A program made the position numbers and the translations under genes. The notes under the pieces were generated by a model. It was not told the DNA's origin. It did no database searches and was given only the letters and a program-made list of their open reading frames with translations. Shown here piece by piece: positions 1-64,000 of a stretch of 64,000 bases of DNA. This DNA comes from an uncultured Candidatus Saccharibacteria bacterium. Lineage in GTDB: Bacteria; Patescibacteriota; Doudnabacteria; UBA920. The DNA is taken from contig CAYTCJ010000001.1 of the NCBI GenBank assembly GCA_964436545.1, forward strand, positions 14,392 through 78,391, given 5' to 3'. How positions within the stretch are numbered: position 1 is the stretch's first letter; each line of letters opens with the position of its first letter.

Positions 1-4
1 GATA

Positions 5-706
5 TTGGGGATTAGCGGTAAATACGATGCCAAAGTGTTGAATGGATTAGTTAAACAATATTGGGAGCCTGTGCCCAGAAAAAAATTTTTTGGTTGGCAA
101 AAAGCCAGCGATAAGCAAACTTCACCGAGGATTGAAGTGCAGTTTAAAGCCACCGAACAAGCGCATTTGGCTTTAGGGTTTAAAGGCTTGGCATATGGTG
201 ACAAACGCAATACTGCCCAGAGTGTTTTGTCGGCAATTTTAGGCGGAGGAATGTCTTCCCGGCTGTTTACCGAAGTGCGGGAAAAAAGGGGGCTGGGGTA
301 TTACGTAAGAGCCAGTGGCGGTTGTTATCAGGATACCGGAGTGTTTAATATTGGCGCCGGAGTGCAGGTGGATAAAATTGAAGAAGCCATAAAAATTATT
401 TTCCAAGAATTGGAAAAAATTAAATCATTTAAGGTTGGCGAGACTGAATTAACCAAAGCAAAGGAATTTTTAAAAGGCAAGACAATTTTGGCTTTGGAAG
501 ATAATCAGGTGAGACTGGATTGGTTTTTAGAGAGTACGGCTTTTCGGCCAAAAATTTTAACCCCGACCGAAGTGTTTAAAAAAATTGATGTGGTTAAAGC
601 AGAAGAAGTTCAAAAGGTGGCTAAAGCTTTGTTCAATAAAAAAACCATGACCTTGGCGGTAATCGGCCCGTATAAAAATGAAAAAATTTTTAAGCAATTA
701 ATTTAA
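5..706 (+). CDS. M16 family (insulinase-like) peptidase, C-terminal part; gene begins upstream of the window
   Basis: LGGGMSSRLFTEVREKRGLGYYV motif typical of M16 C-terminal domain; ORF open at window start. Confidence 0.75.
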   Translation: MGISGKYDAKVLNGLVKQYWEPVPRKKFFGWQKASDKQTSPRIEVQFKATEQAHLALGFKGLAYGDKRNTAQSVLSAILGGGMSSRLFTEVREKRGLGYYVRASGGCYQDTGVFNIGAGVQVDKIEEAIKIIFQELEKIKSFKVGETELTKAKEFLKGKTILALEDNQVRLDWFLESTAFRPKILTPTEVFKKIDVVKAEEVQKVAKALFNKKTMTLAVIGPYKNEKIFKQLI

Positions 707-1704
707 TGAGTATATCTATTGGTTGTCATGTTTCGGCTTCGGGGGGAGTTTGGAATGCGCCAAAGAATGCGTTTGATTTAGGTTGCGAAACTTTTCAAAT
801 CTTCACTCGTCCACCAATGGGTGGGCCTGCACCAAAGCTTGATGACGTGGTGGTTGAAAAATTTAAAATGGAAATGGTAAAATATTTTCCGAGTTTTAAC
901 TCCCCTCCTAAAGTAGGAGGGGATAAAGGGGTGGTATTTGTTGTCCATTGTCCGTATTTTGTAAATTTCGGTTCTGCTAAAAAAACCACTTATCACGGGT
1001 CAATTTCCGTGGTGTCCGAAGAATTAACACGGGCTAACTTACTTGGCGCAAAGTATGTTATGACCCACTTGGGGAGTTTTAAGGATTTAGGGCAAGCGGT
1101 AGGTATGAAGCAAGCTCAAGCGGGGTTAAAAAGCGTTTTGGAAAAATATGAAGGCAACTCCGACGCTACGGTCGGAGGAGTAAAAACAAAGTTTTTACTC
1201 GAAATATCTGCCGGAGCTGGAGAAGTGATTGGGGATACTTTTGAAGAATTAGCCGAACTTATGGAGCCATTAGTAAAATTTAAGACTTTCGGGGGGATTT
1301 GTTTTGACACCCAGCACGCGTTTTCAAGTGGCTATGATTTGCGCGATGCCTCATCAGTTGCCCAAACCTTTAAGGAGTTTGATAAAGTGATTGGCTTAAA
1401 ATGGCTAAAAATGAGTCATATGAATGATTCTAAAGTGGAATTAGGCGGAAAAAAGGACCGTCACGAACATATTGGGGAGGGAAAGATAGGCGAAAAGGGG
1501 TTTAAAGCAATTTTGGAGTATTTTAGCACCCTCTCTGTCCCGCACAAGCGGGACATCCCTGCCTTGCCGGCAGGCAGGTCTCCCAAGAAGGGAGAGAAAA
1601 ATAATGTGCTTCGCTTTATGCCCTTGATTTTGGAAACCGAACATGATAAAGTCAAAACAGATTTAAAAATTTTAAAACAATTAAGAGACAAAACTTTAAA
1701 ATAG
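706..1704 (+). CDS. nfo: Endonuclease IV (AP endonuclease family 2, xylose-isomerase-like TIM barrel) with two in-frame palindromic insertions
   Basis: N-terminal GCHVSASGG, HxxY/His-metal motifs; length 332 aa vs ~285 expected; insertions at 902-922 and ~1530-1597. Confidence 0.75.
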   Translation: MSISIGCHVSASGGVWNAPKNAFDLGCETFQIFTRPPMGGPAPKLDDVVVEKFKMEMVKYFPSFNSPPKVGGDKGVVFVVHCPYFVNFGSAKKTTYHGSISVVSEELTRANLLGAKYVMTHLGSFKDLGQAVGMKQAQAGLKSVLEKYEGNSDATVGGVKTKFLLEISAGAGEVIGDTFEELAELMEPLVKFKTFGGICFDTQHAFSSGYDLRDASSVAQTFKEFDKVIGLKWLKMSHMNDSKVELGGKKDRHEHIGEGKIGEKGFKAILEYFSTLSVPHKRDIPALPAGRSPKKGEKNNVLRFMPLILETEHDKVKTDLKILKQLRDKTLK

Positions 1705-1717
1705 AAAGGAAAAATAT

Positions 1718-1837
1718 ATGAATCCTGAGGTTAGAGGTTTAGGCGAATTATCACCGGCGGAAAGACTTAAGGAACTACAAGCTAATCGAGCTGTGCTTAA
1801 AGAGGTCATTTTGGCATTAGAGGAGCAAGGAGTATAA
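1718..1837 (+). CDS. small hypothetical protein (39 aa), translationally coupled to next ORF
   Basis: ATG preceded by aaagga RBS; stop 1 nt before next ATG. Confidence 0.3.
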   Translation: MNPEVRGLGELSPAERLKELQANRAVLKEVILALEEQGV

Positions 1838-1838
1838 A

Positions 1839-2069
1839 ATGAACGATAAACTTCAAAAGGTGATTCAGTTGGTACAAAACTCTCAACTGGACCAAACTAT
1901 AAAAGATATTTTAATTCGCGATTTACAGACCGAAGGCTTAGAAAATAATGCCTTTTTAAAAGAGCAGGTTAAAGCTTATTGTCTTTCGGAAATTCAGAAA
2001 ATCGATGCGGAAATGGAAGTGGTTATGCAGATTTTGGATGAAAAGGACCCTCAGTCAAAGCCAGAGTAA
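1839..2069 (+). CDS. hypothetical protein (76 aa)
   Basis: ORF; terminator hairpin at 2113-2140 follows. Confidence 0.35.
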   Translation: MNDKLQKVIQLVQNSQLDQTIKDILIRDLQTEGLENNAFLKEQVKAYCLSEIQKIDAEMEVVMQILDEKDPQSKPE

Positions 2070-2147
2070 GCGTTAATTTATTAAGTTGTGCAAAGCCTCA
2101 AATATCGGTATAATAAAAAAGCTTAGAATTAAGCTTTTTTATGTTTT

Positions 2148-2573
2148 ATGGCAGAGACTTTAGTAAGTCCAAGTGAAGTTAGTAGAGATTTAACTAAATT
2201 CGAAGTGGCAGACATTCAAGATATAAACAGTAAATTGGGCGATCCAGACGCAGATAGGGAATATTATGCATTTTTTAAGATGGAAGGCAATAGGTTTGGT
2301 AGATTTACAGTAGAGTTGGATAACGGAAATAATTTCGCAATTATTCCTTCAGACAAAAGTTTTACGCCAATTAAAAATTTAGTTTACGTGGTTTCTTTAA
2401 TTGCCAGGGTTGATGGAGGAAATCGAGATAAGAAATATAAGGGACTTTGGGCAAGTAAATCAGTAAGAGTTGTGGGTTATGTGGGTGAGTCAACAATTAA
2501 TCCCGATGCATTAATTGCGGACATGTTAGCACAGCAAGAAAAAATTTTAGAGAAAAAAAGAAATGCCAAATAA
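2148..2573 (+). CDS. hypothetical protein (141 aa)
   Basis: ORF overlapping metG start by 11 nt. Confidence 0.4.
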   Translation: MAETLVSPSEVSRDLTKFEVADIQDINSKLGDPDADREYYAFFKMEGNRFGRFTVELDNGNNFAIIPSDKSFTPIKNLVYVVSLIARVDGGNRDKKYKGLWASKSVRVVGYVGESTINPDALIADMLAQQEKILEKKRNAK

Positions 2574-4056
2574 ATTTTATTTAACCACCACTTTGCCATA
2601 TGTAAATTCCAGCCCTCATTTGGGGTTTGCTTTGGAAATGGTATTGGCCGACAGTATTGTTAGGTACCAAAAACTTTTAGGGGGGGAAGTATTTTTTAAT
2701 ACCGGTACCGACGAACACGGAGTGAAAATATTTAGAAAAGCTCAGGAAGAGGGTAAGGCGGTACAAAAGTATGTAGATGAGTTTGCGGAACAGTTTAAGC
2801 AATTAATGCCCGCTTTGGGGATTCTGCCCGAGATTCATTTTATTCGCACCACCGAAAAATATCATATTAACGCCTGCCAAGCTTTTTGGGAGCGTTGTTT
2901 TCAAAACGGGGATATTTATAAAAAGATTTATCATATTAAATACTGTGTGGGCTGTGAATTGGAAAAAACCGAAAGCGAATTAAGCTCGGACGGGAAATGT
3001 TTGGTGCATCCGAATTTGGTAATTGAAGTTTTAGAAGAAGAAAATTATTTTTTTCGGTTTAGTAAGTACCAACAATCTTTGTTAGAGTTTTACAAGCAAT
3101 CCCCCGATTTTGTGGTACCGGAATTTAGGTTTAATGAAATAAAAGAATTTGTAAAAAACGGTTTGCAAGATTTTTCCATTTCTCGGCTGAAAGAAAAAAT
3201 GCCTTGGGGAGTGCCGGTGCCCGGAGACGAAACTCAAGTAATGTATGTGTGGTTTGATGCTTTAATTAACTATGTTTCTACGCTAGGGTGGGGAGTAGAT
3301 AGCAATCAGCAAATCAGCAAATCAGCAAATCAGTTTACGGATTTTTGGGGTACAAAAGAAAAACCAAATGCCATACAAATTGCCGGTAAAGATAATTTAC
3401 GCCAACAATCGGCCATGTGGCAGGCTATGTTAATGTCTGCCGGGCTTCCCACCTCCAAACAAATTATCATTCACGGGTTTATTACCAGCGGAGGACAAAA
3501 AATGTCCAAGAGTTTAGGTAATGTGGCAGATCCTTATTCCATCTTGAGCCAGCTAAAAACCAAAGGGCTTACCAATGAGCAAGCTATAGATGCTTTACGA
3601 TATTATTTACTTAGAGAAATTCCCACTTTTGAAGATGGGGATTATACTTGGGAAAGGTTTGTAGAAAGTTATAATGCCAATTTGGCCAATGGGGTTGGAA
3701 ATTTAACGTCACGGATTTTGAAAATGGCAGTGAATGCCGGAATTATGAAGTATGAATTAGGAATTAGGAATGAGAAAACAAATCAGCATTTAGAAAAATA
3801 CGAACTCCAAAAAGCCATGGACCTGATTTGGCAAAAAATTAAAGCTTGTGACGAGTATATTCAAAAAACCGAACCCTTTAAACAAATTAAAGTGAATGAA
3901 GCGGAAGCTAAAAAAAATATTCAATTTTTACTTTCCGAATTGCATCAAATCGCCTTTGATTTACAAGCTTTTTTGCCTCATACGGCAGAGCAAATACTTA
4001 AAGCATTAACCGGAAATACGCAGAATGAAATTCCGCGTTTATTTCCAAGGATATAA
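2563..4056 (+). CDS. metG: Methionyl-tRNA synthetase (class I, minimal form) with short tandem-repeat insertion
   Basis: HLGF (HIGH-type) and KMSKS motifs; tandem caaatcag x3 at 3305-3335 encoding SNQQISKSANQ. Confidence 0.9.
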   Translation: MPNKFYLTTTLPYVNSSPHLGFALEMVLADSIVRYQKLLGGEVFFNTGTDEHGVKIFRKAQEEGKAVQKYVDEFAEQFKQLMPALGILPEIHFIRTTEKYHINACQAFWERCFQNGDIYKKIYHIKYCVGCELEKTESELSSDGKCLVHPNLVIEVLEEENYFFRFSKYQQSLLEFYKQSPDFVVPEFRFNEIKEFVKNGLQDFSISRLKEKMPWGVPVPGDETQVMYVWFDALINYVSTLGWGVDSNQQISKSANQFTDFWGTKEKPNAIQIAGKDNLRQQSAMWQAMLMSAGLPTSKQIIIHGFITSGGQKMSKSLGNVADPYSILSQLKTKGLTNEQAIDALRYYLLREIPTFEDGDYTWERFVESYNANLANGVGNLTSRILKMAVNAGIMKYELGIRNEKTNQHLEKYELQKAMDLIWQKIKACDEYIQKTEPFKQIKVNEAEAKKNIQFLLSELHQIAFDLQAFLPHTAEQILKALTGNTQNEIPRLFPRI

Positions 4057-4372
4057 ATTTATGAGTTCCAGAGTGCCTAATTTAGCGGGATATAGTAATA
4101 GACCTGCATATGAAATACAAAATACGGGCGCAGAGTACGATAGGTCAGGAGCAGATTTATCTGTGGAGTTAAACAGAGACGATTTAATAAGCCAAATACA
4201 AAGTGCTATAGAAGGAGTAGCTTCAATATCGGACAGTAATATTCAAAGTTTGGAAAATCAATTAAAAAATTTATTAAGAGAATTGCAAGATAATTCTTCT
4301 GGTCGTTCTTTAGAGACTATAAGTAAAGAGGTAGATAGTATTTTACAACAGTTAGGAGTTAATGATTATTAA
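4025..4372 (+). CDS. hypothetical protein (possible true start at Met 4061)
   Basis: ORF only. Confidence 0.3.
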   Translation: MKFRVYFQGYKFMSSRVPNLAGYSNRPAYEIQNTGAEYDRSGADLSVELNRDDLISQIQSAIEGVASISDSNIQSLENQLKNLLRELQDNSSGRSLETISKEVDSILQQLGVNDY

Positions 4373-4385
4373 TTTATAAAAATCT

Positions 4386-4595
4386 ATGCCAGACGAAGAA
4401 CAAAATGAATCTAATGGTAATTGTGGTGGGGCCACAGGTTCTGCAGGGAGTGCGATTGGGGGTTTCTTAGGTGGTGTGGGTGGTGCTATTGGTGGTGCTT
4501 TGGGTGGTTTAGGTGGTATGGTGGGTGGGTTGTTAGGCGGATCGAATTCGGGAGAACCGGAAGCCGGCAATGGAGAAAATTCAGAGGAAAATTAA
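4386..4595 (+). CDS. Gly-rich small protein (GGxxGG repeats, acidic N and C termini)
   Basis: GGT-codon-rich ORF in the Gly frame; alternative frames give W/C-rich or Pro-rich products judged spurious. Confidence 0.3.
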   Translation: MPDEEQNESNGNCGGATGSAGSAIGGFLGGVGGAIGGALGGLGGMVGGLLGGSNSGEPEAGNGENSEEN

Positions 4596-4617
4596 AGGTC
4601 TAAGAAATATTAATTAA

Positions 4618-5289
4618 TTGAATAATCAAAAAGATGTTATGCCTTCAGAAGTTTATGATACGGATAGAGAAAATTTGGCAAAAGCTGATGCTAATTTAGT
4701 AAGAGTAGGATTAAATGTTAGTTTAATAAAAGAGTTTAAAAGAGTGTTGGACTTAGGAGCAGGAGATTGTGTAATTGAAAGAACAGTTACACAAGCTGGG
4801 GGTACGAATGTTACTTCTGTTGGATTAAAACCATCAAATACCAATCGATCAAGAGCTGTAAATTTTACTTCCATGGATATTACTCGGGGGGTGGGAAGAT
4901 TACCTTTAGCAAGTTTTGATTTAATTGTGAGTATTAACGGACCAATGGCTTTATCTAAAACCCGTGAACAAGCAGTAGCAATGTTGGAAAATTCAATTAG
5001 ATTATTGTCACCTCATGGTGAATTAAGGATTGCACCAATTCGTTTTGGTTTTATTAAACAGGAATTATTTTCTCGAGATGAAAGATATGCCAACATCCAA
5101 GGAAAATTATCACATTTAAGAACTGCAAAAGAAATTGATTATTTACAACAAGTTAATCAACAAGCAGATTCTTTGACTCAGGAAAGATTACGAAATTTAG
5201 GTTATGTGTTTGAGGTTGGTCATGGGCTAAATGGGATAGAAAACAGTTATTTGGTTTTTAAGAAAAGTCAAAATCCTTATGTTAATTGA
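4618..5289 (+). CDS. putative class I SAM-dependent methyltransferase-like protein
   Basis: VLDLGAGDC motif-I-like sequence; otherwise unassigned. Confidence 0.4.
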   Translation: MNNQKDVMPSEVYDTDRENLAKADANLVRVGLNVSLIKEFKRVLDLGAGDCVIERTVTQAGGTNVTSVGLKPSNTNRSRAVNFTSMDITRGVGRLPLASFDLIVSINGPMALSKTREQAVAMLENSIRLLSPHGELRIAPIRFGFIKQELFSRDERYANIQGKLSHLRTAKEIDYLQQVNQQADSLTQERLRNLGYVFEVGHGLNGIENSYLVFKKSQNPYVN

Positions 5290-6253
5290 CACTCACGCCC
5301 ATATTAATTTTAAAGCCTTTGAGGCTGATGCTACGGAAGTGGTTCAGCGCGCTTTTAATAATGGAGTAAGTCTAATCTTGGTGGGGACGCAAATAGATAC
5401 TTCTAAAGAAGCAGTTGAGCTTGCTGAGAAATTTAACTCCCCCGCCTTCGGTACCCCCTCTTTGGCCAAAGAGGGGGGAGGGGGAGTTTATGCTGTCGTG
5501 GGTCTTCATCCGGTTCATACTTACAGCCAGCATTTAGACGAAGAAGAAACCAGCTTTCAAACCCGCGAAGAAATTTTTGATTATGAAGCTTATTATAAAC
5601 TTGCCAGTCATCCGCTGGTGGTGGGTATAGGGGAGTGCGGATTGGACTATTACAGAATTAAGAATGATGAATTAGGAATTATGAATGTGGAAGAAATTAA
5701 GAAAAAGCAAAAACTGACTTTTATTCAGCAAATTAAATTAGCAAAAGAATTAGACAAGGCATTAGTGATTCATTGTCGGCCCAGTGTCGGCACGGCAGAT
5801 GCTTATGAAGATATCCTTCAAATTCTGGACCAAGAATTTGAAAAATTCCAAATTCCAAATCCCAAATTCCAAATGCGGTTTGAAATTCATTCTTTTACCG
5901 GTTCACCGGAGATTGCTATGGAGTTTGTAAAACGTGGCGCTTATGTAGGTTTAAATGGTATAATTACCTTTGGAGATCGAAAGACAAAAAATCTGACGAC
6001 ATCCTCCATAGCCTTGGCGAAGGAGGGTGATAAGACCGGTAATATGAAAAAAGTGGTGGAAACTGTGCCTTTGGAGCGAATAGTTTTGGAAACCGATTCG
6101 CCTTACCTAACTCCAGTCCCGCATCGAGGAAAACGCAATGAGCCTTTATTTGTTAAACACGTAGCAGAAAAAGTGGCGGAAATTAAAGGTGTGTCTTTAG
6201 AAGAAGTGGCAAAAACCACAACTCAAAACGCTAAATTGTTATTTAATATTTAA
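5279..6253 (+). CDS. tatD: TatD family metal-dependent hydrolase (DNase) with in-frame palindromic and microsatellite insertions
   Basis: MLIDTHAHINF start, TatD His/Asp/Glu pattern; insertions at 5440-5490, 5850-5885, 6005-6030. Confidence 0.85.
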   Translation: MLIDTHAHINFKAFEADATEVVQRAFNNGVSLILVGTQIDTSKEAVELAEKFNSPAFGTPSLAKEGGGGVYAVVGLHPVHTYSQHLDEEETSFQTREEIFDYEAYYKLASHPLVVGIGECGLDYYRIKNDELGIMNVEEIKKKQKLTFIQQIKLAKELDKALVIHCRPSVGTADAYEDILQILDQEFEKFQIPNPKFQMRFEIHSFTGSPEIAMEFVKRGAYVGLNGIITFGDRKTKNLTTSSIALAKEGDKTGNMKKVVETVPLERIVLETDSPYLTPVPHRGKRNEPLFVKHVAEKVAEIKGVSLEEVAKTTTQNAKLLFNI

Positions 6254-6257
6254 AGTT

Positions 6258-9200
6258 ATGACTAAGTATAATCCAAAAAAAACCGAAGCGAAATGGCAAA
6301 AATTTTGGCAGACCCGAAAAATTTTTGTTGGCAAAGATTTTTCCAAAAAACCTAAAAAATTTGTCTTAGTGGAATTTCCATATCCTTCCGGTGCGGGTTT
6401 GCATATGGGCCATTTGCGTCCCTATGTGGCTGCCGATGTCTATGCTCGGTTTTGCAGAATGAAAGGTTTTGAAACTTTATTCCCCATGGGCTGGGATGCT
6501 TTTGGGCTTCCGGCAGAAAATTATGCTCTAAAAATGGGCGTGCATCCGGCCATTACCACCAAAAAGAACATTGCCAATGCTAAAAAACAAATGTTGTCTT
6601 GGGGACTTTCGTTCGATTGGAGCCGGGAAATTAATACCACAGATCCGAATTACTATAAATGGACACAGTGGTTATTTTTACAGTTCTATAAAAAGGGTTT
6701 GGCTTTTGAAGCGACCGGAGTCATTAATTGGTGTCCTTCTTGTAAAACTGGTTTGGCTAACGAAGAAGTGATAGACAACAGTTGTGAGCGTTGTGGCACT
6801 AAAGTGGAAAAGAAAGAATTAAGGCAATGGTATTTAAAAATTACTCAATACGCGGAAAAGTTATTGCAAGGTTTGGAAACTTTAAAAGCTTGGCCCGAAC
6901 CGGTAAAACTTCAACAACAGAATTGGATTGGTAAAAAAACCGGAATAAATATTACTTACGATATTGTTTCGGATAAGGCAGATTCAAATTATGTTTTACT
7001 TCATGGGTTTAACGGAAGCAGTGAGGGGATATTTTTTCCGTGGTTAAAACAAGAATTAAACAAACGAACAGTAAAAGTAGTTTGTCCTAATTTACCTAAC
7101 GCCAATCATCCCACAGAAGATGAACAAGTAGCATATGTGTTAAAAACTTGCGAATTTAATTCTCGCACTATTTTATTTGGCCATAGTTTAGGCGCGGTGG
7201 TGGCTTTAAAGGTGTTAGAAAAATTAAACACTAAAATTGCCGGAGTGGTTTTAGCCGGGGGTTTTACCAATCCAAATTTTAAAGATAATTCAAGACCGTT
7301 TGCAAAAACTTTTAATTGGCAGTTTGATTTTAATAAAATTAAATCCAATGTGGATTTTGTAAAGATTCTTAGCGATCCCACAGATTATGCCATTCCCACA
7401 GAGCAAGGAAAGAATCTGCAAATGAACTTGGCAGGCGCTCTTTTGGAAATCCCCGGTGAAAAACCGCATTACACTTCGGAAGTGGAACCTAATATTTTAA
7501 ACGCACTTCTACCTAACATTACTTGCTTTACCACTCGGCCAGACACCAACTTTGGAGCGACCTTTGTGGTAATCGGACCGGAACATCCGTATTTAAAACA
7601 TAGGCAAATTTTAAATATTGGCACCAAAGCTTGGCAAGCCATTGAAGCTTATAAGCAACAAGCTTTAAGCCAAGGCGATGAAGTTAGAACTGCGGAAAAC
7701 CGTAAAAAGACCGGAGTGTTTACGGGTTTGTATTGTTTGAACCCGCTCACTAATTTTAAAATGCCGTTATATGTGGCAGATTATGTGCTGGGGAATGTGG
7801 GTACCGGGGCGGTGGTGGGTGTGCCTGGGCATGACAAGCGGGATTTTGAATTTGCCCAAGTTTTTAATTTGGAAATTAAACGCGTGGTACAAAAGCATGA
7901 ACAAGACAATTTACCCATAACCACCTTAGAGCAAGTTCAGGAAGAAACAGGGGTTATGGTAAATTCCGAATTTTTAAACGGGTTAGATATCCATACCGCC
8001 ACAGAAAAAATTATGGATTATATGGAAAGTCAAGGAATGGGTAAACGAGTGGTAAATTATAAATTACGGGATTGGGTATTTAGTCGCCAAAGGTATTGGG
8101 GTGAACCTATTCCTTTGGTGCACTGTGAAGATTGCGGGGTAGTGCCGGTACCGGAAAAAGATTTGCCGGTTAAACTGCCCAAAGTAAAAAAATATGAACC
8201 TACCGGCACCGGGGAATCACCCTTGGCAGATATTTTAAATTGGGTTAAAACCAAATGCCCACAGTGTAAAAAGTTGGCTTATCGGGAAACTAACACTATG
8301 CCTCAGTGGGCAGGGAGTAGTTGGTATTGGTTAAGATTTACCGATGCCAAAAATTCCAAAGCTTTTGCATCTATCAAAAACCAAAAATACTGGACTCCGG
8401 TAGATGTATATTTTGGCGGAATGGAGCATACGACTTTGCATTTGCTTTACAGCCGTTTTTGGAATCAATTTTTGTTTGATAATGGCTTGGTAGTTTCCAG
8501 CGAACCCTATAGTTTGCGCAAACCTCACGGCATTGTTTTGGGTCCGGATGGCGAAAAAATGTCCAAGTCTCGGGGTAATGTGGTAGATCCGCAAGCGATA
8601 ATTAAACTTTATGGCGCAGATACCTTAAGAATGTATGAATTATTTTTAGGTCCGCATGAGGCCATGGTGGCGTTTAATGATAAAGGCGCCGTAGGGGTAA
8701 AACGGTTTTTAGATAGAATGTGGGATTGGGTATTAAATAATATCAAATATCAAAAATCAAATATCAAAGATTCGGAAAAAGTGGAGCAGGAATTGCATAA
8801 ATTAATAAAGAAAATCACTGAAGATATTGAAAATTTCCGCTTTAATACTTGTATCTCCGCTTTTATGGAGTTTTATAACCAAATTAAAGAAGAGAAGGTC
8901 TCTTGGGAAGTAATAAAAACTTTTTTAATTTTATTGTATCCTTTTGCCCCGCACGTAGCCGAAGAGTTGAATCAGCTTGCCAGCTCGTCAGCTAATCAGC
9001 GAATCCTCCGTCGCCATGGCTATGGAGGACAAGTCAGAAAGTCAGCGAATCAAAAAATTATTAAGTCACTCCAGTTGGCCAAGTGGCCGGAGTTTGACAG
9101 TACGAAAATTGTTCAGAAAGAAGCGGAAATTGTAATTCAAATTAATGGAAAAGTGAAAGGTAAAATTCAAGTGGGGTTTGATTCAGCCGAAGAGGCGGTT

Positions 9201-9305
9201 AAAGTGGAAGTTTTAAAATTGGAGGTTATTAAACAAGCTCTAATTAACGATAGCATTAAGCGAGTGGTATTTGTTAAGAACCGATTAATTAATTTGGTAA
9301 TCTAA
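6258..9305 (+). CDS. leuS: Leucyl-tRNA synthetase carrying an inserted alpha/beta-hydrolase domain (~6975-7500) at the CP1 editing-domain junction
   Basis: HMGH and KMSKS motifs, TTRPDT editing motif; 1015 aa vs ~800-860 typical; insertion contains LLHGFNGSS and GHSLGA nucleophile elbow. Confidence 0.9.
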   Translation: MTKYNPKKTEAKWQKFWQTRKIFVGKDFSKKPKKFVLVEFPYPSGAGLHMGHLRPYVAADVYARFCRMKGFETLFPMGWDAFGLPAENYALKMGVHPAITTKKNIANAKKQMLSWGLSFDWSREINTTDPNYYKWTQWLFLQFYKKGLAFEATGVINWCPSCKTGLANEEVIDNSCERCGTKVEKKELRQWYLKITQYAEKLLQGLETLKAWPEPVKLQQQNWIGKKTGINITYDIVSDKADSNYVLLHGFNGSSEGIFFPWLKQELNKRTVKVVCPNLPNANHPTEDEQVAYVLKTCEFNSRTILFGHSLGAVVALKVLEKLNTKIAGVVLAGGFTNPNFKDNSRPFAKTFNWQFDFNKIKSNVDFVKILSDPTDYAIPTEQGKNLQMNLAGALLEIPGEKPHYTSEVEPNILNALLPNITCFTTRPDTNFGATFVVIGPEHPYLKHRQILNIGTKAWQAIEAYKQQALSQGDEVRTAENRKKTGVFTGLYCLNPLTNFKMPLYVADYVLGNVGTGAVVGVPGHDKRDFEFAQVFNLEIKRVVQKHEQDNLPITTLEQVQEETGVMVNSEFLNGLDIHTATEKIMDYMESQGMGKRVVNYKLRDWVFSRQRYWGEPIPLVHCEDCGVVPVPEKDLPVKLPKVKKYEPTGTGESPLADILNWVKTKCPQCKKLAYRETNTMPQWAGSSWYWLRFTDAKNSKAFASIKNQKYWTPVDVYFGGMEHTTLHLLYSRFWNQFLFDNGLVVSSEPYSLRKPHGIVLGPDGEKMSKSRGNVVDPQAIIKLYGADTLRMYELFLGPHEAMVAFNDKGAVGVKRFLDRMWDWVLNNIKYQKSNIKDSEKVEQELHKLIKKITEDIENFRFNTCISAFMEFYNQIKEEKVSWEVIKTFLILLYPFAPHVAEELNQLASSSANQRILRRHGYGGQVRKSANQKIIKSLQLAKWPEFDSTKIVQKEAEIVIQINGKVKGKIQVGFDSAEEAVKVEVLKLEVIKQALINDSIKRVVFVKNRLINLVI

Positions 9306-9351
9306 CCGACCCGAATAATTCGTAATATTCGAATGCTCCGAATTCGGATAA

Positions 9352-10053
9352 TTGGGATGCCCTTCGTTGATTTGGATTGCGTTTATGATTATTTTTAAGT
9401 ATTCTAAACAACAACACAACCAAATAATCCAAGCCAGTGTGAAAGCTTTAAAACAAGGTAAAATTATAGTTTACCCGACTGATACTTGTTATGGTTTGGC
9501 AGTGGATGTGAGCCGGCTTCAGGCCATAAAACAACTTTACAAATTAAAAGGTAGAAATTTTAACAAACCCAGTTCCGTGGTGGTGCCGAGTTTGGCTTAT
9601 GCAAAAAAAATTGTGCAGTGGGGTAGTGAGGCACAGAAATTGGCAAAAAAGTTTTGGCCGGGAGCTATAACTTTGGTTTGCTCCCTCACCCTACCCTTTC
9701 CCTCTAGGGGAGAGGGGAGAGGGTTTAGAATTCTAACCGCAAAGACAAATTTTTTAGGTTTAAGACTGCCAAAAAATAGACTCGCTCTCGATTTAGCCAA
9801 AGGCTTAAAAAAGCCCATTACCGCAACTTCTGCCAATTTGGCGGGAAAAAGTGAGTGTTATTCAGTAGATGAAATTGTTCAACAATTTCAGCATCAAAAA
9901 ATTAAACCCGATATTATTATTGACGCTGGCAAATTACCTTTCCAAAAGCCATCTACTTTGGTAAAGCTGGAACATTCCGGTCAAGTATCCATAATTAGAC
10001 AAGGGCCCATTACTCAGTCACAAATTAAAAAAATTATAAACGCTAAACGCTAA
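9352..10053 (+). CDS. tsaC: L-threonylcarbamoyladenylate synthase (YrdC/Sua5 family) with in-frame palindromic insertion
   Basis: YPTDTCYGLAVD motif; imperfect cccctc-type palindrome at ~9681-9726 encoding PFPSRGEGRG. Confidence 0.8.
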   Translation: MGCPSLIWIAFMIIFKYSKQQHNQIIQASVKALKQGKIIVYPTDTCYGLAVDVSRLQAIKQLYKLKGRNFNKPSSVVVPSLAYAKKIVQWGSEAQKLAKKFWPGAITLVCSLTLPFPSRGEGRGFRILTAKTNFLGLRLPKNRLALDLAKGLKKPITATSANLAGKSECYSVDEIVQQFQHQKIKPDIIIDAGKLPFQKPSTLVKLEHSGQVSIIRQGPITQSQIKKIINAKR

Positions 10054-10072
10054 ACGCTACTCACTCATTATT

Positions 10073-11221
10073 ATGCTTTTAAATTTTCATTTATCCAATT
10101 ACTTTACCAAGCAAGTGAGAGAAGAGATTGGCGAATTGTATGCTCATTCCGCCATAGCTAATTTGGCCGGCTCTATGATGTTATTATTTGAGCCGATTTT
10201 TCTTTATGCGGTTTTAGATTTTTCTGTGGAAGAGGTTTTGTTGTTTACTGCACTGGTTTACGCAGTCTATATCCTCTGCATTCCTTTGGGAGGTAAGTCC
10301 GCCAGTCTGTTTGGTTATAAACATACCATTGCTTTAAGTGTGCCTTTCCAAATTATTTATTGGATGTTATTAATTGTCTCTCAGCAGGGGGTGGGTTTTG
10401 CTTATTTGGCGGCGGTTTTTTATGGATTGTCTAAAACTTTTTATTGGCCGGGTTTTCATTCTTTAATGGCCCGCTATTCGGACAAGGGTCAAGTGGGTAG
10501 GGAATTTGGCGCTGTGTATTCTTTAATTAGTTTAACTTTTATTGCCGGACCGTTTTTAGCCGGTTTTTTGTCTAAGCATTTTGGTTTTACCATTACTTTT
10601 GTGATTACTGCCATTATTTACGCCTTTAGTTTAGTGCCACTGTTTAGAGTTAAAGAAAGTTTTACGCCCAAAGAATATTTTTATAAAGATACTTGGGAAT
10701 TATTCCGCAGTTATCCCAAAAAGTTTTTAGGTTATTTGGGTTTTGGGGAAGAGTTGTTGGTTTTGAATATTTGGCCAATTTTTATTTATTTAATCGTGAA
10801 AGATTTTGAAAAGGCCGGGGGTTTAGCTACTATTGCCAGTTTAATTGCCGCCATTTTGGCTTTAATTATTGGGAAAGTTACGGACCAGTATTCTAAACGG
10901 GTATTAATTCGTTTAGGTGCTTTTTTTACAGCTTTGGTGTGGTTAATGCGGACCATTGCTACTAATTTTTGGAATACTTTTTTTGTTGACGCCTTGTCTA
11001 GAACCAGTAAAGAGATGGCCTTTATTCCCATTTCCACAGTTACCTACATTCGCGCGCAAAATATTCATGTGGTGCCCTATGTGGTTTTTTTTGAACAAAG
11101 TTTAGCCATTGGTAAATTAATAGCTTGTATTTTAGGGATTATTTTGTTTAGCTTAACCGGCAGTTTTGTGGTATTATTTGTGCTGGGTGCCGTATTTAGC
11201 TTATTGTATATGTTTGTGTAA
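10073..11221 (+). CDS. MFS-type transporter
   Basis: ~12 hydrophobic segments, MFS-like layout. Confidence 0.65.
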   Translation: MLLNFHLSNYFTKQVREEIGELYAHSAIANLAGSMMLLFEPIFLYAVLDFSVEEVLLFTALVYAVYILCIPLGGKSASLFGYKHTIALSVPFQIIYWMLLIVSQQGVGFAYLAAVFYGLSKTFYWPGFHSLMARYSDKGQVGREFGAVYSLISLTFIAGPFLAGFLSKHFGFTITFVITAIIYAFSLVPLFRVKESFTPKEYFYKDTWELFRSYPKKFLGYLGFGEELLVLNIWPIFIYLIVKDFEKAGGLATIASLIAAILALIIGKVTDQYSKRVLIRLGAFFTALVWLMRTIATNFWNTFFVDALSRTSKEMAFIPISTVTYIRAQNIHVVPYVVFFEQSLAIGKLIACILGIILFSLTGSFVVLFVLGAVFSLLYMFV

Positions 11222-11270
11222 AAACGCGGATTTTGCGCTGATATTAACGCGGATTAGCGCTAATAAGCAT

Positions 11271-11654
11271 ATGAAGTTATTATATGAAAAAGAATCCTAC
11301 GAAATCCGAGGCGCTTGTTTTAAAATTTGGAAGGAATTTGGAAACGCATATAAAGAATCAGTAGTGGATAAAGCGCTTACCTTGGAGCTTTTAACAAGGG
11401 GTTTGCAAGTTAGTGAACAAAAAAGAATTAATATTTACTATAATGATAAAAAAGTTGGTACTTATGTGCCAGATAAAGTGGTAAATGAAATTATTATTAT
11501 TGAGTTAAAGACCAAACCTTTTTTAACTCAAGGCGATATTAAACAGTTATGGCACTACTTGAAAGGTTCGAATTACAAATTAGGTTTTTTAGTTAACTTC
11601 GGAGATAAACTTGAAATTAAACGTATTGTTTACGACACGGCACGCTCTGCGTAA
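11271..11654 (+). CDS. GxxExxY family protein (PD-(D/E)XK-like)
   Basis: YEIRGA...LELLTRGL...YVPDKVVNEIIIIELK...LVNFG pattern matches GxxExxY family; flanked by inverted repeats. Confidence 0.7.
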   Translation: MKLLYEKESYEIRGACFKIWKEFGNAYKESVVDKALTLELLTRGLQVSEQKRINIYYNDKKVGTYVPDKVVNEIIIIELKTKPFLTQGDIKQLWHYLKGSNYKLGFLVNFGDKLEIKRIVYDTARSA

Positions 11655-11688
11655 GATCCGCGTAGTAATCAGCGAGAAATTTATATCT

Positions 11689-12939
11689 ATGCACTATTCA
11701 AACATTCAAGCAGAAGACTTACCTGTTTATGAGATTATTAAACGGGAAGAACAAAGACAAAAAGAGGGGATTGAATTGATTGCCAGTGAAAATTATGTAT
11801 CCAAAGCCGTGCTGGAGGCCATGGGGAGTATTTTAACTAACAAATATTCGGAAGGATATGTGGGCAAAAGGTATTATGGGGGTAATGAAATTATTGACCA
11901 AGCCGAGGGTTTAGCCATAGACAGAGCTAAACAATTATTTGAGGCAGAGCATGTAAATGTTCAACCATTGTCCGGCAGTCCGGCTAACTTAGCTGTGTAT
12001 ATGGCGTTGTTAAACCCGGGAGATAAAGTGTTGGGTTTTTCTTTGGACCAAGGCGGGCATTTGTCTCATGGTCATCCGTTAAATTTTAGTGGTAAACTTT
12101 ATACCATTGTGCCTTATTTTGCCAGAAAAGATACGGAAATTATTGATATGGATGAAGTAGAAGATATAGCTTTAAAGGAAAAACCAAAAATGATCTTAGC
12201 TGGTTTTAGCGCGTATTCTCGTTCTTTAGAGTGGAAACGTTTTAGAGAAATTGCAGACAAGTGTGGGGCATTGTTATTTGCTGATATTGCTCACATTGCC
12301 GGGTTAATTGCCGGCAAACAGTTAGAAAACCCTGTGCCATATTGCGATGTGGTTTCGACCACAACTCATAAAACTTTAAGAGGCCCTCGGGGTGCCATGA
12401 TTATGTGTAAAGAAAAATTTGCAAGTGCCATAGATAAAGCTGTGTTTCCAGGCGTGCAGGGTGGACCTCATGATCACATTAATGTAGCCAAAGCTATTTG
12501 TTTTGGCGAAGCTTTGCGTTCGGAATTTGTAGAATATTCAAAGCAAGTGATTGTCAATGCTCGTGCGCTTGTTATTGCGCTTCAAACCAAAGGCTACAGG
12601 ATAATTTCAGGTGGAACTGATAACCATCTAATGCTCATAGATTTGTTCGGGAGTAAAAGTATTACTGGCAAAGAAGCAGAAAAAGCTTTGGAGCACGTAG
12701 GAATTAGCATCAATAAAAATATGATTCCGTTTGACCCCAGAAAACCTTTGGACCCTTCGGGGATTCGGTTAGGCACACCGGCTTTAACCACAAGAGGTTG
12801 TAAGGCCACCAATATGCAAACCGTGGCGGATTTAATTGACGTGACCTTAATGCACAAAGACGACCCGATAAAATTAAAAGCCATTCAAGAACAAGTTAAG
12901 GCGTTTGCTTTAAAGTTTCCGGTTCCGGGTATAGAATAA
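11689..12939 (+). CDS. glyA: Serine hydroxymethyltransferase
   Basis: PLP-lysine region TTTHKTLRGPRG; 416 aa. Confidence 0.9.
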   Translation: MHYSNIQAEDLPVYEIIKREEQRQKEGIELIASENYVSKAVLEAMGSILTNKYSEGYVGKRYYGGNEIIDQAEGLAIDRAKQLFEAEHVNVQPLSGSPANLAVYMALLNPGDKVLGFSLDQGGHLSHGHPLNFSGKLYTIVPYFARKDTEIIDMDEVEDIALKEKPKMILAGFSAYSRSLEWKRFREIADKCGALLFADIAHIAGLIAGKQLENPVPYCDVVSTTTHKTLRGPRGAMIMCKEKFASAIDKAVFPGVQGGPHDHINVAKAICFGEALRSEFVEYSKQVIVNARALVIALQTKGYRIISGGTDNHLMLIDLFGSKSITGKEAEKALEHVGISINKNMIPFDPRKPLDPSGIRLGTPALTTRGCKATNMQTVADLIDVTLMHKDDPIKLKAIQEQVKAFALKFPVPGIE

Positions 12940-12947
12940 TTATTTTT

Positions 12948-13520
12948 TTGGAAATGGACTATTTATTAAATTGGGATAATCAGATTTTCTTGTGGCTGAA
13001 TCAATGGGCTGGGCAAGCCAATTTTACCGATGGGTTAATTCGGTTTTTAGCTCAAGATTTTCCTTATGTGGTAGCCATTGGTTTTATCTTAGTGTGGCTG
13101 TGGCGGGCGGAGGCGCGCCGGATGCTTTTGCAAGGTTTTTTGGCTTTACTGCTAGGCAGAGTAATTTTGGTGGAGATAATTAGACAAATTTTACCTCGGA
13201 GCCGACCTTTTGAAGTTTTGCATGTGGTGCAAATAATTAGTAAAGGCATGGAAAAATCTTTTCCGTCCGGCCACGCCACAGCTTTATTTGCTTTGGCTTT
13301 TTCCGTGTATTTTTATCATAAAAAATGGGGAGCAGGGTTATTGATAATATGTTTTATTTCGGTTTTAGCTCGGGTAATGGCCGGAGTGCATTATTTGTCC
13401 GACATTTTAGCCGGTGTGGCTTTAGGTTGGTTTTCGGCTTGGATAATACATACCTATGCCCATAAAGTAACTGATAGTTTACTGGGTTTTTGGCATAAAC
13501 TTGATTTTTGGCATAAATAA
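12948..13520 (+). CDS. PAP2 family phosphatase (undecaprenyl-diphosphatase-like)
   Basis: KSFPSGHAT and SR..xxH PAP2 motifs, membrane protein. Confidence 0.7.
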   Translation: MEMDYLLNWDNQIFLWLNQWAGQANFTDGLIRFLAQDFPYVVAIGFILVWLWRAEARRMLLQGFLALLLGRVILVEIIRQILPRSRPFEVLHVVQIISKGMEKSFPSGHATALFALAFSVYFYHKKWGAGLLIICFISVLARVMAGVHYLSDILAGVALGWFSAWIIHTYAHKVTDSLLGFWHKLDFWHK

Positions 13521-13540
13521 AATCCCGACAAAGTCGGGAT
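13521..13540. terminator. hairpin atcccgac-aaa-gtcgggat between convergent PAP2 gene and tRNA-Leu
   Basis: 8-bp perfect stem. Confidence 0.45.
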
Positions 13541-13541
13541 A

Positions 13542-13626
13542 TGGTGGCCGAGGAGGGAGTCGAACCCTCATGAGTTTCCCCGCGCGCTCTTGAGGCGCGT
13601 GCGTCTGCCAGTTCCGCCACTCGGCC
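13542..13626 (-). tRNA. tRNA-Leu (anticodon CAA), 85 nt with long variable arm and encoded CCA
   Basis: Cloverleaf read by hand: acceptor GGCCGAG, anticodon loop CUCAAGA, T-loop GGTTCGACTCC. Confidence 0.85.
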
Positions 13627-13732
13627 AATTAGTCTATGTATTTTACCAAGCTTTTTGCTTTGCGTAAAGCCTAAAAATTTGGTATGATTTTTTTATTCCT
13701 AACTTAAAGTGAGAAACCAAATTTAAATATTT

Positions 13733-14749
13733 ATGGATACACAAATCAACCCACCTGCTAACCTGCAGTTTAAGGCATTAGACCCAATTGCTCCCGGCGC
13801 GCCTTTTGGTTATGTTGCCAGTCCGTCCTTTGATGCTTCGTTGCCTGTAAATTCGGCTGTAAGTAGTAGCCAGACTTTACCTCTGCATTCGGGAGTAGAT
13901 TCGCCGGAAGCTTTAAAAAGCGACAAGGTTTCCTATGAAGATGCGAGCATTCAAGAAATTGATATCACTAAAATCGTTCCCAATCCGTTCCAGCCCAGAA
14001 AAACTTTTGAGCCCACTGCGCTACAAGAATTAGCCAATTCCATAAAAGAACACGGAGTCATTCAGCCTTTGGTGGTTACAAAAACCTTGAATGGTTATGA
14101 ATTGGTCGTGGGGGAAAGACGCTTTCGGGCTAGCCAACTTGCGGGACTTACTGCAGTGCCGGCTATTATTAAAGAGCAGATGGTAGATCAAACCAAATTG
14201 GAAGTGGCGTTAATAGAAAATATCCAAAGGCAGGAATTAAACCCCATAGAAGAAGCTCAGGCCTATGACCGGTTAATGAAGACTTTTAATTTGACTCAAG
14301 AAGCGGTAGCTAAAAAGGTGGGGAAAAGTCGTCCGGCTGTGGCAAATACCGTGCGGTTACTTAATTTACCGGCAGAAGTGCAAAGAGCGGTAATTGATGG
14401 CAGATTAACCGAAGGTCATGCGCGGGCGCTACTCGGGCTGAATGATCCGGAAAAAATTCTTTTGCTGTATAAAACCGTCATAGAAAAAAAATGGAATGTG
14501 CGGGAAGTGGAAGACAAAGTGCGGGATTTAACTCAGAAAAAACAAGTGGATGCAGTGGCGCCCGATACCAAACTTTTAGCCATGGAAAGCGAATTGCGCA
14601 TAAAACTGGGCACGCAAGTAAAAATTTTGAAACAGGGGAGAGGGGGAAAAATTACCATAGATTTTTATAGCGAAGAAGAATTGAACGAATTAATTCATAA
14701 AATGGCGCAAGCTCAAAATGGTATGGAAGGCGGATATTTGACGGTTTAA
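13733..14749 (+). CDS. parB: ParB/Spo0J family partition protein with ~90-aa N-terminal extension
   Basis: ParB N-domain IQPLVV...GERRFRA, HTH region. Confidence 0.8.
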   Translation: MDTQINPPANLQFKALDPIAPGAPFGYVASPSFDASLPVNSAVSSSQTLPLHSGVDSPEALKSDKVSYEDASIQEIDITKIVPNPFQPRKTFEPTALQELANSIKEHGVIQPLVVTKTLNGYELVVGERRFRASQLAGLTAVPAIIKEQMVDQTKLEVALIENIQRQELNPIEEAQAYDRLMKTFNLTQEAVAKKVGKSRPAVANTVRLLNLPAEVQRAVIDGRLTEGHARALLGLNDPEKILLLYKTVIEKKWNVREVEDKVRDLTQKKQVDAVAPDTKLLAMESELRIKLGTQVKILKQGRGGKITIDFYSEEELNELIHKMAQAQNGMEGGYLTV

Positions 14750-14876
14750 TGCTTGACCCCGTTAAAAGTCAGTCCCGACGAGTCGGGACTGCTGGCGAGA
14801 TAGCTCGCCAGACTTCTAACAGGGTTGACCCCGTTAAATCCGCCAAAGGCGGAACCGCACAGCGGTTATTTAACTG

Positions 14877-14905
14877 GGTTGACAACTTTTTTAAAAGGTT
14901 TATAC
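14877..14905 (+). promoter_or_regulatory. sigma70-like promoter (TTGACA-16nt-TATACT) firing into the non-coding region
   Basis: hexamers read in sequence. Confidence 0.3.
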
Positions 14906-15699
14906 TAATTATAGATACAGCAATGAATACCTTAAATTTAACTAATTTTCCTTCCGTCCGCCCAAGTCTCGTGAAGACTTTTATTTGGCATGCGCGGGGT
15001 TGGAATATGAGGTAGAATACAGAAAATCTCATAAACCTAAGCCAAAACCCCGCAAATAGGGGTTTTATTAATTTGTCATTCGGAACTTGTTTCAGAATCT
15101 AAAGCACATTAAAAATCAAAGACATCTTCCCATAATCTGCTTTCAACTGATTTTTTTCACAATTTTGAGCGAAAAACCTGAAGAGGAATGAAAGTGTAGC
15201 CAACGGCTACAGTGAATTCCGATGAAGTTTTTGCAGCCAAAATTTGGAAAAAAGGCTTGAAACTGAGATTATGGGAAGATGTCTAATAGCTATTGCTCGC
15301 AGAAATTCATCTTTTCTCTGTCATCCCGACCCGACTTCGCTAAAGCTTCGTCGGGCAAGCCGATTTTAGTAAATTTAGATGAGTGGTTTGCCCACCGTAG
15401 CCTTGGCGAAGGTGGGAGGGATCCCCCCTCTTTTCCAAAGAGGGGGTAGGGGGAGTTAAATGAAAAGGATTAATTTCCGCGAGCAATCGCAACAGTATGA
15501 GGTAGTCAAGCAATCTTACCGGATTGTTTGAGTGATAGCGTAAAGTTTGTTGAAGATATATTCCGCAATTATAGGAAAAAAAACTTCAACAGATTGCTAT
15601 CATAGGAAGGCACCGAACAACCTTCTATTCTACCTCATCCAATTTGGCGGTCCCTGCAAAGGGCAAAGAGAAAGTTGGCCACTTGTGGGCTAATAATTA

Positions 15700-16240
15700 T
15701 CTTTGGAGTTGAGCTTTTAGCTCCTCCCGCCTAAAAAGATGGCGGTATTACCGCCCTGACTCGTGTCTGTCGCACGAGCAGTAAGTCCTGCCGTAAAGGT
15801 GGGATGAAAAGAAGCGCGACGACAGCGCGCAAATAAGGAGGTGCTAAAAATGCACACCGAACTTCTCCCGGCGGCGCCCCCGCTCCGACCGGCACCGTCC
15901 ACCCTGCTCGTCCCGCCAATTCCCTCACCCGTCCCGATTCGTTTGCTCCGACGGGAGGAGAAGGAAGAGGCTCACGCCAGAGAGTGGTATGAGCTGAGGT
16001 CGTAGTGTGGGGCTTTGACAAGGTAAACCTCGCCATTGGCGGGGTTAAAAAGGCCAAATTATAGAGCCTTCCTTGTCACATTGTAGTTTTTTTTGCGAGA
16101 CGGTCAACAGCTGTTCCGTTTCGCACCCACGCCCGCAAGGGCCGTACTTGTAGAGAATCGTTTCATATTTTCATCTTCGATTCCTACAGTGCGGTCCTTG
16201 CGGGCACTGTTTCTTAATTTTTTTTCCGCCCCTTAGTAGG
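15700..16240 (+). ncRNA. GC-rich non-coding island; candidate large structured RNA of unknown class (strand uncertain)
   Basis: high GC in an AT-rich genome, no credible ORF, multiple GNRA-capped hairpins (gcccgcaagggc, ccttgcgggc), upstream promoter. Confidence 0.25.
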
Positions 16241-16428
16241 TGGTTTTTTTATTTATAAAAAATGATTATTGTCTTCGATCGTTTATGTCCTGATAGCTTT
16301 AAACTAAAAAAACGACTTAAGTCGTTGGTTAAGCATTTCGTTGGTCGGACTGCCGGGAATTCCTGCCTGCCGGCAGGCAGGGAACCCGGTCTATATGCAC
16401 CTTCACCCCGTTAAATATAATTTGTTTT

Positions 16429-16502
16429 TGGTCGGGATGCTGGGAATCGAACCCAGACTACATCCACCCCATGGACGCGTACTACCACTATACTACATCC
16501 CG
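16429..16502 (-). tRNA. tRNA-Pro (anticodon GGG), 74 nt, encoded CCA
   Basis: acceptor CGGGATG/CATCCCG, D-loop AGTGGTA, anticodon loop AUGGGGU, T-loop TTCGATT. Confidence 0.75.
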
Positions 16503-16659
16503 AATTAAAACAAATATTCAACGGGGCAAGTGAATGCGCCTGTCCGCCTACTGGCGGATACTACCGGTATATTTATCCCGTAGTCAGTTTACTGTACTAT
16601 GGGACTACAGTCAGTTATTGCAATGAATTATATAGAATTATCAGTTTTTGTCAAAGTTA

Positions 16660-17379
16660 TTACGTTTTTCCCAAAAAGACTTTTTCTAAAATATCGCTTT
16701 GAATAATGTGTTGGCCGGAATCGGTTTTTATTACTTGACCTTGAGCCAATACATAAGCTCTATCTACCATTGCCAGTAAAGATTTTAAATTGTGTTCTAC
16801 CACCACCACGGCTGTTTGGTGCCTGTGGTTGATTTCTTGAATTTTGGCAAATACTTCTTTTACCATTTTGGGCGATAAGCCCAAACTGGGTTCGTCTAAC
16901 AATAAAATTTTTGGCTCTGTCATTAGCCCTCGGGCAATGGCCAGCATTTGCTGTTGTCCGCCGGACAACTCACCGCTTTTGGCATGCCGTTTGGCTTTTA
17001 GCATGGGAAAAATTTCCAAAAGTTCCGCTATTCGGCGGTTAATTTCCGCAGGGGGGTTAACGGTGTAGCCACCAATCGCCAAGTTTTCCTCTACGGTTAA
17101 ATATTTAAACACTCTTCGGCCCTGCGGAACAAACGAAATACCTAAACTTACCATTTCATGCGTAAGGGGCTTAATGGATTTTTCGTGCCACAAAATTTGT
17201 CCGCTATCTATAGGTACTAAACCAAACATGGCTTTAAGGATGGTAGATTTACCCGCGCCATTCGGGCCCATAAGCGCCACAATTTCGCCTTCGTCAATGG
17301 CAATATTCACATTATTAAGTGCTTTGACTCCGCCGTAGTGAACGGATACATTTTTTAGTTGTAATAATATCTCTTGCAT
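16660..17379 (-). CDS. livF: Branched-chain amino acid ABC transporter ATP-binding protein (LivF-like)
   Basis: Walker A GPNGAGKST, LSGGQQQ signature. Confidence 0.8.
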   Translation of the reverse strand: MQEILLQLKNVSVHYGGVKALNNVNIAIDEGEIVALMGPNGAGKSTILKAMFGLVPIDSGQILWHEKSIKPLTHEMVSLGISFVPQGRRVFKYLTVEENLAIGGYTVNPPAEINRRIAELLEIFPMLKAKRHAKSGELSGGQQQMLAIARGLMTEPKILLLDEPSLGLSPKMVKEVFAKIQEINHRHQTAVVVVEHNLKSLLAMVDRAYVLAQGQVIKTDSGQHIIQSDILEKVFLGKT

Positions 17380-17493
17380 AAAATTTTAAGCTCGAAAATC
17401 TAAATGCTAAACAAACATTCAAATTATAAATTTTAAAGTTTAAACATTTGGGTTTTAGATTTTGTTTAGATTTTAGGATTTAGAATTTAGATT

Positions 17494-18225
17494 TTATTCC
17501 CCAAGGTATGCTTCGATGACTTTTTTTTCCGCTAAAACTTTCTCAGGTTGGCCTTGGGCCAGCAGTTTGCCTTCATCCATTACGTATAAATAATCACACA
17601 GTTCGCGAATGAGTTCCATATTATGTTCAATTAGGATAAGGGTTTTACCCTGCTGGCGCATTTCCTTAATAATACTTACCACAATTTTTATCATTTCCTT
17701 AAACAGTCCGGCAAAAGGTTCGTCCAGAAAGACAATTTTGGCATCCATGGCCAGCACACGGGCGATTTCTAAAAGTTTTCTTTGCCCGTAAGATAAATTA
17801 ATGGCCAGTTGATGTCGTTTTTCCCACAGTCCCACTTTTTCTAAAAGTTCTTTGGTGCGGATTTCGTCCAATTTTGTGTGCCGGGAAAATAAGGCCCCAA
17901 AAATATTTCGCTCGGTAAGAGTGACTAAAATATTATCTTGTACAGTTATTTGTTCAAACAGTTTTACTTCTTGGAAAGTTCGGGTAATTTGGTAAAGCGG
18001 GTTATGATGGGGAATAATGTTATTTAAGATCACGCCATCAATTTCCACTTTTCCGGCATCAATTTTATGAATACCTGTGAGTAAGTTGGTAAGCGTAGAT
18101 TTACCTGAGCCGTTTGGGCCCACCACTCCGGTAATTTTGCCTTGTTTAAAACCCATAGATAGGTTATCTACCGCGTAAACTCCGCCAAAGTGCTTACTTA
18201 AATTGTGGGTTTGTAAGATATTCAT
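17494..18225 (-). CDS. livG: Branched-chain amino acid ABC transporter ATP-binding protein (LivG-like)
   Basis: Walker A GPNGSGKST, ABC signature. Confidence 0.8.
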   Translation of the reverse strand: MNILQTHNLSKHFGGVYAVDNLSMGFKQGKITGVVGPNGSGKSTLTNLLTGIHKIDAGKVEIDGVILNNIIPHHNPLYQITRTFQEVKLFEQITVQDNILVTLTERNIFGALFSRHTKLDEIRTKELLEKVGLWEKRHQLAINLSYGQRKLLEIARVLAMDAKIVFLDEPFAGLFKEMIKIVVSIIKEMRQQGKTLILIEHNMELIRELCDYLYVMDEGKLLAQGQPEKVLAEKKVIEAYLGE

Positions 18226-18331
18226 GTGATTTAATTCGAAACTACTAAATCAACGAATCTGCGAAAGATCTGCGAAATAAAAATTTCGTATTGTTTTCGT
18301 GGTTTCGAGTATATTTTGTAGCTTCGTATTA

Positions 18332-19198
18332 TCATAATTTGTATTCTCCTAACAGACCTTGGGGTTTATGCATCATTAAAATTATTAACAAGAGTCCGTA
18401 AAGACCAAAACGGGCTTGGGCCGCAATGTCATTGGGTAAGCCTAAAAAGCGAAGTAGTTCGGGTAACAGAATTAAGAATAAGGCGCCAAACACAGAACCT
18501 TTTAAATTCGCCAGACCGCCTAAAATAATCATAGATAAAATTAAAACCGATTCGTGAATGGTAAAAGTGGACGGGTCAATAAAAGTTATATAGGTGGCAA
18601 ACAAGGCACCGGCCATACCGGCCATACCCGCGCTAAAAGTAAAGATGGCTAATTTATAGTGGCTGGGATTGTAGCCAAATATTGCAATGGTTTGTTCATC
18701 TTCGCGAATGGCTTTAAGCACTCGGCCAAAAGCCGATTGGGTAATAAATTTACAGAGCAGAAAAATTAAGAGTAAACAGCCAACAGTGAGTAATAAAAAG
18801 TTAAAGTTATCAAAAAAAGCTAAGCCAAATAACTCAGGGCGGGGGATGCCCGGAATGCCTAACGGACCGCGAGTTAAACTTTGCCAATTGAGCATAACGG
18901 AAAACACAATGGCGTTAAAACCTAAAGTGGCTAAAGCGTAATAATCATCTTTAAATTTGCTAAACACCAGCCCAACAAATACAGATAACAACATTGCCAA
19001 ACCGAGACTCATTAATACAGAAAAAAAGAAATTAAGACGATATTCAGTTGTGAGTATGGCAGTGGTATATGCTCCAATGCCAAAAAATCCCGCATGAGCT
19101 AAAGAGAGTAGTCCGGTGTAGCCCACAATTAAATTCAGCGATAGGGCTAGGACCGCATAAATGGCGAAGATAATGGCGAGATGAGTGAGGTATTCCAT
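18332..19198 (-). CDS. livM: Branched-chain amino acid ABC transporter permease (LivM-like)
   Basis: polytopic permease, operon context. Confidence 0.75.
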   Translation of the reverse strand: MEYLTHLAIIFAIYAVLALSLNLIVGYTGLLSLAHAGFFGIGAYTTAILTTEYRLNFFFSVLMSLGLAMLLSVFVGLVFSKFKDDYYALATLGFNAIVFSVMLNWQSLTRGPLGIPGIPRPELFGLAFFDNFNFLLLTVGCLLLIFLLCKFITQSAFGRVLKAIREDEQTIAIFGYNPSHYKLAIFTFSAGMAGMAGALFATYITFIDPSTFTIHESVLILSMIILGGLANLKGSVFGALFLILLPELLRFLGLPNDIAAQARFGLYGLLLIILMMHKPQGLLGEYKL

Positions 19199-19288
19199 AT
19201 ATTAAGTGTACAAAAATGACAAAAACGACGGAAATGACAAAAATATAGTGTCCAAATTTTTGCTCATTTTAGATTTTTATTATTTTTG

Positions 19289-20155
19289 TCATTTTTTTAT
19301 TATTCCTTGCGGTCTGAAGAGTAGAAAAATAATTAGTAAACCAAAAGCAATCGCGTCTTTCCATTCGCCGGAAATTTTCCAAATGCCAAAATTTTCCACA
19401 AAGCCCAGTAAAAACCCACCTAAAAATCCGCCGGTTATTGTGCCTAGTCCGCCAATAATGGCAGCAATTATGCCTTTGAGCAGTAAGTTTAAACCCATTA
19501 TGGGCTCTATACCGGTGTCGTGGCCAATAAAAATTCCGACCATTCCGCTAATGCCGGCTCCGAGCATAAATACTCTAGCAATAATTTGGTTGGTATTGAT
19601 GCCGACAATCTTGGCAACTTCTTCGTCATCACTTAAAGCATTAACAGCTTGACCAAAACGAGTAAAGCGAAATAGGCAAATGAAACCTACAAACACTAAA
19701 ACAGTGGTAACAAACAGCAGGAGTTGCAGGTCGGTAAAGGTGCCATTGAGCCAGGTGAAAATTTTGGGTGGATTGGCCGGAGGGTTTAAGGTTTTAAATT
19801 GACTGGTAAACAAAATGGCAATTACAGCTTGGATGAGGCTGAATAAACCAATGGAAGCCACTAAGACAATTAGGGGTTTGCTCTTTTTTTGTCTTAAGCG
19901 CAAGAAAATAAGTTTTTCAAAAATTAGGGCAAAAATGCCGGCGCTAATGATACCTAAAATAATTGCCAAGATGGAATTTAACCCGAGCTGAATTTTTAAA
20001 TAAAACGTGGTATAAGCGCCAATGACGGCAAAAGCTCCGTGGGCAAAATTAAAAAATTTGGTGGCACCAAAAATCAAATTAAAACTCATGGCTAAGAGGG
20101 CATAAAAACTGCCGGCAATTAGGGAGTTGATTATGAGTTGGGGCAGAATATCCAT
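19289..20155 (-). CDS. livH: Branched-chain amino acid ABC transporter permease (LivH-like); start placed at MDIL by alignment logic
   Basis: NFAHGAF motif aligned to LivH N-terminus; C-terminal codons lie inside a MITE-like repeat. Confidence 0.75.
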   Translation of the reverse strand: MDILPQLIINSLIAGSFYALLAMSFNLIFGATKFFNFAHGAFAVIGAYTTFYLKIQLGLNSILAIILGIISAGIFALIFEKLIFLRLRQKKSKPLIVLVASIGLFSLIQAVIAILFTSQFKTLNPPANPPKIFTWLNGTFTDLQLLLFVTTVLVFVGFICLFRFTRFGQAVNALSDDEEVAKIVGINTNQIIARVFMLGAGISGMVGIFIGHDTGIEPIMGLNLLLKGIIAAIIGGLGTITGGFLGGFLLGFVENFGIWKISGEWKDAIAFGLLIIFLLFRPQGIIKK

Positions 20156-20254
20156 AGTATTACACTGATTACAAATCCGCCAGACGGCGGACACAAATAT
20201 TACTGATAGTTATTGTAAATATTATATCAAATTTTTATATTCAAATAAAAAACA

Positions 20255-20281
20255 AAACCTCCCGAAATAATCGGGAGGTTT
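20255..20281 (-). terminator. intrinsic terminator after livJ (acctcccg-aaataat-cgggaggt followed by U-run on minus strand)
   Basis: hairpin plus T-rich tract; may act as an intra-operon attenuator. Confidence 0.5.
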
Positions 20282-20290
20282 TAGGTAAGG

Positions 20291-21460
20291 TTATTCAATA
20301 ATCGGAACTAATTTACCGTCTTTAATAACGGATGCTGAGTATGACGACTCATTATCACCATCGGGCTTGATGGAAACTTTACCTAAGGCTCCCGGCCAAT
20401 TTTTAATTGTTCGGGACCATTTGGCTAAGGCTTCGCCATTATAGCCCACGGTTTTGACGCCTTCGGCAAAGAGAGATACTAAATCATAATTGGCTGCAGA
20501 AAAACCTACAAAACTGATATCGGTATTGAATCTTTTTTTATAATTTTCAACTAAGGTTTTTAATTTCGGATTAGTTTCATCGGTTTTAAATTCTACCCCT
20601 AGCGCTCCTTCCATTTGAGCTTTGTTGTCAGTTAAGAATTTAATATCTGTGCTGACTATTTCATTTAACATAAGTTGAGGCTTCCAGTTTTGATCTGTCA
20701 TTTGCTTTAAAATTTTAGCAAAGGAAGTTGAACCATTGGTATTTAAAAATAGGGCATCCGGTTTGGTATTTTTTAATTTGGTGATTTGTGTGCTAAAGTT
20801 GGCTGTTCCGGGTGCAAATTCTTCGCTTTCTACCACTCCGCCTAATTTTTCAAAACTGTCTTTAAAAGCTTTTAATATGCCAGTGGCATATTCGGTTTGT
20901 TCGGTTAATACTGCCACTTTTTTATAACCTTTTTTATTAGCCATTTCGGCATCGATTTGGCCTTGGGCATTATCGTTGGGAGCGAGTCTGAAAAAATATG
21001 GGCTAATACCGGCCAGTTTGGGGTTGGTGGCTGAACCAGAGGCTAACACAACTTTACCAGCAGTCACAATTGGCTCAGCAGCTAGGGATTCACCACTGCA
21101 CAGACCGCCAATAATAAATTGGACTTTATCAACATTTACTAATTTTTGTGCTGCTGCACTGGCATCTTTGCCATTACATTTTCCATCTTCTAAAATTAAT
21201 TGAACTGTTTTGCCACTAATGCCACCTTGTTGATTTAATTCATCAACTGCCAGCTGTAAAACATTTTTAAAGACTTCGCCAATATTGGCTGTATCACCGG
21301 TTAAGCCTTGAATGGCTCCCAGTTTTATAACTTCGGGTAGTTCTGTTTTTACTTCGGGTTTCTCGGCTGTTGGGTTTTTGCTTTGTCTTTGCGACAAAAT
21401 ACCCCAAACCACTAACGCTAGAATAATAACTCCAATAATCCATTTGGTTGTGTTTGACAT
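20291..21460 (-). CDS. livJ: Branched-chain amino acid ABC transporter substrate-binding protein with N-terminal membrane anchor
   Basis: periplasmic binding protein type I pattern, operon context. Confidence 0.75.
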   Translation of the reverse strand: MSNTTKWIIGVIILALVVWGILSQRQSKNPTAEKPEVKTELPEVIKLGAIQGLTGDTANIGEVFKNVLQLAVDELNQQGGISGKTVQLILEDGKCNGKDASAAAQKLVNVDKVQFIIGGLCSGESLAAEPIVTAGKVVLASGSATNPKLAGISPYFFRLAPNDNAQGQIDAEMANKKGYKKVAVLTEQTEYATGILKAFKDSFEKLGGVVESEEFAPGTANFSTQITKLKNTKPDALFLNTNGSTSFAKILKQMTDQNWKPQLMLNEIVSTDIKFLTDNKAQMEGALGVEFKTDETNPKLKTLVENYKKRFNTDISFVGFSAANYDLVSLFAEGVKTVGYNGEALAKWSRTIKNWPGALGKVSIKPDGDNESSYSASVIKDGKLVPIIE

Positions 21461-21610
21461 AGGTTATTCTTTATTATTTATTAATAGATTTATTATAATG
21501 GAAAATTGTTTTTTATCAAGGTTAAATGTGTGGATGGCTTTGCACAAAATAAAAAAGCTCAATTGATGAGCCAAAGACTAATCTTGTTAAAATTTTATTT
21601 AGCTTTGTTA

Positions 21611-22357
21611 CTATTCAAATAACAACAAAGCCCACATAGCTACAATTCCAACAATAAACCAGAGTAAATGGATAAGCGCCACGGTTTTATTTTCTTCCTT
21701 TTGCAGTTGGGGGATTAGGTCGCTCATGGCAATGTAAATAAAACTGGCAGCCGAGAGGGCGAGGAGGGGAGTTAAGGAGAGGGTGGAATTTTTAAAAATC
21801 CATAAAACCAAAATTGAGCCTAGCACCGCAGTTAAGGCGGAAATAAAATTATAAAAGAGAGCTTTGGTTTTAGAAAAACCGCCGTGCACTAAAATGGCAA
21901 AGTTGCCCAGCTCTTGGGGAATTTCGTGAAAGATTACCGCTAACGTGGTGGCTATGCCCAAAGTCGGGCTAGTTAAATAGGCAGCAGCAATCACCATACC
22001 GTCTATAAAATTATGCATGCCATCGCTAATGAGGCTTAGGTAAGTGTAAGCGTGCACAGTTTCGTTATGCTCGCTGTGCGGATGGTGCCAAAAAATAAAT
22101 TTTTCCAAAATGAAAAAAATAATTATTCCCGACAATAACCACACACCGGTAAAGTTTGTCCAGCCGGTTTCGGTAATTTCCGGCAAAATATGAATAAAGA
22201 CATCGCCAAGGAGGGCGCCGGCGGAAAAACTCACCAAAGGTAAAAGCCAGTGCTTTAATTTTTCATTACCAATAATTAAGGTAATAATCCCAACCAATGA
22301 GATTAAACTTACGGCAAAAACGCTGAGTAGAGAATAAGTCCAAATGTGGGTAGGCAT
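21611..22357 (-). CDS. zupT: ZIP family zinc/metal transporter
   Basis: HNFIDGMVIAAAY and FHEIPQELGNFAIL motifs. Confidence 0.8.
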   Translation of the reverse strand: MPTHIWTYSLLSVFAVSLISLVGIITLIIGNEKLKHWLLPLVSFSAGALLGDVFIHILPEITETGWTNFTGVWLLSGIIIFFILEKFIFWHHPHSEHNETVHAYTYLSLISDGMHNFIDGMVIAAAYLTSPTLGIATTLAVIFHEIPQELGNFAILVHGGFSKTKALFYNFISALTAVLGSILVLWIFKNSTLSLTPLLALSAASFIYIAMSDLIPQLQKEENKTVALIHLLWFIVGIVAMWALLLFE

Positions 22358-22359
22358 AG

Positions 22360-23430
22360 TTAGTTAACTTGTTTGATAGCCAAAAAAGTAAGTAAGCTTA
22401 TTATAGCTCCAAACAACAAAGCAGACAATAAGGTGTTAGACCCAGTTTCGGGTGCGGTAAAGGTATTGGTGCCCGCAACACTACCCGGATTAAAGATGTT
22501 TTGTTCAGCGCGCTCCACAACTAAATTTACAGCTCCACTGCCCCCGCTGAATTGTAAGTAGTAAGTGCCATTATTTAATTCCGCAAGGACTTTTTTGACT
22601 GCGCTGGGACAGGTGGCGGAAGAGCCGGACATTAAAGAAATTTCTCCACCCGAGGAATTGGTAATTTTTACCGGCAGGTTTTGGTTAAGTAAAAAAATGT
22701 AATCGCCGGATGTGGGGGGTGTAAAAGCAACATAGTTTTGGTTGTGGGGTAGAGAGATATTAAATCTAGTATGCGAACGGGAAACATCGGGCGCATTTTG
22801 GGTTTGCTGGGTAGCGGTAACCGCTCTATCCGGTCCGTTTTGCACGTGTAAGCAGGCATGTTCTTCTAATTCATCAATTAAATTTTGATTGGTCACAGTC
22901 CCGTTGGGGGTTGGAGTTGGGTTAGGGTTTGTATTGCCAGTTGGGGGATTGGGGTTTGCATGAGAACGAGCGGGTATTGTAAGGGTGGTGGCGCTGGACA
23001 CCGGATTGGCGTTTTGGGCCGTGGCTGAGGCGGTATCTTGGCTTTGTCCGCTTTGAATGGTTTTAGCTTTATACATAATTACAGTCGGCGATGCCGTAAT
23101 GCTGGTAAATCTTAAACCCCCACTGGTTAGACCGGTTGGGGAGCTTTGACCATTTACAGTTAAACTGCCGGGAAGATATTCTAATAAGTGAGAGGGGAAG
23201 GTGTCGCTAACTACGGCATCCACAATATTGATGCCATTGGCGCTTTTAACCTCTAATTTAAATTCCACTTCTTCGCCTAAATGAACTTCCGCAGTGCTGG
23301 CAAAATCACCGGCGTCACTTAAGTTTCGCACGGTTTTTTGCAGGCTTAATTGGCCTAAGTTGGCTCCGGCCAAAGCCAGGTGAGGGCTTATAAACGGTAA
23401 GATTAAGAATAAGAATAAAAGTTTTTTCAT
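22360..23430 (-). CDS. secreted Thr/Pro/Asn-rich surface protein with C-terminal APETG-TM-KQVN anchor-like tail
   Basis: signal peptide, low-complexity NPNPTPTP linker, C-terminal sortase-like sorting signal. Confidence 0.5.
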   Translation of the reverse strand: MKKLLFLFLILPFISPHLALAGANLGQLSLQKTVRNLSDAGDFASTAEVHLGEEVEFKLEVKSANGINIVDAVVSDTFPSHLLEYLPGSLTVNGQSSPTGLTSGGLRFTSITASPTVIMYKAKTIQSGQSQDTASATAQNANPVSSATTLTIPARSHANPNPPTGNTNPNPTPTPNGTVTNQNLIDELEEHACLHVQNGPDRAVTATQQTQNAPDVSRSHTRFNISLPHNQNYVAFTPPTSGDYIFLLNQNLPVKITNSSGGEISLMSGSSATCPSAVKKVLAELNNGTYYLQFSGGSGAVNLVVERAEQNIFNPGSVAGTNTFTAPETGSNTLLSALLFGAIISLLTFLAIKQVN

Positions 23431-23481
23431 AGGTTTGGTTAGCTGGCGTGAGATTAATAATTATTTATGATTAAATAATAT

Positions 23482-23502
23482 AAATGCAAATCATTTGCAT
23501 TT
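23482..23502. promoter_or_regulatory. perfect 21-nt palindrome AAATGCAAATCATTTGCATTT; candidate Fur-family (Zur-like) operator in the promoter of the surface-protein/ZIP operon
   Basis: 7-1-7 inverted repeat architecture; second copy at 24705-24723. Confidence 0.5.
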
Positions 23503-23523
23503 TATAACAACTGTGTCGCTATG

Positions 23524-24111
23524 TCAATGGGACGACAGTTTTGTAAAAGTTAAGCACCTAATCCCATTTAGCCAACTCAAGGTGGTTTGGTGTTGGAAAG
23601 TAAAGTGGGCGACAGTGCCGAGGTTAATAATTTCTCGGGGTTGGTAGTATTGTTTAAAAAAATATTTTTCCGGGCACTTGTCTTGGTTTAAAAACCATTG
23701 CGACAGTTTGGTTAGAGGCATTAAGTCCACAATTAGCAGTTGGCCCAAGGGTTTTAAGACTCGGTAAGCTTCGGTTAAAATTAATTCCGGATTGGGGTAG
23801 TGGTGGCCGGAAAAGACGCAATCAAAAGTGTGCTCGGCAAAAGGTAAGTGTTCGGCATTGGCTACTGTAAACTGAGCCCAAGGATTTTGGTGTTTGGCTC
23901 GGTTAATGGCAGTGGGGGAAAGGTCTATGCCATAGCCTGTTAGGCCGGGGCAAAATTTCTTTAAGATTCTTAATTCATTGCCATTTCCGCAAGAAATATC
24001 TAAAAATTCAGGATTTGGAGGCAAGGTAAAAAGCTTAAAAAATTTTTTTTCTTCGGAAAAGTTTAACCAATTAGAAAGTTTTTTAAGCATATTTGTTAAA
24101 AGTTGTGGCAA
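23524..24111 (-). CDS. class I SAM-dependent methyltransferase
   Basis: motif I LDISCGNG, motif post-I/II pattern. Confidence 0.65.
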   Translation of the reverse strand: MPQLLTNMLKKLSNWLNFSEEKKFFKLFTLPPNPEFLDISCGNGNELRILKKFCPGLTGYGIDLSPTAINRAKHQNPWAQFTVANAEHLPFAEHTFDCVFSGHHYPNPELILTEAYRVLKPLGQLLIVDLMPLTKLSQWFLNQDKCPEKYFFKQYYQPREIINLGTVAHFTFQHQTTLSWLNGIRCLTFTKLSSH

Positions 24112-24153
24112 GGGGAGAGGTGGCTAGTTCCTCCCGCTTGCCTAAAAAAGGTT

Positions 24154-24690
24154 TTAGTGGTCGTGCCCGCCCCCAAAGGGGAGGGCTCGGGTTGCGCCGT
24201 GGGTGAGAAGCTCGGCCAGAAAAGCGGAGATCCCGTGGCCGAAAGCCACTTTTTTAAGCGGGCCCCAAATCCGCCTTTCAAAAAAACCTTTCTTTTGAAT
24301 GATTGCTACTTTATATGCTCGGCTGTCCGAGCAAATATAATAGCCTATCCTGTCCACCTTTTGTCCTGCCCAAGCCCCAGGCAGGACACAAAACACCGCG
24401 CTTTGGGTCTGCTGGTTCTTCCAGTCAGACCAAGATCCAGCGCCCCACACTACCTTCTGGTCGTGCCAGAGAGGCGGGGGGTAGTTTCTCCGTATTTGGT
24501 CATATGTTCCGAGCAGGGGGCCCGGGTACACGACCACGGCCTGAAACCCCGTGGGAAGGTTTTTTAGGAGGTCTTCCAATCCTCCTTCGTGTTGTGGCAC
24601 GCCACGGCGCGAAAAGCCGTGGTCGTGCCCATCTTGCCCCAGGGCGCACCATGGGGCGAACAAAAGCGCCAAAAACAATAGTAACAGCAT
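24154..24690 (-). CDS. GC-rich gene for a secreted protein with His motifs (HDH near N-terminus, GGGHDH at C-terminus); possibly metal-binding, possibly foreign
   Basis: signal peptide; starts right after the second palindromic box; GC far above local average; region also contains palindromic elements, so the coding call is tentative. Confidence 0.35.
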   Translation of the reverse strand: MLLLLFLALLFAPWCALGQDGHDHGFSRRGVPQHEGGLEDLLKNLPTGFQAVVVYPGPLLGTYDQIRRNYPPPLWHDQKVVWGAGSWSDWKNQQTQSAVFCVLPGAWAGQKVDRIGYYICSDSRAYKVAIIQKKGFFERRIWGPLKKVAFGHGISAFLAELLTHGATRALPFGGGHDH

Positions 24691-24704
24691 CGCTTACATA
24701 TCTT

Positions 24705-24723
24705 AATGCAAATCATTTGCATT
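24705..24723. promoter_or_regulatory. second copy of palindrome AATGCAAATCATTTGCATT in the divergent promoter between the His-motif gene and the Fur-family regulator
   Basis: perfect 19-nt inverted repeat. Confidence 0.5.
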
Positions 24724-24839
24724 TGTCAATATCCAAAAATTACAGATGGCATTAATACTCAGATGACGTTTGTAAACCTATTTTTTAGCCAGCCATCAAA
24801 TTATTTGGCTAATCGCAAGTTTTATTCTATAATTTCCAT

Positions 24840-25265
24840 ATGCAAACAGTGTGCAATATCCACAAGGAAAAAATTTCTAAGTCCCTAAAAGCGGGTAAAT
24901 TAAAAGTAACCCCCATAAGGGTTCGGTTGTTAGATATTTTAGAGCATGCCCACAAGCCCCTAAGGGTTAAGGACATTTGTCAAAAAATAAAATCCGACAT
25001 TGTTACGGTTTATCGGAATTTGGAAAATTTGGTGGCGTTGGGTTTGGTGAAAAGAATTTTTTTAGATCAAAAAGAAGCCTATTTTGAATTAGCCAATCAA
25101 GCTCACCACCACCACGCAATTTGTCAGCTGTGTGGTTTGGTTGTAGATGTAAAAATTGCTCACCATAACCAATTGGAAAAAACCGCTTTAAAAACTTCCG
25201 GGTTTGCCAATATTAGTAGTCATAGTTTGGAATTTTTTGGAATTTGTAAAAAGTGTCAAAAGTAA
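24840..25265 (+). CDS. Fur family transcriptional regulator (Zur/Fur-like)
   Basis: winged-helix N-terminus, HHHH and two CxxC pairs in the C-terminal half. Confidence 0.8.
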   Translation: MQTVCNIHKEKISKSLKAGKLKVTPIRVRLLDILEHAHKPLRVKDICQKIKSDIVTVYRNLENLVALGLVKRIFLDQKEAYFELANQAHHHHAICQLCGLVVDVKIAHHNQLEKTALKTSGFANISSHSLEFFGICKKCQK

Positions 25266-25269
25266 AAAT

Positions 25270-25797
25270 ATGATTTTAACCGGTAAACAAGTGCTCTTAA
25301 GACCTGTAAAGCTTAGCGATGCCAAGCGGTTTGTAAAATGGTTTAATGACCCTCAGGTGAATAAATTTATGTTTGTTAGAGGTATTACTTTAGCAGAGGA
25401 AAAGAAGTATATCTTAAATAGAATTCAAGGTAAGGTGAAAGATGTTTTGCATTTTTGTATAGACACCCAAACCGGAGTGCATATTGGCGCAGTGTCTTTA
25501 GAAAGTATTCAAAAACGCAATAAAAATGCCAGCTTTGGGATTATTATTGGCGATAAAAATTATTGGAGTAAGGGTTATGGGGAAGAAGCCTCTAGGTTGA
25601 TTTTGGATTATGGATTTAAAAAATTAAAACTGCATCGTGTTGAGCTGGATGTGTACAGTTACAATCACCGAGCGATGGGGCTATATAAAAAATTGGGTTT
25701 TAAAAAAGAAGCGGTGAGACGAGAGCACAATTTTTATAATGGGAAATTTTACGATACAATTATTATGGGTTTGTTAGACAGAGAGTGGAAAAATTAA
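25270..25797 (+). CDS. GNAT family N-acetyltransferase (RimJ/RimL-like)
   Basis: GNAT A/B motif region HRVELDVYSYNHRAMGLYKKLGF. Confidence 0.75.
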   Translation: MILTGKQVLLRPVKLSDAKRFVKWFNDPQVNKFMFVRGITLAEEKKYILNRIQGKVKDVLHFCIDTQTGVHIGAVSLESIQKRNKNASFGIIIGDKNYWSKGYGEEASRLILDYGFKKLKLHRVELDVYSYNHRAMGLYKKLGFKKEAVRREHNFYNGKFYDTIIMGLLDREWKN

Positions 25798-25804
25798 AAG
25801 AAAG

Positions 25805-26239
25805 GTGGTGAAATTTATGGGTTTTGATGTTTCGGTAAATCTTTGGGCAGTGTTAGTGTCTGCGGGAGCGAGCATGGTTATTGGGAGCGTGTGGTATGGG
25901 CCTTTGTTTGGCAAAAAATTTATTGCGCTGATGGGGATGGATAAGCTAACGCCCGCAGAAATGGTGCAAATGCAAAAAGGCATGTGGAAGACTTATGTGA
26001 TGCAAGTTGTCTCCAGTTTACTTTGTTTTTATGTTTTAGCTTGGTTTATTGAAGTCTTGGAAGCGTCAACGTTAATGGGTGGTTTAGAGGTGGCTTTTCT
26101 GATGTGGCTGGGGTTTGTTGTTCCAGTAAAATTCGGCGATGCCATTTGGGGTGGTAAAATGGGTTTATTTTGGCTGGGAATTGGTAATATGCTCTTTACA
26201 CTCTTGGCTTCAGGGGCAATTATCGGTGTGTGGCATTAA
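25805..26239 (+). CDS. DUF1761-like membrane protein
   Basis: 4 TM segments, WYGPLFGKKF motif. Confidence 0.5.
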   Translation: MVKFMGFDVSVNLWAVLVSAGASMVIGSVWYGPLFGKKFIALMGMDKLTPAEMVQMQKGMWKTYVMQVVSSLLCFYVLAWFIEVLEASTLMGGLEVAFLMWLGFVVPVKFGDAIWGGKMGLFWLGIGNMLFTLLASGAIIGVWH

Positions 26240-26287
26240 ATTAGTATAGTAGGACTTACGCTTTTGAGCTAAGTTCAAGGTATTTTT

Positions 26288-26332
26288 TCAAAGATGATCT
26301 TTGTTAATTAAAAAGACAAAGATCATCTTTGA
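26288..26332 (+). terminator. perfect 17-bp inverted repeat (tcaaagatgatctttgt / acaaagatcatctttga) with 11-nt loop, followed by T-rich tract
   Basis: seen directly; could also be a protein-binding site. Confidence 0.5.
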
Positions 26333-26375
26333 TATTTTGCTTGGCTCTTAGGTCAATTTTTGATATGATTAGCTT

Positions 26376-26819
26376 ATGAATGCTCAACCAAATTTTACCA
26401 CTCAACCAGAGCAAACTCGGGTAGAAAAACCTTGGGGTTTTGAAATTTTATTTACCCCGGCTACTTTTCCGCATACGGGTAAAATATTATTTGTTCAGGC
26501 GGGGAAAAAACCTTCTTTTCAATATCATGACGAAAAAGAAGAAGTGATTTGTTTGTATAGTGGTAAAGCTTTAATTTGGCTGGAAAATAGCCAAGGCGAA
26601 ATAGAAAAAATTCCCATGGAGCTTCAGAAAGGTTATTTGGTGCAAAAATTTCAAAAGCACAGAGTAGAAGCCATTGAGGATAGTTTTTTTCTGGAAAGTT
26701 CTTCTCCGGAAACGGGCATTACCGTGCGTTTGGAAGACGATTACAAACGGCCGGACGAAACCGAAGCCATGAGAAACTCCAAAAATCGCGGTTGGGTGGG
26801 CGGAAACCATAATCTATAA
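26376..26819 (+). CDS. cupin domain protein (phosphomannose-isomerase-like fold)
   Basis: EKPWGFE and QYHDEKEE cupin motifs. Confidence 0.5.
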   Translation: MNAQPNFTTQPEQTRVEKPWGFEILFTPATFPHTGKILFVQAGKKPSFQYHDEKEEVICLYSGKALIWLENSQGEIEKIPMELQKGYLVQKFQKHRVEAIEDSFFLESSSPETGITVRLEDDYKRPDETEAMRNSKNRGWVGGNHNL

Positions 26820-26842
26820 TTAATAAAAGAAAAACCAAATTT

Positions 26843-27019
26843 ATGTCCAACGAAAACCCCCATTATGTATGTGCCGGCACTTGCGGAGGCGTGTCCGACC
26901 ATGCCCAAAATTGTGAAGCGGAGAGTTGTAATTTTTTTAACGAACCCCTGCATGAATGTTATTGCGAAGATGGACTGCACAGAGAATCAATTCCGGACGC
27001 TGAGATGGTCAATGCTTAA
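26843..27019 (+). CDS. Cys-rich small protein (58 aa, 7 Cys, 4 His), not in the supplied ORF track
   Basis: ATG..TAA ORF read by hand: MSNENPHYVCAGTCGGVSDHAQNCEAESCNFFNEPLHECYCEDGLHRESIPDAEMVNA. Confidence 0.3.
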   Translation: MSNENPHYVCAGTCGGVSDHAQNCEAESCNFFNEPLHECYCEDGLHRESIPDAEMVNA

Positions 27020-27030
27020 AGCGCATTTAA

Positions 27031-28062
27031 ATGAAAAAAATAGTTTTATTTTTTATAGTTTTGGGCATTTGTTTAATGGGTTTTTTGGCTTGGAAAAAGT
27101 ATCAGCCCCGTGAGCCAAAACAGAATTTACCCACACCCGCCAGTCAAACTCAGCCTGAAGAAAAATTTTTTAGTATCAATGGCAAGCTCGTGGATGTGTC
27201 AATTAGTCAAACCAGACCTTTAGCCGTGGTAGTTGAAAACCATCCGGATGCCAGACCGCAGGCGGGTTTAAGCGAAGCCGATGTAGTTTATGAAACTGTG
27301 GCCGAGGGCGGGATTACTCGGTTTTTAGCTTTGTACCAAACTCAGGCGACTACAGCGATTGGGCCGGTGAGGTCTGCCAGAACTTATTTTGCTCAGCTCG
27401 CTAATGATTGGCAAGCGGTTTTTGCTCATGTGGGAGGCAATAGCGACGTGTTATTGAATCTTAAAAACCAGCTCTATCCGGAAATTTTAAATGTAGATGA
27501 ATTTTTTCACGCGTCAACTTTTCAAAGGGTGAGCAGTCGAGCTATGCCACATAACACGTATACTTCGGTTAAGCGGTTAAGAAATTTTTTGGCGAATTCG
27601 GGCGCTCGGTCTTTTATACCCAAATCCCCTTGGACTTTTAAATCCGAAAACCCAACTCTAACCGGTGTCAGCTTAGGCCTTAGTATAGATTTTTCGCAAG
27701 CCTCCTATGCGGTGGAGTGGCGGTATCAACCCCAGAACAACACTTACCTAAGAACTATTGCCCAGCAAACCGACCGTGACGAGAACAATCATCAGCCGAT
27801 TGAAGCTAAAAATATTTTAGTGCAATTTGTAAAAACCGTGCCCACCCAAACCGATACTGTTGGCTCTCTGGATATGGAATTAAATACGCAAGGGGAAGCC
27901 GTGGTGTTTTTAGACGGTCAAGTTATACAGGGTAAATGGCAATACCATAATCAGCAGACCAAATTTTTAACTTTAGACAATCAAGAGATTGCATTAAATC
28001 CCGGCGTGGTGTGGGTGGAAATAGTGCCTGAGGCAAGAAAAGCGTTGGTAACTTGGGAATAA
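27031..28062 (+). CDS. DUF3048 domain lipoprotein-like protein (YerB-like)
   Basis: N-terminal TM/signal, ARPQAGLSEADVVYE...EGGITRFLALY motif. Confidence 0.6.
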   Translation: MKKIVLFFIVLGICLMGFLAWKKYQPREPKQNLPTPASQTQPEEKFFSINGKLVDVSISQTRPLAVVVENHPDARPQAGLSEADVVYETVAEGGITRFLALYQTQATTAIGPVRSARTYFAQLANDWQAVFAHVGGNSDVLLNLKNQLYPEILNVDEFFHASTFQRVSSRAMPHNTYTSVKRLRNFLANSGARSFIPKSPWTFKSENPTLTGVSLGLSIDFSQASYAVEWRYQPQNNTYLRTIAQQTDRDENNHQPIEAKNILVQFVKTVPTQTDTVGSLDMELNTQGEAVVFLDGQVIQGKWQYHNQQTKFLTLDNQEIALNPGVVWVEIVPEARKALVTWE

Positions 28063-28096
28063 AAAATCCCCCGATTAGCGGGGGAAATTTAAGTGG

Positions 28097-28270
28097 CTAT
28101 TTGCTTTTACCTTTGGTTTTAATACAGCGAGCACAAGCTTTGACTCTTTGGCCGTTAAAAACCGAGTATTGTAAATTCGGAAGCAACCGTTTTATGGACG
28201 GTCTCATTGAGTGAGATCTTTTTATGGTTCTGCTGTAAGTTTTACCGCAGACCGCGCACATTCGGGGCAT
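28097..28270 (-). CDS. rpmB: 50S ribosomal protein L28 (57 aa), not in the supplied ORF track
   Basis: MPRMCAVCGK...RSHSM...LPNLQ...CARCIKTKG hand-translated from minus strand. Confidence 0.75.
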   Translation of the reverse strand: MPRMCAVCGKTYSRTIKRSHSMRPSIKRLLPNLQYSVFNGQRVKACARCIKTKGKSK

Positions 28271-28427
28271 TTTTGTAAAATTTTCAATTTTTAATTTTCA
28301 ATTTTTAATTAGTTTTAAATTTTAAAATTTAAAACTAAGACTTTAAAAATTGTTTAAAAATTATGAAAGGTAAATTAATAATTTAAATAACTTCAGTATT
28401 TTATCAAAGTTTGTTATAATAGTCAAC

Positions 28428-29042
28428 ATGGAAACACTAATTACACTGGTTATTTTAATCTTTAGTGCCATTGTGCACGAGGTGGCGCATGGGTTAATGG
28501 CGGAAAAGCTAGGGGATACGACTGCCAGAGACGAAGGTCGGATTACGTTAAACCCTGTGCCTCACATTGACCCTTTTGGGTCTTTACTCTTACCTTTTTT
28601 GCTTTTATCCATCGGTTCACCAATTGTGTTTGGAGCGGCTAAGCCAGTGCCGGTTAATGCGCATAATTTTAAAGATCCCAAAAAGGGCATGGCTTTGGTA
28701 AGTTTAGCCGGACCAATGGCTAACTTTATTTTAGCCATTGTGTGCGTAATTCCCATTAAACTTGGACTGGTAAATAGTATTTCTTACCCCATACTAATCC
28801 AAGCTATTTTGTTAAATATCGTTTTAGGCACGTTTAATTTAATTCCCATTCCGCCGTTAGATGGGAGTAAGATTTTAGCTTTCTTTGCGCCCGATGTCTG
28901 GATGGAAAAAATTTTGGCTTTAGAGAGGTATGGGTTTTTATTGGTGCTGGTGTTCTTAATGCTGGGGATTTTAGATAAAATTTTATTGCCGGTGATTATG
29001 ATATTTTTTAGAATTTTTAATTTACCTTTGTCGTGGTATTAA
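28428..29042 (+). CDS. M50 family (site-2 protease-like) membrane metalloprotease
   Basis: HEVAHG zinc motif, NLIPIPPLDG motif, polytopic. Confidence 0.7.
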   Translation: METLITLVILIFSAIVHEVAHGLMAEKLGDTTARDEGRITLNPVPHIDPFGSLLLPFLLLSIGSPIVFGAAKPVPVNAHNFKDPKKGMALVSLAGPMANFILAIVCVIPIKLGLVNSISYPILIQAILLNIVLGTFNLIPIPPLDGSKILAFFAPDVWMEKILALERYGFLLVLVFLMLGILDKILLPVIMIFFRIFNLPLSWY

Positions 29043-29148
29043 AAAATAGGACGAATAGGACACATAAGACTTATAAGTCCCATAGGTCTTGTTGCTTTTT
29101 TGGATAAAAAAACCGCGCGGACCCTCCGAGTGTCCGCGCGGGCAAGTC

Positions 29149-29334
29149 CTACTTCCTCTTGAAAAATAGAGGAATTAGGATAAACAAAATCCCAGTCCAG
29201 AGCAAAAGAAGCCCTAAACCGGCCAAAAATAGCGCCTCGAGTGGGCCTAATTGTGTCGGAATTCCCAACACCGCGCCGATGAACGGCACGATTAAGAGGA
29301 ACCCAACAAGGATTAAGCCCAGTTGAACTTTCAT
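29149..29334 (-). CDS. small membrane protein (61 aa)
   Basis: two hydrophobic helices; GC-rich hairpin terminator at 29112-29140. Confidence 0.3.
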   Translation of the reverse strand: MKVQLGLILVGFLLIVPFIGAVLGIPTQLGPLEALFLAGLGLLLLWTGILFILIPLFFKRK

Positions 29335-29486
29335 CTTTTTCCCCCCCTTCTTTCCTCCGGATGTTCCCTTCTTAGGGCTTTTTACTTACGCCTTGTTGTT
29401 TTTTTGTCGGTGCTTTTAAAAGATTCGCTTTGCCGGGGCAAGAGGCGAACTCTATATAATAACATAAAAGTAGGAATTTGTCAATT

Positions 29487-29515
29487 TTGACAGGATTGAT
29501 AATGGCTTATATAAT
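29487..29515 (+). promoter_or_regulatory. consensus sigma70 promoter TTGACA-17nt-TATAAT upstream of rpsL
   Basis: exact hexamers and spacing read in sequence. Confidence 0.55.
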
Positions 29516-29546
29516 TTAGGAACAATTAAAATAGAAACCGATTGCA

Positions 29547-29639
29547 TGTCATTCTGAACTCGTTTCAGAATCTATCTTGTTAATTTATAAAATAGATTCC
29601 GGACAATTTTAATAGCAAAATAAAATTTCCGGAATGACA
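29547..29639. mobile_element. MITE-like element, family A (TIR TGTCATTC(C/T)GAA ... TTCCGGAATGACA), in rpsL leader
   Basis: related copies at 30951-31069, 34472-34531, partial 15074-15098. Confidence 0.5.
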
Positions 29640-29905
29640 AACTAAGTGAATTACTTAATTGTCGATGTTTTTAGGAAAAGTGGCTTTTGGCCCACATCAA
29701 AGTTTCTTGATGAGTACTAAAAACCCGAAGTAGACTTAAACTGATGTCTACCCCTCCCTAGCCCTCCCCACCAAGGGGGAGGGAAAAGAGGCTTATCAGT
29801 TTTTATTGTGCCAAACTAATTTTTAATTATTAATTTTATAATTTTTAAATAATTTTCAAGGTTTAATTACAAAATTAAAAATTGGAAATTGAAAATTAAA
29901 TTCAA

Positions 29906-30319
29906 ATGCCAACCATCAACCAGTTAGTAAGAAAAGGCAGACGACCTTTGGTAGCCAAGTCCAAATCTCCGGCTTTGCAATACCGAATGAATTTGCTTAA
30001 GAACCGCGAAGTGCCTTCTGCCATGGGTAATCCGTTTATGCGCGGAGTGTGCTTAAAGGTGTATACCACCACGCCGAAAAAACCGAACTCGGCTTTAAGA
30101 AAAGTGGCAAAGGTAAAATTAACCAACGGTATGGAAGTAATTGCTTACATTCCGGGGGTGGGCCACAATTTACAAGAACACAGTGTGGTAATGATCCGCG
30201 GGGGCAGGGTAAAAGATTTGCCCGGTGTGCGTTACCATATTTTAAGAGGTAAGTTAGATACTCTCGGAGTCGACGGGAGAAAGCGCGGAAGAAGTAAGTA
30301 TGGAGCGAAGAGAAAATAA
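29906..30319 (+). CDS. rpsL: 30S ribosomal protein S12
   Basis: [12 protein letters not shown]... Confidence 0.95.
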
Positions 30320-30410
30320 TAAAAATGACAAAAACGACGAAAATTAAAAAAAGTAGAAATAGTTAAAATTTTTGTCATTTATTTAATTTTTGTCATTTTT
30401 GATCATTACA
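30310..30410. repeat. MITE-like element, family B (AAATGACAAAAACGACG ... TTTTTGTCATTT) between rpsL and rpsG; second copy at 19206-19300
   Basis: near-identical 17-mers shared by the two loci plus inverted TTTTTGTCATTT ends. Confidence 0.45.
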
Positions 30411-30415
30411 AACTT

Positions 30416-30928
30416 ATGCCAAGAAAATCACGAAGTTACGATAAACACACTCCGGAGCCAGACCCGAAATTCGGGAGTGTGAAGTATGCCAAATTTATTA
30501 ATTACATTATGGAGCGCGGAAAAAAGAACGTGGCGCGCAAGATTTTTTACGATGCCTTGGATATTGTGGGCAATAAATTGAAAGAAATCGTTAAAGACGA
30601 TAAAGGCCCCAAAGATGCCAGACAAATGTTTGATATTGCTTTAAAAAATATTGGTCCGTTAATGGAATTAAAATCCAGAAGAATTGGCGGGGCTAACTAT
30701 CAAGTGCCTATGGAAGTGGTGGAACCCCGCAGAACCACGGTGGCCATGAGATGGCTTCTTACTGCTGCTCGCAGTAAAAAAGGGATTAGAATGGCCGAAA
30801 GGTTAGCCGGTGAAATTATTGATGCCTACAATAAAACCGGGGTGGCCATGAAGAAAAGAGAAGATACTCACCGCATGGCAGAAGCTAACAAAGCTTTTGC
30901 TCACTTTGCGAGATTTGGTCGCAGATAG
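30416..30928 (+). CDS. rpsG: 30S ribosomal protein S7
   Basis: KREDTHRMAEANKAFAHF C-terminus. Confidence 0.95.
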   Translation: MPRKSRSYDKHTPEPDPKFGSVKYAKFINYIMERGKKNVARKIFYDALDIVGNKLKEIVKDDKGPKDARQMFDIALKNIGPLMELKSRRIGGANYQVPMEVVEPRRTTVAMRWLLTAARSKKGIRMAERLAGEIIDAYNKTGVAMKKREDTHRMAEANKAFAHFARFGRR

Positions 30929-30950
30929 GCGACAAGTTATAAAGCGTATG

Positions 30951-31069
30951 TGTCATTCCGGAAAATTGTAATGCTATACAATTTATCCGGAATCTATTCT
31001 AAAATAGATCCTGAAACCCCAATAGCAGAACCTTTGGTTCGCTACGGGGTAAACAAATTCAGGATGACA
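30951..31069. mobile_element. MITE-like element, family A copy
   Basis: TGTCATTCCGGAA ... TTCAGGATGACA termini. Confidence 0.5.
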
Positions 31070-31439
31070 AAAAAATACCCCTGCTTTAGCGGGGACGACA
31101 GACAACAGGAACTTTAAAATAAAAAAAAGCCCTTGTCCGACCGGATTAAATGTGCAGATAAGGGCCGGGGTTAGCGGAGCGAGTTGGCAAGTAACCAACC
31201 TAGCGCTAACCGCAAAACAAAAGCGCACCAAAGTGCTTTCATTTTACGCCCTCCTTTAAGGCGTAGGCAAAAATAACAGAGAGAGAGAGTTGTAAAGGCT
31301 TTAAAAATGTAAAGTGTAAATATTAAAATGAAAAATGACAGTTGAAAATTTTAAATTTAACATTGGAATTTTCCATTTTGATTTTTGAATTTTTAATTAA
31401 AATAAGTCTATTGAGACTTAATAGAAAAAAATAAGACAT

Positions 31440-33563
31440 ATGGCTCGAGAATATCCCATTGAAGTTACAAGAAACATTGGCATTATTGCCCACATTGATG
31501 CGGGCAAAACCACTACCACGGAAGGTATTTTGTATAATACCGGCATGATTCATAAAATTGGGGCGGTGCACGAAGGTGAAACGACTACCGATTGGATGGA
31601 ACAAGAACGCGAACGTGGCATTACCATTACCGCCGCGGCTGTAACTTGTTATTGGACGCCTCGGTTTATTAAATTAGCCGGCGATACAAAGCATAAAATT
31701 AACATTATTGACACTCCGGGCCACGTGGATTTTACCGTGGAAGTAGAACGTTCTTTGCGCGTGTTAGACGGCGCGGTTACGGTGTTTGACGGAAAAATGG
31801 GTGTGGAGCCTCAAAGTGAAACAGTGTGGCGCCAAGCCGATAAATACGGCGTACCACGTATTTGCTTTATCAATAAAATCAACCAGACCGGTGGGGATTT
31901 TTACAAATCTTTAGACTCCATTCATAAACGTTTAAGTCCTAACGCTTTTCCGATTCAATTACCCATTGGGTTTGAAAAAGACATTTGTGGCGTAGTGGAT
32001 TTAATTAATATGAAGGCTTATACCTATAAAGACTATACCGATAAAGAATTTACCATTGGGGAAGTGCCGGCCGATATGCTCGAGAAAGCTAAAGAGTATC
32101 GCCAACGACTTTTAGAAAAAGTGGTGGAAAGCGACGATGTTTTAATGGAAAAATATTTAGCCGGTCAGGAATTAACCGAAGGGGAATTTTTATCGGCCAT
32201 TAGAAAATCGGTGCAAGGCGGAAAGTTTTTCCCGGTAATTGGCGGGGACGGCAGAGGGATTATTGTGCAAACAATTTTGGACGCGGTGGTAAATTTCCTA
32301 CCCAGTCCGACAGACAGAGGTGAAGTTAAAGGCACCGATATTAAAACCGGCGCTGAAGTTTTAAGAAAGCCGGCCGACAGCGAACCCTTTACGGCTTTGG
32401 CTTTTAAAATTGCCACCGACCCGTTTGTGGGCAGACTGTGTTTTTTCCGTGTGTATTCCGGTAAATTAGAGGCCGGGAGTTATGTGCTGAATGCTCGCAC
32501 TCAAAATAAAGAAAGAGTCGGGCGAATTGTGCGTATGAAAGCCGACGATAGAGAAGAAGTGAAAGAAGTGTTTGCCGGAGATATTTGTGCTTTGGTGGGT
32601 CCCAAAGACACCTTTACCGGAGATACTTTGTGCGATACCGAACATCCGGTGCAACTGGAAACCATCAAATTTGCCGAACCGGTAATTTCTATGGCTATTG
32701 AGCCTAAGACCAAAGCTGACCAAGAAAAAATGGGTATTGCTTTGTCTAAATTAGCCGAAGAAGATCCTACTTTTAGAATTCGAGGCGACGAAGAAACTCA
32801 ACAAACCATTATTTCGGGGATGGGTGAACTGCACTTGGAAATTATTGTAGACAGAATGAAAAGAGAATTTAAAGTGGAAGCCAATGTGGGTAAACCCGAA
32901 GTGGCTTATAAAGAAACCATTAAAGGCACCGCCGAAGCGGAAAGTAAATACATCAGACAATCTGGTGGTAAAGGTCAATATGGTCATGTGTATTTGCGAA
33001 TTGAGCCTTTGGAAAGAGGAAAAGGTTATGAGTTCGTAGATGAAATTGTGGGCGGGGTAATTCCGAAAGAATTTATTAAACCGGTGGATAAAGGTGTGCA
33101 GGAATCCGCTGCCAATGGCGTAATTGCCGGTTATCCTTTGGTGGATTTTAGAATTGCGCTTTACGATGGTAGCTACCACGATGTAGATTCCAGCGAAATG
33201 GCATTTAAAATTGCCGCTTCTAAAGGTTTGCAAGAAGTGGTAAAACGCGCCACTCCAATTATTTTGGAACCAATTATGAAAGTGGAAGTGATTACTCCGG
33301 AAAGCAATATGGGTGATGTGATTGGCGACTTAAATTCCAAACGCGCTCAAATTAACGAAATGACCGACCGCTTGCACTTAAAAGTTATAGACGCCCATGT
33401 GCCACTTAGTGAAATGTTTGGTTATGCCACAGCTTTAAGAAGTATGACCCAAGGTCAGGCTTCTTATACCATGGAATTTGACCATTACGAAGAAGTGCCA
33501 AAAAATGTAGCGCAAAAAATTATTGAAAGCCGTGCCGGAATAAATGTAAGAAAAGGGATGTAG
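31440..33563 (+). CDS. fusA: Elongation factor G
   Basis: [13 protein letters not shown]-domain, full length 707 aa. Confidence 0.95.
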
Positions 33564-33788
33564 GGAAATCAAATTCTAAAACCTAAATTCCTAAATACTA
33601 AATAGAAGAAAATTTGTAAGTTTACAATTTATTATTTATATTTTGTATTTTGTTTAGACTTTAGTGTTAAGAATTTCGAAGTTTAAAAGCCATGGGCAAT
33701 TTACAAGACATTATTAACTTAAGTAAGGCCGACTTGTCCGCCAAAGCTAATTTAAATAATTTAGTTAAGTTAAAATATTTGTAATATT

Positions 33789-34121
33789 ATGGTAAGCTTT
33801 CAGAATATAATTGATTTAGCGAAGGCGGATGGAGGCAAGTTTTTTGTAATGGATGAACAGGGTGATGTTAAATTGGTAGTTATGTCAGTTGGGGAATATG
33901 AAAAATTACTTGTGGGTAAATTGCAAAAACAACTAAAAGATATTGAAGAAATCAATCAGGAAATTATTAAAGCGCAAATTATTGAACCGGAAATTGAGGC
34001 TTTAATTCCTCAGCTAAAAGGCAAAAAAGCTCCGGCCATTCCCAGAGTGGATTTAAGAGAAGAAGTGATTGATCCTTCTTTTGATTTTGAAGGTCCTAAA
34101 GGCGAATTTGAGGATATGTAA
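33789..34121 (+). CDS. hypothetical acidic protein (110 aa)
   Basis: ORF only. Confidence 0.4.
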   Translation: MVSFQNIIDLAKADGGKFFVMDEQGDVKLVVMSVGEYEKLLVGKLQKQLKDIEEINQEIIKAQIIEPEIEALIPQLKGKKAPAIPRVDLREEVIDPSFDFEGPKGEFEDM

Positions 34122-34298
34122 CAGGACTTCCGCACCGCCACTTTATAGGGCGGGCAAAGCCCGACCCTTAAAGTGGCTCTGGCCAACTTCTTCGTTATTT
34201 TCTTCAAGGTTTTTGTCGCCGTAGTCAGACTACGTCTCCAAAAATCCTCAGAAAATGCCTCGAACTTGGCTCAGTGCGGAAGCCCTGAATAAAAAGTT

Positions 34299-34327
34299 TT
34301 GACAAAAGTTTAGGTTGGTTTTATAAT
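34299..34327 (+). promoter_or_regulatory. consensus sigma70 promoter TTGACA-17nt-TATAAT upstream of tuf
   Basis: exact hexamers and spacing. Confidence 0.55.
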
Positions 34328-34471
34328 GCATTAGCAAAATTATTAATTAATCTTGCCCTGGATTCTGTAAGCTCCGATGTTAATCGGAGTGCGGAGAAAA
34401 GAGAAGAGCCCTTGGCTTTGCGCCTCTATCGATACGGCGCAGCGCTTAGGGTTTCTCGGGCAAAATGTTTG

Positions 34472-34531
34472 TGTCATTCCGAATTTATTTCGGAATCTAT
34501 CTATGGATCCTGAAACAAGTTCAGGATGACA
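34472..34531. mobile_element. MITE-like element, family A copy in the tuf 5' leader
   Basis: two adjacent hairpins attccgaa..ttcggaat and atcctgaa..ttcaggat flanked by GTCAT/ATGAC. Confidence 0.5.
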
Positions 34532-34554
34532 GAAACGACGAAAGGATTGTAAAG

Positions 34555-35736
34555 ATGGCAGATAAATTTGATAGAAGTAAGACTCACGTGAACGTGGGAA
34601 CCATTGGTCACGTTGACCACGGTAAAACCACTTTGACTGCAGCCATTACTACTGTGCTCGCCAAAACCGGCGGAGCCAAAGCCAGGGCGTATGATTCCAT
34701 TGACAACGCTCCGGAAGAAAAAGCTCGAGGAATTACCATTAACACCGCTCACGTAGAATACGAAAGCGCCAAAAGACACTACGCCCACGTGGATTGTCCG
34801 GGTCATGCTGACTACGTAAAGAACATGATTACCGGAGCTGCGCAAATGGATGGCGCCATTTTGGTGGTATCCGCTGCCGATGGTCCAATGCCTCAAACCA
34901 GAGAACACATTTTGCTCGCCAGACAAGTTGGCGTACCATACATTGTCGTATTTATGAACAAGTGCGATATGGTGCAAGACAAAGAGCTTTTGGATTTAGT
35001 GGAAGAAGAAATTCGAGACTTGCTCAACAAATACGAATTCCCAGGTAAAGACACTCCAATTATTCGAGGCAGTGCTTTAAAAGCTTTGGAAGGGGATGCG
35101 GAATACGAAAAATCCATCCACCAATTGGTAGAAACTTTGGATTCTTATATTCCCGATCCGGTTCGCGAAACCGACAAACCATTCTTAATGCCGATTGAAG
35201 ATATCTTCTCCATTGAAGGTAGAGGTACTGTGGTTACCGGAAGAATTGAACGCGGACAAATTAACATCAACGAAGAAATTGAAATCGTCGGTATTCGCCC
35301 AACTGCCAAAACCGTGGTAACCGGTATTGAAATGTTCAATAAGCAATTAGACAGCGGTATGGCTGGGGATAACGCCGGAATTTTACTTCGAGGTACCAAA
35401 AAGGACGAAGTAGAACGCGGACAAGTGCTTTGCAAACCGGGTTCCATTAACCCGCATACGGAATTTGAAACCGAAGTCTATGTGTTAACCAAAGAAGAAG
35501 GTGGCCGACATACGCCATTCTTTAAAGGGTATAAACCTCAATTCTATGTGCGAACCACAGACGTGACCGGTGATGTGACTTTGCCGGAAGGTCAAGAAAT
35601 GGTTATGCCTGGGGATACCGTAAAGTTAACGGTTAAGTTAATTACTCCGGTAGCTTTGGAAGAAAAAGGTAAATTCGCTATCCGGGAAGGTGGTAAAACC
35701 GTAGGCGCTGGCGTAGTTACTAAAATTATCAAATAG
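34555..35736 (+). CDS. tuf: Elongation factor Tu (true start [11 protein letters not shown]; the longer track ORF reads through the MITE)
   Basis: GHVDHGKTT, full EF-Tu length 394 aa. Confidence 0.95.
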
Positions 35737-35816
35737 TTAGTGAAGATTGACGGTTAGTTTTTCAGTCAATCAAAATTTTACCCCGCCCGCATTTTGCGGA
35801 CGGGGTAAAATCATAT

Positions 35817-36581
35817 ATGGCAATAAGTGGTAAAAAAATCAATCAATTTGGGTATGTGGATTTTTCCGATTTTGCGAGACCGTTAGGGATTGGGCTGGCT
35901 AAATTTTTGGTTTTGTCTCCAGTCCGAGCCTATCATATAACCATAATTCATTTTATGTTTGGGCTTGGCGCATGCATATTGTTTTACGAACGTCAGTTTG
36001 GGTTGGGGATAATTTTATTACAAATCAAAAATTGGTTAGATGCCACCGATGGTTCTTTAGCCAGACTTCAAAACAGACCTTCTAAAGTGGGAAGGTTTTT
36101 GGACAGCAATTTAGACTTTATTGTTAATTTGGGGTTATTTGCCTCAATCACTGGCATGAGTTGGTGGGAACGAGGATTGAGCGCTTTTAGTTTTGTGTTG
36201 CAATGCTCAGTATATAACTACTACACGATTATTTTTAGAACCGCATTGGGGGGAGAGAGTACCAGTAAACTTCAAGAAGACGGAACTAGCCATTATTCTT
36301 ACGACAACCCTCGAGCGGTTAAAATATTATTTATTGGGTATAAATATTTTTATCTTTGGCAAGATAAATTAATTGATTGGATCGAATTAAAACTGTTAAA
36401 AACTCATCGCAAAATTCCCAGTGTATTGTTTGCTAATTGGATATCGGTTCATGGGTTAGGCTTTCAGTATCTGGTGTTTTCGGCTTTATTAGTTATTAAT
36501 CCTCAGTATTTAAGTGTGTATTTTTGCTTAATTGCTAATTGGTTACTTATTGGCCAATTAGTCTATCGAAAATATAAGTAA
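35817..36581 (+). CDS. CDP-alcohol phosphatidyltransferase family membrane protein
   Basis: DG(x)2AR(x)8G(x)3D(x)3D motif: DGSLARLQNRPSKVGRFLDSNLD. Confidence 0.55.
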   Translation: MAISGKKINQFGYVDFSDFARPLGIGLAKFLVLSPVRAYHITIIHFMFGLGACILFYERQFGLGIILLQIKNWLDATDGSLARLQNRPSKVGRFLDSNLDFIVNLGLFASITGMSWWERGLSAFSFVLQCSVYNYYTIIFRTALGGESTSKLQEDGTSHYSYDNPRAVKILFIGYKYFYLWQDKLIDWIELKLLKTHRKIPSVLFANWISVHGLGFQYLVFSALLVINPQYLSVYFCLIANWLLIGQLVYRKYK

Positions 36582-36706
36582 TATTATACCATAAATTTAT
36601 TTTTTTGTCAATTATATGAAATATTCTTGACAAAAGATTAGGTTTCGTATAAACTATTGCAAGTGTCTAAAAATGCTTTTAAATATTAAACTTTTTGAAC
36701 TTTAAA

Positions 36707-37036
36707 ATGCAGAAAGTTGAAGAAAATAACGCTCCCAAAATTCGTATAAAAATTAGAGCTTATGATCATAAGTTAATTGATCAGAGCTGTAAGCAAATTG
36801 TTGATACAGCCAAAAGAAGCGGAGCAAAAATCAGCGGACCCATTCCACTACCTACAGACAAAACCAAATATACGGTTTTGCGTTCTACTTTTGTGCATAA
36901 AGACAGCCGAGAACAATTTGAAATGCGAGTGCATAAGCGTTTAATAGATATTTTAGAAGCCACAGCAAAAACCATAGATTCCTTAACGAATTTGAATTTA
37001 CCGGCCGGAGTAGACGTAGAGATAAAAATGTCGTAG
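36707..37036 (+). CDS. rpsJ: 30S ribosomal protein S10
   Basis: [14 protein letters not shown]... Confidence 0.9.
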
Positions 37037-37188
37037 GATATTTCCGGTATTAAGTTAATATTTTGTAAACCAGTTCTCATCCATCAAAGTCACAAGGGCT
37101 CGGGTAGATGAGATAACGATTTACTCACATCAATAAAGATAAGCCTTACTTATGTTTATTAGTGCGAGCAAATCAGCTCGTTTTTTTT

Positions 37189-37854
37189 ATGAACTTTGCA
37201 ATTGGCAGAAAAGTGAATATGACCCAAATTTTTGATGCCACCAGTGGTGTGGTTTTGCCTGTGACCGTAATTAAAGTTACGCCCATGGTTATTACTCAAG
37301 TGAAAACCAGCACTGGAAAAGATAAGTACAATGCGGTGCAAGTGGGTGTCGGGTTTAAGAAAAACTTGTCAAAATCTATCACCGGACATGTAAAAAAAGC
37401 CGGCAGTTTTGGCATCATTTCAGAATTTAAAGTTACCGATACTCAAGACTATGCAGTAGGCAAAAAATTAGATTTAAGTGGCTTTCAAGTCGGTGAAGTG
37501 GTTAAAGCAGTGGGAACTTCCAAAGGTAGAGGTTTTCAGGGTGCCATTAAGAGGCATGGCTTTGCCGGTTTTCCGGCCAGTCACGGACACGATAAGCCCA
37601 GAAGCGTAGGGAGTATTGGTCAAAGATGGCCCCAGCACGTTAGAAAAGGTATGCGCATGGCCGGGCACATGGGTAATACTCAAGTTACAGTAAAAAATTT
37701 ACAAGTGGTACAGGTGGATAATAAACACCATTTAATTGCCCTTAAAGGCGCGGTACCCGGAGCTATGAATTCGATTGTAAAAATTATTAGCACCGGTAAA
37801 GTCAAACCTTTGGTAAAAGTGGAAGTGGTTAAGGAAGAGAAAAAGAAGAAGTAA
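37189..37854 (+). CDS. rplC: 50S ribosomal protein L3
   Basis: GRKVNMTQIFD... Confidence 0.9.
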   Translation: MNFAIGRKVNMTQIFDATSGVVLPVTVIKVTPMVITQVKTSTGKDKYNAVQVGVGFKKNLSKSITGHVKKAGSFGIISEFKVTDTQDYAVGKKLDLSGFQVGEVVKAVGTSKGRGFQGAIKRHGFAGFPASHGHDKPRSVGSIGQRWPQHVRKGMRMAGHMGNTQVTVKNLQVVQVDNKHHLIALKGAVPGAMNSIVKIISTGKVKPLVKVEVVKEEKKKK

Positions 37855-37857
37855 AAA

Positions 37858-37943
37858 AGTAGTAAGTTGTAAGTGGGTAAGTAGCCAGCCTGACGGCAAG
37901 GCAGGTAAGTACTTACAACTTTACAACTTACTACTTACAACTT
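37858..37943. repeat. 85-nt palindromic spacer repeat (gtaagttgtaagt...cctgcctgacggcaaggcagg...acttacaactta), copy 1
   Basis: copies also at 43591-43653, 44197-44283, 45628-45713. Confidence 0.6.
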
Positions 37944-37948
37944 GTTAT

Positions 37949-38599
37949 ATGAAAATTCCAGTTTACAATCAACAAGCCGAAGTTGTCGCAGAAATGGATT
38001 TAAATCCTAAGATTTTTGAAGTTAAGCCAAAAGCGCATTTATTGGCCGAAGCGGTGAGAATTCAGCTATCCAATGCCAGACAAGGCGGAGCCAATACTAA
38101 AACTCGAGGTGAAGTAAGAGGTGGGGGTAAAAAACCTTGGAAGCAAAAAGGCACCGGCAGGGCCAGAGCCGGTTCCATAAGAAGTCCGATTTGGCGAGGT
38201 GGGGGTATAACTTTTGGTCCGAAAGCTAACCGAAATTGGGAATTAAAGTTGAACCAGAAAGCCAAGACCCAAGCTCTGTTTATGTCCCTGTCCGATAAAG
38301 CCAAAGAGCAAAAGTTAATTGTTTTAGATAAGTTAACTTTGCCCGAGATGAAGACGAAAGCTTTGGTAAAAATTATGGCAGACTTAAAACAAGGTTTAAA
38401 GACAATGGGGAAAAGTCAGTTGGTGGTGTTATCGGGTAAAGATGAAAACTTAATTAAGTCGGCGCGTAATTTAACTACTGTAAAAACCATTTTTGCCAAG
38501 AACTTGAATTTATTGGAAGTACTTAAAGCCGATACCTTAGTGGTTTTAAAAGATAGCTTGCCGGTAATTGAAAAGACTTATTTAAAGACTAGTAAGTAA
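37949..38599 (+). CDS. rplD: 50S ribosomal protein L4
   Basis: operon position and sequence. Confidence 0.9.
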   Translation: MKIPVYNQQAEVVAEMDLNPKIFEVKPKAHLLAEAVRIQLSNARQGGANTKTRGEVRGGGKKPWKQKGTGRARAGSIRSPIWRGGGITFGPKANRNWELKLNQKAKTQALFMSLSDKAKEQKLIVLDKLTLPEMKTKALVKIMADLKQGLKTMGKSQLVVLSGKDENLIKSARNLTTVKTIFAKNLNLLEVLKADTLVVLKDSLPVIEKTYLKTSK

Positions 38600-38659
38600 T
38601 AGGTAGTAGGTAGCATTTAGTTCTTTCTAAACGCTATTCCTTAAACGCTAAAAATATTT

Positions 38660-39019
38660 ATGGGATTATTTTCTTCCAAAGATGAAAAGTCAGAAACAGC
38701 AGAAACTAAGGTTTCTGAAGTTAAAGTTGTCTTACCAAAGCAGTCGGCTTTACTAATTCCCAGAATTTCCGAAAAATCCGCTCAAGGGGTAAAGCATCAT
38801 AAATATGTGTTTTTAGTGGCTAAAGGTTTAAATAAAATTGAAGTTAAGAAGACTGTGGAAGCGGAATATAAAGTTAAAGTGGTGATGGTGAATATGGTAA
38901 ATGTCAAAGGTAAAAGTAGGCAGTTTGGCAGATTTCCCGGTAAGACTTCCAGTTTTAAAAAAGCCGTAGTTACTTTAAAAGCCGGTGATAGCATTAAAGG
39001 TTTAACTGAAGGGGTTTAA
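38660..39019 (+). CDS. rplW: 50S ribosomal protein L23 (N-terminally extended)
   Basis: operon position and sequence. Confidence 0.85.
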   Translation: MGLFSSKDEKSETAETKVSEVKVVLPKQSALLIPRISEKSAQGVKHHKYVFLVAKGLNKIEVKKTVEAEYKVKVVMVNMVNVKGKSRQFGRFPGKTSSFKKAVVTLKAGDSIKGLTEGV

Positions 39020-39094
39020 ATAGTAAGTAGTGGGTAGTAGGTAGCATTTAGTTCTTTCTAAACGCTACTTACTAAACGCTAACCGCTGATTCAT

Positions 39095-39931
39095 ATGGCC
39101 GTAAAATTATACAATCCAACCAGTCCGGGCAGACGTATCCACAGTGTTACGGATTATTCGATTTTAAAGAAAAAAGTTAAAACACCTAAGTCTTTATTAA
39201 ATTCCAAAGCCAGACCGGCGGGTAGAAATCATTCCGGAAAAATTACTGTTCGTCATCAGGGTGGTGGGCACAGAAGAATTATGAGGACTGTGGATTTTTC
39301 CAGAAACGATAAGTTAGACATTCCCGCTAAAGTTCAAACCGTAGAATATGATCCCACTCGCACTGCTTTTATTTCTTTAGTAGCTTATAAAGACGGCGAG
39401 AAGCGATATATTTTATCACCGAGTGGTTTAAAAGTTGGCGATACGGTAGTGTATAGTCCAAAAGCCGATATTCATCCAGGCAATCGTTTGCCCATAAAAA
39501 ATATTCCAGTAGGAACTTTTATTCACGACATTGAACTTATCCCCGGCGCTGGGGGTAAGGTGGCAAAATCAGCTGGGGCTTATGCTATACTGCAAACGAT
39601 AGAAGCCGGTCACGCTTTACTTAAAATGCCTTCCAGTGAAATTAGAAAAGTGAATGAAAACTGTTTAGCCAGTATTGGTCAGATGTCAAATATAGATTGG
39701 ATGAATGTCCGTATTGGAAAAGCTGGTAGAAGCAGGCATATGGGCTGGAGACCAACAGTAAGAGGAAAAGTTATGAACCCGGTAGACCACCCACACGGTG
39801 GTGGTGAAGGTGTAAACCCGATTGGGCTTAAATATCCGAAAACCCCTTGGGGTAAACATGCTTTGGGTGTTAAAACTAGAGATAAGAAGAAGTATTCTAA
39901 TAAATTTATTATAAAGAGAAGAAGTAAATAG
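39095..39931 (+). CDS. rplB: 50S ribosomal protein L2
   Basis: HPHGGGEG motif. Confidence 0.95.
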
Positions 39932-40023
39932 TTTACAGATACACAGATAACACGGAATATACAGATTTATATTGAATAAATTTGTATCCGTGATATCTGT
40001 GAAATCCGTGAATCAGTGAACAT

Positions 40024-40353
40024 ATGTCACGATCATCTAAAAAAGGACCATATATAGACCAGAGGCTGTTAAAAAAAGTCTTAAATGCTAAGCGAGGCGC
40101 TCAGATTAAAACCTGGTCGCGCGATTGCACTATTGCTCCGGAATTTGTTGGGTTTACTTTTTTAGTTCATAATGGCCGAAAGCATATTGATGTGTACGTG
40201 ACAGAGAATATGGTTGGACATAAGTTAGGTGAATTTGCTTTAACTCGTAAGTTTACCAGACACGGTGGTAAGATGGCGAAAGAACAAGAAATGGCTGCCG
40301 CAGCTGCAGAAAAAGCCAAATTAGAAGCCAGTAAGGAGCCTGTAAAGAAGTAA
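40024..40353 (+). CDS. rpsS: 30S ribosomal protein S19 (Ala-rich C-terminal extension)
   Basis: sequence and position. Confidence 0.9.
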
Positions 40354-40435
40354 GTGCATGTTAACATGCAATCATCCTAACATCTTATCATCAGAAATAG
40401 CAGTTGTTAGAATGTTAAAATGATAGAATGTTTAA

Positions 40436-41023
40436 ATGAGTTATATGACAAAAGAACAACAGTTAAAAACTGAATCAGTAAAACTTGTTAAGGCATTTGC
40501 CCGCGATCTTAGAATTGCCCCTAGAAAAATTCGTTTAGTGGCAAATTTGGTTAAGGGTATGAATGTTAATTCAGCTATGGTTCAACTTCAGCATATGCAC
40601 CAAAAAGCCGCTCCAATGGTGGCCAGATTAATTAAGAGTGCTATAGCTAATGCCAAAAATAATTTTTCTTTAGATACTGATAAATTGTTTGTTCACAGTA
40701 TTACAGCTGACATGGGTAAATCTATGAAGAGATATTTTCCCAGAGCGAGAGGCAGTGCTTTTGTTATCCGCCGAAAGTTATCTCATTTAAATGTAGTTTT
40801 AGTAGAGAAAAATGCAGGTAAAGGCAGTAAAGTAAAATTAGATTTATTTAAGAAAAAAGCCGAGCACAAAGATTCACATAATATAGATAAAGAGGAAGCG
40901 GTAAATACTCCTGTGCCCAAAGTGTTAGGTAAAAAGAGCGAAGTGTTTAAGACTGAACAGCAAGTGAAGTTGAATCAAGCCCAAAACAAGCGAAGATTAT
41001 TTAATCGAAAGAGCGGAGAATAA
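40436..41023 (+). CDS. rplV: 50S ribosomal protein L22 with ~80-aa basic C-terminal extension
   Basis: sequence and position. Confidence 0.85.
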   Translation: MSYMTKEQQLKTESVKLVKAFARDLRIAPRKIRLVANLVKGMNVNSAMVQLQHMHQKAAPMVARLIKSAIANAKNNFSLDTDKLFVHSITADMGKSMKRYFPRARGSAFVIRRKLSHLNVVLVEKNAGKGSKVKLDLFKKKAEHKDSHNIDKEEAVNTPVPKVLGKKSEVFKTEQQVKLNQAQNKRRLFNRKSGE

Positions 41024-41104
41024 TTAATAGTCAAAAAGCGATTAGCAAATAGTGATTAGGATAAGATACTACTCACTAAGCACTACTCACTAAGCACTAA
41101 TTTT

Positions 41105-41779
41105 ATGGGTCATAAGATCAATCCAACATCAATAAGAATGAAAATCACCGAGGACTGGAAGTCCCGCTGGTTTGCTAAGCCCGCTCAATTTTCTAAAGTT
41201 TTGGCAGAAGATGCCAAGATTAGAGAGTATTTGGAAAAGCATTTAAAGAAAGCCGGTTTAGTAAGATTAGATATTGAACGAACCAATAAAGGCACAGTGA
41301 CAATTACAGTCAAGACAACTAAGCCCGGGTTAATTATTGGTAAAGGTGGAGCTGGAATCGAAGAATTGAAGAAAAAGATTAAGCAAAAATTAAGAATTCA
41401 AACTGAGCTAAAAGTAAATATAGAAGAAGTCCGCGATATTAATTTACAAGCAATGGCAATTGCTAATTCCATTGCCGAACAAATTGAGAAACGAGTTGCC
41501 TTTAGAAAACTCATGAAGCAATCTTTGGAGCAAATTATGAATGCTGGTGCAAGAGGTGCTAAGGTGGCGATTGGTGGAAGATTAAACGGAGCGGAAATTG
41601 CCAGAACCGAACATTTGTCGCAAGGTAAAATTCCTTTACACACTTTAAGAGCCAATATCGATTTTGCGAGAAGTACTGCTTTTACCACTTACGGCACAGT
41701 TGGCATTAAAGTCTGGATTTATAAAGGAGATGTGTTTGAGGAAAAAAATCAAAATTCAAAAATTAAAATTCAAAATTAA
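41105..41779 (+). CDS. rpsC: 30S ribosomal protein S3
   Basis: KH domain GKGGAGIEELKK. Confidence 0.95.
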   Translation: MGHKINPTSIRMKITEDWKSRWFAKPAQFSKVLAEDAKIREYLEKHLKKAGLVRLDIERTNKGTVTITVKTTKPGLIIGKGGAGIEELKKKIKQKLRIQTELKVNIEEVRDINLQAMAIANSIAEQIEKRVAFRKLMKQSLEQIMNAGARGAKVAIGGRLNGAEIARTEHLSQGKIPLHTLRANIDFARSTAFTTYGTVGIKVWIYKGDVFEEKNQNSKIKIQN

Positions 41780-41845
41780 AGAGTTTTGTCGAAGGCAAAA
41801 CACCTAAATTTTACAGTTTGATATTTACATTTTAAATTATTTTTT

Positions 41846-42250
41846 ATGTTCATACCGAAGAAACTTAAACACCGCAAACACCATCGCGGTCATACCAAGG
41901 GTCAAGCCAATGCCGGGGCGACTATTGCTTTTGGGCAGTTTGCCTTAAAAGCCATAGAAAGTTCATGGGTGACTGCCAGGCAAATTGAGTCAGCCAGACG
42001 CGCTATGACTCGTTATGTGCAACGAGGGGGTAAGATTTGGATTAGACTTTTTGCCGATAAACCGGTGACAGTGCACGGTAATGAAAGCCCCATGGGTGGA
42101 GGTAAAGGTGCGGTAGACCATTTTGTTTCCGTGGTAAAGAAAGGTAAAATTTTATTTGAAATGGACGGCGTCACTCGCGAACAAGCCGAAGAAGCCATGA
42201 GACTCGCCAGTTATAAATTGCCGGTAAAGACTAAGTTTTTAGTTAAATAA
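41846..42250 (+). CDS. rplP: 50S ribosomal protein L16
   Basis: sequence and position. Confidence 0.95.
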
Positions 42251-42270
42251 TGTTTTAAAGAGTTTATTCT

Positions 42271-42450
42271 ATGAAATTTAATGAATTGAAAATTAAATCT
42301 AAGGAAGAATTGGTAGTCCTGCTTAAGGATTTAAAGAAGCAAATGGCGGAATTATCCGTTAAATTGAAGCTGAATCAGGAAAAGCAAAACCATAAATTAA
42401 AAGTGTTAAAAAAAGATATTGCCAGAGTTATGACAATTTTACAGTATTAA
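42271..42450 (+). CDS. rpmC: 50S ribosomal protein L29 (59 aa), not in the supplied ORF track
   Basis: hand translation MKFNELKIKSKEELVVLLKDLKKQMAELS... Confidence 0.8.
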   Translation: MKFNELKIKSKEELVVLLKDLKKQMAELSVKLKLNQEKQNHKLKVLKKDIARVMTILQY

Positions 42451-42462
42451 TTTTTTGAATAT

Positions 42463-42708
42463 ATGGATACAATTTCTCAAAAACAACAAATGCGAGGACT
42501 GGTAATTTCCAATAAGATGGATAAAACCGTAGTCGTGAAGGTGGATATTCGGAAGCGACACCCCAAGTATAAAAAGTCCTACACAGTTTCCAGGAAGTTT
42601 AAAGCTCACGATGCCAATAACGAGTACCAAATTGGAGATAAAGTAGTCATTGAAGCCACCCGGCCCATTAGTAAAGAGAAGAAATTTAAAGTATTAAGTA
42701 AAATATAG
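42463..42708 (+). CDS. rpsQ: 30S ribosomal protein S17
   Basis: sequence and position. Confidence 0.9.
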   Translation: MDTISQKQQMRGLVISNKMDKTVVVKVDIRKRHPKYKKSYTVSRKFKAHDANNEYQIGDKVVIEATRPISKEKKFKVLSKI

Positions 42709-42779
42709 CCTTGAGTAAGTAGTGGGTAGCATTTAGTTACCGGCTACTCACTAATTGCTACTCACTAATCGCTAATTCT

Positions 42780-43172
42780 ATGTTACAAGTAAGAAGTTGG
42801 ATTAAAATAGCAGACAACACCGGCGCGAGAGTCGTTAATGTTTTTAGCGTGAATGGAAAAAATAAGAATCGTTATGCTCGAGTGGGAAGTATTGTCGCGG
42901 GAAGTGTAAAAGTGGCAGATCCTAACAGCGGTTATAAAAAAGGTGATAAAGTCTATGCTTTAATTGTGCGAACCAGAAAAGAAATGAGACGTAAAGATGG
43001 TTCTTATATAAGATTTGATGAAAATGCCGGCGTGCTGGTTAGTAAAGAATCCGGTGAGCCCAAAGGGACACGTATTTTTGGTCCCATTCCGAGAGAAGTT
43101 AAAGAGTTTGCTTTGGGTGAATTTGAAGACGGACTTAAAAAGATTTTATCCTTAGCTCCAGAAGTAATTTAA
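42780..43172 (+). CDS. rplN: 50S ribosomal protein L14
   Basis: sequence and position. Confidence 0.95.
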   Translation: MLQVRSWIKIADNTGARVVNVFSVNGKNKNRYARVGSIVAGSVKVADPNSGYKKGDKVYALIVRTRKEMRRKDGSYIRFDENAGVLVSKESGEPKGTRIFGPIPREVKEFALGEFEDGLKKILSLAPEVI

Positions 43173-43271
43173 AACGCCGATATGACGCTGAATTAAACAA
43201 ACCGCTGAACTAACGCGGAAAACATCAGCGACATTCAGTGTATTAATCAGCGATTAATTAGCGGTATAAAT

Positions 43272-43589
43272 ATGAATAAATTAAGATTAAAAAAAGGTGA
43301 TTCGGTAAAGGTGTTATCGGGCAAAGATAAAGGGAAGACCGGAAAGATTTTGGAAGTTTTGCCTAAAATTTTTAAAGTGGTAGTAGAAGGTGTCAACACC
43401 CATACTCGTTTTGAAAAGAGTAAAAAGGCCGGGCAACCGGGTAAAAAGGTTGAATTTTTTTCTCCTTTACCAATTAGCAAGGTTCAGTTGTTAGACCCGG
43501 ATTCCGGTAAGCCAACCCGAGTGGGTTATAACCTATTAGAGAATAAAACTAAAGAGCGGATTGCAAAAGTAAGTAAGAAAGTAATATAA
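43272..43589 (+). CDS. rplX: 50S ribosomal protein L24
   Basis: KOW motif. Confidence 0.9.
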   Translation: MNKLRLKKGDSVKVLSGKDKGKTGKILEVLPKIFKVVVEGVNTHTRFEKSKKAGQPGKKVEFFSPLPISKVQLLDPDSGKPTRVGYNLLENKTKERIAKVSKKVI

Positions 43590-43590
43590 A

Positions 43591-43653
43591 AGTAGTAAGT
43601 TGTAAGTTAGTAAGTAGTAAGTACTTACAACCTACAACTTACCAACTTACAAC
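43591..43653. repeat. palindromic spacer repeat copy 2 (lacks central cctgcc core)
   Basis: gtaagttgtaagt / acttacaac arms. Confidence 0.55.
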
Positions 43654-43661
43654 TATCACAT

Positions 43662-44201
43662 ATGGAAAGATTGCAAGCAAAATATAATAAGGAAATTATT
43701 CCAGCTTTAACCACTAAGTTTGGTTTTAAGAATGTTATGGAAGTGCCAAAAATTGTTAAGGTGGTTTTGAATGTGGGCTTGGGGAAAATTAAAGAAGATA
43801 AAAAGAAGATCGATTTAACTTTTGAAGATGTAAAGAAAATTGCCGGACAGTCGCCGGTTAAAACCAAAGCCAGAAAATCCATTTCCGGTTTTAAAGTTAG
43901 AGAGAATCAAGTGGTGGGTTTAATGTGCACTTTACGCGGATACAGAATGTATAGTTTTTTGGATAAATTAATTAACGTGGCGTTGCCTCGCGTAAGAGAT
44001 TTTCAAGGCGTATCGGCCGAGGGGTTTGACGGCAGAGGCAATTATCATTTGGGTATGAAAGAACAGATTGTGTTTCCCGAAGTGCCGGCTGACTCCTTAG
44101 AAAATATTTTTGGTTTTGAAATTTCCATAGTTACTAACGCGCATAAAGATGAACCGGCAAGAGAGTTATTAAAATTAATGGGTTTCCCTTTTAAGAAGTA
44201 G
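43662..44201 (+). CDS. rplE: 50S ribosomal protein L5
   Basis: sequence and position. Confidence 0.95.
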   Translation: MERLQAKYNKEIIPALTTKFGFKNVMEVPKIVKVVLNVGLGKIKEDKKKIDLTFEDVKKIAGQSPVKTKARKSISGFKVRENQVVGLMCTLRGYRMYSFLDKLINVALPRVRDFQGVSAEGFDGRGNYHLGMKEQIVFPEVPADSLENIFGFEISIVTNAHKDEPARELLKLMGFPFKK

Positions 44202-44283
44202 TAAGTTGTAAGTGGGTAAGTAGCCTGCCTGACGGCAAGGCAGGTAAGTACTTACAACTTTACAACTTAGAACTTACAACTAA
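44197..44283. repeat. palindromic spacer repeat copy 3
   Basis: near-identical to copy 1. Confidence 0.6.
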
Positions 44284-44286
44284 GTT

Positions 44287-44481
44287 ATGGCTACACAAGC
44301 TCAAATCGCCAAATCATTAAGAAGCAGAAAAAAACCCAAGTTTTCCACGCGGGTAGTAAGACGTTGTTTTAGATGCGGTAGAAAAGCCGGCTACATTCGA
44401 GATTTTGATTTATGCAGAATCTGTTTTAGAGAAATGGCCAGTCGGGGGGAAATTCCGGGAATCGTTAAAGCAAGTTGGTAA
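44287..44481 (+). CDS. rpsZ: 30S ribosomal protein S14 type Z (zinc-binding)
   Basis: CxxC...CxxC. Confidence 0.9.
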
Positions 44482-44580
44482 TTAAATATAAGAGATAAGA
44501 GAATAGTGAATTGAGAATAGAAAAAGAATTGGTTTCTCCTAATCACTAATCACTAAGCACTAATAACTAAGTAATAAATT

Positions 44581-44973
44581 ATGTTTACCGATCCAATTTC
44601 CGACATGTTAACCAGAATAAGAAACTCTGTAGTCGCTAAAAAAAGCGAAGTGGTTTTGCCTTTTTCAAAATTTAAAAAAGCTTTAGCTGAAGTTTTGGTT
44701 AAAGAAGGCTTTGTTAAATCGGTGAAGGAATTGGCAGGTGAACATAAAATGTTAGCTTTAGAATTAAAATATTCCAGTGAAGGTGAGCCGGTAATTTCAG
44801 GTATTAAGCGAGTCAGCAAGCCCGGACAAAGAATTTATTTGCCTTTTATTAAAATCCCCAGAACCAATAGTGGCTTTGGTGTTACGATAGTTTCCACCTC
44901 TAAAGGTTTATTTACCGATAAAGAAGCTAGAAAGTTAAAGATGGGGGGCGAAGTAATTTGTCAGGTTTGGTAG
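44581..44973 (+). CDS. rpsH: 30S ribosomal protein S8
   Basis: sequence and position. Confidence 0.95.
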   Translation: MFTDPISDMLTRIRNSVVAKKSEVVLPFSKFKKALAEVLVKEGFVKSVKELAGEHKMLALELKYSSEGEPVISGIKRVSKPGQRIYLPFIKIPRTNSGFGVTIVSTSKGLFTDKEARKLKMGGEVICQVW

Positions 44974-45070
44974 AAAATGCAAAATTATAGAGTGCTTCGC
45001 GACATTTAATAGAACAGTTCCGAAGGAACAACTAAATTTTACACTTTGATTTTTAAACTTTAAATTATAT

Positions 45071-45625
45071 ATGAGCAGAATAGGCAAAAAACCAGTAGTT
45101 ATCCCCAGTGGCGTTAAGGTAGAACTTAAGGACCTTGAGTTAAAGGTGTCCGGACCAAAAGGCAATTTGCAAATGCAGGTTCATCCACAAGTAAAGGTGA
45201 CGGCCAACGATAAAGAAGTATTGGTGGATGTGGCGGATAAAGCCAATAAAAAACAGAAGGCATTATGGGGTCTTACCCGTTCTTTAATCCAAAATTTAGT
45301 GGATGGGGTTAACAAAGGTTTTGAGAAAAAATTAGAAGTGAACGGAGTGGGTTTTAAAGTGGTGGCTACGGGAGCCAAACTTACTCTCTCTTTGGGTTTT
45401 TCTCATCCGATTGAAATGACAGCCCCCGCTGGTGTTACTGTGGCAGTAGAAAAAAATCTAATTACCATTTCCGGTGCCGATAAGCAAAAAGTTGGTCAAT
45501 TTGCCGCTGAAGTTCGCGAGTTAAAGAAACCTGAACCGTATAAAGGCAAAGGCATAAAGTATCTCGATGAAGTGATTCAAAGAAAAGCCGGAAAAGTCGT
45601 GAAAGTGGTAGGAGGCGGGAAGTAA
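45071..45625 (+). CDS. rplF: 50S ribosomal protein L6
   Basis: sequence and position. Confidence 0.95.
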   Translation: MSRIGKKPVVIPSGVKVELKDLELKVSGPKGNLQMQVHPQVKVTANDKEVLVDVADKANKKQKALWGLTRSLIQNLVDGVNKGFEKKLEVNGVGFKVVATGAKLTLSLGFSHPIEMTAPAGVTVAVEKNLITISGADKQKVGQFAAEVRELKKPEPYKGKGIKYLDEVIQRKAGKVVKVVGGGK

Positions 45626-45627
45626 AC

Positions 45628-45713
45628 AGTAGTAAGTTGTAAGTTAGTAAGTAGCCTGCCTGACGGCAAGGCAGGTAAGTGCTTACAACTTTACAACTTA
45701 GTACTTACAACTA
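45628..45713. repeat. palindromic spacer repeat copy 4
   Basis: near-identical to copy 1. Confidence 0.6.
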
Positions 45714-45718
45714 ATTAT

Positions 45719-46072
45719 ATGAACAAGAACAAGCAAAAAAATATTAAGCGAATAATTCGACACAATCGGGTAAGAGCCAAGATTGCGGGCACGGCTACTG
45801 TGCCTAGACTTTCGGTTTTTAGAAGTCAAGGACACATTTACGCACAAATTATAGATGATGTAACCGGAAAAACTTTGGTTTCCGCCAATAGTCAGAAATT
45901 GGGCTTAAAGTTAAAAAAGAGCGAGATTGCCAAAGAAGTAGGCAAAAATGTGGCCAATTTGGCTTTAAAGCAAAATATTGCTACAGTAGTTTATGATAGA
46001 GGCGGGTATAAATATCACGGTAGAGTGAAAGCTTTAGCCGAAGGTGCTCGGGAAGTAGGACTTAAGTTTTAA
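45719..46072 (+). CDS. rplR: 50S ribosomal protein L18
   Basis: sequence and position. Confidence 0.9.
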
Positions 46073-46179
46073 TCAATCAAATCCTCGAATAAAACGAATC
46101 CGCGAATGTGTACAAATATAAGTATTCGCAAATTCGGAATCACTCGTAGATTTGTCTAATTTGTATATTTGTTATATTT

Positions 46180-46686
46180 ATGGAAAAAAGACGAAGACAA
46201 CAGAATAAAGACGGCGAACAAGCCCAAGAAAGAAGCGAGTTTGACCAAAAAGTTGTAGAGGTTAAAAGAGTAACTCGGGTTATGGCCGGGGGTAAGAGAA
46301 TGCGTTTTAGGGCTTTAGTCGTGATTGGGGATCATAAGGGCCGAGTGGGAGCGGGTTTAAGAAAAGGTATGGATTTCTCCGATAGCGTAGCCAAAGCTAC
46401 TGCCGCTGCCAAAAAAGAGTTAATTAGTTTGCCTCTAGTAAACGGGACCATTCCCCATATGGTTAACATTAAATATAAATCCAGCAAATTAGCTTTAATG
46501 CCTGCCAAAGCCGGTAGCGGGGTAATTGCCGGAGGTGCCATTCGAAGCGTAATGGAATTGGCCGGTGTAAAGAATGTGGTAAGTAAAATGTTAGGCTCCA
46601 ATAATAAAGTTAATAATGTTAAAGCGGTATTTGAAGCTTTTAAGCAAATGAAGAGCAAAGCGGATATTAGTAAAATGCGCAAGTAA
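46180..46686 (+). CDS. rpsE: 30S ribosomal protein S5
   Basis: sequence and position. Confidence 0.95.
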   Translation: MEKRRRQQNKDGEQAQERSEFDQKVVEVKRVTRVMAGGKRMRFRALVVIGDHKGRVGAGLRKGMDFSDSVAKATAAAKKELISLPLVNGTIPHMVNIKYKSSKLALMPAKAGSGVIAGGAIRSVMELAGVKNVVSKMLGSNNKVNNVKAVFEAFKQMKSKADISKMRK

Positions 46687-46763
46687 TTACTTAGCATTTA
46701 GTAAGTAGTAGGTAGCATTTAGCTTCCGCTATTCACTAAACGCTACTCACTAAACGTTATTCT

Positions 46764-47198
46764 ATGATTAAATTACATCAACTTAAAAAACATCCAAAAT
46801 CTACGCACCGAAGAAAAGTTGTGGGACGCGGTTTGGGTAGCGGACACGGCACTTATTCCACTCGAGGGGGGAAAGGTCAAACGGCTAGAACCGGACATAG
46901 TAAAATGCCGGCTAATTTTGAAGGCGGTCGTCAACCCTTGGTAAGACAAATGCCTAAATTAAGAGGTTTTAGTGCTTTAAGCGACAAGCATGCGATTTTG
47001 GCTTTAGATGAGTTAAATGTTTTTGCGGATAATGATATAATTGATTTACCCGCTTTAAAGCAAAAAAAGTTAGTCGATGCCAATGTGAGTAAAGTAAAAA
47101 TTTTACAAGGTGAAATCAAAAAGAAATTAAACATCAAATTACCGATTTCCGCATCAGCTAAATTGGCGGTAGAAAAGCTCGGCGGGAAAATTTTATAA
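46764..47198 (+). CDS. rplO: 50S ribosomal protein L15 (no L30 gene between S5 and L15)
   Basis: sequence and position. Confidence 0.9.
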   Translation: MIKLHQLKKHPKSTHRRKVVGRGLGSGHGTYSTRGGKGQTARTGHSKMPANFEGGRQPLVRQMPKLRGFSALSDKHAILALDELNVFADNDIIDLPALKQKKLVDANVSKVKILQGEIKKKLNIKLPISASAKLAVEKLGGKIL

Positions 47199-47267
47199 GA
47201 GCGAGTAGGGCTTAGCGGATAGGGTATGGAAACCTAAACGCTAAATGCTACACGCTAAACGCTAAAA

Positions 47268-48548
47268 ATGAACAAATTATTGTTAATTTGGAAAACTAAA
47301 GATCTTAGAACCAAAATTCTAATTGTGTTTGGTTTGCTTTTAATTACTCGTGTGTTAGCCAGCGTGCCGATTCCGGGCATTGATGCCTCTAACTTAAAAG
47401 CGCTGTTTCAACAAAGTCAATTTTTGGGTTTGCTAAATATTTTTTCCGGAGGCGGACTTACCAATTTCTCCATTGCCATGATGGGAGTAGGGCCGTACAT
47501 TACCGCATCCATTATTATGCAATTGTTAACGATTATTGTGCCCAGTTTGGCGGAATTACAAAAGGAAGGCGGGGAAGCCGGTAGAGCGCAAATTAATATG
47601 TATACTCGGTATTTAACTATCCCCTTAGCAATTTTGCAAGGTTTTGGCACTATTCGGTTATTGCAAAGCCAAGGGGGAGCTGCGGTGTTGGGCAATTTTA
47701 ATGCTTTCCAATGGTTTGTTACGTTGTTATCCATTACTGCCGGGACTTTGTTTTTAATGTGGCTGGGAGAAATTATGTCCGAATACGATGTAGGTAATGG
47801 AGTGTCTTTAATTATTTTTGCCGGGATTGTGGCTCAATTGCCATCTAGTTTGTTGTTTTTAAAAGATTGGTATGACCCCAGTAAATTACCGGTAGTGTTA
47901 GGTTTTGTGGCTGTAATTTTGGTGGTTATTGCCGGTGTGGTGTTAGCTACCGAAGCTCAAAGAAATGTACCAATTGCATATGCTAAACGGGTGAGAGGAA
48001 ATAAATTGTTTGGGGGAGTAGATACGCATTTGCCTTTAAGGTTAAACCAAGCAGGTGTAATTCCCATTATTTTTGCCATTTCCATTATGCTTTTTCCCGC
48101 TATGGTAGCTCAGTTTTTTATTAACGCGAAGTCGCCTTTCTTAGCTAATAATGCGCAAAGAGTGATTGATTTGTTTAATTCCCAAGGGTGGTTTTACGGG
48201 ATTGTGTATTTTGTTTTAGTGATGGCTTTTACTTATTTTTACACCGCGGTAATTTTTAACCCCACGGAAATTGCAGAAAATGTGCAAAGGAATGGCGGGT
48301 TTATTCCGGGACTTCGGCCTGGCACCCAGACTGCGGAATTTTTAGACAAAGTTTTAAACAGAATAACTTTAGCCGGGGCATTTTTCTTAGCGCTGATTGC
48401 GGTTTTGCCGTTGATTATGCAAAATTTAAGTGGCGCTCGGGCTTTGAGTTTTGGTGGAACTTCGCTCTTGATCGCTGTGTCAGTAGTTATTGAAATAATC
48501 AAAAAGATTGACGCCCAATTGACTATGCACGATTACGAAGGCTTTTAG
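47268..48548 (+). CDS. secY: Preprotein translocase subunit SecY
   Basis: 10-TM pattern, conserved SecY segments. Confidence 0.95.
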   Translation: MNKLLLIWKTKDLRTKILIVFGLLLITRVLASVPIPGIDASNLKALFQQSQFLGLLNIFSGGGLTNFSIAMMGVGPYITASIIMQLLTIIVPSLAELQKEGGEAGRAQINMYTRYLTIPLAILQGFGTIRLLQSQGGAAVLGNFNAFQWFVTLLSITAGTLFLMWLGEIMSEYDVGNGVSLIIFAGIVAQLPSSLLFLKDWYDPSKLPVVLGFVAVILVVIAGVVLATEAQRNVPIAYAKRVRGNKLFGGVDTHLPLRLNQAGVIPIIFAISIMLFPAMVAQFFINAKSPFLANNAQRVIDLFNSQGWFYGIVYFVLVMAFTYFYTAVIFNPTEIAENVQRNGGFIPGLRPGTQTAEFLDKVLNRITLAGAFFLALIAVLPLIMQNLSGARALSFGGTSLLIAVSVVIEIIKKIDAQLTMHDYEGF

Positions 48549-48640
48549 GTCCACTGATCACCGATACCGCAGATAACACAGATTTAAAACCAATTTACTT
48601 TCAATAGTAAACCTGCCATAATATTGGCAGGTTTTAAATT

Positions 48641-49006
48641 ATGACTAAAGACGAATTTGAAAATTTAATTACCGATGCGGTTAATGCGCTCCCAAAAACC
48701 ATTCAAGATAAATTGAATAATGTGGAAATTGTTTTGGAAGAGGGTGAGTCGCCGAATAACAGTTTGTTTGGTTTGTATCACGGGGTGTCGCAAATTGCCC
48801 GCGGTTCGGCTTATGGAAGTAGCCCGACTTTGCCGGATAAAATTACCTTGTGGCAGGGAACGATTGAAAAGTTTGCAGGTGAGACATCTAAAATTCCCAG
48901 TTTAGTGAGGCGCGTGGTGTGGCATGAAATTGGTCACCATTTTGGTTTTAATGAGGAAGAAATTAGAAAATTGGAAAAGAAATGGGAAGCCGAGGGGAAG
49001 GTATAG
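48641..49006 (+). CDS. zincin-like small metallopeptidase-fold protein (HExxH: VVWHEIGHHFGF)
   Basis: single HExxH motif near C-terminus; family assignment tentative. Confidence 0.45.
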   Translation: MTKDEFENLITDAVNALPKTIQDKLNNVEIVLEEGESPNNSLFGLYHGVSQIARGSAYGSSPTLPDKITLWQGTIEKFAGETSKIPSLVRRVVWHEIGHHFGFNEEEIRKLEKKWEAEGKV

Positions 49007-49087
49007 ACCACAGATACATTGAGGCATGCAGATTACAGATAAACTGATTAGCTCAGCATTGACAGGTTAATCAATAAGGTGTAAAAT

Positions 49088-49486
49088 TTGGAGTTAATTG
49101 TTAATTTATGGTATAATATTTATATGGTAGATATAACTCAATATCCAAAGAGACCTGAGCAACCTCGTCGTTTAGAAGTGGAAGCTTTAGGTACAAAGAG
49201 TTCACCAGAAGTAGATAATAGAACAGGGGAAGAATTAGCAGGTGGAGCTAGAACTGAGGTTGCTAAAGCCATTTCTGAACAGGTGGCTCAAATTGAGGCT
49301 GGAGAGGCGCCGGCTGTTGACCCGAATATTTTGAAGGGAGCAAAACAAGAGGCCCAAGATCCAAACGCGCATGTAGATAATTTACAAAGATTTCTAAGTG
49401 CATTAAATAGTGGCGAAGCATTCGATCCAGCAGAACTAACAGATAATGTTTTAAGTCCAGAAAGAGACAAAGCCGGACTGAATTAG
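49088..49486 (+). CDS. hypothetical acidic, low-complexity protein (likely start Met 49124)
   Basis: ORF only. Confidence 0.35.
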   Translation: MELIVNLWYNIYMVDITQYPKRPEQPRRLEVEALGTKSSPEVDNRTGEELAGGARTEVAKAISEQVAQIEAGEAPAVDPNILKGAKQEAQDPNAHVDNLQRFLSALNSGEAFDPAELTDNVLSPERDKAGLN

Positions 49487-49531
49487 AAATAAAATTTTAA
49501 ATTTTTTTGATTAGTAAAAAACAAAAATAAA

Positions 49532-52084
49532 ATGCTCTTGGGTTTCGATGCAGTACAAATTGCCTTTTTAATTTTAGTTGCCCTAGTTATTGTTTTTGGC
49601 TGGGTGTTTTTTTATTTTTTTAAAAAACACGTTTATCATAAAGGGCATGTAGTGCCTCGCACGCTGGATTGGGTATTTTTGGAAATTCAAATGCCCAAAG
49701 AAAATAGTGAAGATAAAGACCAACAGCGAACTAAAAGTGAAGAAGAAAAAAAAGCCCTCATTGCTGTTGGTGAACAACTATTTACGACGCTATCGGAAAG
49801 CGGACACAGTAAGGGGTGGCTCAAGGGTAAGGATTATTATAGTTTTGAAATTGCCTGTACTGATAAGAAAATTTCTTTCTACATTAATTGTCCGAAACAT
49901 TTACAGCAATTGGTGGAAAAACAACTCCAAGCCCAGTATCCTCATGCGTTTGTGGAGCAGGTGAAGGGGTATAATCCGTTTCAAAAAGGTTCAGAGGTGG
50001 AAGCCAAGGAATTACAATTAAATAAAAAATATGTTTACCCGTTTCGCACTTATAAGAACACCGAAACCGATCCGTTAAACGCGCTTACCAATGCCATGAG
50101 TAAACTTCAGGAAGGTGAGGGTGTGGCGATTCAGTATGTTATTAGTCCGGCAGGCACAGCTTGGCAATCTACCCCTCGGCATATGGCTTTGGAAGTCCAG
50201 CAAGGCAAGAATCCGGAGTTAATTGAACGGGGACATATTTACAAAGTGTTTATTGGGTTTCGACGCTTTTTAGCCAGTGTTTTAACCGGCACTACCGGTC
50301 AGCAAAGCCAAGGTTCGCATGTGCATAAAGATTTAAGCGGTTACGGGGCGCCAATTCAACTTACCCCCATGCAACAGGAAATTGTTAAACGGCTCGAAGA
50401 AAAGGCCAGCCGACCGGGTTATAAAATGAACATTCGTTTGGTGACTTCTTCGGTAATTCCGGGAAATGCCAAAATGCATATGCATAATTTGGTTTCCAGT
50501 TTTTTGCAATATAATTTTCCGCCCTTTAACGGTTTAAGGGAAAAACGAAGAAACAAGAATGAAGTGTTGATTGATTACATTTTTCGGGTATTTAGAGATT
50601 ATGGTAAAACCAATATTATTAATACCGAAGAGATGTGCTCGTTGTGGCATTTGCCCACGCCGTTTATTGAGACACCGAATATTAAATGGTTAATTTCCAA
50701 AAAAGCTCCTCCGCCCATTAATGTGCATCAGGCAGGTTTGTTGATTGGTAAAAATATTTATCGGAACGTGGAAACTCCCATTTATATGGGCCGGGAAGAC
50801 AGACGCCGACATACTTATATTTTGGGCAGAACCGGAAGCGGTAAGTCCGTGCTGTTGTCCAACATGGCCATTCAGGATATTAAAAACGGCGAAGGTTTAT
50901 GTGTAATTGATCCGCACGGCGATTTGATTCAAGATATTTTATTAAATTGTCCCAAAGAACGAGCCGAAGACATTATTGTTTTAGAACCGTTCGATATGGA
51001 GCGTCCGATTGGTTTAAATATGCTGGAAGTGGACAGCGAAGAACAAAAAGATTTTGCCGTGCAGGAAATGATTTCGATTTTTTATAAATTGGTTACCGAT
51101 CCGGCCATGCTGGGGCCCATGTTTGAACATAATATGCGTAATGCCATGTTGACTTTAATGGCCGACGAAGAACATCCGGGTACCATAACCGATGTGCCGA
51201 GGATTTTTACCGATACCGAATTTCAACGTTATAAATTATCTAAAGTGAAAGATCACGTAGTGAGATTATTCTGGGAAAAAGAAATGGCGAAAACCTCGGA
51301 TTTTCACAAATCGGAAATGTTGGGGTATTTGATTTCCAAGGTGGGTCGGTTTGTGGAAAATACCATGATGCGCAATATTGTCGGGCAATCCAAGAGTGGT
51401 TTTAATTTTAGAAAAGTGATGGATGAAGGCAAAGTGTTATTGGTAAATTTATCCAAAGGCCGAACCGGTGAAATTAATGCCAAGTTATTGGGGTTAATTC
51501 TTGTTTCTAAAATTCAAATGGCAGCATTATCTCGAGCGGATATACCGGAAGAAAAACGTCGCGACTTTTATTTGTATGTAGATGAGTTCCAAAATTTTAT
51601 TACCGATGCGTTTTCCTCAATTTTATCGGAAGCGAGAAAATATAAGTTAAATTTAATTATCGCACACCAGTATTTGGGACAGTTAGAAACTCAGGCCGGG
51701 GCTCAAGGGGCTGGCAGTAAAGATTTACGCGATGCGGTATTTGGCAACGTGGGGACTATGGTGGTGTTTAGAACCGGAGCGGAAGATAGCGAAGTTTTAG
51801 GCAAGGAATTTAGCCCGACTTTTAACCAGTTTGATTTGGTAAACATAGACAGGTATAATGCTTATGTAAAACTCATGGTCAATGGCACAGCCAGTAAGCC
51901 GTTTAATATGGCGACAATGCCTCCGCGTAAAGAAGGCACGGAAGAAGTCGCCAATGCCATCCGCCAATTGTCTCGTTTAAAATATGGACGAGCCAGAGCC
52001 GAAGTGGAAGCTGAGCTTTTGGAAGCCGGACAAGTGGCAGAGAGTATGGCCGAAGCCTTGCCGGCCATTGAACGAGGTTTGTAA
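49532..52084 (+). CDS. membrane-anchored TraG/TraD/VirD4-like (type IV coupling protein family) P-loop ATPase, 850 aa
   Basis: N-terminal TM; Walker A LGRTGSGKS; Walker B YVDEFQNF; IIAHQYLGQL...FGNVGT motif typical of TraG/VirD4 family. Confidence 0.65.
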   Translation: MLLGFDAVQIAFLILVALVIVFGWVFFYFFKKHVYHKGHVVPRTLDWVFLEIQMPKENSEDKDQQRTKSEEEKKALIAVGEQLFTTLSESGHSKGWLKGKDYYSFEIACTDKKISFYINCPKHLQQLVEKQLQAQYPHAFVEQVKGYNPFQKGSEVEAKELQLNKKYVYPFRTYKNTETDPLNALTNAMSKLQEGEGVAIQYVISPAGTAWQSTPRHMALEVQQGKNPELIERGHIYKVFIGFRRFLASVLTGTTGQQSQGSHVHKDLSGYGAPIQLTPMQQEIVKRLEEKASRPGYKMNIRLVTSSVIPGNAKMHMHNLVSSFLQYNFPPFNGLREKRRNKNEVLIDYIFRVFRDYGKTNIINTEEMCSLWHLPTPFIETPNIKWLISKKAPPPINVHQAGLLIGKNIYRNVETPIYMGREDRRRHTYILGRTGSGKSVLLSNMAIQDIKNGEGLCVIDPHGDLIQDILLNCPKERAEDIIVLEPFDMERPIGLNMLEVDSEEQKDFAVQEMISIFYKLVTDPAMLGPMFEHNMRNAMLTLMADEEHPGTITDVPRIFTDTEFQRYKLSKVKDHVVRLFWEKEMAKTSDFHKSEMLGYLISKVGRFVENTMMRNIVGQSKSGFNFRKVMDEGKVLLVNLSKGRTGEINAKLLGLILVSKIQMAALSRADIPEEKRRDFYLYVDEFQNFITDAFSSILSEARKYKLNLIIAHQYLGQLETQAGAQGAGSKDLRDAVFGNVGTMVVFRTGAEDSEVLGKEFSPTFNQFDLVNIDRYNAYVKLMVNGTASKPFNMATMPPRKEGTEEVANAIRQLSRLKYGRARAEVEAELLEAGQVAESMAEALPAIERGL

Positions 52085-52112
52085 AATTTCTAATTCCTAA
52101 TTTTAATCAATA

Positions 52113-52346
52113 ATGGCAGAAGAAAATTATATTAGCATTTTAGGTAAGTTTTTAAGTAATCTGTTACAGAATGGTAAAATTAGCATTAAAGATTCGGTAA
52201 TTATTATGAAGGCCTTTGAGCCGGTGTGTACGAATATAAAAACTCGGCAAGATTTAATTCAGTTTTTAGATAAGTATGTGGGGTATTATTGGGAATTAAA
52301 AACATTAAAAAGTCAGTTATTAGATTCACATCATAAATTTGATTAA
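52113..52346 (+). CDS. hypothetical protein (77 aa)
   Basis: ORF only. Confidence 0.35.
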   Translation: MAEENYISILGKFLSNLLQNGKISIKDSVIIMKAFEPVCTNIKTRQDLIQFLDKYVGYYWELKTLKSQLLDSHHKFD

Positions 52347-52354
52347 ATAACTTT

Positions 52355-52645
52355 ATGTCAGGACATGGACATGGACATGGGCACGAATCACATGGGGGCG
52401 GGCACGAGTCACACGGTGGCGGTGGGGGTGGTGGTAAAGGGTACTTAGGGAAGTTTTTTAAGGAATTTTCCCCTTTATTTTTAGCCGGCACCATGTTGTT
52501 TAATATGTTTGACCAAAAAGGGGTGGTGGAGTTTGTAAACCACTTTTCTAATCCGGCTGTGGAATTTTTTAGCGCTCCCTTTGTTAAAGGGGGTGGTGGG
52601 GGCGGGGGGCATGGCGGTGGGGGCGGGCACGGGGGACATCATTAA
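52355..52645 (+). CDS. His/Gly-rich small protein (HGHGHGHESHGGGHESHGG... ...GGGGGHGGHH); putative metal-binding
   Basis: low-complexity termini around a hydrophobic core; opposite-strand Pro/Cys ORF considered an artefact. Confidence 0.4.
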   Translation: MSGHGHGHGHESHGGGHESHGGGGGGGKGYLGKFFKEFSPLFLAGTMLFNMFDQKGVVEFVNHFSNPAVEFFSAPFVKGGGGGGGHGGGGGHGGHH

Positions 52646-52733
52646 TTTGCTTTTATTAAATAAATCGTTTATAATAGTTATGTTTTAAACGATAGTTTAG
52701 AAACAAAAAGAAGTATTTAATCAAAATAAAAAT

Positions 52734-53351
52734 ATGGACAATCATTCAAATTTGGCGTTAATCGCCCAAATGATAGATTCGGCGGAAAAGAATATTCAAA
52801 CCGCCAAACAGTTGTTAAGAGAAATGCTGGGCGGGTTGCCGGTTAAAGGCAGTGTGGGGGCTTCGGAAAAAATGCAAAGCTTTGTAGTTTCCGAAGGCGG
52901 AAAAATTATTGAAGGCAGTTTTGACGGGCAAAATATGTCCGGGCCGGATGGTAAGCAATATCCGGTGCCGGCTAACTATGCTTCTAAATCAAAGCTTGTG
53001 GTGGGCGATATTTTAAAGTTAACCATTGCCGAAGACGGCTCCTTTATTTATAAACAAATTGGTCCGGTGGAAAGAAGAAAGGCTTTGGGCATATTAATGG
53101 TAGATGAACGAGGTGATTTTAGAGTCCTCGCAGAAGGTAAGTCCTTTAGAGTGCTTACCGCGTCTTTAACTTACTTTAAGTCCGAACCTGGCGATGAAGT
53201 AACCATTGTTTTACCGGCCACCGGTGACGTAGAGTGGGCAGCCGTGGAAAATGTCATTAAAAAAGGTTCGGGTGGAGCGGTGGTGGATCAGGAAATGTCC
53301 GAGGCTTCGCCTAAAAAGAAACTCAAACTGGATGATGATGAAGAGCTTTAG
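52734..53351 (+). CDS. hypothetical protein (205 aa), acidic C-terminus
   Basis: ORF only. Confidence 0.4.
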   Translation: MDNHSNLALIAQMIDSAEKNIQTAKQLLREMLGGLPVKGSVGASEKMQSFVVSEGGKIIEGSFDGQNMSGPDGKQYPVPANYASKSKLVVGDILKLTIAEDGSFIYKQIGPVERRKALGILMVDERGDFRVLAEGKSFRVLTASLTYFKSEPGDEVTIVLPATGDVEWAAVENVIKKGSGGAVVDQEMSEASPKKKLKLDDDEEL

Positions 53352-53420
53352 TCCACAGATGCACAGATAGCACGGATGGCACCGATTAATATTTGATCTT
53401 CTATAATATGGATCAAAAAT

Positions 53421-54122
53421 ATGGATAAAACTCCATCAGGAACTAATATATCACTAACACAAAAAATCACCGGAATTTTGCAAAGTCAGCCGGTGATTTT
53501 GCAATTTTTTAAGTTTGCCGGCATTGGATTTTTAACCACAGCATTTGATTTTTTATTGTTTAATATTCTCTCCAAGGTTTTGCACATTAGTGCGGGTATG
53601 CCTCTGGCAATAGTTAATATTTTTACTTTTATTTTGGCTTTAGCGCATAGCTTTATTTGGAACGCGAATTGGACTTTTAACAGCCATCAGGCAATTTCTG
53701 AATTAAAGATTTTTGCCCAATCCATCATAATTGGCACAATTGGAGTGGTGGGAGTTTTATTGTCCGTAGTAGGGGGAAAAGTTATGGCGAATTATACTTA
53801 TTATGTAATTATTTTATTGGTGTTGATATGTATGGAAGTGGTGTTGTGGAAGAGTTTTGCCTTAGTCTGGTTTGCGGATAAGACGAAGATGTTTCCCAAA
53901 ACCATTTTAACTTTTATTTTAGTGAGCGTGATTGGCGCGAGTATTAACAGTGGTTTGGTGGGGGCAGTTACCAAATATTATCCGCTTACCGATAATGTGG
54001 ATTTCAACAAAAATTTAGCCAAAGTGTTCGCTAATGCGATTTCTTTAATTTGGAATTTTGTGGGGTATAGGATATTGGTGTTTAAGAAACAACCGCAAGT
54101 GAGTTTGACAAAATTTAAGTGA
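53421..54122 (+). CDS. GtrA-like membrane protein (polysaccharide synthesis flippase-associated family), possibly duplicated domain
   Basis: FFKFAGIGFLTTAFDFLLFNIL and NFVGYRILVFK motifs. Confidence 0.6.
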   Translation: MDKTPSGTNISLTQKITGILQSQPVILQFFKFAGIGFLTTAFDFLLFNILSKVLHISAGMPLAIVNIFTFILALAHSFIWNANWTFNSHQAISELKIFAQSIIIGTIGVVGVLLSVVGGKVMANYTYYVIILLVLICMEVVLWKSFALVWFADKTKMFPKTILTFILVSVIGASINSGLVGAVTKYYPLTDNVDFNKNLAKVFANAISLIWNFVGYRILVFKKQPQVSLTKFK

Positions 54123-54367
54123 TAGCTTATCATAAACTTATGAGTAAAGCAGTAATTAAATTTACAGTTTCCGCTTGGTGGACTTTGCAAATATTCGCAA
54201 AGTCTGTGGTTTAATTTGTCTTTTTCCTTTTTAACCACCTTCTTTGCGAAGGTGGTTTTGTTTTGGCCGGATTCATATCGGTTGTTTGATATGAACAGCA
54301 TCCAGCGCAAAACTACAATGCAGGCGGTAAGTGCGCTTGGGTACTCGCTTGCAAAGAGAGAGGAAAA

Positions 54368-54643
54368 ATGTTTGAGAAAGTGTCCGAAGTGTTGGCGTCA
54401 CTGTGTGTTGACGGGGCCGTTCTGGGATCGGCTACTGTTGAGGTAACACTTAAACGTGGAAGCGTGAGCGTGGCTCACCTTGACATAAGGGTTGAGGCAG
54501 ACGGGAGCTGTAGGATCACCAGTGCATTGGTCGATGAGCAGTTCCACCCAGCGATCAAGGAGACGCTGGAAATGCACAAACCGGATTATGTACAAGTTTC
54601 CGACTTCAGTGTCACGGGGCGTGGACTCTGGGACTTCGATTGA
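54368..54643 (+). CDS. hypothetical protein (91 aa) in a GC-rich island, flanked by two hairpin terminators (54228-54255, 54655-54695)
   Basis: GC well above genome average; own terminator. Confidence 0.35.
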   Translation: MFEKVSEVLASLCVDGAVLGSATVEVTLKRGSVSVAHLDIRVEADGSCRITSALVDEQFHPAIKETLEMHKPDYVQVSDFSVTGRGLWDFD

Positions 54644-54772
54644 TATTCATCACGGAGGGTGTGGTTGGCATAAAAACCTACCACACCCAATAAGTTTATT
54701 AACGGAGTAAACCCTAAATTACTAAGTATTTGCAGACTTTTTTTGTTTAAAAAAAAATGGTAATATGTATTT

Positions 54773-56422
54773 ATGTCCGTTTTATATAGAAAATATCGAC
54801 CACAAGTTTTTGCTGAAGTAGTTGGGCAACAGCCAATTATTACCACTTTGCAAAACCAAATTACCACGGGGCGAATTGCCCACGCTTTTTTATTTGTAGG
54901 AAGTCGGGGAATTGGCAAGACTTCCGTAGCTCGCATTTTAGCTAAGGCAATAAATTGTCAATCAGTAAATCAGTCAATCAGTAAATCTGCTAATCAGGAA
55001 CCCTCTTTGTCCCTTAATAGTTCGGGACATCTCCCCCTGTCTGCCGACAAGGCAGGCCCAGAGGGGGAGAAAAATATTGTACAGGCTTTGCCTGATGCCT
55101 TAGGTGAGGCGTGCGGTAAGTGCGAAGTATGCAAAGCAATTGAGCAAGGTAATTTTATCGATTTAGTAGAAATCGATGCCGCTTCCAATACCGGAGTGGA
55201 TAATATTCGTGAATTAATTGAGCACACTAAATTTGCTCCGGCAAAAGCCAAATATAAGGTGTTTATAATTGACGAAGCCCATATGCTGTCTAAGGGCGCT
55301 TTTAATGCTTTGCTAAAAACTTTAGAAGAGCCACCGAGTCATGCCGTATTTATTTTAGCCACAACTGAAGTGGGTAAAGTGCCACCTACCATTATTTCTC
55401 GGACGCAAAGGTTGGATTTCAAGCGCGTTTCCATTGAAGTAATTGAAGCCTATTTGCGTAAAATTTTAGCTTGGGAAACCGCTCAAGTAGATGAGCAAAT
55501 CATTAAGTTAATTGCCGTGAATGCCGAAGGGGGGATGCGAGATGCTTTGTCTTTGTTAGACAAGGTCTTAAGTTTAGGGGCGCAGGCCGAGCTGGAGTCG
55601 GTTTTAAGACTTTTGGGCATAACCAATATTTCCAAAATGGAAAAGTTAGCCGAATTAATTTTTACTCACCAATCTCGCTTAATTCCGACGTTCTTAAAAG
55701 ATTTATACGAAGAAGGAGTAGATTTTATTGCCTTTAATAAGGACTTTTTAGAATATTTAAGAAAATTGTTGATTGTCAAAATATATGAATCCAGTCCGGA
55801 TTGGGGACTGACTCCGGCTCAAATTACTACTTTAGAGACAGTAAGCCATGCTCAAACCGAAGCCAAACTCATTAACACGATTAGATTATTTTTGCGTTCA
55901 TTAAAGGAACAAAATTCCGCGCCGAGTGTGGATTTGCCCGTATTATTAGCCAGCGTAGAAGCATCCTTTAGCCCAACTGCGGGATTGGGAGAAGTAAAAA
56001 AAAAGTCCAGTTTAAGTGAAGCTCCGGTCGTGGCATCTAAGGCTGGCGAAATAACTAGTCCCAGTTTACAGCCAGCGGTTAATTTGGCAGACAGCATAAC
56101 TTTAGAACAAGTTGAAGAAAAATGGACTGCATTTGTACAAGCGATTAAAGCTTTTAACGGACCTTTGGCCAATTTATTACGCACCGCGCAAATTTTTCAA
56201 GTTAAAGTGAGTAAGGTTTTTATTCTGGTTAAATACCAATTTCATAAGCAAAATTTGGAACAAGCCAAAAATAGTGATTTAACCGCTAAGGTGTTAAACG
56301 AGATTTACCATCTGCCTTTGGAATTGATTGTGGTAGTTAAGGAAGAAGCAGAAGATCAAGCGCCCACTAAGGTGGATGTAAGCTCGGCTTTGCAAGTTTT
56401 TGGGGGAGAAGTGATTGAGTAA
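54773..56422 (+). CDS. dnaX: DNA polymerase III subunit gamma/tau with in-frame repeat/palindrome insertion
   Basis: AAA+ GSRGIGKTS, clamp-loader motifs; insertion 54958-55070 encodes SVNQSISKSANQ...PLSADKAGPEGEK. Confidence 0.9.
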   Translation: MSVLYRKYRPQVFAEVVGQQPIITTLQNQITTGRIAHAFLFVGSRGIGKTSVARILAKAINCQSVNQSISKSANQEPSLSLNSSGHLPLSADKAGPEGEKNIVQALPDALGEACGKCEVCKAIEQGNFIDLVEIDAASNTGVDNIRELIEHTKFAPAKAKYKVFIIDEAHMLSKGAFNALLKTLEEPPSHAVFILATTEVGKVPPTIISRTQRLDFKRVSIEVIEAYLRKILAWETAQVDEQIIKLIAVNAEGGMRDALSLLDKVLSLGAQAELESVLRLLGITNISKMEKLAELIFTHQSRLIPTFLKDLYEEGVDFIAFNKDFLEYLRKLLIVKIYESSPDWGLTPAQITTLETVSHAQTEAKLINTIRLFLRSLKEQNSAPSVDLPVLLASVEASFSPTAGLGEVKKKSSLSEAPVVASKAGEITSPSLQPAVNLADSITLEQVEEKWTAFVQAIKAFNGPLANLLRTAQIFQVKVSKVFILVKYQFHKQNLEQAKNSDLTAKVLNEIYHLPLELIVVVKEEAEDQAPTKVDVSSALQVFGGEVIE

Positions 56423-56556
56423 GTCCCCATTTTTTTTGGCAAAAGGGCAGTTTTTTGGTATAATTTAGGACATACACATTCCCATTTTTGGCAATTCAAA
56501 ATGGAGTTTAAAAACTAAAAGAGCTATTTTTTAAACAAAATCTATTAAGTAATTCT

Positions 56557-57840
56557 ATGTTAGAAAATAAAAATCCAGACTCTAAAGAATTATTAACTCA
56601 AGATATGCTTAAGCATAGTTGGGTAGATTATCATCAACACTGGACCAGATATATTTGGCCTATAGTTTTAATTAGTTTGGCAGGTGGATTTTTTGGCGGA
56701 TTAATCAGCTTATATGGCATAAAACATAACCGTTTTTTAAACGAGTATTTTTTGGCGTCTAACTCAGTTTTGTCAAAGGAACCTCAAAATCGGACTGTGG
56801 TATTGGCTGAAGACTCCTCGGTGATAGATGTGGTTAAACAGGCCAGTCCAGCCGTGGTTTCTATTGTGGTAACTAAAGACATAAGCAAGTTAAGGCAATT
56901 TGGGTTTAATCCTTTTGAAGATGATTTTTTTGATCTGTTTGGAAGCACGCAAAAGCCCAAAAGTAATGTGCCGGATATTCGACAAGTGGGCGCGGGGAGT
57001 GGGTTTTTTGTCAGTGCCGATGGTTTAATTTTAACTAATAAGCATGTTGTAGCGGATAGTCAGGCCTCTTATACTGTAATTACCAATGACGGTAAAGAGT
57101 ACGAAGCTAAAATTTTAACCACAGATTCCAGAAATGATTTAGCCATCATTAAAATTGAAATCGCAAAAAGTAATTTTTTAGAGTTTGCGCCTGCCGATAA
57201 TTTAACCGTGGGACAAAGAGTAATTGCCATTGGCAATTCTTTGGGGCAGTATCAGAATACTGTGACTACCGGAGTGATTTCGGGGATTGGGAGAAGTATT
57301 ATTGCCGGTTCCAGCGAGGGTACCGAACAACTAGAAGGGGTAATTCAAACTGACGCAGCCATTAACCCGGGTAATAGCGGTGGTCCGTTATTAAATTCCT
57401 TAGGTCAGGTGGTGGGGATTAATACCGCGGTGGATAATCAGGGGCAGTTAGTCGGGTTTGCCATTCCCGGACAAGATGCGAAAAAAGCTTTAGAAAGTTA
57501 TAAAAAATCAGGAAAAATTTCTCGCCCCTTTATTGGCGTAAGGTATATTATGTTATCGAAAGCTTTGGCGGAAAAAGAGCAATTGCCGAAAGATTATGGC
57601 GCGTTATTAATTAGGGGCGATAGCACAACCGATTTTGCCGTGGTGCCCGGCAGTCCGGCCGATAAAGCCGGCTTAAAGGAAAATGATATTATTTTAGAAA
57701 TTAATGGGGTAGAGTTAAAAAAAGAAAAGACTTTAGCCCAGGAGTTAAAGAAGTATGATGTAAATGCTGTTTTGAATTTAAAAATTTATAGTGGGGGGAA
57801 TGAGAGAATAGTAAGAGTGACTTTAGTAGAAGGTAAGTAA
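56557..57840 (+). CDS. htrA: HtrA/DegP family serine protease with PDZ domain
   Basis: GNSGGPLLN catalytic Ser region, N-terminal TM. Confidence 0.85.
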   Translation: MLENKNPDSKELLTQDMLKHSWVDYHQHWTRYIWPIVLISLAGGFFGGLISLYGIKHNRFLNEYFLASNSVLSKEPQNRTVVLAEDSSVIDVVKQASPAVVSIVVTKDISKLRQFGFNPFEDDFFDLFGSTQKPKSNVPDIRQVGAGSGFFVSADGLILTNKHVVADSQASYTVITNDGKEYEAKILTTDSRNDLAIIKIEIAKSNFLEFAPADNLTVGQRVIAIGNSLGQYQNTVTTGVISGIGRSIIAGSSEGTEQLEGVIQTDAAINPGNSGGPLLNSLGQVVGINTAVDNQGQLVGFAIPGQDAKKALESYKKSGKISRPFIGVRYIMLSKALAEKEQLPKDYGALLIRGDSTTDFAVVPGSPADKAGLKENDIILEINGVELKKEKTLAQELKKYDVNAVLNLKIYSGGNERIVRVTLVEGK

Positions 57841-57850
57841 TGATTAGAAT

Positions 57851-58237
57851 ATGAAAATATTAGGAATAGATTATGGTGAAAAGCGGATAGGTTTGGCCAT
57901 TAGTGATGAGTCCCAAACAGTTGCATTTGAATTGGATATTTTATCACCAAAAGAATTCTTTAATCAGATTCATCAGCTCATAAACAGTCAGCAAATCAGC
58001 AAGATAATTTTGGGATGGCCACTGAATATGAGCGGAGAAGAAACAAAAAAAACTAGAGAAGTAGAAAATTTTAAATTTAAAATTAAAAAAAAAACTGGCT
58101 TGCCTGTGGAAATTATTGACGAACGTCTTTCATCGCAAATGGCAGAGCACCTAAGCCACAGTAAAAAAAATTTAGACAGTCTGGCGGCTCAAATACTTTT
58201 GCAAAATTATTTAAATAAAAATTATGAAAAAAAATAA
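57851..58237 (+). CDS. ruvX: YqgF/RuvX Holliday-junction-resolvase-like nuclease
   Basis: MKILGIDYGEKRIGLAISDE. Confidence 0.8.
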   Translation: MKILGIDYGEKRIGLAISDESQTVAFELDILSPKEFFNQIHQLINSQQISKIILGWPLNMSGEETKKTREVENFKFKIKKKTGLPVEIIDERLSSQMAEHLSHSKKNLDSLAAQILLQNYLNKNYEKK

Positions 58238-58796
58238 TTTTTTTAGTTTCAGGCAAAATTTAACTATAAATTTACATGGCAAGCAAGGGTTTACGCTTAT
58301 AGAGCTTTTAGTCGTGATTGCCATTATTGGTTTGTTAGCCTCAGTGGTTTTGGTTAGTTTGAATTCTGCCAGAGCTAAGGCGAGAGATACTAAAAGAAAG
58401 GCGGATTTAGCTCAAATTAGTAAGGCTTTGGAATTATATTACGACAAATATGGCACTTACATTACGGCTGGAGGTGGTTGGCGATCAACTCCTTCTAATC
58501 CGGCTACGGCTTGTGGTTGCGGGTGGCTCGGGTATCAAGATACCGGAAACTATACCTTGGCAGTAACCGCAGTATTAAAGAATGAGGGTTTTTTAAGTCA
58601 AAGTTTAATTGATGATCCCAAAGGTCCTAATCCGAGTTATATGATTTATACTTGTGGAGGTGCGGGAAATGCTCAGAGGTATAATTTATATGCTACGTTG
58701 GAAAATCCAACTACAGCGGAAACATTAGCTATTGATAGCAGTTGTGTGCCAACGCTTGATACTGATTATGGTAAAAATTATGTAATCGGAAATTAA
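58224..58796 (+). CDS. type IV pilin / pseudopilin (prepilin-type N-terminal cleavage/methylation domain)
   Basis: KQGFTLIELLVVIAIIGLLAS. Confidence 0.8.
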   Translation: MKKNNFFSFRQNLTINLHGKQGFTLIELLVVIAIIGLLASVVLVSLNSARAKARDTKRKADLAQISKALELYYDKYGTYITAGGGWRSTPSNPATACGCGWLGYQDTGNYTLAVTAVLKNEGFLSQSLIDDPKGPNPSYMIYTCGGAGNAQRYNLYATLENPTTAETLAIDSSCVPTLDTDYGKNYVIGN

Positions 58797-58864
58797 ATTT
58801 ACTAATTTCTAATTTTTGGTTCGCAAAGTTTTTTAGTAATAGTTGAGCTTTACCTGTTAATTTT

Positions 58865-59935
58865 ATGAGCGAGTTTCGACAAAATCCCATTTCTAAAGCC
58901 TGGGTCTTAATGGCTCCTTTAAGAGACAAACGGCCCGATGATTACAAGACTTATTCGGTAATGAATGGTGTTTTGGAAAAAGATAAAACTTGCGTTTTTT
59001 GTCCGGGTTTGGAAGATAAGAATGTGGAAATTGGCAGGTATGTTTACGAAGATTATGCGTTAATGCATAAACATTTAGACCAGCCCAAACCTACCTTAGC
59101 GTTTATTCCACCTTTAAGACAAGCAGTTAAAACCAGTCAAGATTGGGAACTGAGAGTGATTGAAAATAAATTTCCTTCTTTGGAGCATGCCGTAAGTTAT
59201 GCGCATAAGGAATTTTATTTTTCCACTACCGGTGCGGGCGATCATGAGGTGTTAATTTTAAGAAAACACAATGAGCCGGTGGCGCTTCAGTCCATTGCTA
59301 CGGTAGAATTAAGTTTAAGAGCTTTAATCCAAAGAATTAATACCTTATCTCGGCATCCGGAAAATGCTTATGTACAAGTGTTTCATAATCATGGGCGAGA
59401 TGCCGGTGCTTCTTTACTCCACCCCCACTATCAAATATTAGCTTTGCCAATTGTCCCTCCGCATATTCATAGTGAAATTATGGGTTGTCAACACTATTTT
59501 AATTTACACCAAAGCGATATTTACGGCGATATTATTCACGAAGAATTAAGTTTAAAAAGCCGAATTGTTCACGAAGATGAATATTTTGTGGTAGTGTGTC
59601 CATATGCGTCGCGCAAACCTTTTGAAATGTGGGTGTTGCCCAAAAGGCAGTGTGCCAGATTTGAAGCCCAAACCGAGGCGGAAGTGTATCACTTATCTTT
59701 TTTGCTTAAAGCGGTTTTAGGCCAATTATTTTTAAAATTAGGTGATCCGCCGTTAAATTTTTATGTGCATACGATGCCAAATTTAAAGGAGAGTAAAACT
59801 TATAACGAAAAAGCGTTCAGGTGGCATTTAACTATTTTTCCTCGGCTTACCATTTGGGCGGGATTTGAATACGCTACCGGTATTCCGGTAAATCCCATTT
59901 TGCCAGAGGTTAGCACTGAGTTTTTGAAAAAATAA
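58865..59935 (+). CDS. galT: galactose-1-phosphate uridylyltransferase-like HIT-superfamily protein
   Basis: CVFCPG zinc motif and HPHYQ (HxHxQ) active site. Confidence 0.6.
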   Translation: MSEFRQNPISKAWVLMAPLRDKRPDDYKTYSVMNGVLEKDKTCVFCPGLEDKNVEIGRYVYEDYALMHKHLDQPKPTLAFIPPLRQAVKTSQDWELRVIENKFPSLEHAVSYAHKEFYFSTTGAGDHEVLILRKHNEPVALQSIATVELSLRALIQRINTLSRHPENAYVQVFHNHGRDAGASLLHPHYQILALPIVPPHIHSEIMGCQHYFNLHQSDIYGDIIHEELSLKSRIVHEDEYFVVVCPYASRKPFEMWVLPKRQCARFEAQTEAEVYHLSFLLKAVLGQLFLKLGDPPLNFYVHTMPNLKESKTYNEKAFRWHLTIFPRLTIWAGFEYATGIPVNPILPEVSTEFLKK

Positions 59936-60110
59936 GAAACTAATTTACGCATGGAACAAATCTACTTATAGCAACGAATTTAACAAATTGACCTCATTCG
60001 TAGATTCGTCTAATTTCTAGATTAGATAATTTTATGAAAAAACTTATCATAGCAAATTGTCCCTCCTTCGCTAAAGCTTCGAAGGATCTTCGAGAAACTT
60101 AACCCTCATT

Positions 60111-60818
60111 ATGCCAAAAAAACTTATCATAGCAAATTGGAAACTTAACCCAACGACTTTAAAAGAGGCGCAGAAGTTGGCGGAATCCATCAATAAAACC
60201 AAAAAGCATACGGTAGTTTTGTGTCCGCCAACTATTTATTTATCCCAAATTGATTTTCCCAACTTGGGAGCGCAAGATTGTTTTTGGACGGAGAAAGGTG
60301 CTTATACCGGCCAAGTGAGCACTGCCCAGCTTAAAGATTTAAAAGTTAAATATTGTTTGGTAGGGCATAGTGAGAAACGGGAATTTGGTGGCGATACAGA
60401 TGCGATTATTAACGCCAAAATTAAAAGTTGTTTGGCGAATAAAATTATTCCGGTTTTGTGCGTGGGTTTTAATACCACGGTTGAGCAGGACGATTTGGAA
60501 GTAATAGATATTTTAAAACAGCAATTAGAGGCGGGTTTAGCCGGAGTGGATACAGCTAAAGTAATTGTGGCGTATGAGCCGGTATGGGCCATTTCTTCAG
60601 GTAATCCATATGCAACTAAAAAAATTGCCACCCCAGAACATGCAGAAAAAATCGCAATTTTTATCAAATCCAAATTTGGTGTAAAAAAGGTGTTGTATGG
60701 TGGGAGCGTTAACCCCTCTAACGGAATGAATTTTTTAATTGAACCAAATATAGACGGATTGTTAGTGGGTGGTGCCAGTTTAATTCCCAGTCAGTTTAAT
60801 CAGATAATTAATTTATGA
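60111..60818 (+). CDS. tpiA: Triosephosphate isomerase (start region duplicated by an upstream insertion)
   Basis: LIIANWKLN, catalytic loop; decoy start at 60034. Confidence 0.9.
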   Translation: MPKKLIIANWKLNPTTLKEAQKLAESINKTKKHTVVLCPPTIYLSQIDFPNLGAQDCFWTEKGAYTGQVSTAQLKDLKVKYCLVGHSEKREFGGDTDAIINAKIKSCLANKIIPVLCVGFNTTVEQDDLEVIDILKQQLEAGLAGVDTAKVIVAYEPVWAISSGNPYATKKIATPEHAEKIAIFIKSKFGVKKVLYGGSVNPSNGMNFLIEPNIDGLLVGGASLIPSQFNQIINL

Positions 60819-60926
60819 TCAAATCTACAAATTTGACGAATCAACGAATGACTACGTATATATGAATATGGTCATTTGTTAAATTTGTTGCTATGAGTAG
60901 ATTTGTTCCATTCGTAAATTCGAATT

Positions 60927-61376
60927 ATGATATACATTGCTTCGGATCATGCGGGGTTTGAGCTTAAAAAAGCAATAGTGGAATATTTAAAAGTTAAAGG
61001 TTTGGAATTTGCCGATTTAGGCCCTTTTGAGTTTAATAAAGAAGACGATTATCCGGATTGGATTTTTCCTTGCGCTCAAAAAGTGGCCGAAGAAGCGGGG
61101 TCCAAAGGGATTATTTTAGGTTCCTCAGGACAAGGTGAGGCGATTGTTGCCAATAAAGTTAAGGGCATTCGAGCGGTAGTTTTTTATGGCGGGGATATGG
61201 AAATAATTAGAAGAAGTCGCACGCATAATAATTCGCAAATCCTTTCTTTGGGGGCGAGGTATTTAACCTTGGAAGTTGCCAAGGAAGCGGTGGATTTATG
61301 GCTAAATACGCAGTTTGAAGGTGGTCGTCACGAACGCCGAATTAAAAAAATTACAGAATTAGAGAATCAAATTTAA
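60927..61376 (+). CDS. rpiB: Ribose-5-phosphate isomerase B
   Basis: MIYIASDHAGFELK. Confidence 0.85.
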   Translation: MIYIASDHAGFELKKAIVEYLKVKGLEFADLGPFEFNKEDDYPDWIFPCAQKVAEEAGSKGIILGSSGQGEAIVANKVKGIRAVVFYGGDMEIIRRSRTHNNSQILSLGARYLTLEVAKEAVDLWLNTQFEGGRHERRIKKITELENQI

Positions 61377-61482
61377 TCTTACCCCTTTTTTGTTAGTGGT
61401 AGATTTTTTAAAACTAAATTCTACAACAAAAAACCGATTTCAGATACATAGCAAAGTAATTTTCTGAAGTGACAAAATATTT

Positions 61483-62121
61483 ATGGCGCAAATTATTCCC
61501 GCAATTCTAGAAACTACCCTCCCGGGCTTTGAAAGAAGTCTGAATTTAGTATGTAAATTGCCCGGCCTTAACCGAATTCAAGTAGATTTTGGCGATGGCG
61601 AATTTATAGAAAATCGTTTGGTAAATGTAGCGGAAATAGATGCTTTGAATCCGGCTTTGGAGTGGGAGGCACATTTAATGGTTAAAGAACCTCAAGATTT
61701 TTTGGACTACCAAATTTGCGGGTTTAAAACTATTATTGTGCATTTTGAGGCTTTTCCATCAACTGACGCTTTAAAAGCGACTTTGGAAACTATAAAAAAG
61801 ATGGGTTTTAAAACCGGAGTGGCTATAAATCCTTCAACATCAGTTAAGGTATTACAAGACATTACAGCAGACCAATATCTTATAATGAGCGTAGTTCCCG
61901 GTAAGCAAGGGCAGTTGTTTATTCTGTCTACAATAGAGAAAGTCAAGGAGTTAAGGCAAATGTTTCCACATGGTATAATAGAAGTAGATGGCGGAGTAAA
62001 TGAAACTAACATTAAAAGTTTAAAAGATGCCGGTGTAGACTTAATTTGTGTGGGCTCGGCTTTGGTAAAAGCTCCGGATGTGAGTTTGGCTTACGCACAT
62101 TTGGAAGATGAGATTGTATGA
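61483..62121 (+). CDS. rpe: Ribulose-phosphate 3-epimerase
   Basis: TIM-barrel Rpe motifs, VDGG. Confidence 0.8.
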   Translation: MAQIIPAILETTLPGFERSLNLVCKLPGLNRIQVDFGDGEFIENRLVNVAEIDALNPALEWEAHLMVKEPQDFLDYQICGFKTIIVHFEAFPSTDALKATLETIKKMGFKTGVAINPSTSVKVLQDITADQYLIMSVVPGKQGQLFILSTIEKVKELRQMFPHGIIEVDGGVNETNIKSLKDAGVDLICVGSALVKAPDVSLAYAHLEDEIV

Positions 62122-62152
62122 ATTATGAATAGTGAGGTATGAGGTATGAATC

Positions 62153-62521
62153 GTGAATAATAGAAAAGAAAAAATGAAAATATTTAGTTTGGAAACAAAA
62201 AAGCATTTGGTGGGGTGGGCGATAGTTTTAGGTTTTATTATAAATATAATAATACTTAAAACCGTACTTTTTAAAGAGTCTTGCTCAGTAACTCCTGAAG
62301 ACAGTTTAGTCCCTTGGGCGGGTTTGCGGATTTGTAAGTATTCAACTGGTATTCCGTTCCGTGTAGTATTTAATTATTTTGAACTTAGGAATGATGGACC
62401 TGTGCATAATTTAAATTATTTTTTGAATATTGTTTTTTGGATTTTTGTAGTTTTAATAGTTTTAAGTGTAGTTAGACATTTTAGAAAGAAAAGTAATCAA
62501 AATATTATAAGCAAAAGGTAG
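62153..62521 (+). CDS. hypothetical membrane protein (122 aa)
   Basis: two hydrophobic segments. Confidence 0.35.
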   Translation: MNNRKEKMKIFSLETKKHLVGWAIVLGFIINIIILKTVLFKESCSVTPEDSLVPWAGLRICKYSTGIPFRVVFNYFELRNDGPVHNLNYFLNIVFWIFVVLIVLSVVRHFRKKSNQNIISKR

Positions 62522-62555
62522 CAAGATGCAGTATTCTTTTTGTATTTTGAGAGAG

Positions 62556-62700
62556 GGTATATCACCCCCCCAGCCCCCCTCTTACCCTAAGAGGGGGAAG
62601 ACTGCAAAGAATGAGCCATTAATCTACTTAACCCTAAGAGGGGGAGATATCACCCCCTAACCCCCTCTTACATTAAGAGGGGGGTCTGCAAAGAATCACC
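62556..62700. repeat. two tandem ~75-nt units each containing a ccccctctta-N-taagaggggg palindrome
   Basis: atatcaccccc...ccccctcttaccctaagagggggaagactgcaaagaat x2. Confidence 0.6.
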
Positions 62701-62788
62701 CCCTATGTCAGTCGTTTATGATTAACATGAGCTCCTATACGAAGTAAACCTAATCTCCTCTTAAGGTAAGAGAAAAAAAATGTAAAAC

Positions 62789-63631
62789 ATGCCTAAACTA
62801 ACCATCAACGAAATAAAACACAAAGCTAATCTTATTAGACAAGATATTATTGAAATGCTACTTCAAGCCGGTAGTGGCCACAGTGCCGGGCCTTTGGGTA
62901 TGGCAGAGGTGTTTGCATGTTTGTATTTTGAAGTTTTACAACATAATCCTAAAAGTCCGACAGATGAAAATCGGGATCGGGTAGTGTTATCTTGCGGGCA
63001 TATTTGTCCTGTGCTTTACGCCAGTTTGGCGGAGAGTGGTTATTTTCCCAAAGAAGAACTGAAAACTTTACGGCAATTAAATTCTCGTTTGCAGGGTCAT
63101 CCGCATAATTTGGCTTTGCCGGGCATAGAAACTTCTAGCGGTCCGTTAGCACAAGGGGTGAGCCAAGCCGTGGGTATGGCTTATGGGTTAATGATGGATG
63201 GGAGAAAAAGCCAAAGAGTTTATTTAATTATGTCCGATGGCGAACAACAAGAAGGTCAGGTTTGGGAAGGTGTAATGTTTGCCGGTAAATATCGTTTGCA
63301 TAATTTAACCGCGTTTATAGATAGAAACAATATTCAAATTGATGGCAATACCGAAGATGTGATGCCACTAGGTGAACTGAAGGCTAAATATGAAGCATTT
63401 AATTGGCACGTCATAGAAGTAGACGGACATAACCCACAAAAAATAATTGATGCTTGTTATGAAGCTAAGGCCATTTACGAAAAGCCCACAGTCATTATTG
63501 CCCATACGATTCCGGGGAAAGGTGTGGATTTTATGGAAGGAGATTATAAGTGGCATGGAATGCCTCCCAACAAAGACCAAGCCGAAAGAGCTTTAAGTCA
63601 ATTAAAGATGCTCGGAGGTAGTGATGCTTGA
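62789..63631 (+). CDS. tktA: Transketolase, N-terminal (TPP-binding) subunit
   Basis: GHSAGPLGMAEV motif. Confidence 0.85.
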   Translation: MPKLTINEIKHKANLIRQDIIEMLLQAGSGHSAGPLGMAEVFACLYFEVLQHNPKSPTDENRDRVVLSCGHICPVLYASLAESGYFPKEELKTLRQLNSRLQGHPHNLALPGIETSSGPLAQGVSQAVGMAYGLMMDGRKSQRVYLIMSDGEQQEGQVWEGVMFAGKYRLHNLTAFIDRNNIQIDGNTEDVMPLGELKAKYEAFNWHVIEVDGHNPQKIIDACYEAKAIYEKPTVIIAHTIPGKGVDFMEGDYKWHGMPPNKDQAERALSQLKMLGGSDA

Positions 63632-63905
63632 GGGTAAAAATATTTTTAAGTTTAGTGAGAGATTAAAAAGAGCCGAGCAAGATCCAAGGTGGCAGGCGAT
63701 TAAGTTATACACTTTAAAACAAATGATCTTGGCAGAATTAAGTTCCGATGATGTGGTAGAAAGGAATTATTTAAATACTTGTAACACACTTGAGGCCTGT
63801 AAAAAATTTGCTCAGGATTGCGGGATTTATATTTCTGATGATGAATTGCGTCAGCAAGCAGTGTTAAATTTTGTGCAAGTAAGCGATGGAATATTAAATT
63901 TATAA
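63621..63905 (+). CDS. hypothetical protein (94 aa) wedged between transketolase N and C subunit genes
   Basis: ORF overlapping tkt-N by 11 nt. Confidence 0.35.
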   Translation: MMLEGKNIFKFSERLKRAEQDPRWQAIKLYTLKQMILAELSSDDVVERNYLNTCNTLEACKKFAQDCGIYISDDELRQQAVLNFVQVSDGILNL

Positions 63906-63908
63906 TTT

Positions 63909-64000
63909 ATGATGCAACTGAATTCAAAAATTGGCCAAAATGATATTGAGCAAATTCCCACCCGTAATGGTTATGGGGAAGCGCTTTTGGAATTGGGGGC
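63909..64000 (+). CDS. tktB: Transketolase C-terminal subunit, 5' fragment (runs off window)
   Basis: MMQLNSKIGQNDIEQIPTRNGYGEALLELG. Confidence 0.6.
   Translation, partial: MMQLNSKIGQNDIEQIPTRNGYGEALLELG

Follow-up and report, generated by a model that had tools for sequence, protein, structure and literature searches.

Ribosome-dependent transcription attenuation is well established for trpL, ilvL, leuL and hisL, and S. aureus RNAIII/hld and SgrS/SgrT are dual-function, highly structured RNAs that carry a small ORF. Loci in which a swapped centre lies between conserved flanks include integron cassettes, polymorphic toxin/immunity modules and leader-plus-hypervariable-core precursors. In Flavobacteriia, rpsU (bS21) is reportedly an exception led by a Shine-Dalgarno (SD) sequence and translated by ribosomes with a free anti-SD. 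Here we describe a locus that resembles each of these systems in some respects and departs from them in others, namely the 1.9-kb interval between parB and tRNA-Pro in a 64-kb stretch of DNA (64,000 nucleotides; the window, to which all positions refer). This interval appears to be a composite, lineage-specific locus of one Candidatus Doudnabacteria (CPR) subclade, not one large RNA gene.

The homologues of the window's ParB carry the names Doudnabacteria or Patescibacteria. parB is followed by tRNA-Pro in all related loci, with a gap of 8-16 nt in four and of 0.7-2.5 kb in the others, and the architecture is common to 11-12 of them (L004, L006, L008, L009/L062, L010, L011, L012, L013, L015, L020, L065 and L067). 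The tRNA adjacency, which the preliminary description had taken as a GOLLD/ROOL-like sign, is explained instead by this synteny: the tRNA is near because the parB/tRNA-Pro order is conserved, not through a GOLLD/ROOL-like association. The relatives share one order of parts, in which a sigma-70 promoter is followed by a leader ORF of 27-33 codons with an attenuator, then by hairpins, one or two small ORFs and a long hairpin terminator; the small ORFs have strong SD sites and often encode zinc ribbons. A search with nhmmer found the leader only in long-gap loci, and the ParB proteins of the relatives sharing this order are only ~63-83% identical. The locus is ~0.7-1.5 kb long elsewhere and has been stretched to 1.9 kb in this genome by MITE-like and palindromic insertions (14753-14883, I1 and the I2 apex) and by an inverted-repeat element carrying tRNA-Pro.

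The rightward promoter of the preliminary description was confirmed 2 nt from the coordinates first given, as a sigma-70-type TTGACA-16-TATACT sequence with 11/12 matches (14879-14906, + strand), and it is kept at the equivalent place in 12 related loci. In 9 of 13 loci (12 relatives plus the window), the -35 is preceded at 0-8 nt by a DnaA-box-like site (TGTGGAWAA/TTATCCACA, at least 8/9 matches); this window has lost the site, and its MITE units directly adjoin the -35. Downstream lies a leader ORF of 30 codons (MNTLNLTNFPSVRPSLVKTFIWHARGWNMR; 14923-15015, + strand) that, like host genes, has no SD. An ATG-started leader ORF of 27-33 codons is present in all 13 leaders despite a mean nucleotide identity of 46%, with gaps in-frame, and its product follows the pattern ..L-I-x-V-R-P-V-F-x-K-A-x-I-W-x-x-R-G.., for which NCBIfam gave no match.

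The leader ORF overlaps an attenuator spanning 14953-15072 (+ strand). It consists of segment 1 (UCCGUCCGCCC, 14953-14963), a small hairpin directly behind it (14964-14980), segment 2 (GCGCGGGGUU, 14992-15002, the A-R-G codons of the leader ORF) and an intrinsic terminator (15044-15066) followed by a U-run. In folding calculations without the 3' arm of the terminator, the 5' arm pairs with segment 2. In 10 of 13 leaders, the strongest upstream pairing partner of the 5' arm is located 0-30 nt ahead of the leader stop (z -2 to -4.4); a convincing antiterminator is missing in the other three (L011, L012 and L020). The pairing covaries, with GCGGGG/CCCCGC matched by GGGCUA/UAGCCC in L010, GAGGC/GCCUC in L013 and GGGGUA/UACCCC in L015. 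We found here a promoter-proximal, conserved short ORF and an intrinsic terminator with a mutually exclusive, ribosome-maskable antiterminator, and this architecture and covariation indicate that 14923-15072 is likely a ribosome-dependent leader-peptide attenuator. It shares with trpL, ilvL, leuL and hisL the promoter-proximal short ORF, the four-segment 1:2, 2:3, 3:4 logic, the intrinsic terminator, an antiterminator strand that overlaps the end of the ORF and competing strands that covary. In contrast to these systems, the leader peptide has no evident stretch of one regulatory amino acid and is itself conserved (VRPVFxKAxIW..RG), which is more arrest-peptide-like; the cargo consists of hypervariable micro-ORFs and not of a biosynthetic operon; most relatives have a DnaA-box-like site directly beside the -35; and no library model matches.

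The GC-rich island extends from 15650 to 16255, with a GC content of 0.575-0.62 in 200-nt windows, and holds the highest 150-nt GC (0.67) of the whole 64 kb (mean 0.39). The minimum free energy (MFE) of 15690-16260 corresponds to z -8.5 on the + strand and z -6.2 on the - strand, and 10 terminator-like sites were observed where 2.8+/-1.6 were expected. The island and its stacked hairpins are thus as real as had been proposed. The excess folding stability sits in the flanks (z -4 to -12), whereas the ORF body between them folds like its shuffles (z +0.7). Upstream, a 5' array of six to seven short GC-rich hairpins ends in an SD (15649-15849, + strand, z -5.0, ~98% identical in the sister strain L067). 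Downstream, a 3' structured block (16095-16250, + strand, z -9.7, ~97% identical in L067, which differs here in loops and tails only) comprises a hairpin at 16095-16124, a 75-nt terminator hairpin at 16131-16205 with a T-run, and a second terminator at 16226-16243, also with a T-run. Two GNRA hairpins had been reported here, gcccgcaagggc and ccttgcgggc; the hairpin is real, but the two are the arms of the single 75-nt terminator hairpin. Another GC-rich, foreign-looking stretch occurs in the window at 24154-24690.

The SD that ends the 5' array (UAAGGAGGUG, 15834-15843, + strand) is perfect and is followed after 7 nt by the AUG of a 51-codon ORF (MHTELLPAAPPLRPAPSTLLVPPIPSPVPIRLLRREEKEEAHAREWYELRS, 15850-16005, + strand). 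This is the only combination of AGGAGGT and a start codon within 64 kb. SD sites precede none of the 35 long ORFs in the window and only 7 of 127 in relatives, while in the cassettes an SD followed by a start and an ORF of at least 20 codons was found in 22/81 cases on the + strand versus 2/37 on the - strand. Because ordinary host genes lack an SD, its presence would mark the 51-codon ORF as a specially initiated, fast-evolving micro-protein gene. The situation is reminiscent of rpsU (bS21) in Flavobacteriia, in that ordinary genes are SD-less (0/35 here) and one locus has a perfect SD; in contrast to bS21, Pfam does not class the products here as ribosomal proteins. Paired CxxC motifs occur in eight ORFs of seven relatives, whereas the 51-aa product is Pro-rich, charged and of low complexity, without the zinc-ribbon motifs of the relatives. 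By a rough estimate, the chance of 51 open codons after a given ATG in 60-67% GC is ~0.2, so that the open frame could be an accident behind a conserved SD/ATG. The protein homologue search gave no candidates for the 51-aa + strand ORF and 0 matches among 1.84 billion representatives for a 108-aa antisense ORF, and the ORFs in 14750-16660 gave nothing against Pfam. The expectation that no GC-rich island ORF would have a protein homologue was thereby upheld. The broader statement that the interval holds no credible ORF stands as regards protein relatives, but not as regards the conserved leader ORF (14923-15015) and the SD-led ORF (15850-16005).

The sister strain L067 offers the closest comparison. 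Between L067 and the window, identity is 94-98% across parB, the leader, the 5' array, the 3' hairpins and livF, with values of 97% for the leader, ~98% for the 5' array (15649-15849) and ~97-98% for the 3' hairpins and terminators (16090-16253). Conservation of the island flanks is not below that of parB and livF. Between these flanks lies a hypervariable core (15884-16061, + strand), comprising the ORF body and part of the downstream domain, which has no nucleotide similarity to its L067 counterpart; the two cores measure 178 nt and 228 nt and differ at all positions. The L067 ORF has 69 codons and keeps the SD/ATG and the MHTxxLP start with a different body, and the conserved N-terminus extends over only ~7-12 residues. 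Substitutions in the flanks fall mostly on unpaired positions (7/210 paired versus 16/158 unpaired, p=0.009), and no L067 change lies inside a well-defined local stem of the 5' array. The conservation of the window's own island is judged here from this one sister allele; conserved flanks around a variable ORF also occur in L009/L062 and L006/L008, whose 3' structured blocks show four and two compensatory pairs, respectively, and no broken pairs.

In keeping the upstream signals and first codons, in having a body that is unalignable between close strains and in conserving a downstream structured element, the locus resembles integron cassettes, polymorphic toxin-immunity modules and leader-plus-hypervariable-core peptide precursors. 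In contrast to these, the gene lists show no integrase, recombinase, reverse transcriptase, maturation enzyme or exporter within ~+/-7-10 kb, and the cassettes were not found elsewhere. An integron cassette array was rejected, as the called genes within about 5-10 kb include no recombinase in seven loci, and so was a diversity-generating retroelement (DGR), as the neighbourhood gene lists hold no reverse transcriptase and the cores are unequal in length and differ at all positions.

The preliminary description had pointed to short words resembling conserved blocks of RNase P RNA and to large ornate RNA classes. The words ggtaaacc, aaggccaaat and gtaagtcc do occur in what we take to be their order in RNase P RNA (E. 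coli M1), and this resemblance is all that speaks for the island as a divergent member of a known large class, be it RNase P RNA, tmRNA, GOLLD, ROOL, HEARO, OLE or a group I/II intron, a reading that we consider extremely improbable. When 14600-16800 was searched on both strands with cmscan against the 4227 families of Rfam 15, once at the gathering threshold and once with relaxed filters at E<=10, only tRNA matched, and ten related loci likewise gave nothing but tRNA. RNase P RNA (RF00010/RF00011) was rejected accordingly, with no covariance-model match at either cut-off on either strand, and GOLLD, ROOL, HEARO, OLE, raiA and other ornate RNAs were rejected in the window and the ten related loci alike. 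tmRNA was rejected because ARAGORN found no tRNA-like domain with a tag frame; a sub-threshold tmRNA_permuted match was merely the T-arm of tRNA-Pro. The two-hairpin domain with ggtaaacc and aaggccaaat (16016-16078, + strand, z -5.3) is not conserved in L067, where it is unalignable between flanks that are 94-98% identical, and the words have neither statistical nor comparative support. Outside L067, no counterpart of the island was detected at the sequence level, whether in other relatives, among phage and plasmid records or by four viral pattern scans. RNase P RNA is essential and universally conserved, and its core is expected in close relatives; since the island is missing from all relatives but L067, an essential RNA of this kind is impossible here. 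What survives of the proposed structured RNA is a set of strongly structured, RNA-like + strand segments downstream of a real promoter, but neither its known class nor its gene-free status.

Much of the interval is made up of palindromic insertions. Two tandem MITE-like units (14753-14824 and 14825-14883, + strand; direct repeat D1; dG -67.7, z -6.3) form hairpins whose ends read ACCCCGTTAAA...TTAAC(N)GGGT, and they share this end sequence with the flanks of the tRNA-Pro element at 16402-16530. Unit 2 is present in L067; unit 1 is missing there, with a 154-aa repeat-protein gene in its place. I1 is a mobile insertion, a 165-nt AT-rich perfect-base hairpin (15120-15284; inverted repeat, z -9.6). 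It is precisely missing in L067, in which the sequences flanking it at 15119 and 15285 are contiguous, and is present in L004 at 85% identity with compensatory arm changes that can be read directly from the sequences. I2 (15289-15490, z -11.9) is a long stem, GCUAUUGCUCGCAGAAAUU/AAUUUCCGCGAGCAAUCGC, around nested palindromes; its base is conserved in L004, L009, L062, L065 and L067, and its apical insert is different in every genome. Two further features of the preliminary description were recovered here: a CCCCTC palindrome inside I2 (~15412-15452), which recurs at 5452-5488 and in L004 and L008, and a long imperfect inverted repeat forming a three-way hairpin (15496-15642, z -5.8, ~97% identical in L067), the outer arms of which repeat the word ATGAGGTAG found at the end of the leader ORF (I6). 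As for the reported MITE copies, repeated TTGACCCCGTTAAA units are present, but the ACCCCGTTAAA word count alone is at chance (4 found versus 2.6 expected), and we regard the ACCCCGTTAAA units as elements because of their hairpin architecture and their presence or absence in relatives. Terminal inverted repeats together with presence/absence were found for I1, unit 1 and the tRNA-bearing element; within 64 kb the CCCCTC palindrome has two copies and I1 one. Terminal inverted repeats, single-hairpin architecture, strain presence/absence (I1, unit 1 and the tRNA element) and nested insertion in hairpin apices are shared with MITEs, REP-like palindromes and tRNA-targeting insertions. These elements differ from MITEs and REP-like elements in that no transposase was identified and in that one of them carries a complete tRNA-Pro and is seated in the anticodon loop of the tRNA-Pro that it replaced.

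The expected tRNA gene was confirmed as a functional tRNA-Pro(GGG) on the - strand (16429-16502). As read from the sequence, an older tRNA-Pro was split by a small inverted-repeat element, and the functional gene lies inside that element. The element (16402-16530, - strand; ends CCCCGTTRAATAT; I3, D1) is flanked by the decayed 3' half of the older gene, a T-arm and acceptor-CCA broken by a 20-nt palindrome (16342-16401, - strand), and by its decayed 5' half (16531-16580, - strand); the 3' half was identified by alignment with intact tRNAs and with the intact L004 halves. In L004, a copy that is 98% identical and inverted relative to parB lies within the anticodon loop of an otherwise intact second tRNA-Pro, and in L067 the element is missing and a single uninterrupted tRNA-Pro is present. 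The unit has a consensus promoter (TTGACA-16-TATAAT, 16627-16654, - strand, 12/12 matches) and an intrinsic terminator that ends the tRNA-Pro transcript (16311-16326, - strand). A tRNA-Pro borne by the element that splits the resident tRNA-Pro represents a neat self-compensating insertion.

Our tentative preference is to read the island as the highly structured mRNA, or dual-function RNA, of a hypervariable 51-aa peptide, gated by the attenuator and enlarged by MITE-like insertions. Transcription would start from the conserved promoter at 14879-14906, and the first ~160 nt would encode the 30-codon leader, whose last codons overlap the antiterminator strand competing with the terminator at 15044-15066. 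Read-through transcripts would then enter the GC-rich island, as suggested by the orientation of the parts and by the finding of no separate + strand promoter for the island, after spanning ~770 nt of hairpins (I1, I2 and the inverted repeat) before the ORF. The island mRNA would comprise the 5' hairpin array, the perfect SD, the 51-codon ORF and the 3' hairpins with two intrinsic terminators. Its structured flanks are conserved while the ORF body is swapped wholesale between near-identical strains, and the SD-led ORF, like the small ORFs of relatives, may be a specially initiated micro-protein gene whose RNA may also regulate. Such an RNA would recall RNAIII/hld and SgrS/SgrT in being a many-hairpin transcript of ~0.5-0.6 kb that ends in an intrinsic terminator, contains one SD-led ORF of a few dozen codons and conserves its structured non-coding parts better than the ORF; it differs from them in lacking any sequence or Rfam relationship, in the replacement of the ORF body between strains and in its position behind an attenuator.

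The better conservation of the flanks than of the ORF in three strain pairs, the substitutions that leave stems untouched, the compensatory pairs in the relatives' 3' blocks, the strong MFE z with a + strand stabler than the - strand, and the low-complexity, homologue-less ORF product would also be expected of a non-coding or dual-function structured + strand RNA of ~600 nt, in which the hairpin flanks are functional and the SD/ORF is incidental or serves ribosome binding only. We consider this possible if unlikely, given that no Rfam family matches, that the cassette types have no structure in common (a search of the window with the R1 model, built on the L009/L062 block, gave no match) and that the SD-start-ORF combinations are strand-specific, universal in cassettes and in many cases encode clear zinc ribbons. 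Moreover, unusual structure is missing from precisely the variable core, as expected for a coding segment between structured UTRs. Alternatively, the island could be without dedicated function, an insertion and recombination hot spot that collects decaying GC-rich foreign fragments and palindromes beside a tRNA gene that attracts mobile DNA. At least five rearrangements separate the window from a 94-97% identical strain, namely loss of the 154-aa gene with gain of MITE unit 1, insertion of I1, a different I2 apex, the replaced core and the insertion of the tRNA element with inversion; the island is also an orphan, and GC-rich foreign-looking DNA is not confined to it (24154-24690). We nevertheless regard a mere hot spot as unlikely, since promoter, leader ORF, attenuator, SD-led ORF and terminal hairpin follow one order across relatives with ParB proteins of ~63-83% identity, and since the SD/ATG and every stem would not survive decay in flanks that match or exceed parB and livF in conservation.

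The - strand invites a further alternative, a type I toxin-antitoxin-like sense/antisense pair in which an RNA running from 16107-16080 to terminators at 15873-15741 would control the + ORF. Consistent with this arrangement are a promoter-like site (10/12 matches), three terminator-like hairpins in a row on the - strand and the sequestration of the small ORF's SD in a predicted hairpin. The antisense -10, however, is not conserved in L067, promoter-like sites are at chance (4 versus 3.2), relatives gave no antisense promoter, the peptide is Pro-rich and charged and not a hydrophobic membrane toxin, and PADLOC and Pfam gave no match, which makes the antisense arrangement very improbable. We may also speculate, with little confidence, that the locus is a dedicated diversification site, in which conserved structured RNA scaffolds, an attenuator and an exceptional SD surround a micro-ORF, and where CPR strains that are otherwise nearly identical swap this ORF or rewrite it entirely. 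Neither the mechanism nor the purpose of such a site (e.g., host or phage interaction, or translation by a special ribosome pool in an organism without SD sites) would fit any integron, DGR, shufflon or known polymorphic-toxin system, and we hold this idea to be a long shot as well.

Altogether, a false lead has been removed, as both a divergent RNase P RNA and a GOLLD/ROOL-type RNA can be discarded for this region, and a locus that recurs unannotated in Candidatus Doudnabacteria has been dissected for the first time. To this lineage, whose gene regulation has hardly been studied, we add a likely leader-peptide attenuator, the promoter of which often has a DnaA box. The SD-led genes of this SD-poor genome appear as tiny, orphan, rapidly replaced ORFs within conserved RNA structure. 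If translated, these ORFs would be candidates for strain-specific functions in an episymbiotic bacterium with a reduced genome, and would offer a test case for SD-dependent initiation in SD-poor organisms.

The interval between parB (13733-14749, + strand) and livF (16660-17379, - strand) belongs to a CPR bacterium of ~39% GC, as judged from its ParB homologues, which are labelled Candidatus Doudnabacteria and Patescibacteria; exact look-up of the window ParB sequence gave no record. A preliminary description of the interval was mostly borne out, apart from its GNRA hairpins and RNase P-like words. The promoter TTGACA-16-TATACT is present at 14879-14906, and the GC-rich island (15650-16255) reaches, across 15700-16070, 0.62 GC when scanned by 200 nt and 0.67 when scanned by 150 nt, the latter being the highest 150-nt value anywhere in the 64 kb. 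The stacked hairpins were also confirmed, since 15690-16260 folds with z -8.5 on the + strand and -6.2 on the - strand against shuffles, and terminator-like hairpins occur in excess (10 found vs 2.8+/-1.6 expected). The two sequences described as GNRA hairpins do exist, but they are the two arms of a single 75-nt terminator hairpin. Folding by segment gave z -4 to -12 for the flanks and +0.7 for the ORF body, which rules out the ORF body as one long hairpin. Elsewhere in the window, a second GC-rich patch (24083-24699, GC up to 0.65) holds a 178-aa ORF (24154-24690, - strand) whose N-terminus resembles a signal peptide and whose ends are His-rich; the patch is flanked by two copies of AATGCAAATCATTTGCATT, Fur/Zur-box-like palindromes (~23482-23501 and ~24705-24723), and has a ZIP transporter and a Fur-family gene (24840-25265) nearby.

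We gathered related loci (L-numbers) via ParB and LivF homologues. The tRNA-Pro gene lies 3' of parB clade-wide, 8-16 nt away in four genomes and across a gap of 0.7-2.5 kb in the window, L004, L006, L008, L009/L062, L010-L013, L015, L020, L065 and the sister strain L067. Ordinary genes occupy the gap in L022/L058 only. The remaining long gaps have a common architecture despite mostly unalignable sequences: a consensus promoter is followed by a leader of 150-175 nt with an intrinsic terminator at its end, then by hairpins, by one or two ORFs that are small and have strong Shine-Dalgarno (SD) sites, by a long hairpin terminator and, lastly, by the tRNA-Pro promoter. Leader HMM matches were confined to long-gap loci of this architecture. 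Between parB and the leader promoter, relatives carry a small FEAQTKAFD-type repeat gene (L001 7048-7164; L004 3736-4056; L067 4564-5028, - strand), which is missing from the window and within which contigs of the closest genome break.

In 9/13 loci the leader promoter has its -35 directly adjoined by a DnaA-box-like 9-mer, TGTGGAWAA/TTATCCACA, matched at 8/9 positions or more, which lies just 5' of the promoter at L006 7399-7407, L009 8061-8069, L011 ~7832-7840, L013 3618-3626 and L062 5938-5946, among others; MITE units take its place in the window. Because DnaA boxes occur near parB, an oriC was considered and ruled out by a GC skew that is positive over the 64 kb and by the lack of a local DnaA-box cluster. 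The region is not an origin, and the positive skew throughout places the window on one replichore. Over all 64 kb, TTATCCACA-like 9-mers (up to one mismatch) number 35, against 17.7+/-4.1 in shuffles, with no clustering.

We then consider the leader, which is likely to be an attenuator. An ATG-started ORF of 27-33 codons (14923-15015 in the window) is kept in 13/13 leaders with in-frame gaps, at a mean nucleotide identity of 46%, and its peptides have the common pattern ..L-I-x-V-R-P-V-F-x-K-A-x-I-W-x-x-R-G... By our own estimate, a 27-codon open frame at ~35% GC is expected by chance with a probability of ~0.14 per lineage, and chance therefore does not account for its being kept in every lineage. 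RNAalifold on the raw MAFFT alignment was uninformative because the terminators were misaligned, and folding was therefore done per sequence. Once the 3' arm of the terminator is removed, the segment of the last (R-G) codons pairs with the 5' arm; in 10/13 leaders, the upstream sequence that pairs best with this arm is 0-30 nt 5' of the leader stop (z -2 to -4.4). Covariation is seen between the competing strands: most leaders have GCGGGG/CCCCGC, L010 has GGGCUA/UAGCCC, L013 GAGGC/GCCUC and L015 GGGGUA/UACCCC. Farther upstream, the V-R-P codon segment (CCGCCC) can pair with this antiterminator strand (segment 2), giving the same 1:2 / 2:3 / 3:4 layout as classical attenuators. Library models in Rfam and NCBIfam gave no match to the leader attenuator. 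Right after its terminator, a 28-nt sequence (15074-15101) has a 93% identical copy ~14.5 kb away (29547-29574).

The cassettes of the long parB to tRNA-Pro gaps appear from their SD sites to be coding, and unusually so. Of their SD-like motifs, 22/81 on the + strand vs 2/37 on the - strand are followed by a start codon that opens an ORF of 20 codons or more, and the small ORFs in the parB to tRNA-Pro gap have strong SD sites throughout. Among ordinary genes, even a 4-mer SD was found for 0/35 long window ORFs and 7/127 in relatives (L004-L021). The island site, UAAGGAGGUG-7 nt-AUG at 15834-15852, is the sole such site in the 64 kb. Paired CxxC motifs occur in eight cassette ORFs (seven relatives), and some of the others are basic and helical; the cassette ORFs had no match in Pfam, PHROGs or PADLOC. 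Otherwise unalignable cassettes have in common the hairpin CCCGGUYGCCCCGGGUAG, placed directly 5' of the SD that leads their first ORF (L004 4975-4995; L006 7768-7786; L008 6930-6947).

To follow the island between close relatives, one sister allele was available (n=1), on a JGI contig running from livF to parB (L067), in which LivF is 97% identical and parB 94.4% identical (nucleotide). The leader (97%), the long inverted repeat (97%), the 5' hairpin array (15649-15849, ~98%) and the 3' block (16090 through the second terminator, ~97%) are retained, as are the SD, the ATG and the first ~12 codons. The 178-nt core (15884-16061) has no similarity to its 228-nt counterpart, and the absence of reverse-strand similarity rules out an invertible segment. 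The SD-led ORFs, 51 vs 69 codons, share only MHTxxLP..P..LL.PP. Flank substitutions fall mostly on unpaired positions (16/158 unpaired vs 7/210 paired, p=0.009). The pairs L009/L062 and L006/L008 show the same mosaic of a replaced ORF between conserved structured flanks, and their 3' blocks contain four and two compensatory pairs, respectively, with none broken. Searching the window with a covariance model built from the 3' block of L009/L062 gave no match, and the cassette types are therefore not one detectable RNA family.

The units at 14753-14883, the hairpin I1 (15120-15284, exactly absent from L067) and the palindromes nested in the hairpin I2 (15289-15490, whose apex differs in L067) seem to behave as small mobile palindromic elements. 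At L009 8337-8435, an N run, masked in the genome-collection copy, lies within an I2-type hairpin; unmasked L062 has an ordinary palindromic insert there. The GGGAGGGG...CCCCTC palindromes form an intergenic repeat family of several Doudnabacteria genomes (window 15412-15452 and 5452-5488; L004 2200-2238, 4290-4310 and 4600-4720; L008 6510-6550 and 6780-6820). The tRNA-Pro named in the preliminary description is tRNA-Pro(GGG) (16429-16502, - strand), carried in functional form by a 129-nt element (16402-16530) with CCCCGTTRAATAT inverted ends. Decayed halves of an older tRNA-Pro lie on either side (16342-16401 and 16531-16580, - strand), and in L004 (6186-6390) the element interrupts the anticodon loop of a second tRNA-Pro that is intact in all other respects; it replaces the very gene it destroys. 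L067 has a single undisturbed tRNA-Pro. The tRNA-Pro unit of the window, with a consensus promoter (16654-16627, - strand) and a terminator (16326-16311, - strand), is inverted relative to parB.

A large RNA of known, ornate class had been raised as a candidate from the tRNA-adjacent, structured setting. We find this scarcely credible: at gathering score, 4227 Rfam-15 families gave two tRNAs and nothing else in the whole window and tRNAs only in ten related loci, and with relaxed filters (E<=10) 14600-16800 showed no likeness to RNase P, tmRNA, SRP, GOLLD, ROOL, HEARO or introns. Matches to microRNA, CopA and P31 families were far under threshold and taken as chance, and the RNase P-like words fall in a domain not conserved in L067. 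No ORF of the interval had a relative by protein homology or Pfam; the 51-aa ORF yielded no candidates, the antisense 108-aa ORF had 0 matches among 1.84 billion representatives, and Pfam, NCBIfam, PHROGs and PADLOC returned nothing significant for island ORFs. The island found no blastn match in phage or plasmid collections, a metagenome scan with the SD/start 21-mer gave three unrelated chance matches, and viral pattern scans gave one chance 20-mer within an unrelated coding region; in the collections searched, the island thus appears to be without phage, plasmid or viral-contig relatives. Literature searches yielded no account of a locus of this kind from CPR bacteria.

Other readings draw on parts of the same evidence. 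The folded, compensated flanks would suit a non-coding structured RNA with an incidental ORF, which we consider unlikely, if worth keeping in mind, beside the SD sites. The palindromic elements would fit an insertion hot spot without function, a doubtful account beside the retained leader ORF. Transcription of both strands as a toxin-antitoxin-like pair is very improbable, being weakened by an antisense -10 that is not conserved. We tentatively favour a locus encoding an attenuator-gated, heavily structured mRNA, in which transcripts that pass the attenuator would read through into the island; this insertion-expanded mRNA, possibly a dual-function RNA, would specify a hypervariable micro-protein.

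Follow-up and report, generated by a model that had tools for sequence, protein, structure and literature searches.

Palindromic boxes probably link a Fur-family regulator to a metal-uptake gene cluster in an uncultured Candidatus Saccharibacteria bacterium

Results

Gene content of the cluster

The window, a 64-kb stretch of DNA from an uncultured Candidatus Saccharibacteria bacterium, contains a gene cluster for a ZIP-family importer, a cell-surface protein, a methyltransferase, a GC-rich secreted protein, and a Fur-family metalloregulator, together with two palindromic boxes (Table 1). The ZIP protein passed the cutoff of its Pfam family (136.3 bits, cutoff 35.1) and shares this domain with ZupT and BbZIP; it matched the BbZIP structures weakly and fell well below the ZupT equivalog cutoff (NCBIfam NF003243; 63.3 versus 252 bits). 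Besides Zn, transporters of the ZIP/ZupT type can accept Fe, Mn, and Co. The ZIP start codon lies 2 nt past the stop of the surface-protein gene, and the hairpin downstream of the ZIP gene likely marks the operon end. The surface protein matched no Pfam family, and only three close homologues were recovered by search; on inspection, its N-terminus resembled a signal sequence and its C-terminus a hydrophobic anchor, and the protein carries one DUF11-type repeat, a Pro/Asn/Thr linker, and a C-terminal domain in which an EEHACLH motif is conserved.

Table 1. Positions of genes, boxes, and predicted signals in the window.
Feature	Position	Strand	Description
Terminator-like hairpin	21556..21572	-	Followed by T-run; downstream of ZIP gene; consensus scan
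ZIP-family divalent-metal importer, 248 aa	21611..22357	-	Pfam Zip (PF02535), E = 1.8e-39
Cell-surface protein, 356 aa	22360..23430	-	First gene after box 1; TIGR01451, E = 8e-8
Putative operator box 1	23482..23502	.	AAATGCAAATCATTTGCATTT, perfect 10-1-10 palindrome; exact sequence
Predicted sigma-70-like promoter, surface-protein/ZIP operon	23499..23527	-	TTGACA-17-TAAAAT, 11/12; consensus scan
Class I SAM-dependent methyltransferase, 195 aa	23524..24111	-	Methyltransf_11, E = 6e-21
GC-rich secreted protein, 178 aa	24154..24690	-	HDH and GGGHDH termini; first gene after box 2
Predicted promoter, 178-aa gene	24700..24729	-	TTGACA-18-TAAGAT, 10/12; consensus scan
Putative operator box 2	24705..24723	.	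AATGCAAATCATTTGCATT, 9-1-9 palindrome; exact sequence
Predicted promoter, Fur-family gene	24805..24833	+	TTGGCT-17-TATAAT; consensus scan
Fur-family metalloregulator, 141 aa, putative Zur-like repressor	24840..25265	+	PF01475, E = 3.8e-21
Weak box-like TGCAAACAGTGTGCA	24841..24855	.	At Fur start codon; 1 mismatch to TGCAA-N5-TTGCA

The 178-aa gene has a G+C content of 56% compared to 39% in the window. Sixty-seven of its 88 differences from the counterpart in locus L081 fell on the third position, and this predominance of third-position substitutions identified it as a real coding sequence. A search of billions of proteins returned as relatives only P0035-P0038 and one ORF of locus L088. In locus L209 the family member P0037 is flanked on one side by a divergently transcribed Fur gene and on the other by ZIP (Fur<>P0037-ZIP), and by its gene neighborhood the family appears to be locked to this Fur/ZIP locus type.

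The methyltransferase gene, which the earlier note on this DNA had left out although it lies inside the cluster, is probably co-transcribed with the 178-aa gene and probably a passenger. It was found in L081-L085, whereas the equivalent clusters of L088 and L209 lack it, as do the two ZIP-Fur loci L086 and L087. Two further ORFs had been proposed as metal-buffering parts of the system, a 58-aa Cys/His-rich ORF (26843-27019) and a His/Gly-rich ORF (52355-52645). Neither has a box nearby even when 3 mismatches were allowed, and nothing connects them to the box; the former is conserved in the closest relatives, also without a box, and the latter is located behind an apparently unrelated 850-aa ORF.

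Two palindromic boxes overlap predicted promoters

Both palindromes described in the earlier note are present: the 19-mer AATGCAAATCATTTGCATT occurs in two exact copies (23483-23501 and 24705-24723), against a mean of 0.15 matches with up to 3 mismatches expected from shuffles. No further match to the 19-mer was detected in the 64-kb window with 3 mismatches allowed, and neither the half-site octamer ATGCAAAT / ATTTGCAT nor the relaxed TGCAA-N5-TTGCA was found in the 64 kb outside the two boxes. Boxes 1 and 2 have 20 nt in common and unlike flanks; they are separate sites, neither a duplicated segment nor a dispersed repeat of the genome. A generic repeat, raised in the earlier note as the opposing possibility, is ruled out in the window by the presence of two copies only.

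The consensus scan predicted strong sigma-70-like promoters reading leftward across both boxes. Box 1, which had been assigned to the promoter of the surface-protein/ZIP operon, indeed contains both the −10 hexamer predicted for this promoter and its expected start site, with the surface-protein start codon 52 nt downstream. Box 2 was confirmed to lie between the divergent genes for the Fur-family protein and the signal-peptide protein with HDH/GGGHDH motifs, 117 nt from the Fur start and 15 nt from the start of the 178-aa gene, where it fills the spacer between the predicted −35 and −10 elements of the 178-aa promoter. The intergenic alignment showed that the TTGACA beside box 2 was kept in the orthologous loci. 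Only 10 nt separate the predicted −10 element from the ATG, and the 178-aa mRNA is thus probably leaderless.

Conservation of the box in orthologous loci

The box was kept in seven orthologous Patescibacteria loci with changes in the central base and the flanks. Its arms were retained in L081-L088 and L209 around a central C, G, T, or A. At box 1, the central C was replaced with G in L081-L083, and L084 carried one mismatch and another central base, with diverged flanks in all four loci. Box 2 was the block with the strongest conservation in the intergenic alignment (window, L081, L084, L086, L087, and L209). A symmetric double change to TGCAAGT-N-ACTTGCA was found in L209, which carries TGCAAGTNACTTGCA, and L086 and L087 contain one box each, between divergent ZIP and Fur genes. 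The pairing of orthologous regulators with the same box, which the earlier note had proposed to check, was observed in L086, L087, L209, and other orthologous loci.

The box type is linked to ZIP and ZnuA-type genes across phyla

Our survey of distant homologues comprised 80 loci of regulator relatives, which were scanned for TGCAA-N5-TTGCA. The scan returned 47 matches, 25 of them in the 150 bp preceding the regulator gene, a match density ~100 times that of the remaining sequence (25/80 loci). At 23 of 34 sites, the seventh positions co-varied so as to remain complementary, and the layout conserved across the relatives was 6-5-6 with a co-varying seventh position. The palindromic nature of the boxes held up, and across the relatives the strict 7-1-7 layout first ascribed to them did not. 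The same box was present in Saccharibacteria, Microgenomates, Verrucomicrobia including Akkermansia, and other groups, and the earlier suggestion of a lineage-specific operator had to be abandoned.

The palindromes might not be operators, and instead represent hairpin terminators, remnants of repeats or mobile elements, or chance AT-rich palindromes. Box 1 does lie directly behind the methyltransferase stop codon, and the exact 17-mer forms the center of an unrelated dispersed repeat in about half of the metagenome contigs carrying it, showing that other roles can also give rise to this sequence. However, the hairpins are weak (−5.5 to −9.8 kcal/mol), with two of the three folds not clearly above shuffles, the two copies in 64 kb have unrelated flanks, and the box in L086, L087, and L209 lies between divergent genes, where no termination is needed. 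Moreover, neither a repeat nor chance is expected to produce the ~100-fold enrichment upstream of regulator homologues or the palindrome-preserving covariation. We therefore regard an origin of this kind as very improbable.

In all 25 box-positive loci, the regulator adjoins a ZIP or ZnuA-type gene, nearly always the next one downstream, and YibE/F genes were located near the regulator in 13 of them. In Verrucomicrobia and other groups, boxes remote from the regulator were also found upstream of ZnuA or ZIP genes, and one distant box, in L029, lies beside an AhpC peroxiredoxin gene. These findings link the box type to the regulator subfamily and to ZIP, ZnuA, and YibE/F genes across phyla. The box-adjoining ZnuA-type proteins gave better matches to the zinc-specific YcdH, AdcA, Lmb, and ZnuA than to proteins of the Mn/Fe types, as illustrated by the L018 protein (~1e-63 versus ~1e-30), and several of them have His-rich loops by inspection. 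In the loci examined, no box had FeoAB, ferritin, siderophore, MntH, nickel transporter, or sodF genes beside it.

The regulator is a Fur-family protein with a Fur/PerR-like metal site

The regulator scored 75.9 bits against PF01475 (cutoff 23.1), in an alignment spanning positions 3-120 of the 121-position profile. Among 28 homologues, conservation extended to both CxxC pairs, E83, H128, and the HHHH motif; in the structural Cys4 zinc site, C95/C98 were invariant and C136/C139 nearly so, H90-H92 in the His-rich hinge were invariant as well, and the CxxC pairs aligned with those of PerR and FurB. The protein reached none of the NCBIfam subfamily or equivalog cutoffs for the Fur family, including the Zur model PRK11639 (27.7 bits, cutoff 167) and the PerR equivalogs (67.8 versus 180 and 43 versus 200 bits), and its best partial matches were PerR and Fur. 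The best single PDB match was B. subtilis PerR (4e-15 with the protein, 3.5e-31 with the profile); with the profile of the 28 homologues, this PerR and several Fur proteins outranked all Zur structures, and Nur ranked 13th among solved structures. Of the Zur sensing ligands, which we take to be D62/C76/H81/H83 of M. tuberculosis FurB (PDB 2o03), only the two His residues are present (H90 and H92), and the alignment placed K71 and A85 at the positions of D62 and C76. The conserved H36, E83, H90, H92, and D103 resemble the regulatory site of Fur/PerR. By sequence, the regulator would not be recognized as a Zur, so that zinc specificity rests on context. The Zur-like designation in the earlier note accordingly survives for the zinc-uptake gene context and fails for the protein itself, with its missed cutoffs, nearer PerR and Fur relatives, and missing Asp and Cys ligands.

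This ranking raises the question of a peroxide sensor like PerR or a nickel sensor like Nur, for which the ZIP cluster would be a side target; the arms of TGCAA-N5-TTGCA are also those of the Nur box, and the AhpC gene in L029 would suit a peroxide response. However, the partners in 25 of 25 box-positive loci are ZIP or ZnuA rather than catalase, rubrerythrin, Dps, nik, or sodF genes, the box does not match the PerR box TTATAATNATTATAA, and every PerR equivalog cutoff was missed widely. A sensor of either type appears highly unlikely.

Discussion

Comparison with known systems

A close counterpart of the box is the operator of the Zur_D regulon predicted by comparative genomics in Desulfovibrio (Rodionov et al. 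2004, Genome Biol 5:R90, PMC545781), a 17-bp palindrome ATGCAAC-N3-GTTGCAT upstream of znuABC-zur. This consensus occurs exactly upstream of the regulator homologue in the distant loci L018, L022, L040, and L075, and with one shortened arm in L037 and L064. The window box has the same arms, ATGCAA/TTGCAT, at equal spacing and is identical at 12 of the 14 specified positions; the seventh positions are A/T here and C/G in Desulfovibrio, and the fixed inner T..A yields ATGCAAAT-N-ATTTGCAT. The two systems also differ in the transporter, which is ZIP here and ZnuABC in Desulfovibrio, and in the regulator gene, which is divergent from its putative targets here and the last operon gene there.

Nur of Streptomyces coelicolor, a nickel-responsive Fur homologue, recognizes the 6-5-6 box tTGCaa-N5-ttGCAA (An et al. 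2009; PMC2691836). The outer arms and spacing of this box are identical to those of the window box, and TTGCAA-ATGAT-TTGCAA is found exactly in the relatives L024, L057, and L065. In contrast to Nur, the inner T..A is also conserved in the window clade, so that the site reads there as n-1-n, and the boxes examined here have neither a nickel transporter nor sodF beside them. Since these outer arms also serve a nickel sensor, the box does not fix the metal.

The proposed logic is also that of Zur in B. subtilis and actinobacteria (M. tuberculosis FurB and S. coelicolor Zur), in which a metal-loaded dimer on a promoter-overlapping palindrome represses zinc uptake; the structural Cys4 site of two CxxC pairs and the HHHH motif are in common, and the box-associated binding proteins resemble the ZnuA-type YcdH of B. 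subtilis. The B. subtilis Zur box, TCGTAAT-N-ATTACGA, is a different sequence, and the present regulator differs from these Zur proteins in lacking the Asp and Cys sensing ligands and in scoring lower for Zur structures than for PerR and Fur. Compared to PerR, it is distinguished by a box unlike the PerR box and by transporters as putative targets.

A probably zinc-responsive switch

An iron- or manganese-responsive repressor of the Fur/Mur type would leave the architecture of the cluster unchanged, with ZIP acting as an Fe2+/Mn2+ or broad-range importer and the regulator being possibly the sole Fur-family protein of a reduced genome. This reading is in line with PerR and Fur as the nearest solved structures, with the N/O-rich H36/E83/H90/H92/D103 site of the Fur/PerR/Mur kind without a Zur-type Cys, with the ZIP score under the ZupT cutoff and the generally broad range of ZupT-like proteins, and with the inclusion of Mn/Fe-binding proteins in PF01297. 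However, the box-adjoining ZnuA-type proteins clearly favor YcdH, AdcA, and Lmb over Mn/Fe proteins and in several cases contain His-rich loops, the boxes in the loci examined lack FeoAB, ferritin, siderophore, and MntH neighbors, and variants of the box equal the predicted Desulfovibrio Zur box and not a Fur box, making iron or manganese an unlikely effector.

We consider it probable that the cluster is a small metal-uptake regulon of Patescibacteria (CPR) under a repressor of the Fur family. Gene context points to zinc as its most likely effector, and it would therefore work like Zur. The core of the earlier interpretation, a Fur-family regulator with a palindromic operator controlling ZIP and the His-motif protein with zinc as the most likely signal, is thus strengthened by the box conservation and the cross-phyla link to ZIP/ZnuA; a regulon devoid of metal transporters is ruled out by the ZIP gene, though the regulator ranks nearer PerR/Fur.

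When metal is plentiful, the metal-loaded dimer would occupy both operators, (A/T)TGCAAAT-N-ATTTGCA(A/T), and repress transcription. Box 1 would mask the −10 hexamer and transcription start of the surface-protein/ZIP operon, and box 2 would occupy the −35/−10 spacer of the promoter serving the 178-aa gene and, behind it, the methyltransferase gene; with the boxes so placed, the bound repressor would exclude RNA polymerase at both promoters. When metal is scarce, the repressor would leave the DNA, permitting synthesis of the ZIP importer and the two extracytoplasmic proteins, which may handle metal by capturing it or passing it on. The system would be an ordinary, probably zinc-responsive on/off switch with a box type widespread in other bacteria; its one new element is the 178-aa secreted protein, a very small family with almost no known relatives.

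Whether the Fur-family gene belongs to its own regulon is doubtful, since box 2 lies ~80 nt from the predicted Fur promoter. This promoter is located 7 nt before the ATG, and TATAAT is found 6-10 nt ahead of the Fur ATG in all orthologous loci. Only degenerate forms of the weak box-like TGCAAACAGTGTGCA at the start codon of Fur occur in L081, L084, and L086, so that it is probably not under selection in the window genome. A perfect TGCAA-N5-TTGCA overlaps the start of the Fur homologue in L004, L024, and L049, and the start-site box of L036 has 1 mismatch to the 15-mer; TGCAAACAGTGTGCA is possibly a relic of an autoregulatory site of doubtful regulon membership.

Two probable operator boxes on the predicted promoters of a ZIP transporter cluster

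The two box copies, AAATGCAAATCATTTGCATTT (box 1) and AATGCAAATCATTTGCATT (box 2), share 20 nt and have dissimilar flanks, indicating two independent sites rather than a duplicated block. In the 64-kb window, the 15-mer core TGCAAATNATTTGCA had two exact matches, and a third site at 13228 with two mismatches was at the chance level of the shuffles. The 19-mer at ≤3 mismatches returned just the two exact copies (shuffle mean of 0.15 matches), and neither the half-site octamer nor the relaxed TGCAA-N5-TTGCA form occurred again across the 64 kb. The palindrome is therefore not a generic repeat in the window, in agreement with the earlier note, which had read it as an operator.

Promoter-like sites, predicted as pattern matches in a consensus scan, were found at both boxes and at the Fur-family gene (see the table). 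Repression by occlusion classically involves an operator that overlaps the core promoter, as here. The stop codon of the surface-protein gene and the start codon of the ZIP gene are 2 nt apart, and the scan placed a terminator-like hairpin 3′ of the ZIP gene. The predicted −10 hexamer precedes the ATG by 10 nt in the 178-aa gene (24690-24700) and by 7 nt in the Fur gene (24833-24840), a distance so short that it suggests leaderless mRNAs for both. TATAAT was kept at such a distance from the ATG in all orthologous loci. Some 80 nt separate box 2 from the predicted promoter of the Fur gene, which makes autoregulation in this genome uncertain.

Features of the cluster, of its homologues in other loci and of the additional ORFs
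Feature	Position	Strand	Remarks
ZIP transporter	21611-22357	−	Pfam Zip, E = 1.8e-39
356-aa surface protein	22360-23430	−	one DUF11-type repeat; no Pfam family
SAM-dependent methyltransferase	23524-24111	−	family search
178-aa secreted protein	24154-24690	−	high G+C; no Pfam or NCBIfam family
Fur-family protein	24840-25265	+	PF01475, E = 3.8e-21
Box 1	23482-23502		exact sequence
Box 2	24705-24723		exact sequence
Predicted promoter TTGACA-17-TAAAAT	23527 to 23499	−	−10 hexamer and expected start site within box 1
Predicted promoter TTGACA-18-TAAGAT	24729 to 24700	−	spacer filled by box 2
Predicted promoter TTGGCT-17-TATAAT	24805 to 24833	+	ends 7 nt ahead of the Fur-gene ATG
178-aa homologue, L081	4443-4982		high G+C
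178-aa homologue, L084	9347-9880		high G+C
178-aa homologue, L088	1280-1864		high G+C
178-aa homologue, L209	967-1467		high G+C
147-aa ORF	26376-26819		no Pfam or NCBIfam family
58-aa ORF	26843-27019		no Pfam or NCBIfam family
850-aa ORF	49532-52084
His/Gly-rich 96-aa ORF	52355-52645

Conservation of the boxes in orthologous loci

Homologues of the regulator carry Patescibacteria or Doudnabacteria annotation, which assigns the window to a CPR bacterium. Orthologues at 62-91% identity were followed to their contigs. In five of these loci (L081-L085) both boxes were retained along with the full order of ZIP, surface protein, methyltransferase and 178-aa gene, with the divergent Fur and GNAT genes. 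The central base of box 1 changed from C to G in L081-L083, and box 1 of L084 had one arm mismatch, another central base and diverged flanks. The simplest layout, a single box between divergent ZIP and Fur genes, was present in L086 and L087. L088 carried two boxes and a distant 178-aa homologue without the methyltransferase; the 373-aa protein encoded behind the second L088 box was considered as a surface-protein homologue and rejected for lack of a convincing alignment. In L209 the Fur gene is divergent from a 178-aa homologue followed by ZIP, and the box reads TGCAAGT-G-ACTTGCA, a symmetric double change that leaves the palindrome intact. At this compact locus the right box arm, TTGCAT, lies 17 nt ahead of the TATAAT of the Fur gene, so one box could serve both divergent promoters. 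The conserved block of the intergenic alignment consisted of the box and the adjoining TTGACA. The box arms were thus retained at the orthologous loci L081-L088 and, in variant form, at L209.

The location of the palindromes between divergent genes in several loci, together with their weak folding as RNA (−5.5 to −9.8 kcal/mol), makes it unlikely that they act as terminator hairpins. Taken together, the conserved boxes and the linkage of box, regulator and transporter bore out the essentials of the main reading in the earlier note, in which a Fur-family regulator acts through two operators at the promoters of a ZIP cluster.

A box class shared across phyla

The distant set comprised 80 loci around regulator homologues at 30-48% identity, mostly from CPR and to a lesser extent from Verrucomicrobia, Bdellovibrionales and further groups. 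The exact 15-mer occurred in 9 of the 80 loci, and in 17 when one mismatch was allowed. The relaxed TGCAA-N5-TTGCA form gave 47 matches in 1.21 Mb over 40 loci, 25 of them ≤150 bp upstream of the regulator start, at a density about 100-fold that of the rest. Of 34 sites, 23 showed covariation of the seventh arm positions (A/T, G/C or C/G) and 24 retained the inner T..A, yielding the consensus (A/T)TGCAA-[A/G/C]T-N-A[T/C/G]-TTGCA(A/T) across loci.

The classical boxes of Fur, PerR and B. subtilis Zur are different from this one, as had been recognized from the sequence. The accompanying suggestion of a lineage-specific operator was refuted by its occurrence in CPR, Verrucomicrobia and other groups and by the Zur box ATGCAACNNNGTTGCAT, predicted ahead of znuABC-zur in two Desulfovibrio genomes (Rodionov and colleagues; PMC545781), which is the C/G variant of the box type seen here. 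The experimentally footprinted Nur box, tTGCaa-N5-ttGCAA (PMC2691836), has the same arms and spacing. A literature text search with the box sequence itself gave nothing relevant. We conclude that (A/T)TGCAA-N5-TTGCA(A/T) is probably the operator class of a whole Fur-like regulator subfamily in CPR, Verrucomicrobia including gut Akkermansia, and others, which ties in with the old Desulfovibrio prediction. The operator and regulator type is widespread and already predicted, and the mechanism is textbook; the new parts are peripheral, namely a secreted-protein family locked to this locus type, a surface protein predicted to be co-transcribed with ZIP, and a recurrent YibE/F partner in other CPR genomes.

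Box-like sequences were also seen within the regulator gene. A box overlapped its start codon in L004, L024 and L036 at 10002 and in L049 at 5786; in distant lineages this box, TTGCAAATGATTTGCAAT, translates as L/M-Q-M-I-C-N. In the window, the gene start ATGCAAACAGTGTGCAAT (MQTVCN, 24840-24857) was one mismatch from TGCAA-N5-TTGCA, and the corresponding sequence was degenerate in L081, L084 and L086. An operator once embedded in the coding sequence may have left the conserved MQxxC peptide at the N-terminus as its relic. A one-mismatch box inside the gene, ATGCAAATCATGTGCAA (L086:10483, L087:10406, L088:2354), comprises the codons for the C-terminal ICKSCA with the second CxxC and is probably a coding coincidence.

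A palindrome of this kind is not by itself proof of an operator. A metagenome scan with the exact 17-mer, in which 80 loci were examined out of at least 120 matching stretches, found the box in the vicinity of Fur, ZIP, ZnuA or YibE/F genes in about 12 loci, and about half of the 80 represented one unrelated dispersed repeat centred on the same palindrome. Position and linkage to the regulator carry the weight, and the box-anchored scan alone is therefore poorly suited to defining the regulon. The repeat, ...GGCAGTGGCATCAGCTGGACCAT-box-CTCGCTCCAGACAGATAACCA... with the exact palindrome ATGCAAATNATTTGCAT as the box (L092, L093, L097, L098, L102, L106, L109, L110, L113 and about 30 more), was located on numerous contigs, all from a small number of host-associated metagenomes, with no Fur or ZIP genes nearby, and looks like a transposable-element-type sequence unrelated to the operator.

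Genes adjoining the box in distant loci

Each of the 25 loci whose box directly precedes the regulator had a ZIP or ZnuA-type binding-protein gene adjoining the regulator, as the next gene downstream in 24 and as a divergent ZnuA gene in L001. Pfam confirmed examples of the neighbouring genes. In Verrucomicrobia, the order was box, ZIP, regulator in L057 and L060, and box, znuA and a regulator farther downstream in L035, L051 (an Akkermansia muciniphila MAG) and L065. Boxes farther from the regulator preceded another ZIP gene (L052) or, as a pair, a ZnuA gene (L064).

A YibE/F-like membrane protein was encoded divergently or nearby in 13 of the 25 box-positive loci, and may belong to the same regulon as a transporter under metal control. 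YibE/F-like genes (PF07907) lay within ~3 kb of the regulator in L004, L005, L006, L013, L017, L022, L028, L033, L040, L061, L074 and L075, and in L089 such a gene (1177-2286) and a ZIP gene are divergent, with a perfect box between them. The window contains no YibE/F gene, and a literature search for YibE with zinc matched author names alone.

ORFs of 312-316 aa were observed behind three boxes that also lie farther from the regulator and are of the ATGCAAC...GTTGCA variant, with a further T on three of four arms (L029:5153; L037:8107; L038:4048). Those in L029 and L037 are P-loop NTPases of the CbiA/ParA/ArsA type by Pfam, the L038 ORF being matched by length alone, and an AhpC peroxiredoxin gene is divergent from the NTPase gene in L029. 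The NTPase could be a metallochaperone-type member of the regulon.

Identity of the regulator and its probable metal

Both CxxC pairs and the HHHH motif are present in the regulator, a bona fide member of the Fur family. It passed none of the curated subfamily models, and was placed among Fur, Zur, PerR, Mur and Nur by score rankings only. A 28-homologue profile compared with solved structures ranked B. subtilis PerR first, followed by several Fur proteins, with M. tuberculosis FurB/Zur ninth and E. coli Zur near the bottom. In the FurB alignment, Lys71 and Ala85 occupied the positions of Asp62 and Cys76, the Zur ligands of the published FurB structure. Conserved residues of the regulator (H36, E83, H90, H92 and D103) matched the five-ligand site of PerR/Fur.

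As these sequence tests did not place the regulator in the Zur family, a Zur-like function rests on the genomic context, from which the regulator most likely works like Zur. On account of the ligand pattern, an iron- or manganese-responsive regulator is a live though less probable rival; the target genes argue against a PerR-like or Nur-like function, which is unlikely. Zinc was preferred as the effector mainly because the ZnuA-type proteins resembled zinc-specific YcdH, AdcA, Lmb and ZnuA more closely than Mn/Fe proteins. For L018 the E-values were 4e-63 to 1e-43 against the zinc-specific proteins versus about 1e-30 against the Mn/Fe proteins; L051 ranked similarly, with the Fe/Mn/Zn-binding YfeA also high. 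NCBIfam ranked AztC or ZnuA at the top for three of four ZnuA-type proteins, all under the cutoffs. The ZIP-centred uptake cluster is thus most likely under a zinc-responsive Fur-family repressor.

Similarity would name this regulator subfamily "Fur" or "PerR" and gene context points to zinc uptake, which exposes the limits of sequence-based naming. To our knowledge, the control of transcription in Patescibacteria has hardly been charted; a literature search for Zur in this group gave incidental matches and no Zur-regulon paper. The system offers a clean test case for CPR regulation, for which the purified protein and a 21-bp oligonucleotide suffice.

Secreted and surface proteins of the cluster

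The G+C content of the 178-aa gene is 56% compared to 39% in the window. Relative to L081, 67 of 88 nucleotide differences fell at third codon positions, a concentration that identifies a real coding sequence, and 56 of the 75 differing codons were synonymous. The alternative that the locus is a GC-rich non-coding RNA and not a gene was rejected on these third-position substitutions and on the Rfam search, which returned two tRNAs only in the window. The G+C of the gene exceeded that of the genome by 7-19 points in every homologue, third positions included. Since the elevation is common to all homologues, even the distant L088 and L209 (0.48 versus 0.39 in L209), recent horizontal transfer was rejected as its source.

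The protein family is very small. A word-indexed search of 5.8 billion clusters found two close homologues, and a profile search run exhaustively over 1.84 billion representatives gave four matches, including two more distant homologues (P0037 and P0038) and one doubtful repeat match; one further ORF of the family was present in L088. Every member of known context adjoins a Fur gene and a box, P0037 being directly upstream of a ZIP gene. His-rich termini characterized the window clade and L088 and were absent from P0037 and P0038, while E160 and H164 were invariant in all six family sequences. Neither Pfam nor NCBIfam holds a family for the protein, and structure prediction was poor (pLDDT 43.9, then 57.7), the low-pLDDT model having no match in the PDB. 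From context and composition only, we infer a metal-capture or hand-over protein.

By inspection, the 356-aa surface protein starts with a signal-like sequence and ends in a hydrophobic anchor. Its C-terminal domain contains a conserved EEHACLH, and the EEHACLHVQNGPDRA...SRSHTRFNISL motif of this domain was conserved in the three homologues of the protein. The domain matched no family and is therefore a candidate metal-binding domain. Regulon membership makes the 178-aa protein, the surface protein and, elsewhere, YibE/F candidates for metal handling. More tentatively, and with some doubt, the 178-aa and DUF11-type surface proteins might form an undescribed extracellular metal-capture module that feeds ZIP in a cell-wall-bound, host-dependent CPR bacterium. 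ZnuA, ZinT and AdcA fill the equivalent capture role for ABC importers, and such a module, if true, would stand to the ZIP importer as they do to theirs. Along the same line, the YibE/F membrane proteins that occur with the box in many CPR genomes would be metal transporters under zinc control.

Additional ORFs

Two ORFs that the earlier note had listed as possible further regulon components, the 58-aa ORF and the His/Gly-rich 96-aa ORF, both exist, with no box near either even at three mismatches and nothing linking them to the regulon. The 58-aa ORF has several His and seven Cys conserved in its closest relatives, and probably encodes a genuine small protein of the metal- or redox-binding kind; its motif is HY[VI]CAGxCGGVSDH...C...C...HECxC, and synteny was kept in L081 and L084. 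The 96-aa ORF sits behind the 850-aa ORF and a 77-aa ORF (49532-52645), in a context that has no relation to the box, and encodes (GH)n together with Gly/His-rich termini; the long Pro/Cys-rich ORF on its antisense strand is an effect of the repeat.

What the first reader, a model, noticed from the sequence alone, without database searches (positions are those of the whole stretch)
48641..54122. Accessory module after secY: TraG/VirD4-like membrane ATPase with small unknown and His/Gly-rich proteins replaces the canonical adk-map-infA-rpsM-rpoA tail
- Immediately after secY the conserved alpha-operon genes are missing.
- In their place are a zincin-like HExxH protein, an acidic low-complexity protein and an 850-aa membrane-anchored P-loop ATPase with TraG/VirD4 coupling-protein motifs (LGRTGSGKS; DEFQNF; IIAHQYLGQL…FGNVGT).
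- These are followed by a 77-aa protein, a His/Gly-rich 96-aa protein, a 205-aa protein and a GtrA-like membrane protein.
- A type IV pilin gene lies 4 kb downstream.
- Together this could be a DNA-translocation/uptake or surface-appendage module characteristic of episymbiotic small-genome bacteria. Its composition is not a described system.
Basis: partly seen in the sequence, partly recalled or inferred. Interest (0 to 1): 0.55.

Follow-up and report, generated by a model that had tools for sequence, protein, structure and literature searches.

The report
Core chromosomal T4SS coupling-ATPase operon
Right after secY this small-genome (Patescibacteria/Doudnabacteria-like) bacterium carries a membrane-anchored conjugation-type "coupling" ATPase that is not an accessory island. 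It is a vertically inherited core gene, as conserved as SecY, with unlinked, uncharacterised partner proteins, so its real job in these episymbionts is an open and testable question.

Summary
All the described ORFs exist at the stated coordinates.

**The ATPase is a real VirD4/TraD-type coupling protein (T4CP).**
- It passes four Pfam T4CP/DUF87 cut-offs.
- TrwB and DotL are the best solved sequence relatives.
- Its profile aligns over 654 columns, including the DUF8128 N-domain, with a two-domain ATPase that sits next to relaxase-family genes on Bacillus and Embleya plasmids.
- It fails the FtsK, HerA and VirB4 membership tests.

**It is a core gene, not an accessory one.**
- dN/dS is 0.024 (secY 0.018).
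- Full-length orthologues were found in 80 species-representative genomes across most Patescibacteria lineages.
- Their tree follows taxonomy.

**How far the neighbourhood is conserved.**
- The full order secY-zincin-acidic-ATPase-77-His/Gly-205-GtrA-dnaX holds only in close Doudnabacteria.
- Phylum-wide, what recurs is a small, fast-evolving ORF upstream, the 205-aa protein (tandem small β-barrels; 28/83 loci) and dnaX (27/82).
- In Microgenomatia the neighbours are XerC/D-type recombinase and DivIC genes instead.
- No virB4 or relaxase lies nearby.
- The pilin link is unsupported.

**Function is inferred.** It is most likely a nucleic-acid or substrate translocation motor, either feeding a T4SS encoded elsewhere or exapted for another role.

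The parts
47268..48548 (+). secY, last gene of the S10-spc ribosomal cluster (context, not part of the module)
   Evidence: translation. PF00344 on the orthologues. 98.8% aa identity and dN/dS 0.018 vs L087.
48641..49006 (+). 121-aa Zincin_1 (HEIGHH) protein; neighbour only in close Doudnabacteria
   Evidence: Pfam PF06262, E 6.5e-18. Present in L001-L003, L087 and L088; absent in the P0105 contig and in more distant loci.
49059..49117 (+). promoter-like elements upstream of the acidic ORF: TTGACA-17-TAAAAT (49059-49087) and an extended -10 TGgTATAAT (49109-49117) 6 nt before ATG 49124
   Evidence: 11/12 consensus match. The extended -10 was read from the sequence. These are consensus matches only, not proof of function.
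49124..49486 (+). 120-aa acidic, low-complexity small protein, the Doudnabacteria form of the small ORF that precedes the ATPase gene in most lineages
   Evidence: A same-strand ORF of 80-330 aa lies directly upstream in 53 of 74 loci with enough flank. Median pI is 4.6 for the N-terminal 60% and 9.7 for the C-terminal 40%. Sequence families are not detectably related (hhalign prob <1%). It evolves fast: 60.7% aa identity and dN/dS 0.48 vs L087, and no BLASTP match to the L001 counterpart.
49532..52084 (+). 850-aa single-pass membrane-anchored T4CP-type ATPase (DUF8128 N-domain plus VirD4/TrwB-like NBD with an all-alpha insertion)
49559..49615 (+). N-terminal transmembrane helix (aa 10-28), followed by a KKH..K cluster, suggesting the rest of the protein is cytoplasmic
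   Evidence: Kyte-Doolittle scan: 72 of 80 family members have exactly one N-terminal hydrophobic helix. The AF2 model has a helix at 7-45. Topology is inferred from the positive-inside rule.
49670..50731 (+). N-domain (aa 47-400), Pfam DUF8128 in the precomputed annotation of the orthologues
   Evidence: PF26449 listed for all homologues. It aligns with the N-half of the plasmid two-domain ATPase and with phrog_5156. pLDDT is mostly 85-94, except for loop 235-273.
50732..52021 (+). ATPase domain (aa 401-830): RecA-like NBD with a helical insertion (helices about 503-631)
   Evidence: Pfam TrwB_AAD_bind 36.6 bits (cut-off 20.5), T4SS-DNA_transf 34.5 (20.1), DUF87 32.6 (23.2), TraG-D_C 25.3 (22). 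Foldseek to TrwB gives TM 0.60-0.65.
50825..50848 (+). Walker A GRTGSGKS (aa 432-439)
   Evidence: G432, G435, G437 and K438 are invariant in 25 sequences down to 32% identity.
51581..51586 (+). Walker B D684-E685 (LYVDEFQNF)
   Evidence: Invariant columns in alignment A1.
52113..52346 (+). 77-aa helical small protein, restricted to the Doudnabacteria group
   Evidence: Orthologues in L001, L087 and L088 at the same position. dN/dS 0.12. No family hit.
52355..52645 (+). 96-aa protein with His/Gly-rich termini and a hydrophobic middle, restricted to the Doudnabacteria group
   Evidence: Positional orthologue in L001 at 35% identity over 81 aa, and in L087 and L088. dN/dS 0.07. The 96-aa ORF on the opposite strand (52204-52494) is the mirror of the Gly/His codon runs.
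52734..53351 (+). p205: N-terminal long helix, two small beta-barrels, acidic tail ending DDDEEL; widespread Patescibacteria protein with no Pfam family
   Evidence: At least 8000 homologues, all unnamed and without Pfam. 42 invariant columns. AF2 pLDDT above 90 for the barrels. Only weak OB/S1/KOW-like fold matches, best E 2e-3. Found next to the ATPase gene in 28 of 83 loci. dN/dS 0.031.
53421..54122 (+). GtrA-like membrane protein, last gene of the putative transcription unit
   Evidence: PF04138, E 2.5e-15. Weakly conserved: 36% vs L001 and 54.5% vs L088. Also lies next to dnaX in L024 and L030.
54178..54257 (+). two intrinsic-terminator-like hairpins after the GtrA gene
   Evidence: 54178-54207, and 54233-54257 followed by TTTTGTTTTG.
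54773..56422 (+). dnaX (DNA polymerase III tau/gamma), the most widely conserved neighbour of the ATPase/p205 pair
   Evidence: Within 10 kb downstream of the ATPase gene in 27 of 82 loci, in several named lineages. Pfam DNA_pol3_delta2 and DNA_pol3_gamma3 on the orthologues.
58224..58796 (+). prepilin-type pilin gene; not shown to belong to the module
   Evidence: N_methyl, E 1.5e-8. Same position after ruvX in L087 and L003. Separated from the module by dnaX, htrA and ruvX, and not linked in more distant loci.

Best explanation
Bases 49.06-54.26 kb form a separate, chromosomal, vertically inherited transcription unit. Its core product is a type IV coupling protein (T4CP) of the monoderm two-domain subfamily: one N-terminal membrane helix, a cytoplasmic DUF8128 domain, and a VirD4/TrwB-like nucleotide-binding domain with an all-alpha insertion.

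**Shown:** the gene content, the domain layout, homology to ATPases that sit beside relaxase-family and virB4-like genes on Bacillus and Embleya plasmids, intact catalytic motifs, selection as strong as on secY, spread across the phylum with a taxonomy-like tree, absence of virB4 or relaxase nearby, and recurrent neighbours (a small fast-evolving upstream ORF, p205, dnaX).

**Inferred:** the protein forms a membrane-attached hexameric ring that uses ATP to recruit a substrate and thread it through its central channel. The substrate is most likely nucleic acid or a nucleoprotein. The motor most likely hands it to, or receives it from, the Patescibacteria T4SS encoded elsewhere in the genome. 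The small upstream protein would act as a docking adaptor, regulator or substrate, by analogy with CagZ-Cag-beta and TraM-TraD. p205 would be a binding partner through its beta-barrels and acidic tail.

The zincin, 77-aa and His/Gly genes (close Doudnabacteria only) and the GtrA gene (which also recurs next to dnaX in L024 and L030) are neighbours whose functional link is not established.
For: **Identity**
- Four Pfam families pass their gathering scores on aa 405-755.
- The best NCBIfam hits are TraD/VirD4 models.
- The best solved sequence relatives are TrwB (3e-8) and DotL (3e-6).
- The AF2 model (pLDDT 83) superposes on TrwB with TM 0.60-0.65, and also on Cag-beta and DotL.
- The family profile aligns with the 913-aa ATPase of B. 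subtilis plasmid NZ_OX419568.1 over 654 columns, including the N-domain (prob 100%, E 6e-46).
- That gene and its Embleya homologue lie next to 'replication-relaxation family' genes, TcpE/PrgI-family genes and a second, VirB4-like ATPase.
- Walker A and B are invariant.

**Core status**
- dN/dS is 0.024 vs 0.018 for secY.
- Identity to L001 is 80%, the same as secY.
- There are 22,883 cluster representatives at E<1e-3.
- In an NJ tree Patescibacteria are monophyletic against the plasmid outgroups and named classes cluster.

**Own unit**
- A promoter-like site lies at 49059-49087 and terminators at 54178-54257.

**A T4SS probably exists in this group**
- VirB4 is found in 2417 of 3035 Patescibacteria genomes, including the one genome classed as Doudnabacteria (PMC12102498).
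- T4CP genes are often encoded away from virB4 (same paper).
Against: - No virB4, VirB3/TcpE-like or relaxase homologue is detectable in the 64-kb window or within 10 kb in 82 related loci (BLAST-level test).
- Only 148 of 5713 Patescibacteria T4CP homologues lie near virB4, and relaxases are nearly absent (PMC12102498).
- T4CP homologues are found in more genomes (2918) than VirB4 (2417).
- In S. epibionticum the T4SS is essential but the T4CP homologue is reported as not essential.
- The recurrent neighbours are replication, recombination and division genes (dnaX, XerC/D-type recombinase, DivIC, RmuC), not secretion genes.
- Two-domain homologues occur in lytic SPO1-like phages.
- There is one membrane helix. 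pLS20 gene 48, for example, has two (PMC8557374); that two is usual for canonical T4CPs is from my own knowledge.
- Substrate, oligomeric state and partner contacts are untested.
Confidence: 0.5

Rival explanations
1. Exapted housekeeping DNA motor. The T4CP no longer works with a T4SS. It acts at the membrane on the cell's own chromosome, in segregation, dimer resolution, or replication or repair-coupled DNA handling. It would work together with p205 and in step with DnaX, XerC/D and the divisome, much as FtsK/SpoIIIE does.
For: - Selection is as strong as on secY.
- T4CP homologues occur in 96% of Patescibacteria genomes vs 80% for VirB4.
- Neighbours: dnaX in 27 of 82 loci and p205 in 28 of 83. 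In Microgenomatia, a XerC/D-type tyrosine recombinase (8 loci) with DivIC. In other loci, RmuC and ribonucleotide reductase.
- No T4SS or relaxase genes lie nearby.
- PMC12102498 itself states that exaptation cannot be ruled out.
Against: - A canonical ftsK is annotated in the saccharibacterium TM7x (PMC10768705), so no gap needs filling, at least there.
- The T4CP homologue is reported non-essential in S. epibionticum.
- The protein lacks the FtsK gamma domain, and the FtsK_SpoIIIE Pfam hit is below its cut-off.
- Synteny with housekeeping genes is expected for any old chromosomal gene.
- My search for FtsK in 1.38 Mb of held Patescibacteria DNA found none, but that is only about 1.5 genome equivalents, so it says little.
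Confidence: 0.22
2. Import motor. The ATPase runs as the cytoplasmic-membrane engine that pulls host-derived nucleic acid (RNA or DNA) into the episymbiont. The nucleic acid would arrive through the T4SS pilus or channel or the competence pilus. p205 (S1/OB-like barrels) would receive the incoming strand.
For: - Patescibacteria lack nucleotide synthesis.
- The essential T4SS of Saccharibacteria has no known substrate (PMC11665869).
- A 2026 preprint reports uptake of host RNA with an unresolved mechanism and tubular structures that may be T4SS pili (10.64898/2026.06.21.733656).
- The best, though weak, fold matches of p205 are RNA or ssDNA-binding barrels: RNase R, SSB, RPA, S1.
- Weak NCBIfam hits to the archaeal DNA-import ATPases CedD and CedB.
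- In ABY1, T4SS loci co-localise with comF, recG and radA (PMC12102498).
Against: - There is no direct evidence.
- The Ced hits cover only the P-loop region.
- The p205 barrels are charge-neutral by my count, and no fold match reaches E<1e-3.
- The T4CP homologue is non-essential in S. epibionticum, although several paralogues per genome could mask this.
- No known T4CP works in import.
Confidence: 0.13
3. No module. The ATPase is a stand-alone gene, and the small ORFs, p205, GtrA and dnaX are unrelated housekeeping neighbours kept together only by slow genome rearrangement in reduced genomes.
For: - Zincin, p77 and His/Gly are restricted to close relatives.
- The upstream small ORFs share no detectable sequence homology between lineages.
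- GtrA and dnaX are far less conserved than the ATPase.
- p205 often directly precedes dnaX, and it may belong with dnaX rather than with the ATPase.
Against: - p205 stays with the ATPase in loci that have no dnaX (L005, L010, L011, L018), and in L028 and L033 it lies upstream instead.
- A small ORF with the same acidic-then-basic layout precedes the ATPase in 53 of 74 loci, across lineages whose other neighbours differ.
- Genes are tightly spaced on one strand between a promoter-like site and terminators.
Confidence: 0.12
4. Remnant of an integrated conjugative element, phage or defence island (HerA or Mad8-like ATPase).
For: - Homologues occur on 728 plasmids and in 53 phage records.
- PADLOC hits: mad8 at 4e-15 and weak HerA hits.
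- A tyrosine recombinase lies next to the gene in some lineages.
Against: - GC content is not deviant.
- No tRNA genes were found nearby (the window's only two are at 13.5 and 16.4 kb); flanking repeats were not searched for.
- The same position is kept between housekeeping genes in five related genomes.
- dN/dS is 0.024, and the tree follows taxonomy.
- No other defence or transfer gene lies in the locus.
- The recombinase has XerC/D size and domain layout and is paired with DivIC.
Confidence: 0.03

Closest known systems
VirD4/TrwB/TraD-type type IV coupling proteins (TrwB of R388, PDB 1e9r/1gl6; Cag-beta 8dol; DotL 6sz9)
   Same: - P-loop NBD with a helical (all-alpha) insertion between Walker A and Walker B.
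- N-terminal membrane anchor.
- Pfam TrwB_AAD_bind, T4SS-DNA_transf and TraG-D_C all pass their cut-offs.
- Best solved sequence and C-half fold matches.
   Different: - An extra 350-aa DUF8128 domain sits between the anchor and the NBD.
- One membrane helix instead of the usual two.
- Only 16-18% identity in structural alignments.
- Far below the cut-offs of every curated NCBIfam TraD/VirD4 model (58 bits vs 366).
- Chromosomal, single-gene, with no virB4 or relaxase nearby.
Two-domain T4CP-like ATPases of monoderm and archaeal plasmids (e.g. WP_213380696.1 on B. subtilis plasmid NZ_OX419568.1; WP_331738717.1 on an Embleya plasmid)
   Same: The same DUF8128-plus-ATPase layout, aligned end to end (hhalign prob 100%, E 6e-46, 654 columns; tblastn covers query residues 80-815 at 23-29% identity).
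   Different: - The plasmid genes sit in transfer clusters next to replication-relaxation family, TcpE/PrgI-family and VirB4-like genes. The window gene does not.
- The Patescibacteria clade is separate in the tree.
- The role of the plasmid proteins as T4CPs is itself inferred from context and annotation.
Unlinked ('orphan') VirD4-type T4CP homologues of Patescibacteria reported by Quinonero-Coronel et al. 2025 (PMC12102498)
   Same: This gene is almost certainly one of them. They reported 5713 homologues in 2918 of 3035 genomes, with 97% not near virB4.
   Different: In the text I read and searched (parts of the results plus term searches; 'secY' and 'Doudnabacteria' do not occur in the main text), that paper does not describe:
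- the DUF8128 N-domain
- the selection level
- the upstream small ORF
- the p205 and dnaX linkage
- the post-secY position in Doudnabacteria
- the phage homologues
FtsK/SpoIIIE DNA translocases
   Same: Membrane-anchored P-loop ATPase of the same superfamily. In some lineages the neighbours are XerC/D-type recombinase and DivIC genes.
   Different: - The FtsK_SpoIIIE Pfam hit is only 16.2 bits against a cut-off of 24, and covers the P-loop only.
- No Pfam or NCBIfam match to an FtsK gamma-domain model appeared in the scans.
- One membrane helix instead of four or more.
- About 245 aa between the Walker motifs, with a helical insertion.
VirB4/TrwK ATPases
   Same: About 800 aa with an N-domain plus a C-terminal ATPase. 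TrwK is the top Foldseek hit over about 940 columns (E 2.6e-15).
   Different: - TM-score is only 0.25-0.30 (rmsd 17 A).
- TIGR00929 scores 14.9 bits vs a cut-off of 643.
- hhalign against a plasmid VirB4-like ATPase matches only the P-loop (prob 19%).
PHROG family phrog_5156 (unknown function; SPO1-like Bacillus phages, phage G gp156, Geobacillus phage D6E)
   Same: Full-length match to the family profile (aa 78-836, E 1e-94). Both domains are covered at 20-24% identity.
   Different: Encoded by lytic phages. No function is known, so it gives no mechanistic lead.

Membership tests
Type IV coupling protein (VirD4/TraG/TraD/TrwB) | Sequence match to the family's NBD/AAD profiles above curated thresholds | tested here: met
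   PF10412 36.6 bits (cut-off 20.5), PF02534 34.5 (20.1), PF12696 25.3 (22). TrwB and DotL are the best PDB sequence hits. However, all curated NCBIfam TraD/VirD4 models are far below their cut-offs, so it belongs to none of those named subfamilies.
Type IV coupling protein (VirD4/TraG/TraD/TrwB) | Intact Walker A and Walker B motifs | tested here: met
   G432, G435, G437, K438, D684 and E685 are invariant in 25 sequences down to 32% identity.
Type IV coupling protein (VirD4/TraG/TraD/TrwB) | All-alpha domain inserted in the RecA-like NBD | tested here: met
   The AF2 model has helices at about 503-631 between strands 481-484 and 635-639. Superposition on TrwB gives TM 0.60-0.65. This rests on a predicted model only.
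Type IV coupling protein (VirD4/TraG/TraD/TrwB) | N-terminal membrane anchor | tested here: met
   One hydrophobic helix at aa 10-28, and the same in 72 of 80 family members. It differs from the usual two helices.
Type IV coupling protein (VirD4/TraG/TraD/TrwB) | Genetic association with a T4SS (virB4) and/or a relaxase | tested here: not met
   None in the 64-kb window or within 10 kb in 82 loci (BLAST-level sensitivity). The literature reports 148 of 5713 near virB4. Distant homologues on plasmids do have this association. Whether a T4SS lies elsewhere in this genome could not be tested.
Type IV coupling protein (VirD4/TraG/TraD/TrwB) | Hexameric ring that binds and translocates substrate to a T4SS channel | not testable with these tools
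   No multimer prediction or experiment was available.
FtsK/SpoIIIE | FtsK_SpoIIIE motor domain, gamma (KOPS-binding) domain and a multi-pass N-terminal membrane domain | tested here: not met
   PF01580 scores 16.2 bits vs a cut-off of 24, on aa 404-445 only. No gamma-domain hit. One membrane helix.
HerA helicase | Full-length HerA match (HAS barrel plus ATPase) and a NurA partner | tested here: not met
   DUF87 passes only on aa 406-509. NCBIfam HerA models score 11-15 bits vs cut-offs of 800-970. None of the module's other proteins matched a nuclease family in the Pfam or NCBIfam scans. HerA fold hits are weaker than TrwB.
VirB4 | VirB4 profile match over both domains | tested here: not met
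   TIGR00929 scores 14.9 bits vs 643. hhalign to a plasmid VirB4-like ATPase gives prob 19%, P-loop only. Foldseek E is 2.6e-15 but TM only 0.28, so homology of the N-domains remains open.
Integrative conjugative element / genomic island | Deviant composition, integrase plus attachment repeats, patchy distribution, transfer genes | tested here: not met
   GC is 0.40-0.42, like the flanks. The locus is syntenic in five relatives. dN/dS is 0.024. No transfer genes. Flanking repeats were not searched for.
Anti-phage defence system (PADLOC models) | Match to a defence ATPase together with its partner genes | tested here: not met
   Only the ATPase domain hits mad8 (4e-15) and HerA (7e-9). The six other proteins have no hits.

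The most novel reading that the evidence does not exclude
A conjugation-derived coupling ATPase was captured by the ancestor of Patescibacteria and became a core, T4SS-unlinked nucleic-acid motor. Together with a fast-evolving small partner and the tandem-barrel protein p205, it would either import host nucleic acid (the missing engine of nucleotide scavenging) or move the cell's own chromosome in step with replication and division.
Probability: 0.3. Interest if true: 0.8.

Novelty: new variant of a known kind. Interest (0 to 1): 0.5.

Why it matters
Patescibacteria make up a large share of bacterial diversity. They cannot make nucleotides, and they depend on a T4SS whose substrate is unknown.

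A conjugation-type motor that is kept in nearly every genome, is as constrained as SecY, lies apart from the T4SS genes and lacks a relaxase is a concrete handle on that problem. It points to three proteins that can be tested together in the one genetically tractable group (Saccharibacteria): the ATPase, its small upstream partner and p205.

It also shows that the DUF8128 two-domain form links Patescibacteria, monoderm plasmids and SPO1-like phages.

If the gene simply serves the distant T4SS, the finding is a useful annotation. If it is exapted, it is a new kind of core machinery.

Tried and rejected
- **FtsK replacement test.** tblastn of the E. coli FtsK motor against the window plus 82 loci (1.38 Mb) found nothing. 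That is only about 1.5 genome equivalents, so it is uninformative.
- **Defence system.** PADLOC gave only ATPase-domain hits. Rejected.
- **Mobile island.** Composition, synteny and selection all argue against it.
- **Remote homology among the upstream small ORF families.** hhalign between four groups gave probabilities below 1%. Only position and charge layout are shared. The window and L001 versions do not even match by BLASTP.
- **p205 in plasmid transfer clusters.** The HMM found none.
- **Domain fusions in long relatives (1267-2006 aa).** Extensions have no Pfam domain, or only TPR repeats. No functional lead.
- **R388 accession.** Not in the plasmid collection.
- **P0001 look-up.** No contig on record.
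- **Rfam.** No RNA family in or near the module.
- **Literature.** No paper mentions DUF8128.

Full report
**Observation**

The window is a Patescibacteria chromosome segment. The closest relatives of its proteins are named Candidatus Doudnabacteria.

- It carries rpsL, rpsG, fusA and tuf, and then the S10-spc ribosomal cluster ending in secY at 47268-48548.
The quoted motifs are in the 850-aa protein.
- Pfam confirms Zincin_1 for the 121-aa protein, GtrA for the 233-aa protein and a prepilin N-methylation motif for the gene at 58224.
- I recognised no adk, map, infA, rpsM or rpoA among the translations listed. In 1-31 kb only ORFs of at least 100 aa were listed, so small genes such as infA are not excluded there.
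- The small ORFs are real. Four related genomes have the same order and sizes, and substitutions against L087, the closest of them, are mostly at third codon positions.

**What the ATPase is**

- The C-terminal half (aa 405-755) passes the Pfam gathering scores of TrwB_AAD_bind, T4SS-DNA_transf, TraG-D_C and DUF87. FtsK_SpoIIIE is below its cut-off and covers the P-loop only.
- NCBIfam's best hits are TraD/VirD4 models, but all are far below their cut-offs. HerA, VirB4 and Ced models touch only the P-loop.
- A profile of 25 family members finds TrwB (3e-8) and DotL (3e-6) as the best solved relatives.
- The AF2 model (pLDDT 83) shows a long N-terminal helix, an alpha/beta N-domain (aa 47-400) and an ATPase domain with a helical insertion at about 503-631.
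- By Foldseek the C-half superposes on TrwB (TM 0.60-0.65), Cag-beta and DotL. TrwK/VirB4 has the lowest E-value because both of its domains are aligned, but its TM-score is only 0.28.
- Precomputed Pfam annotation puts DUF8128 on the N-domain of every homologue. No paper in the library mentions that name.

**The decisive comparison came from plasmids**

- 728 plasmids of Bacillus, Streptomyces, Clostridium, Staphylococcus, haloarchaea and Sulfolobus encode homologues that cover both domains at 23-29% identity.
- On a B. subtilis plasmid the 913-aa homologue is followed by a 'replication-relaxation family' gene, a TcpE-family gene and a second, VirB4-like ATPase. On an Embleya plasmid it lies between a VirB4-like ATPase and a replication-relaxation gene, with PrgI-family and NlpC/P60 genes nearby.
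- The Patescibacteria profile aligns with the B. subtilis protein over 654 columns, including the N-domain (prob 100%, E 6e-46). With that plasmid's VirB4-like ATPase it aligns only at the P-loop (prob 19%).
- The window protein therefore belongs to a two-domain T4CP subfamily of monoderm transfer systems. This fits the published view that the Patescibacteria T4SS derives from monoderm conjugation machinery (PMC12102498).
- The same layout also occurs in SPO1-like Bacillus phages, phage G and Geobacillus phages (phrog_5156, E 1e-94).

**Core, not accessory**

Values are for the window against L087, the closest relative:

| Gene | aa identity | dN/dS |
|---|---|---|
| secY | 98.8% | 0.018 |
| ATPase | 96.8% | 0.024 |
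| p205 | 92.2% | 0.031 |
| htrA | 84.5% | 0.058 |
| dnaX | 71.0% | 0.124 |

- Against L001 the ATPase and secY are both 80% identical, and the ribosomal proteins 63-76%.
- The 50%-identity library holds 22,883 representatives at E<1e-3 and 5,995 at E<1e-30, many of them full-length.
The 80 loci kept are full-length orthologues (39-76% identity). They come from Doudna-, Magasanik-, Uhr-, Falkow-, Staskawicz-, Berkel-, Peregrini-, Gracili-, Curtiss-, Levy-, Woese- and Saccharibacteria and from Paceibacterota.
- In an NJ tree Patescibacteria are monophyletic against two plasmid outgroups, and named classes cluster together. This points to vertical descent.
- GC content matches the flanks, and PADLOC gives nothing beyond the ATPase domain.
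- Published counts agree. VirD4-type homologues occur in 2918 of 3035 genomes and only 148 of 5713 lie near virB4. VirB4 occurs in 2417 genomes, and relaxases are almost absent.

**What travels with it**

- The full order secY-zincin-acidic-ATPase-77-His/Gly-205-GtrA-dnaX-htrA-ruvX(-pilin) is kept in close Doudnabacteria (L001, L087, L088).
- It is loosened in a more distant relative, which has no zincin gene and about eight extra genes inserted.
- Across 82 loci, my ORF clustering shows three recurrent features:
  1. **A small same-strand ORF directly upstream**, in 53 of 74 loci with enough flank. It has an acidic low-complexity N-part (median pI 4.6) and a basic helical C-part (median pI 9.7), but no detectable homology between lineages. 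The window's copy is acidic throughout. It is the fastest-evolving gene in the locus (60.7% identity, dN/dS 0.48).
  2. **p205**, in 28 of 83 loci. These include loci without dnaX and two loci where p205 lies upstream of the ATPase gene.
  3. **dnaX**, in 27 of 82 loci.
- In Microgenomatia the neighbours are instead a XerC/D-type tyrosine recombinase with DivIC, and upstream ribonucleotide reductase. In other loci RmuC appears.
- No VirB4, TcpE/PrgI or relaxase-family homologue is detectable in any locus.

**p205**

- It has at least 8000 unnamed homologues without a Pfam family.
- The model shows a long N-terminal helix, two small beta-barrels (pLDDT above 90) and a disordered acidic tail ending in a hydrophobic residue.
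- Fold matches are weak only. The best (E 2e-3) are to OB, S1 and KOW-type barrels of RNase R, SSB, RPA, Mpa and eIF5A.

**Transcription signals**

- A near-consensus promoter-like site lies at 49059-49087.
- An extended -10 element sits six bases before ATG 49124.
- Two terminator-like hairpins lie at 54178-54257.
- Together with short intergenic gaps on one strand, this suggests a unit separate from the ribosomal operon.

**Mechanism**

- *Shown:* a single-pass membrane-anchored protein with intact T4CP catalytic motifs under strong constraint.
- *Inferred from the T4CP family:* a hexameric ring at the inner face of the membrane that uses ATP to recruit and thread a substrate.
- *Most parsimonious reading:* it serves the T4SS encoded elsewhere. 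The one genome classed as Doudnabacteria in the published data set has VirB4, and T4CP genes are often unlinked from virB4.
- *Against that reading:* relaxases are missing. The T4CP homologue is reported non-essential in S. epibionticum while the T4SS is essential. More genomes have a T4CP homologue than have VirB4. The recurrent neighbours are replication and division genes.
- *Weights:* about 0.5 for T4SS coupling, 0.22 for a T4SS-independent chromosome-handling role, and 0.13 for a nucleic-acid import motor. A 2026 preprint reports host-RNA uptake with an unresolved mechanism.
- The small upstream protein may be an adaptor, regulator or substrate, by analogy with CagZ-Cag-beta (PDB 8dol). 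This is untested.

**Comparison and verdict**

The ATPase is a member of the T4CP family by sequence, motif and fold tests. It fails the genetic-context feature. It is not FtsK, HerA or VirB4.

Orphan T4CP homologues in Patescibacteria were already reported in 2025. As far as I can tell from the library, the following are new:
- the two-domain (DUF8128) identity, shared with monoderm plasmids and phages
- housekeeping-level selection and vertical inheritance
- the recurrent small upstream ORF
- the p205 and dnaX linkage
- the post-secY position in Doudnabacteria

The words 'accessory' and 'module with pilin' are not supported.

Noticed in passing
window 14750-16430: A 1.7-kb stretch between a parB-like gene and tRNA-Pro has raised GC (about 0.45 vs about 0.39), no credible ORF, and no Rfam family even at E<0.1. 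It could be an undescribed structured RNA or a decayed gene.
   Followed up: partly
window 21600-25300: By eye this looks like a metal-homeostasis cluster. It holds a ZIP-like transporter, a 356-aa secreted protein, a His-rich 178-aa ORF with a signal-peptide-like start on the minus strand (24154-24690) and a Fur/Zur-like regulator (24840-25265). The region is GC-rich, with overlapping ORFs on both strands.
   Followed up: no
window 49109-49126: An extended -10 element, TGgTATAAT, ends six bases before the ATG of the acidic ORF. The mRNA may therefore be leaderless. A second, near-consensus promoter-like site lies 30 bases further upstream.
   Followed up: no
window 49124-49486 vs L087 5589-5954: The acidic small ORF is only 60.7% identical (dN/dS 0.48) between genomes whose flanking genes are 97-99% identical. 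It has no BLASTP match to its positional counterpart in L001. Such speed is unusual inside an otherwise highly constrained locus.
   Followed up: partly
window 54123-54772: The 650-nt GtrA-dnaX spacer holds two terminator-like hairpins and a 91-aa ORF (54368-54643). That ORF is absent from L001, L087 and L088, where the spacer is about 60-200 nt (in L087 the GtrA gene is called only as a 72-aa fragment). It is probably non-coding.
   Followed up: partly
phage records, e.g. NC_023719.1 90994-93111 (phage G gp156); SPO1-like phages: Lytic Bacillus and Geobacillus phages encode full two-domain homologues of the ATPase (phrog_5156, function unknown). The family therefore exists in phage genomes as well; I did not inspect their gene neighbourhoods.
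   Followed up: partly
P0105 contig, between the ATPase gene and the p205-like gene: A more distant Doudnabacteria-like genome has about eight unannotated genes (114-529 aa, no Pfam) inserted between the ATPase gene and the 207-aa/GtrA/dnaX genes. This suggests a variable cargo site inside the locus. No DNA was available for that contig.
   Followed up: no
L028, L043; Table S3 of PMC12102498: Some genomes carry two or three T4CP-type paralogues, sometimes in tandem. Such redundancy could explain the reported non-essentiality of one copy in S. epibionticum.
   Followed up: no
record titles of L008, L009, L018, L019, L021 and others: Many species-representative MAGs that carry this Patescibacteria-type locus are titled 'uncultured Gammaproteobacteria' or 'Bdellovibrionales'. 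The deposited names look unreliable.
   Followed up: no
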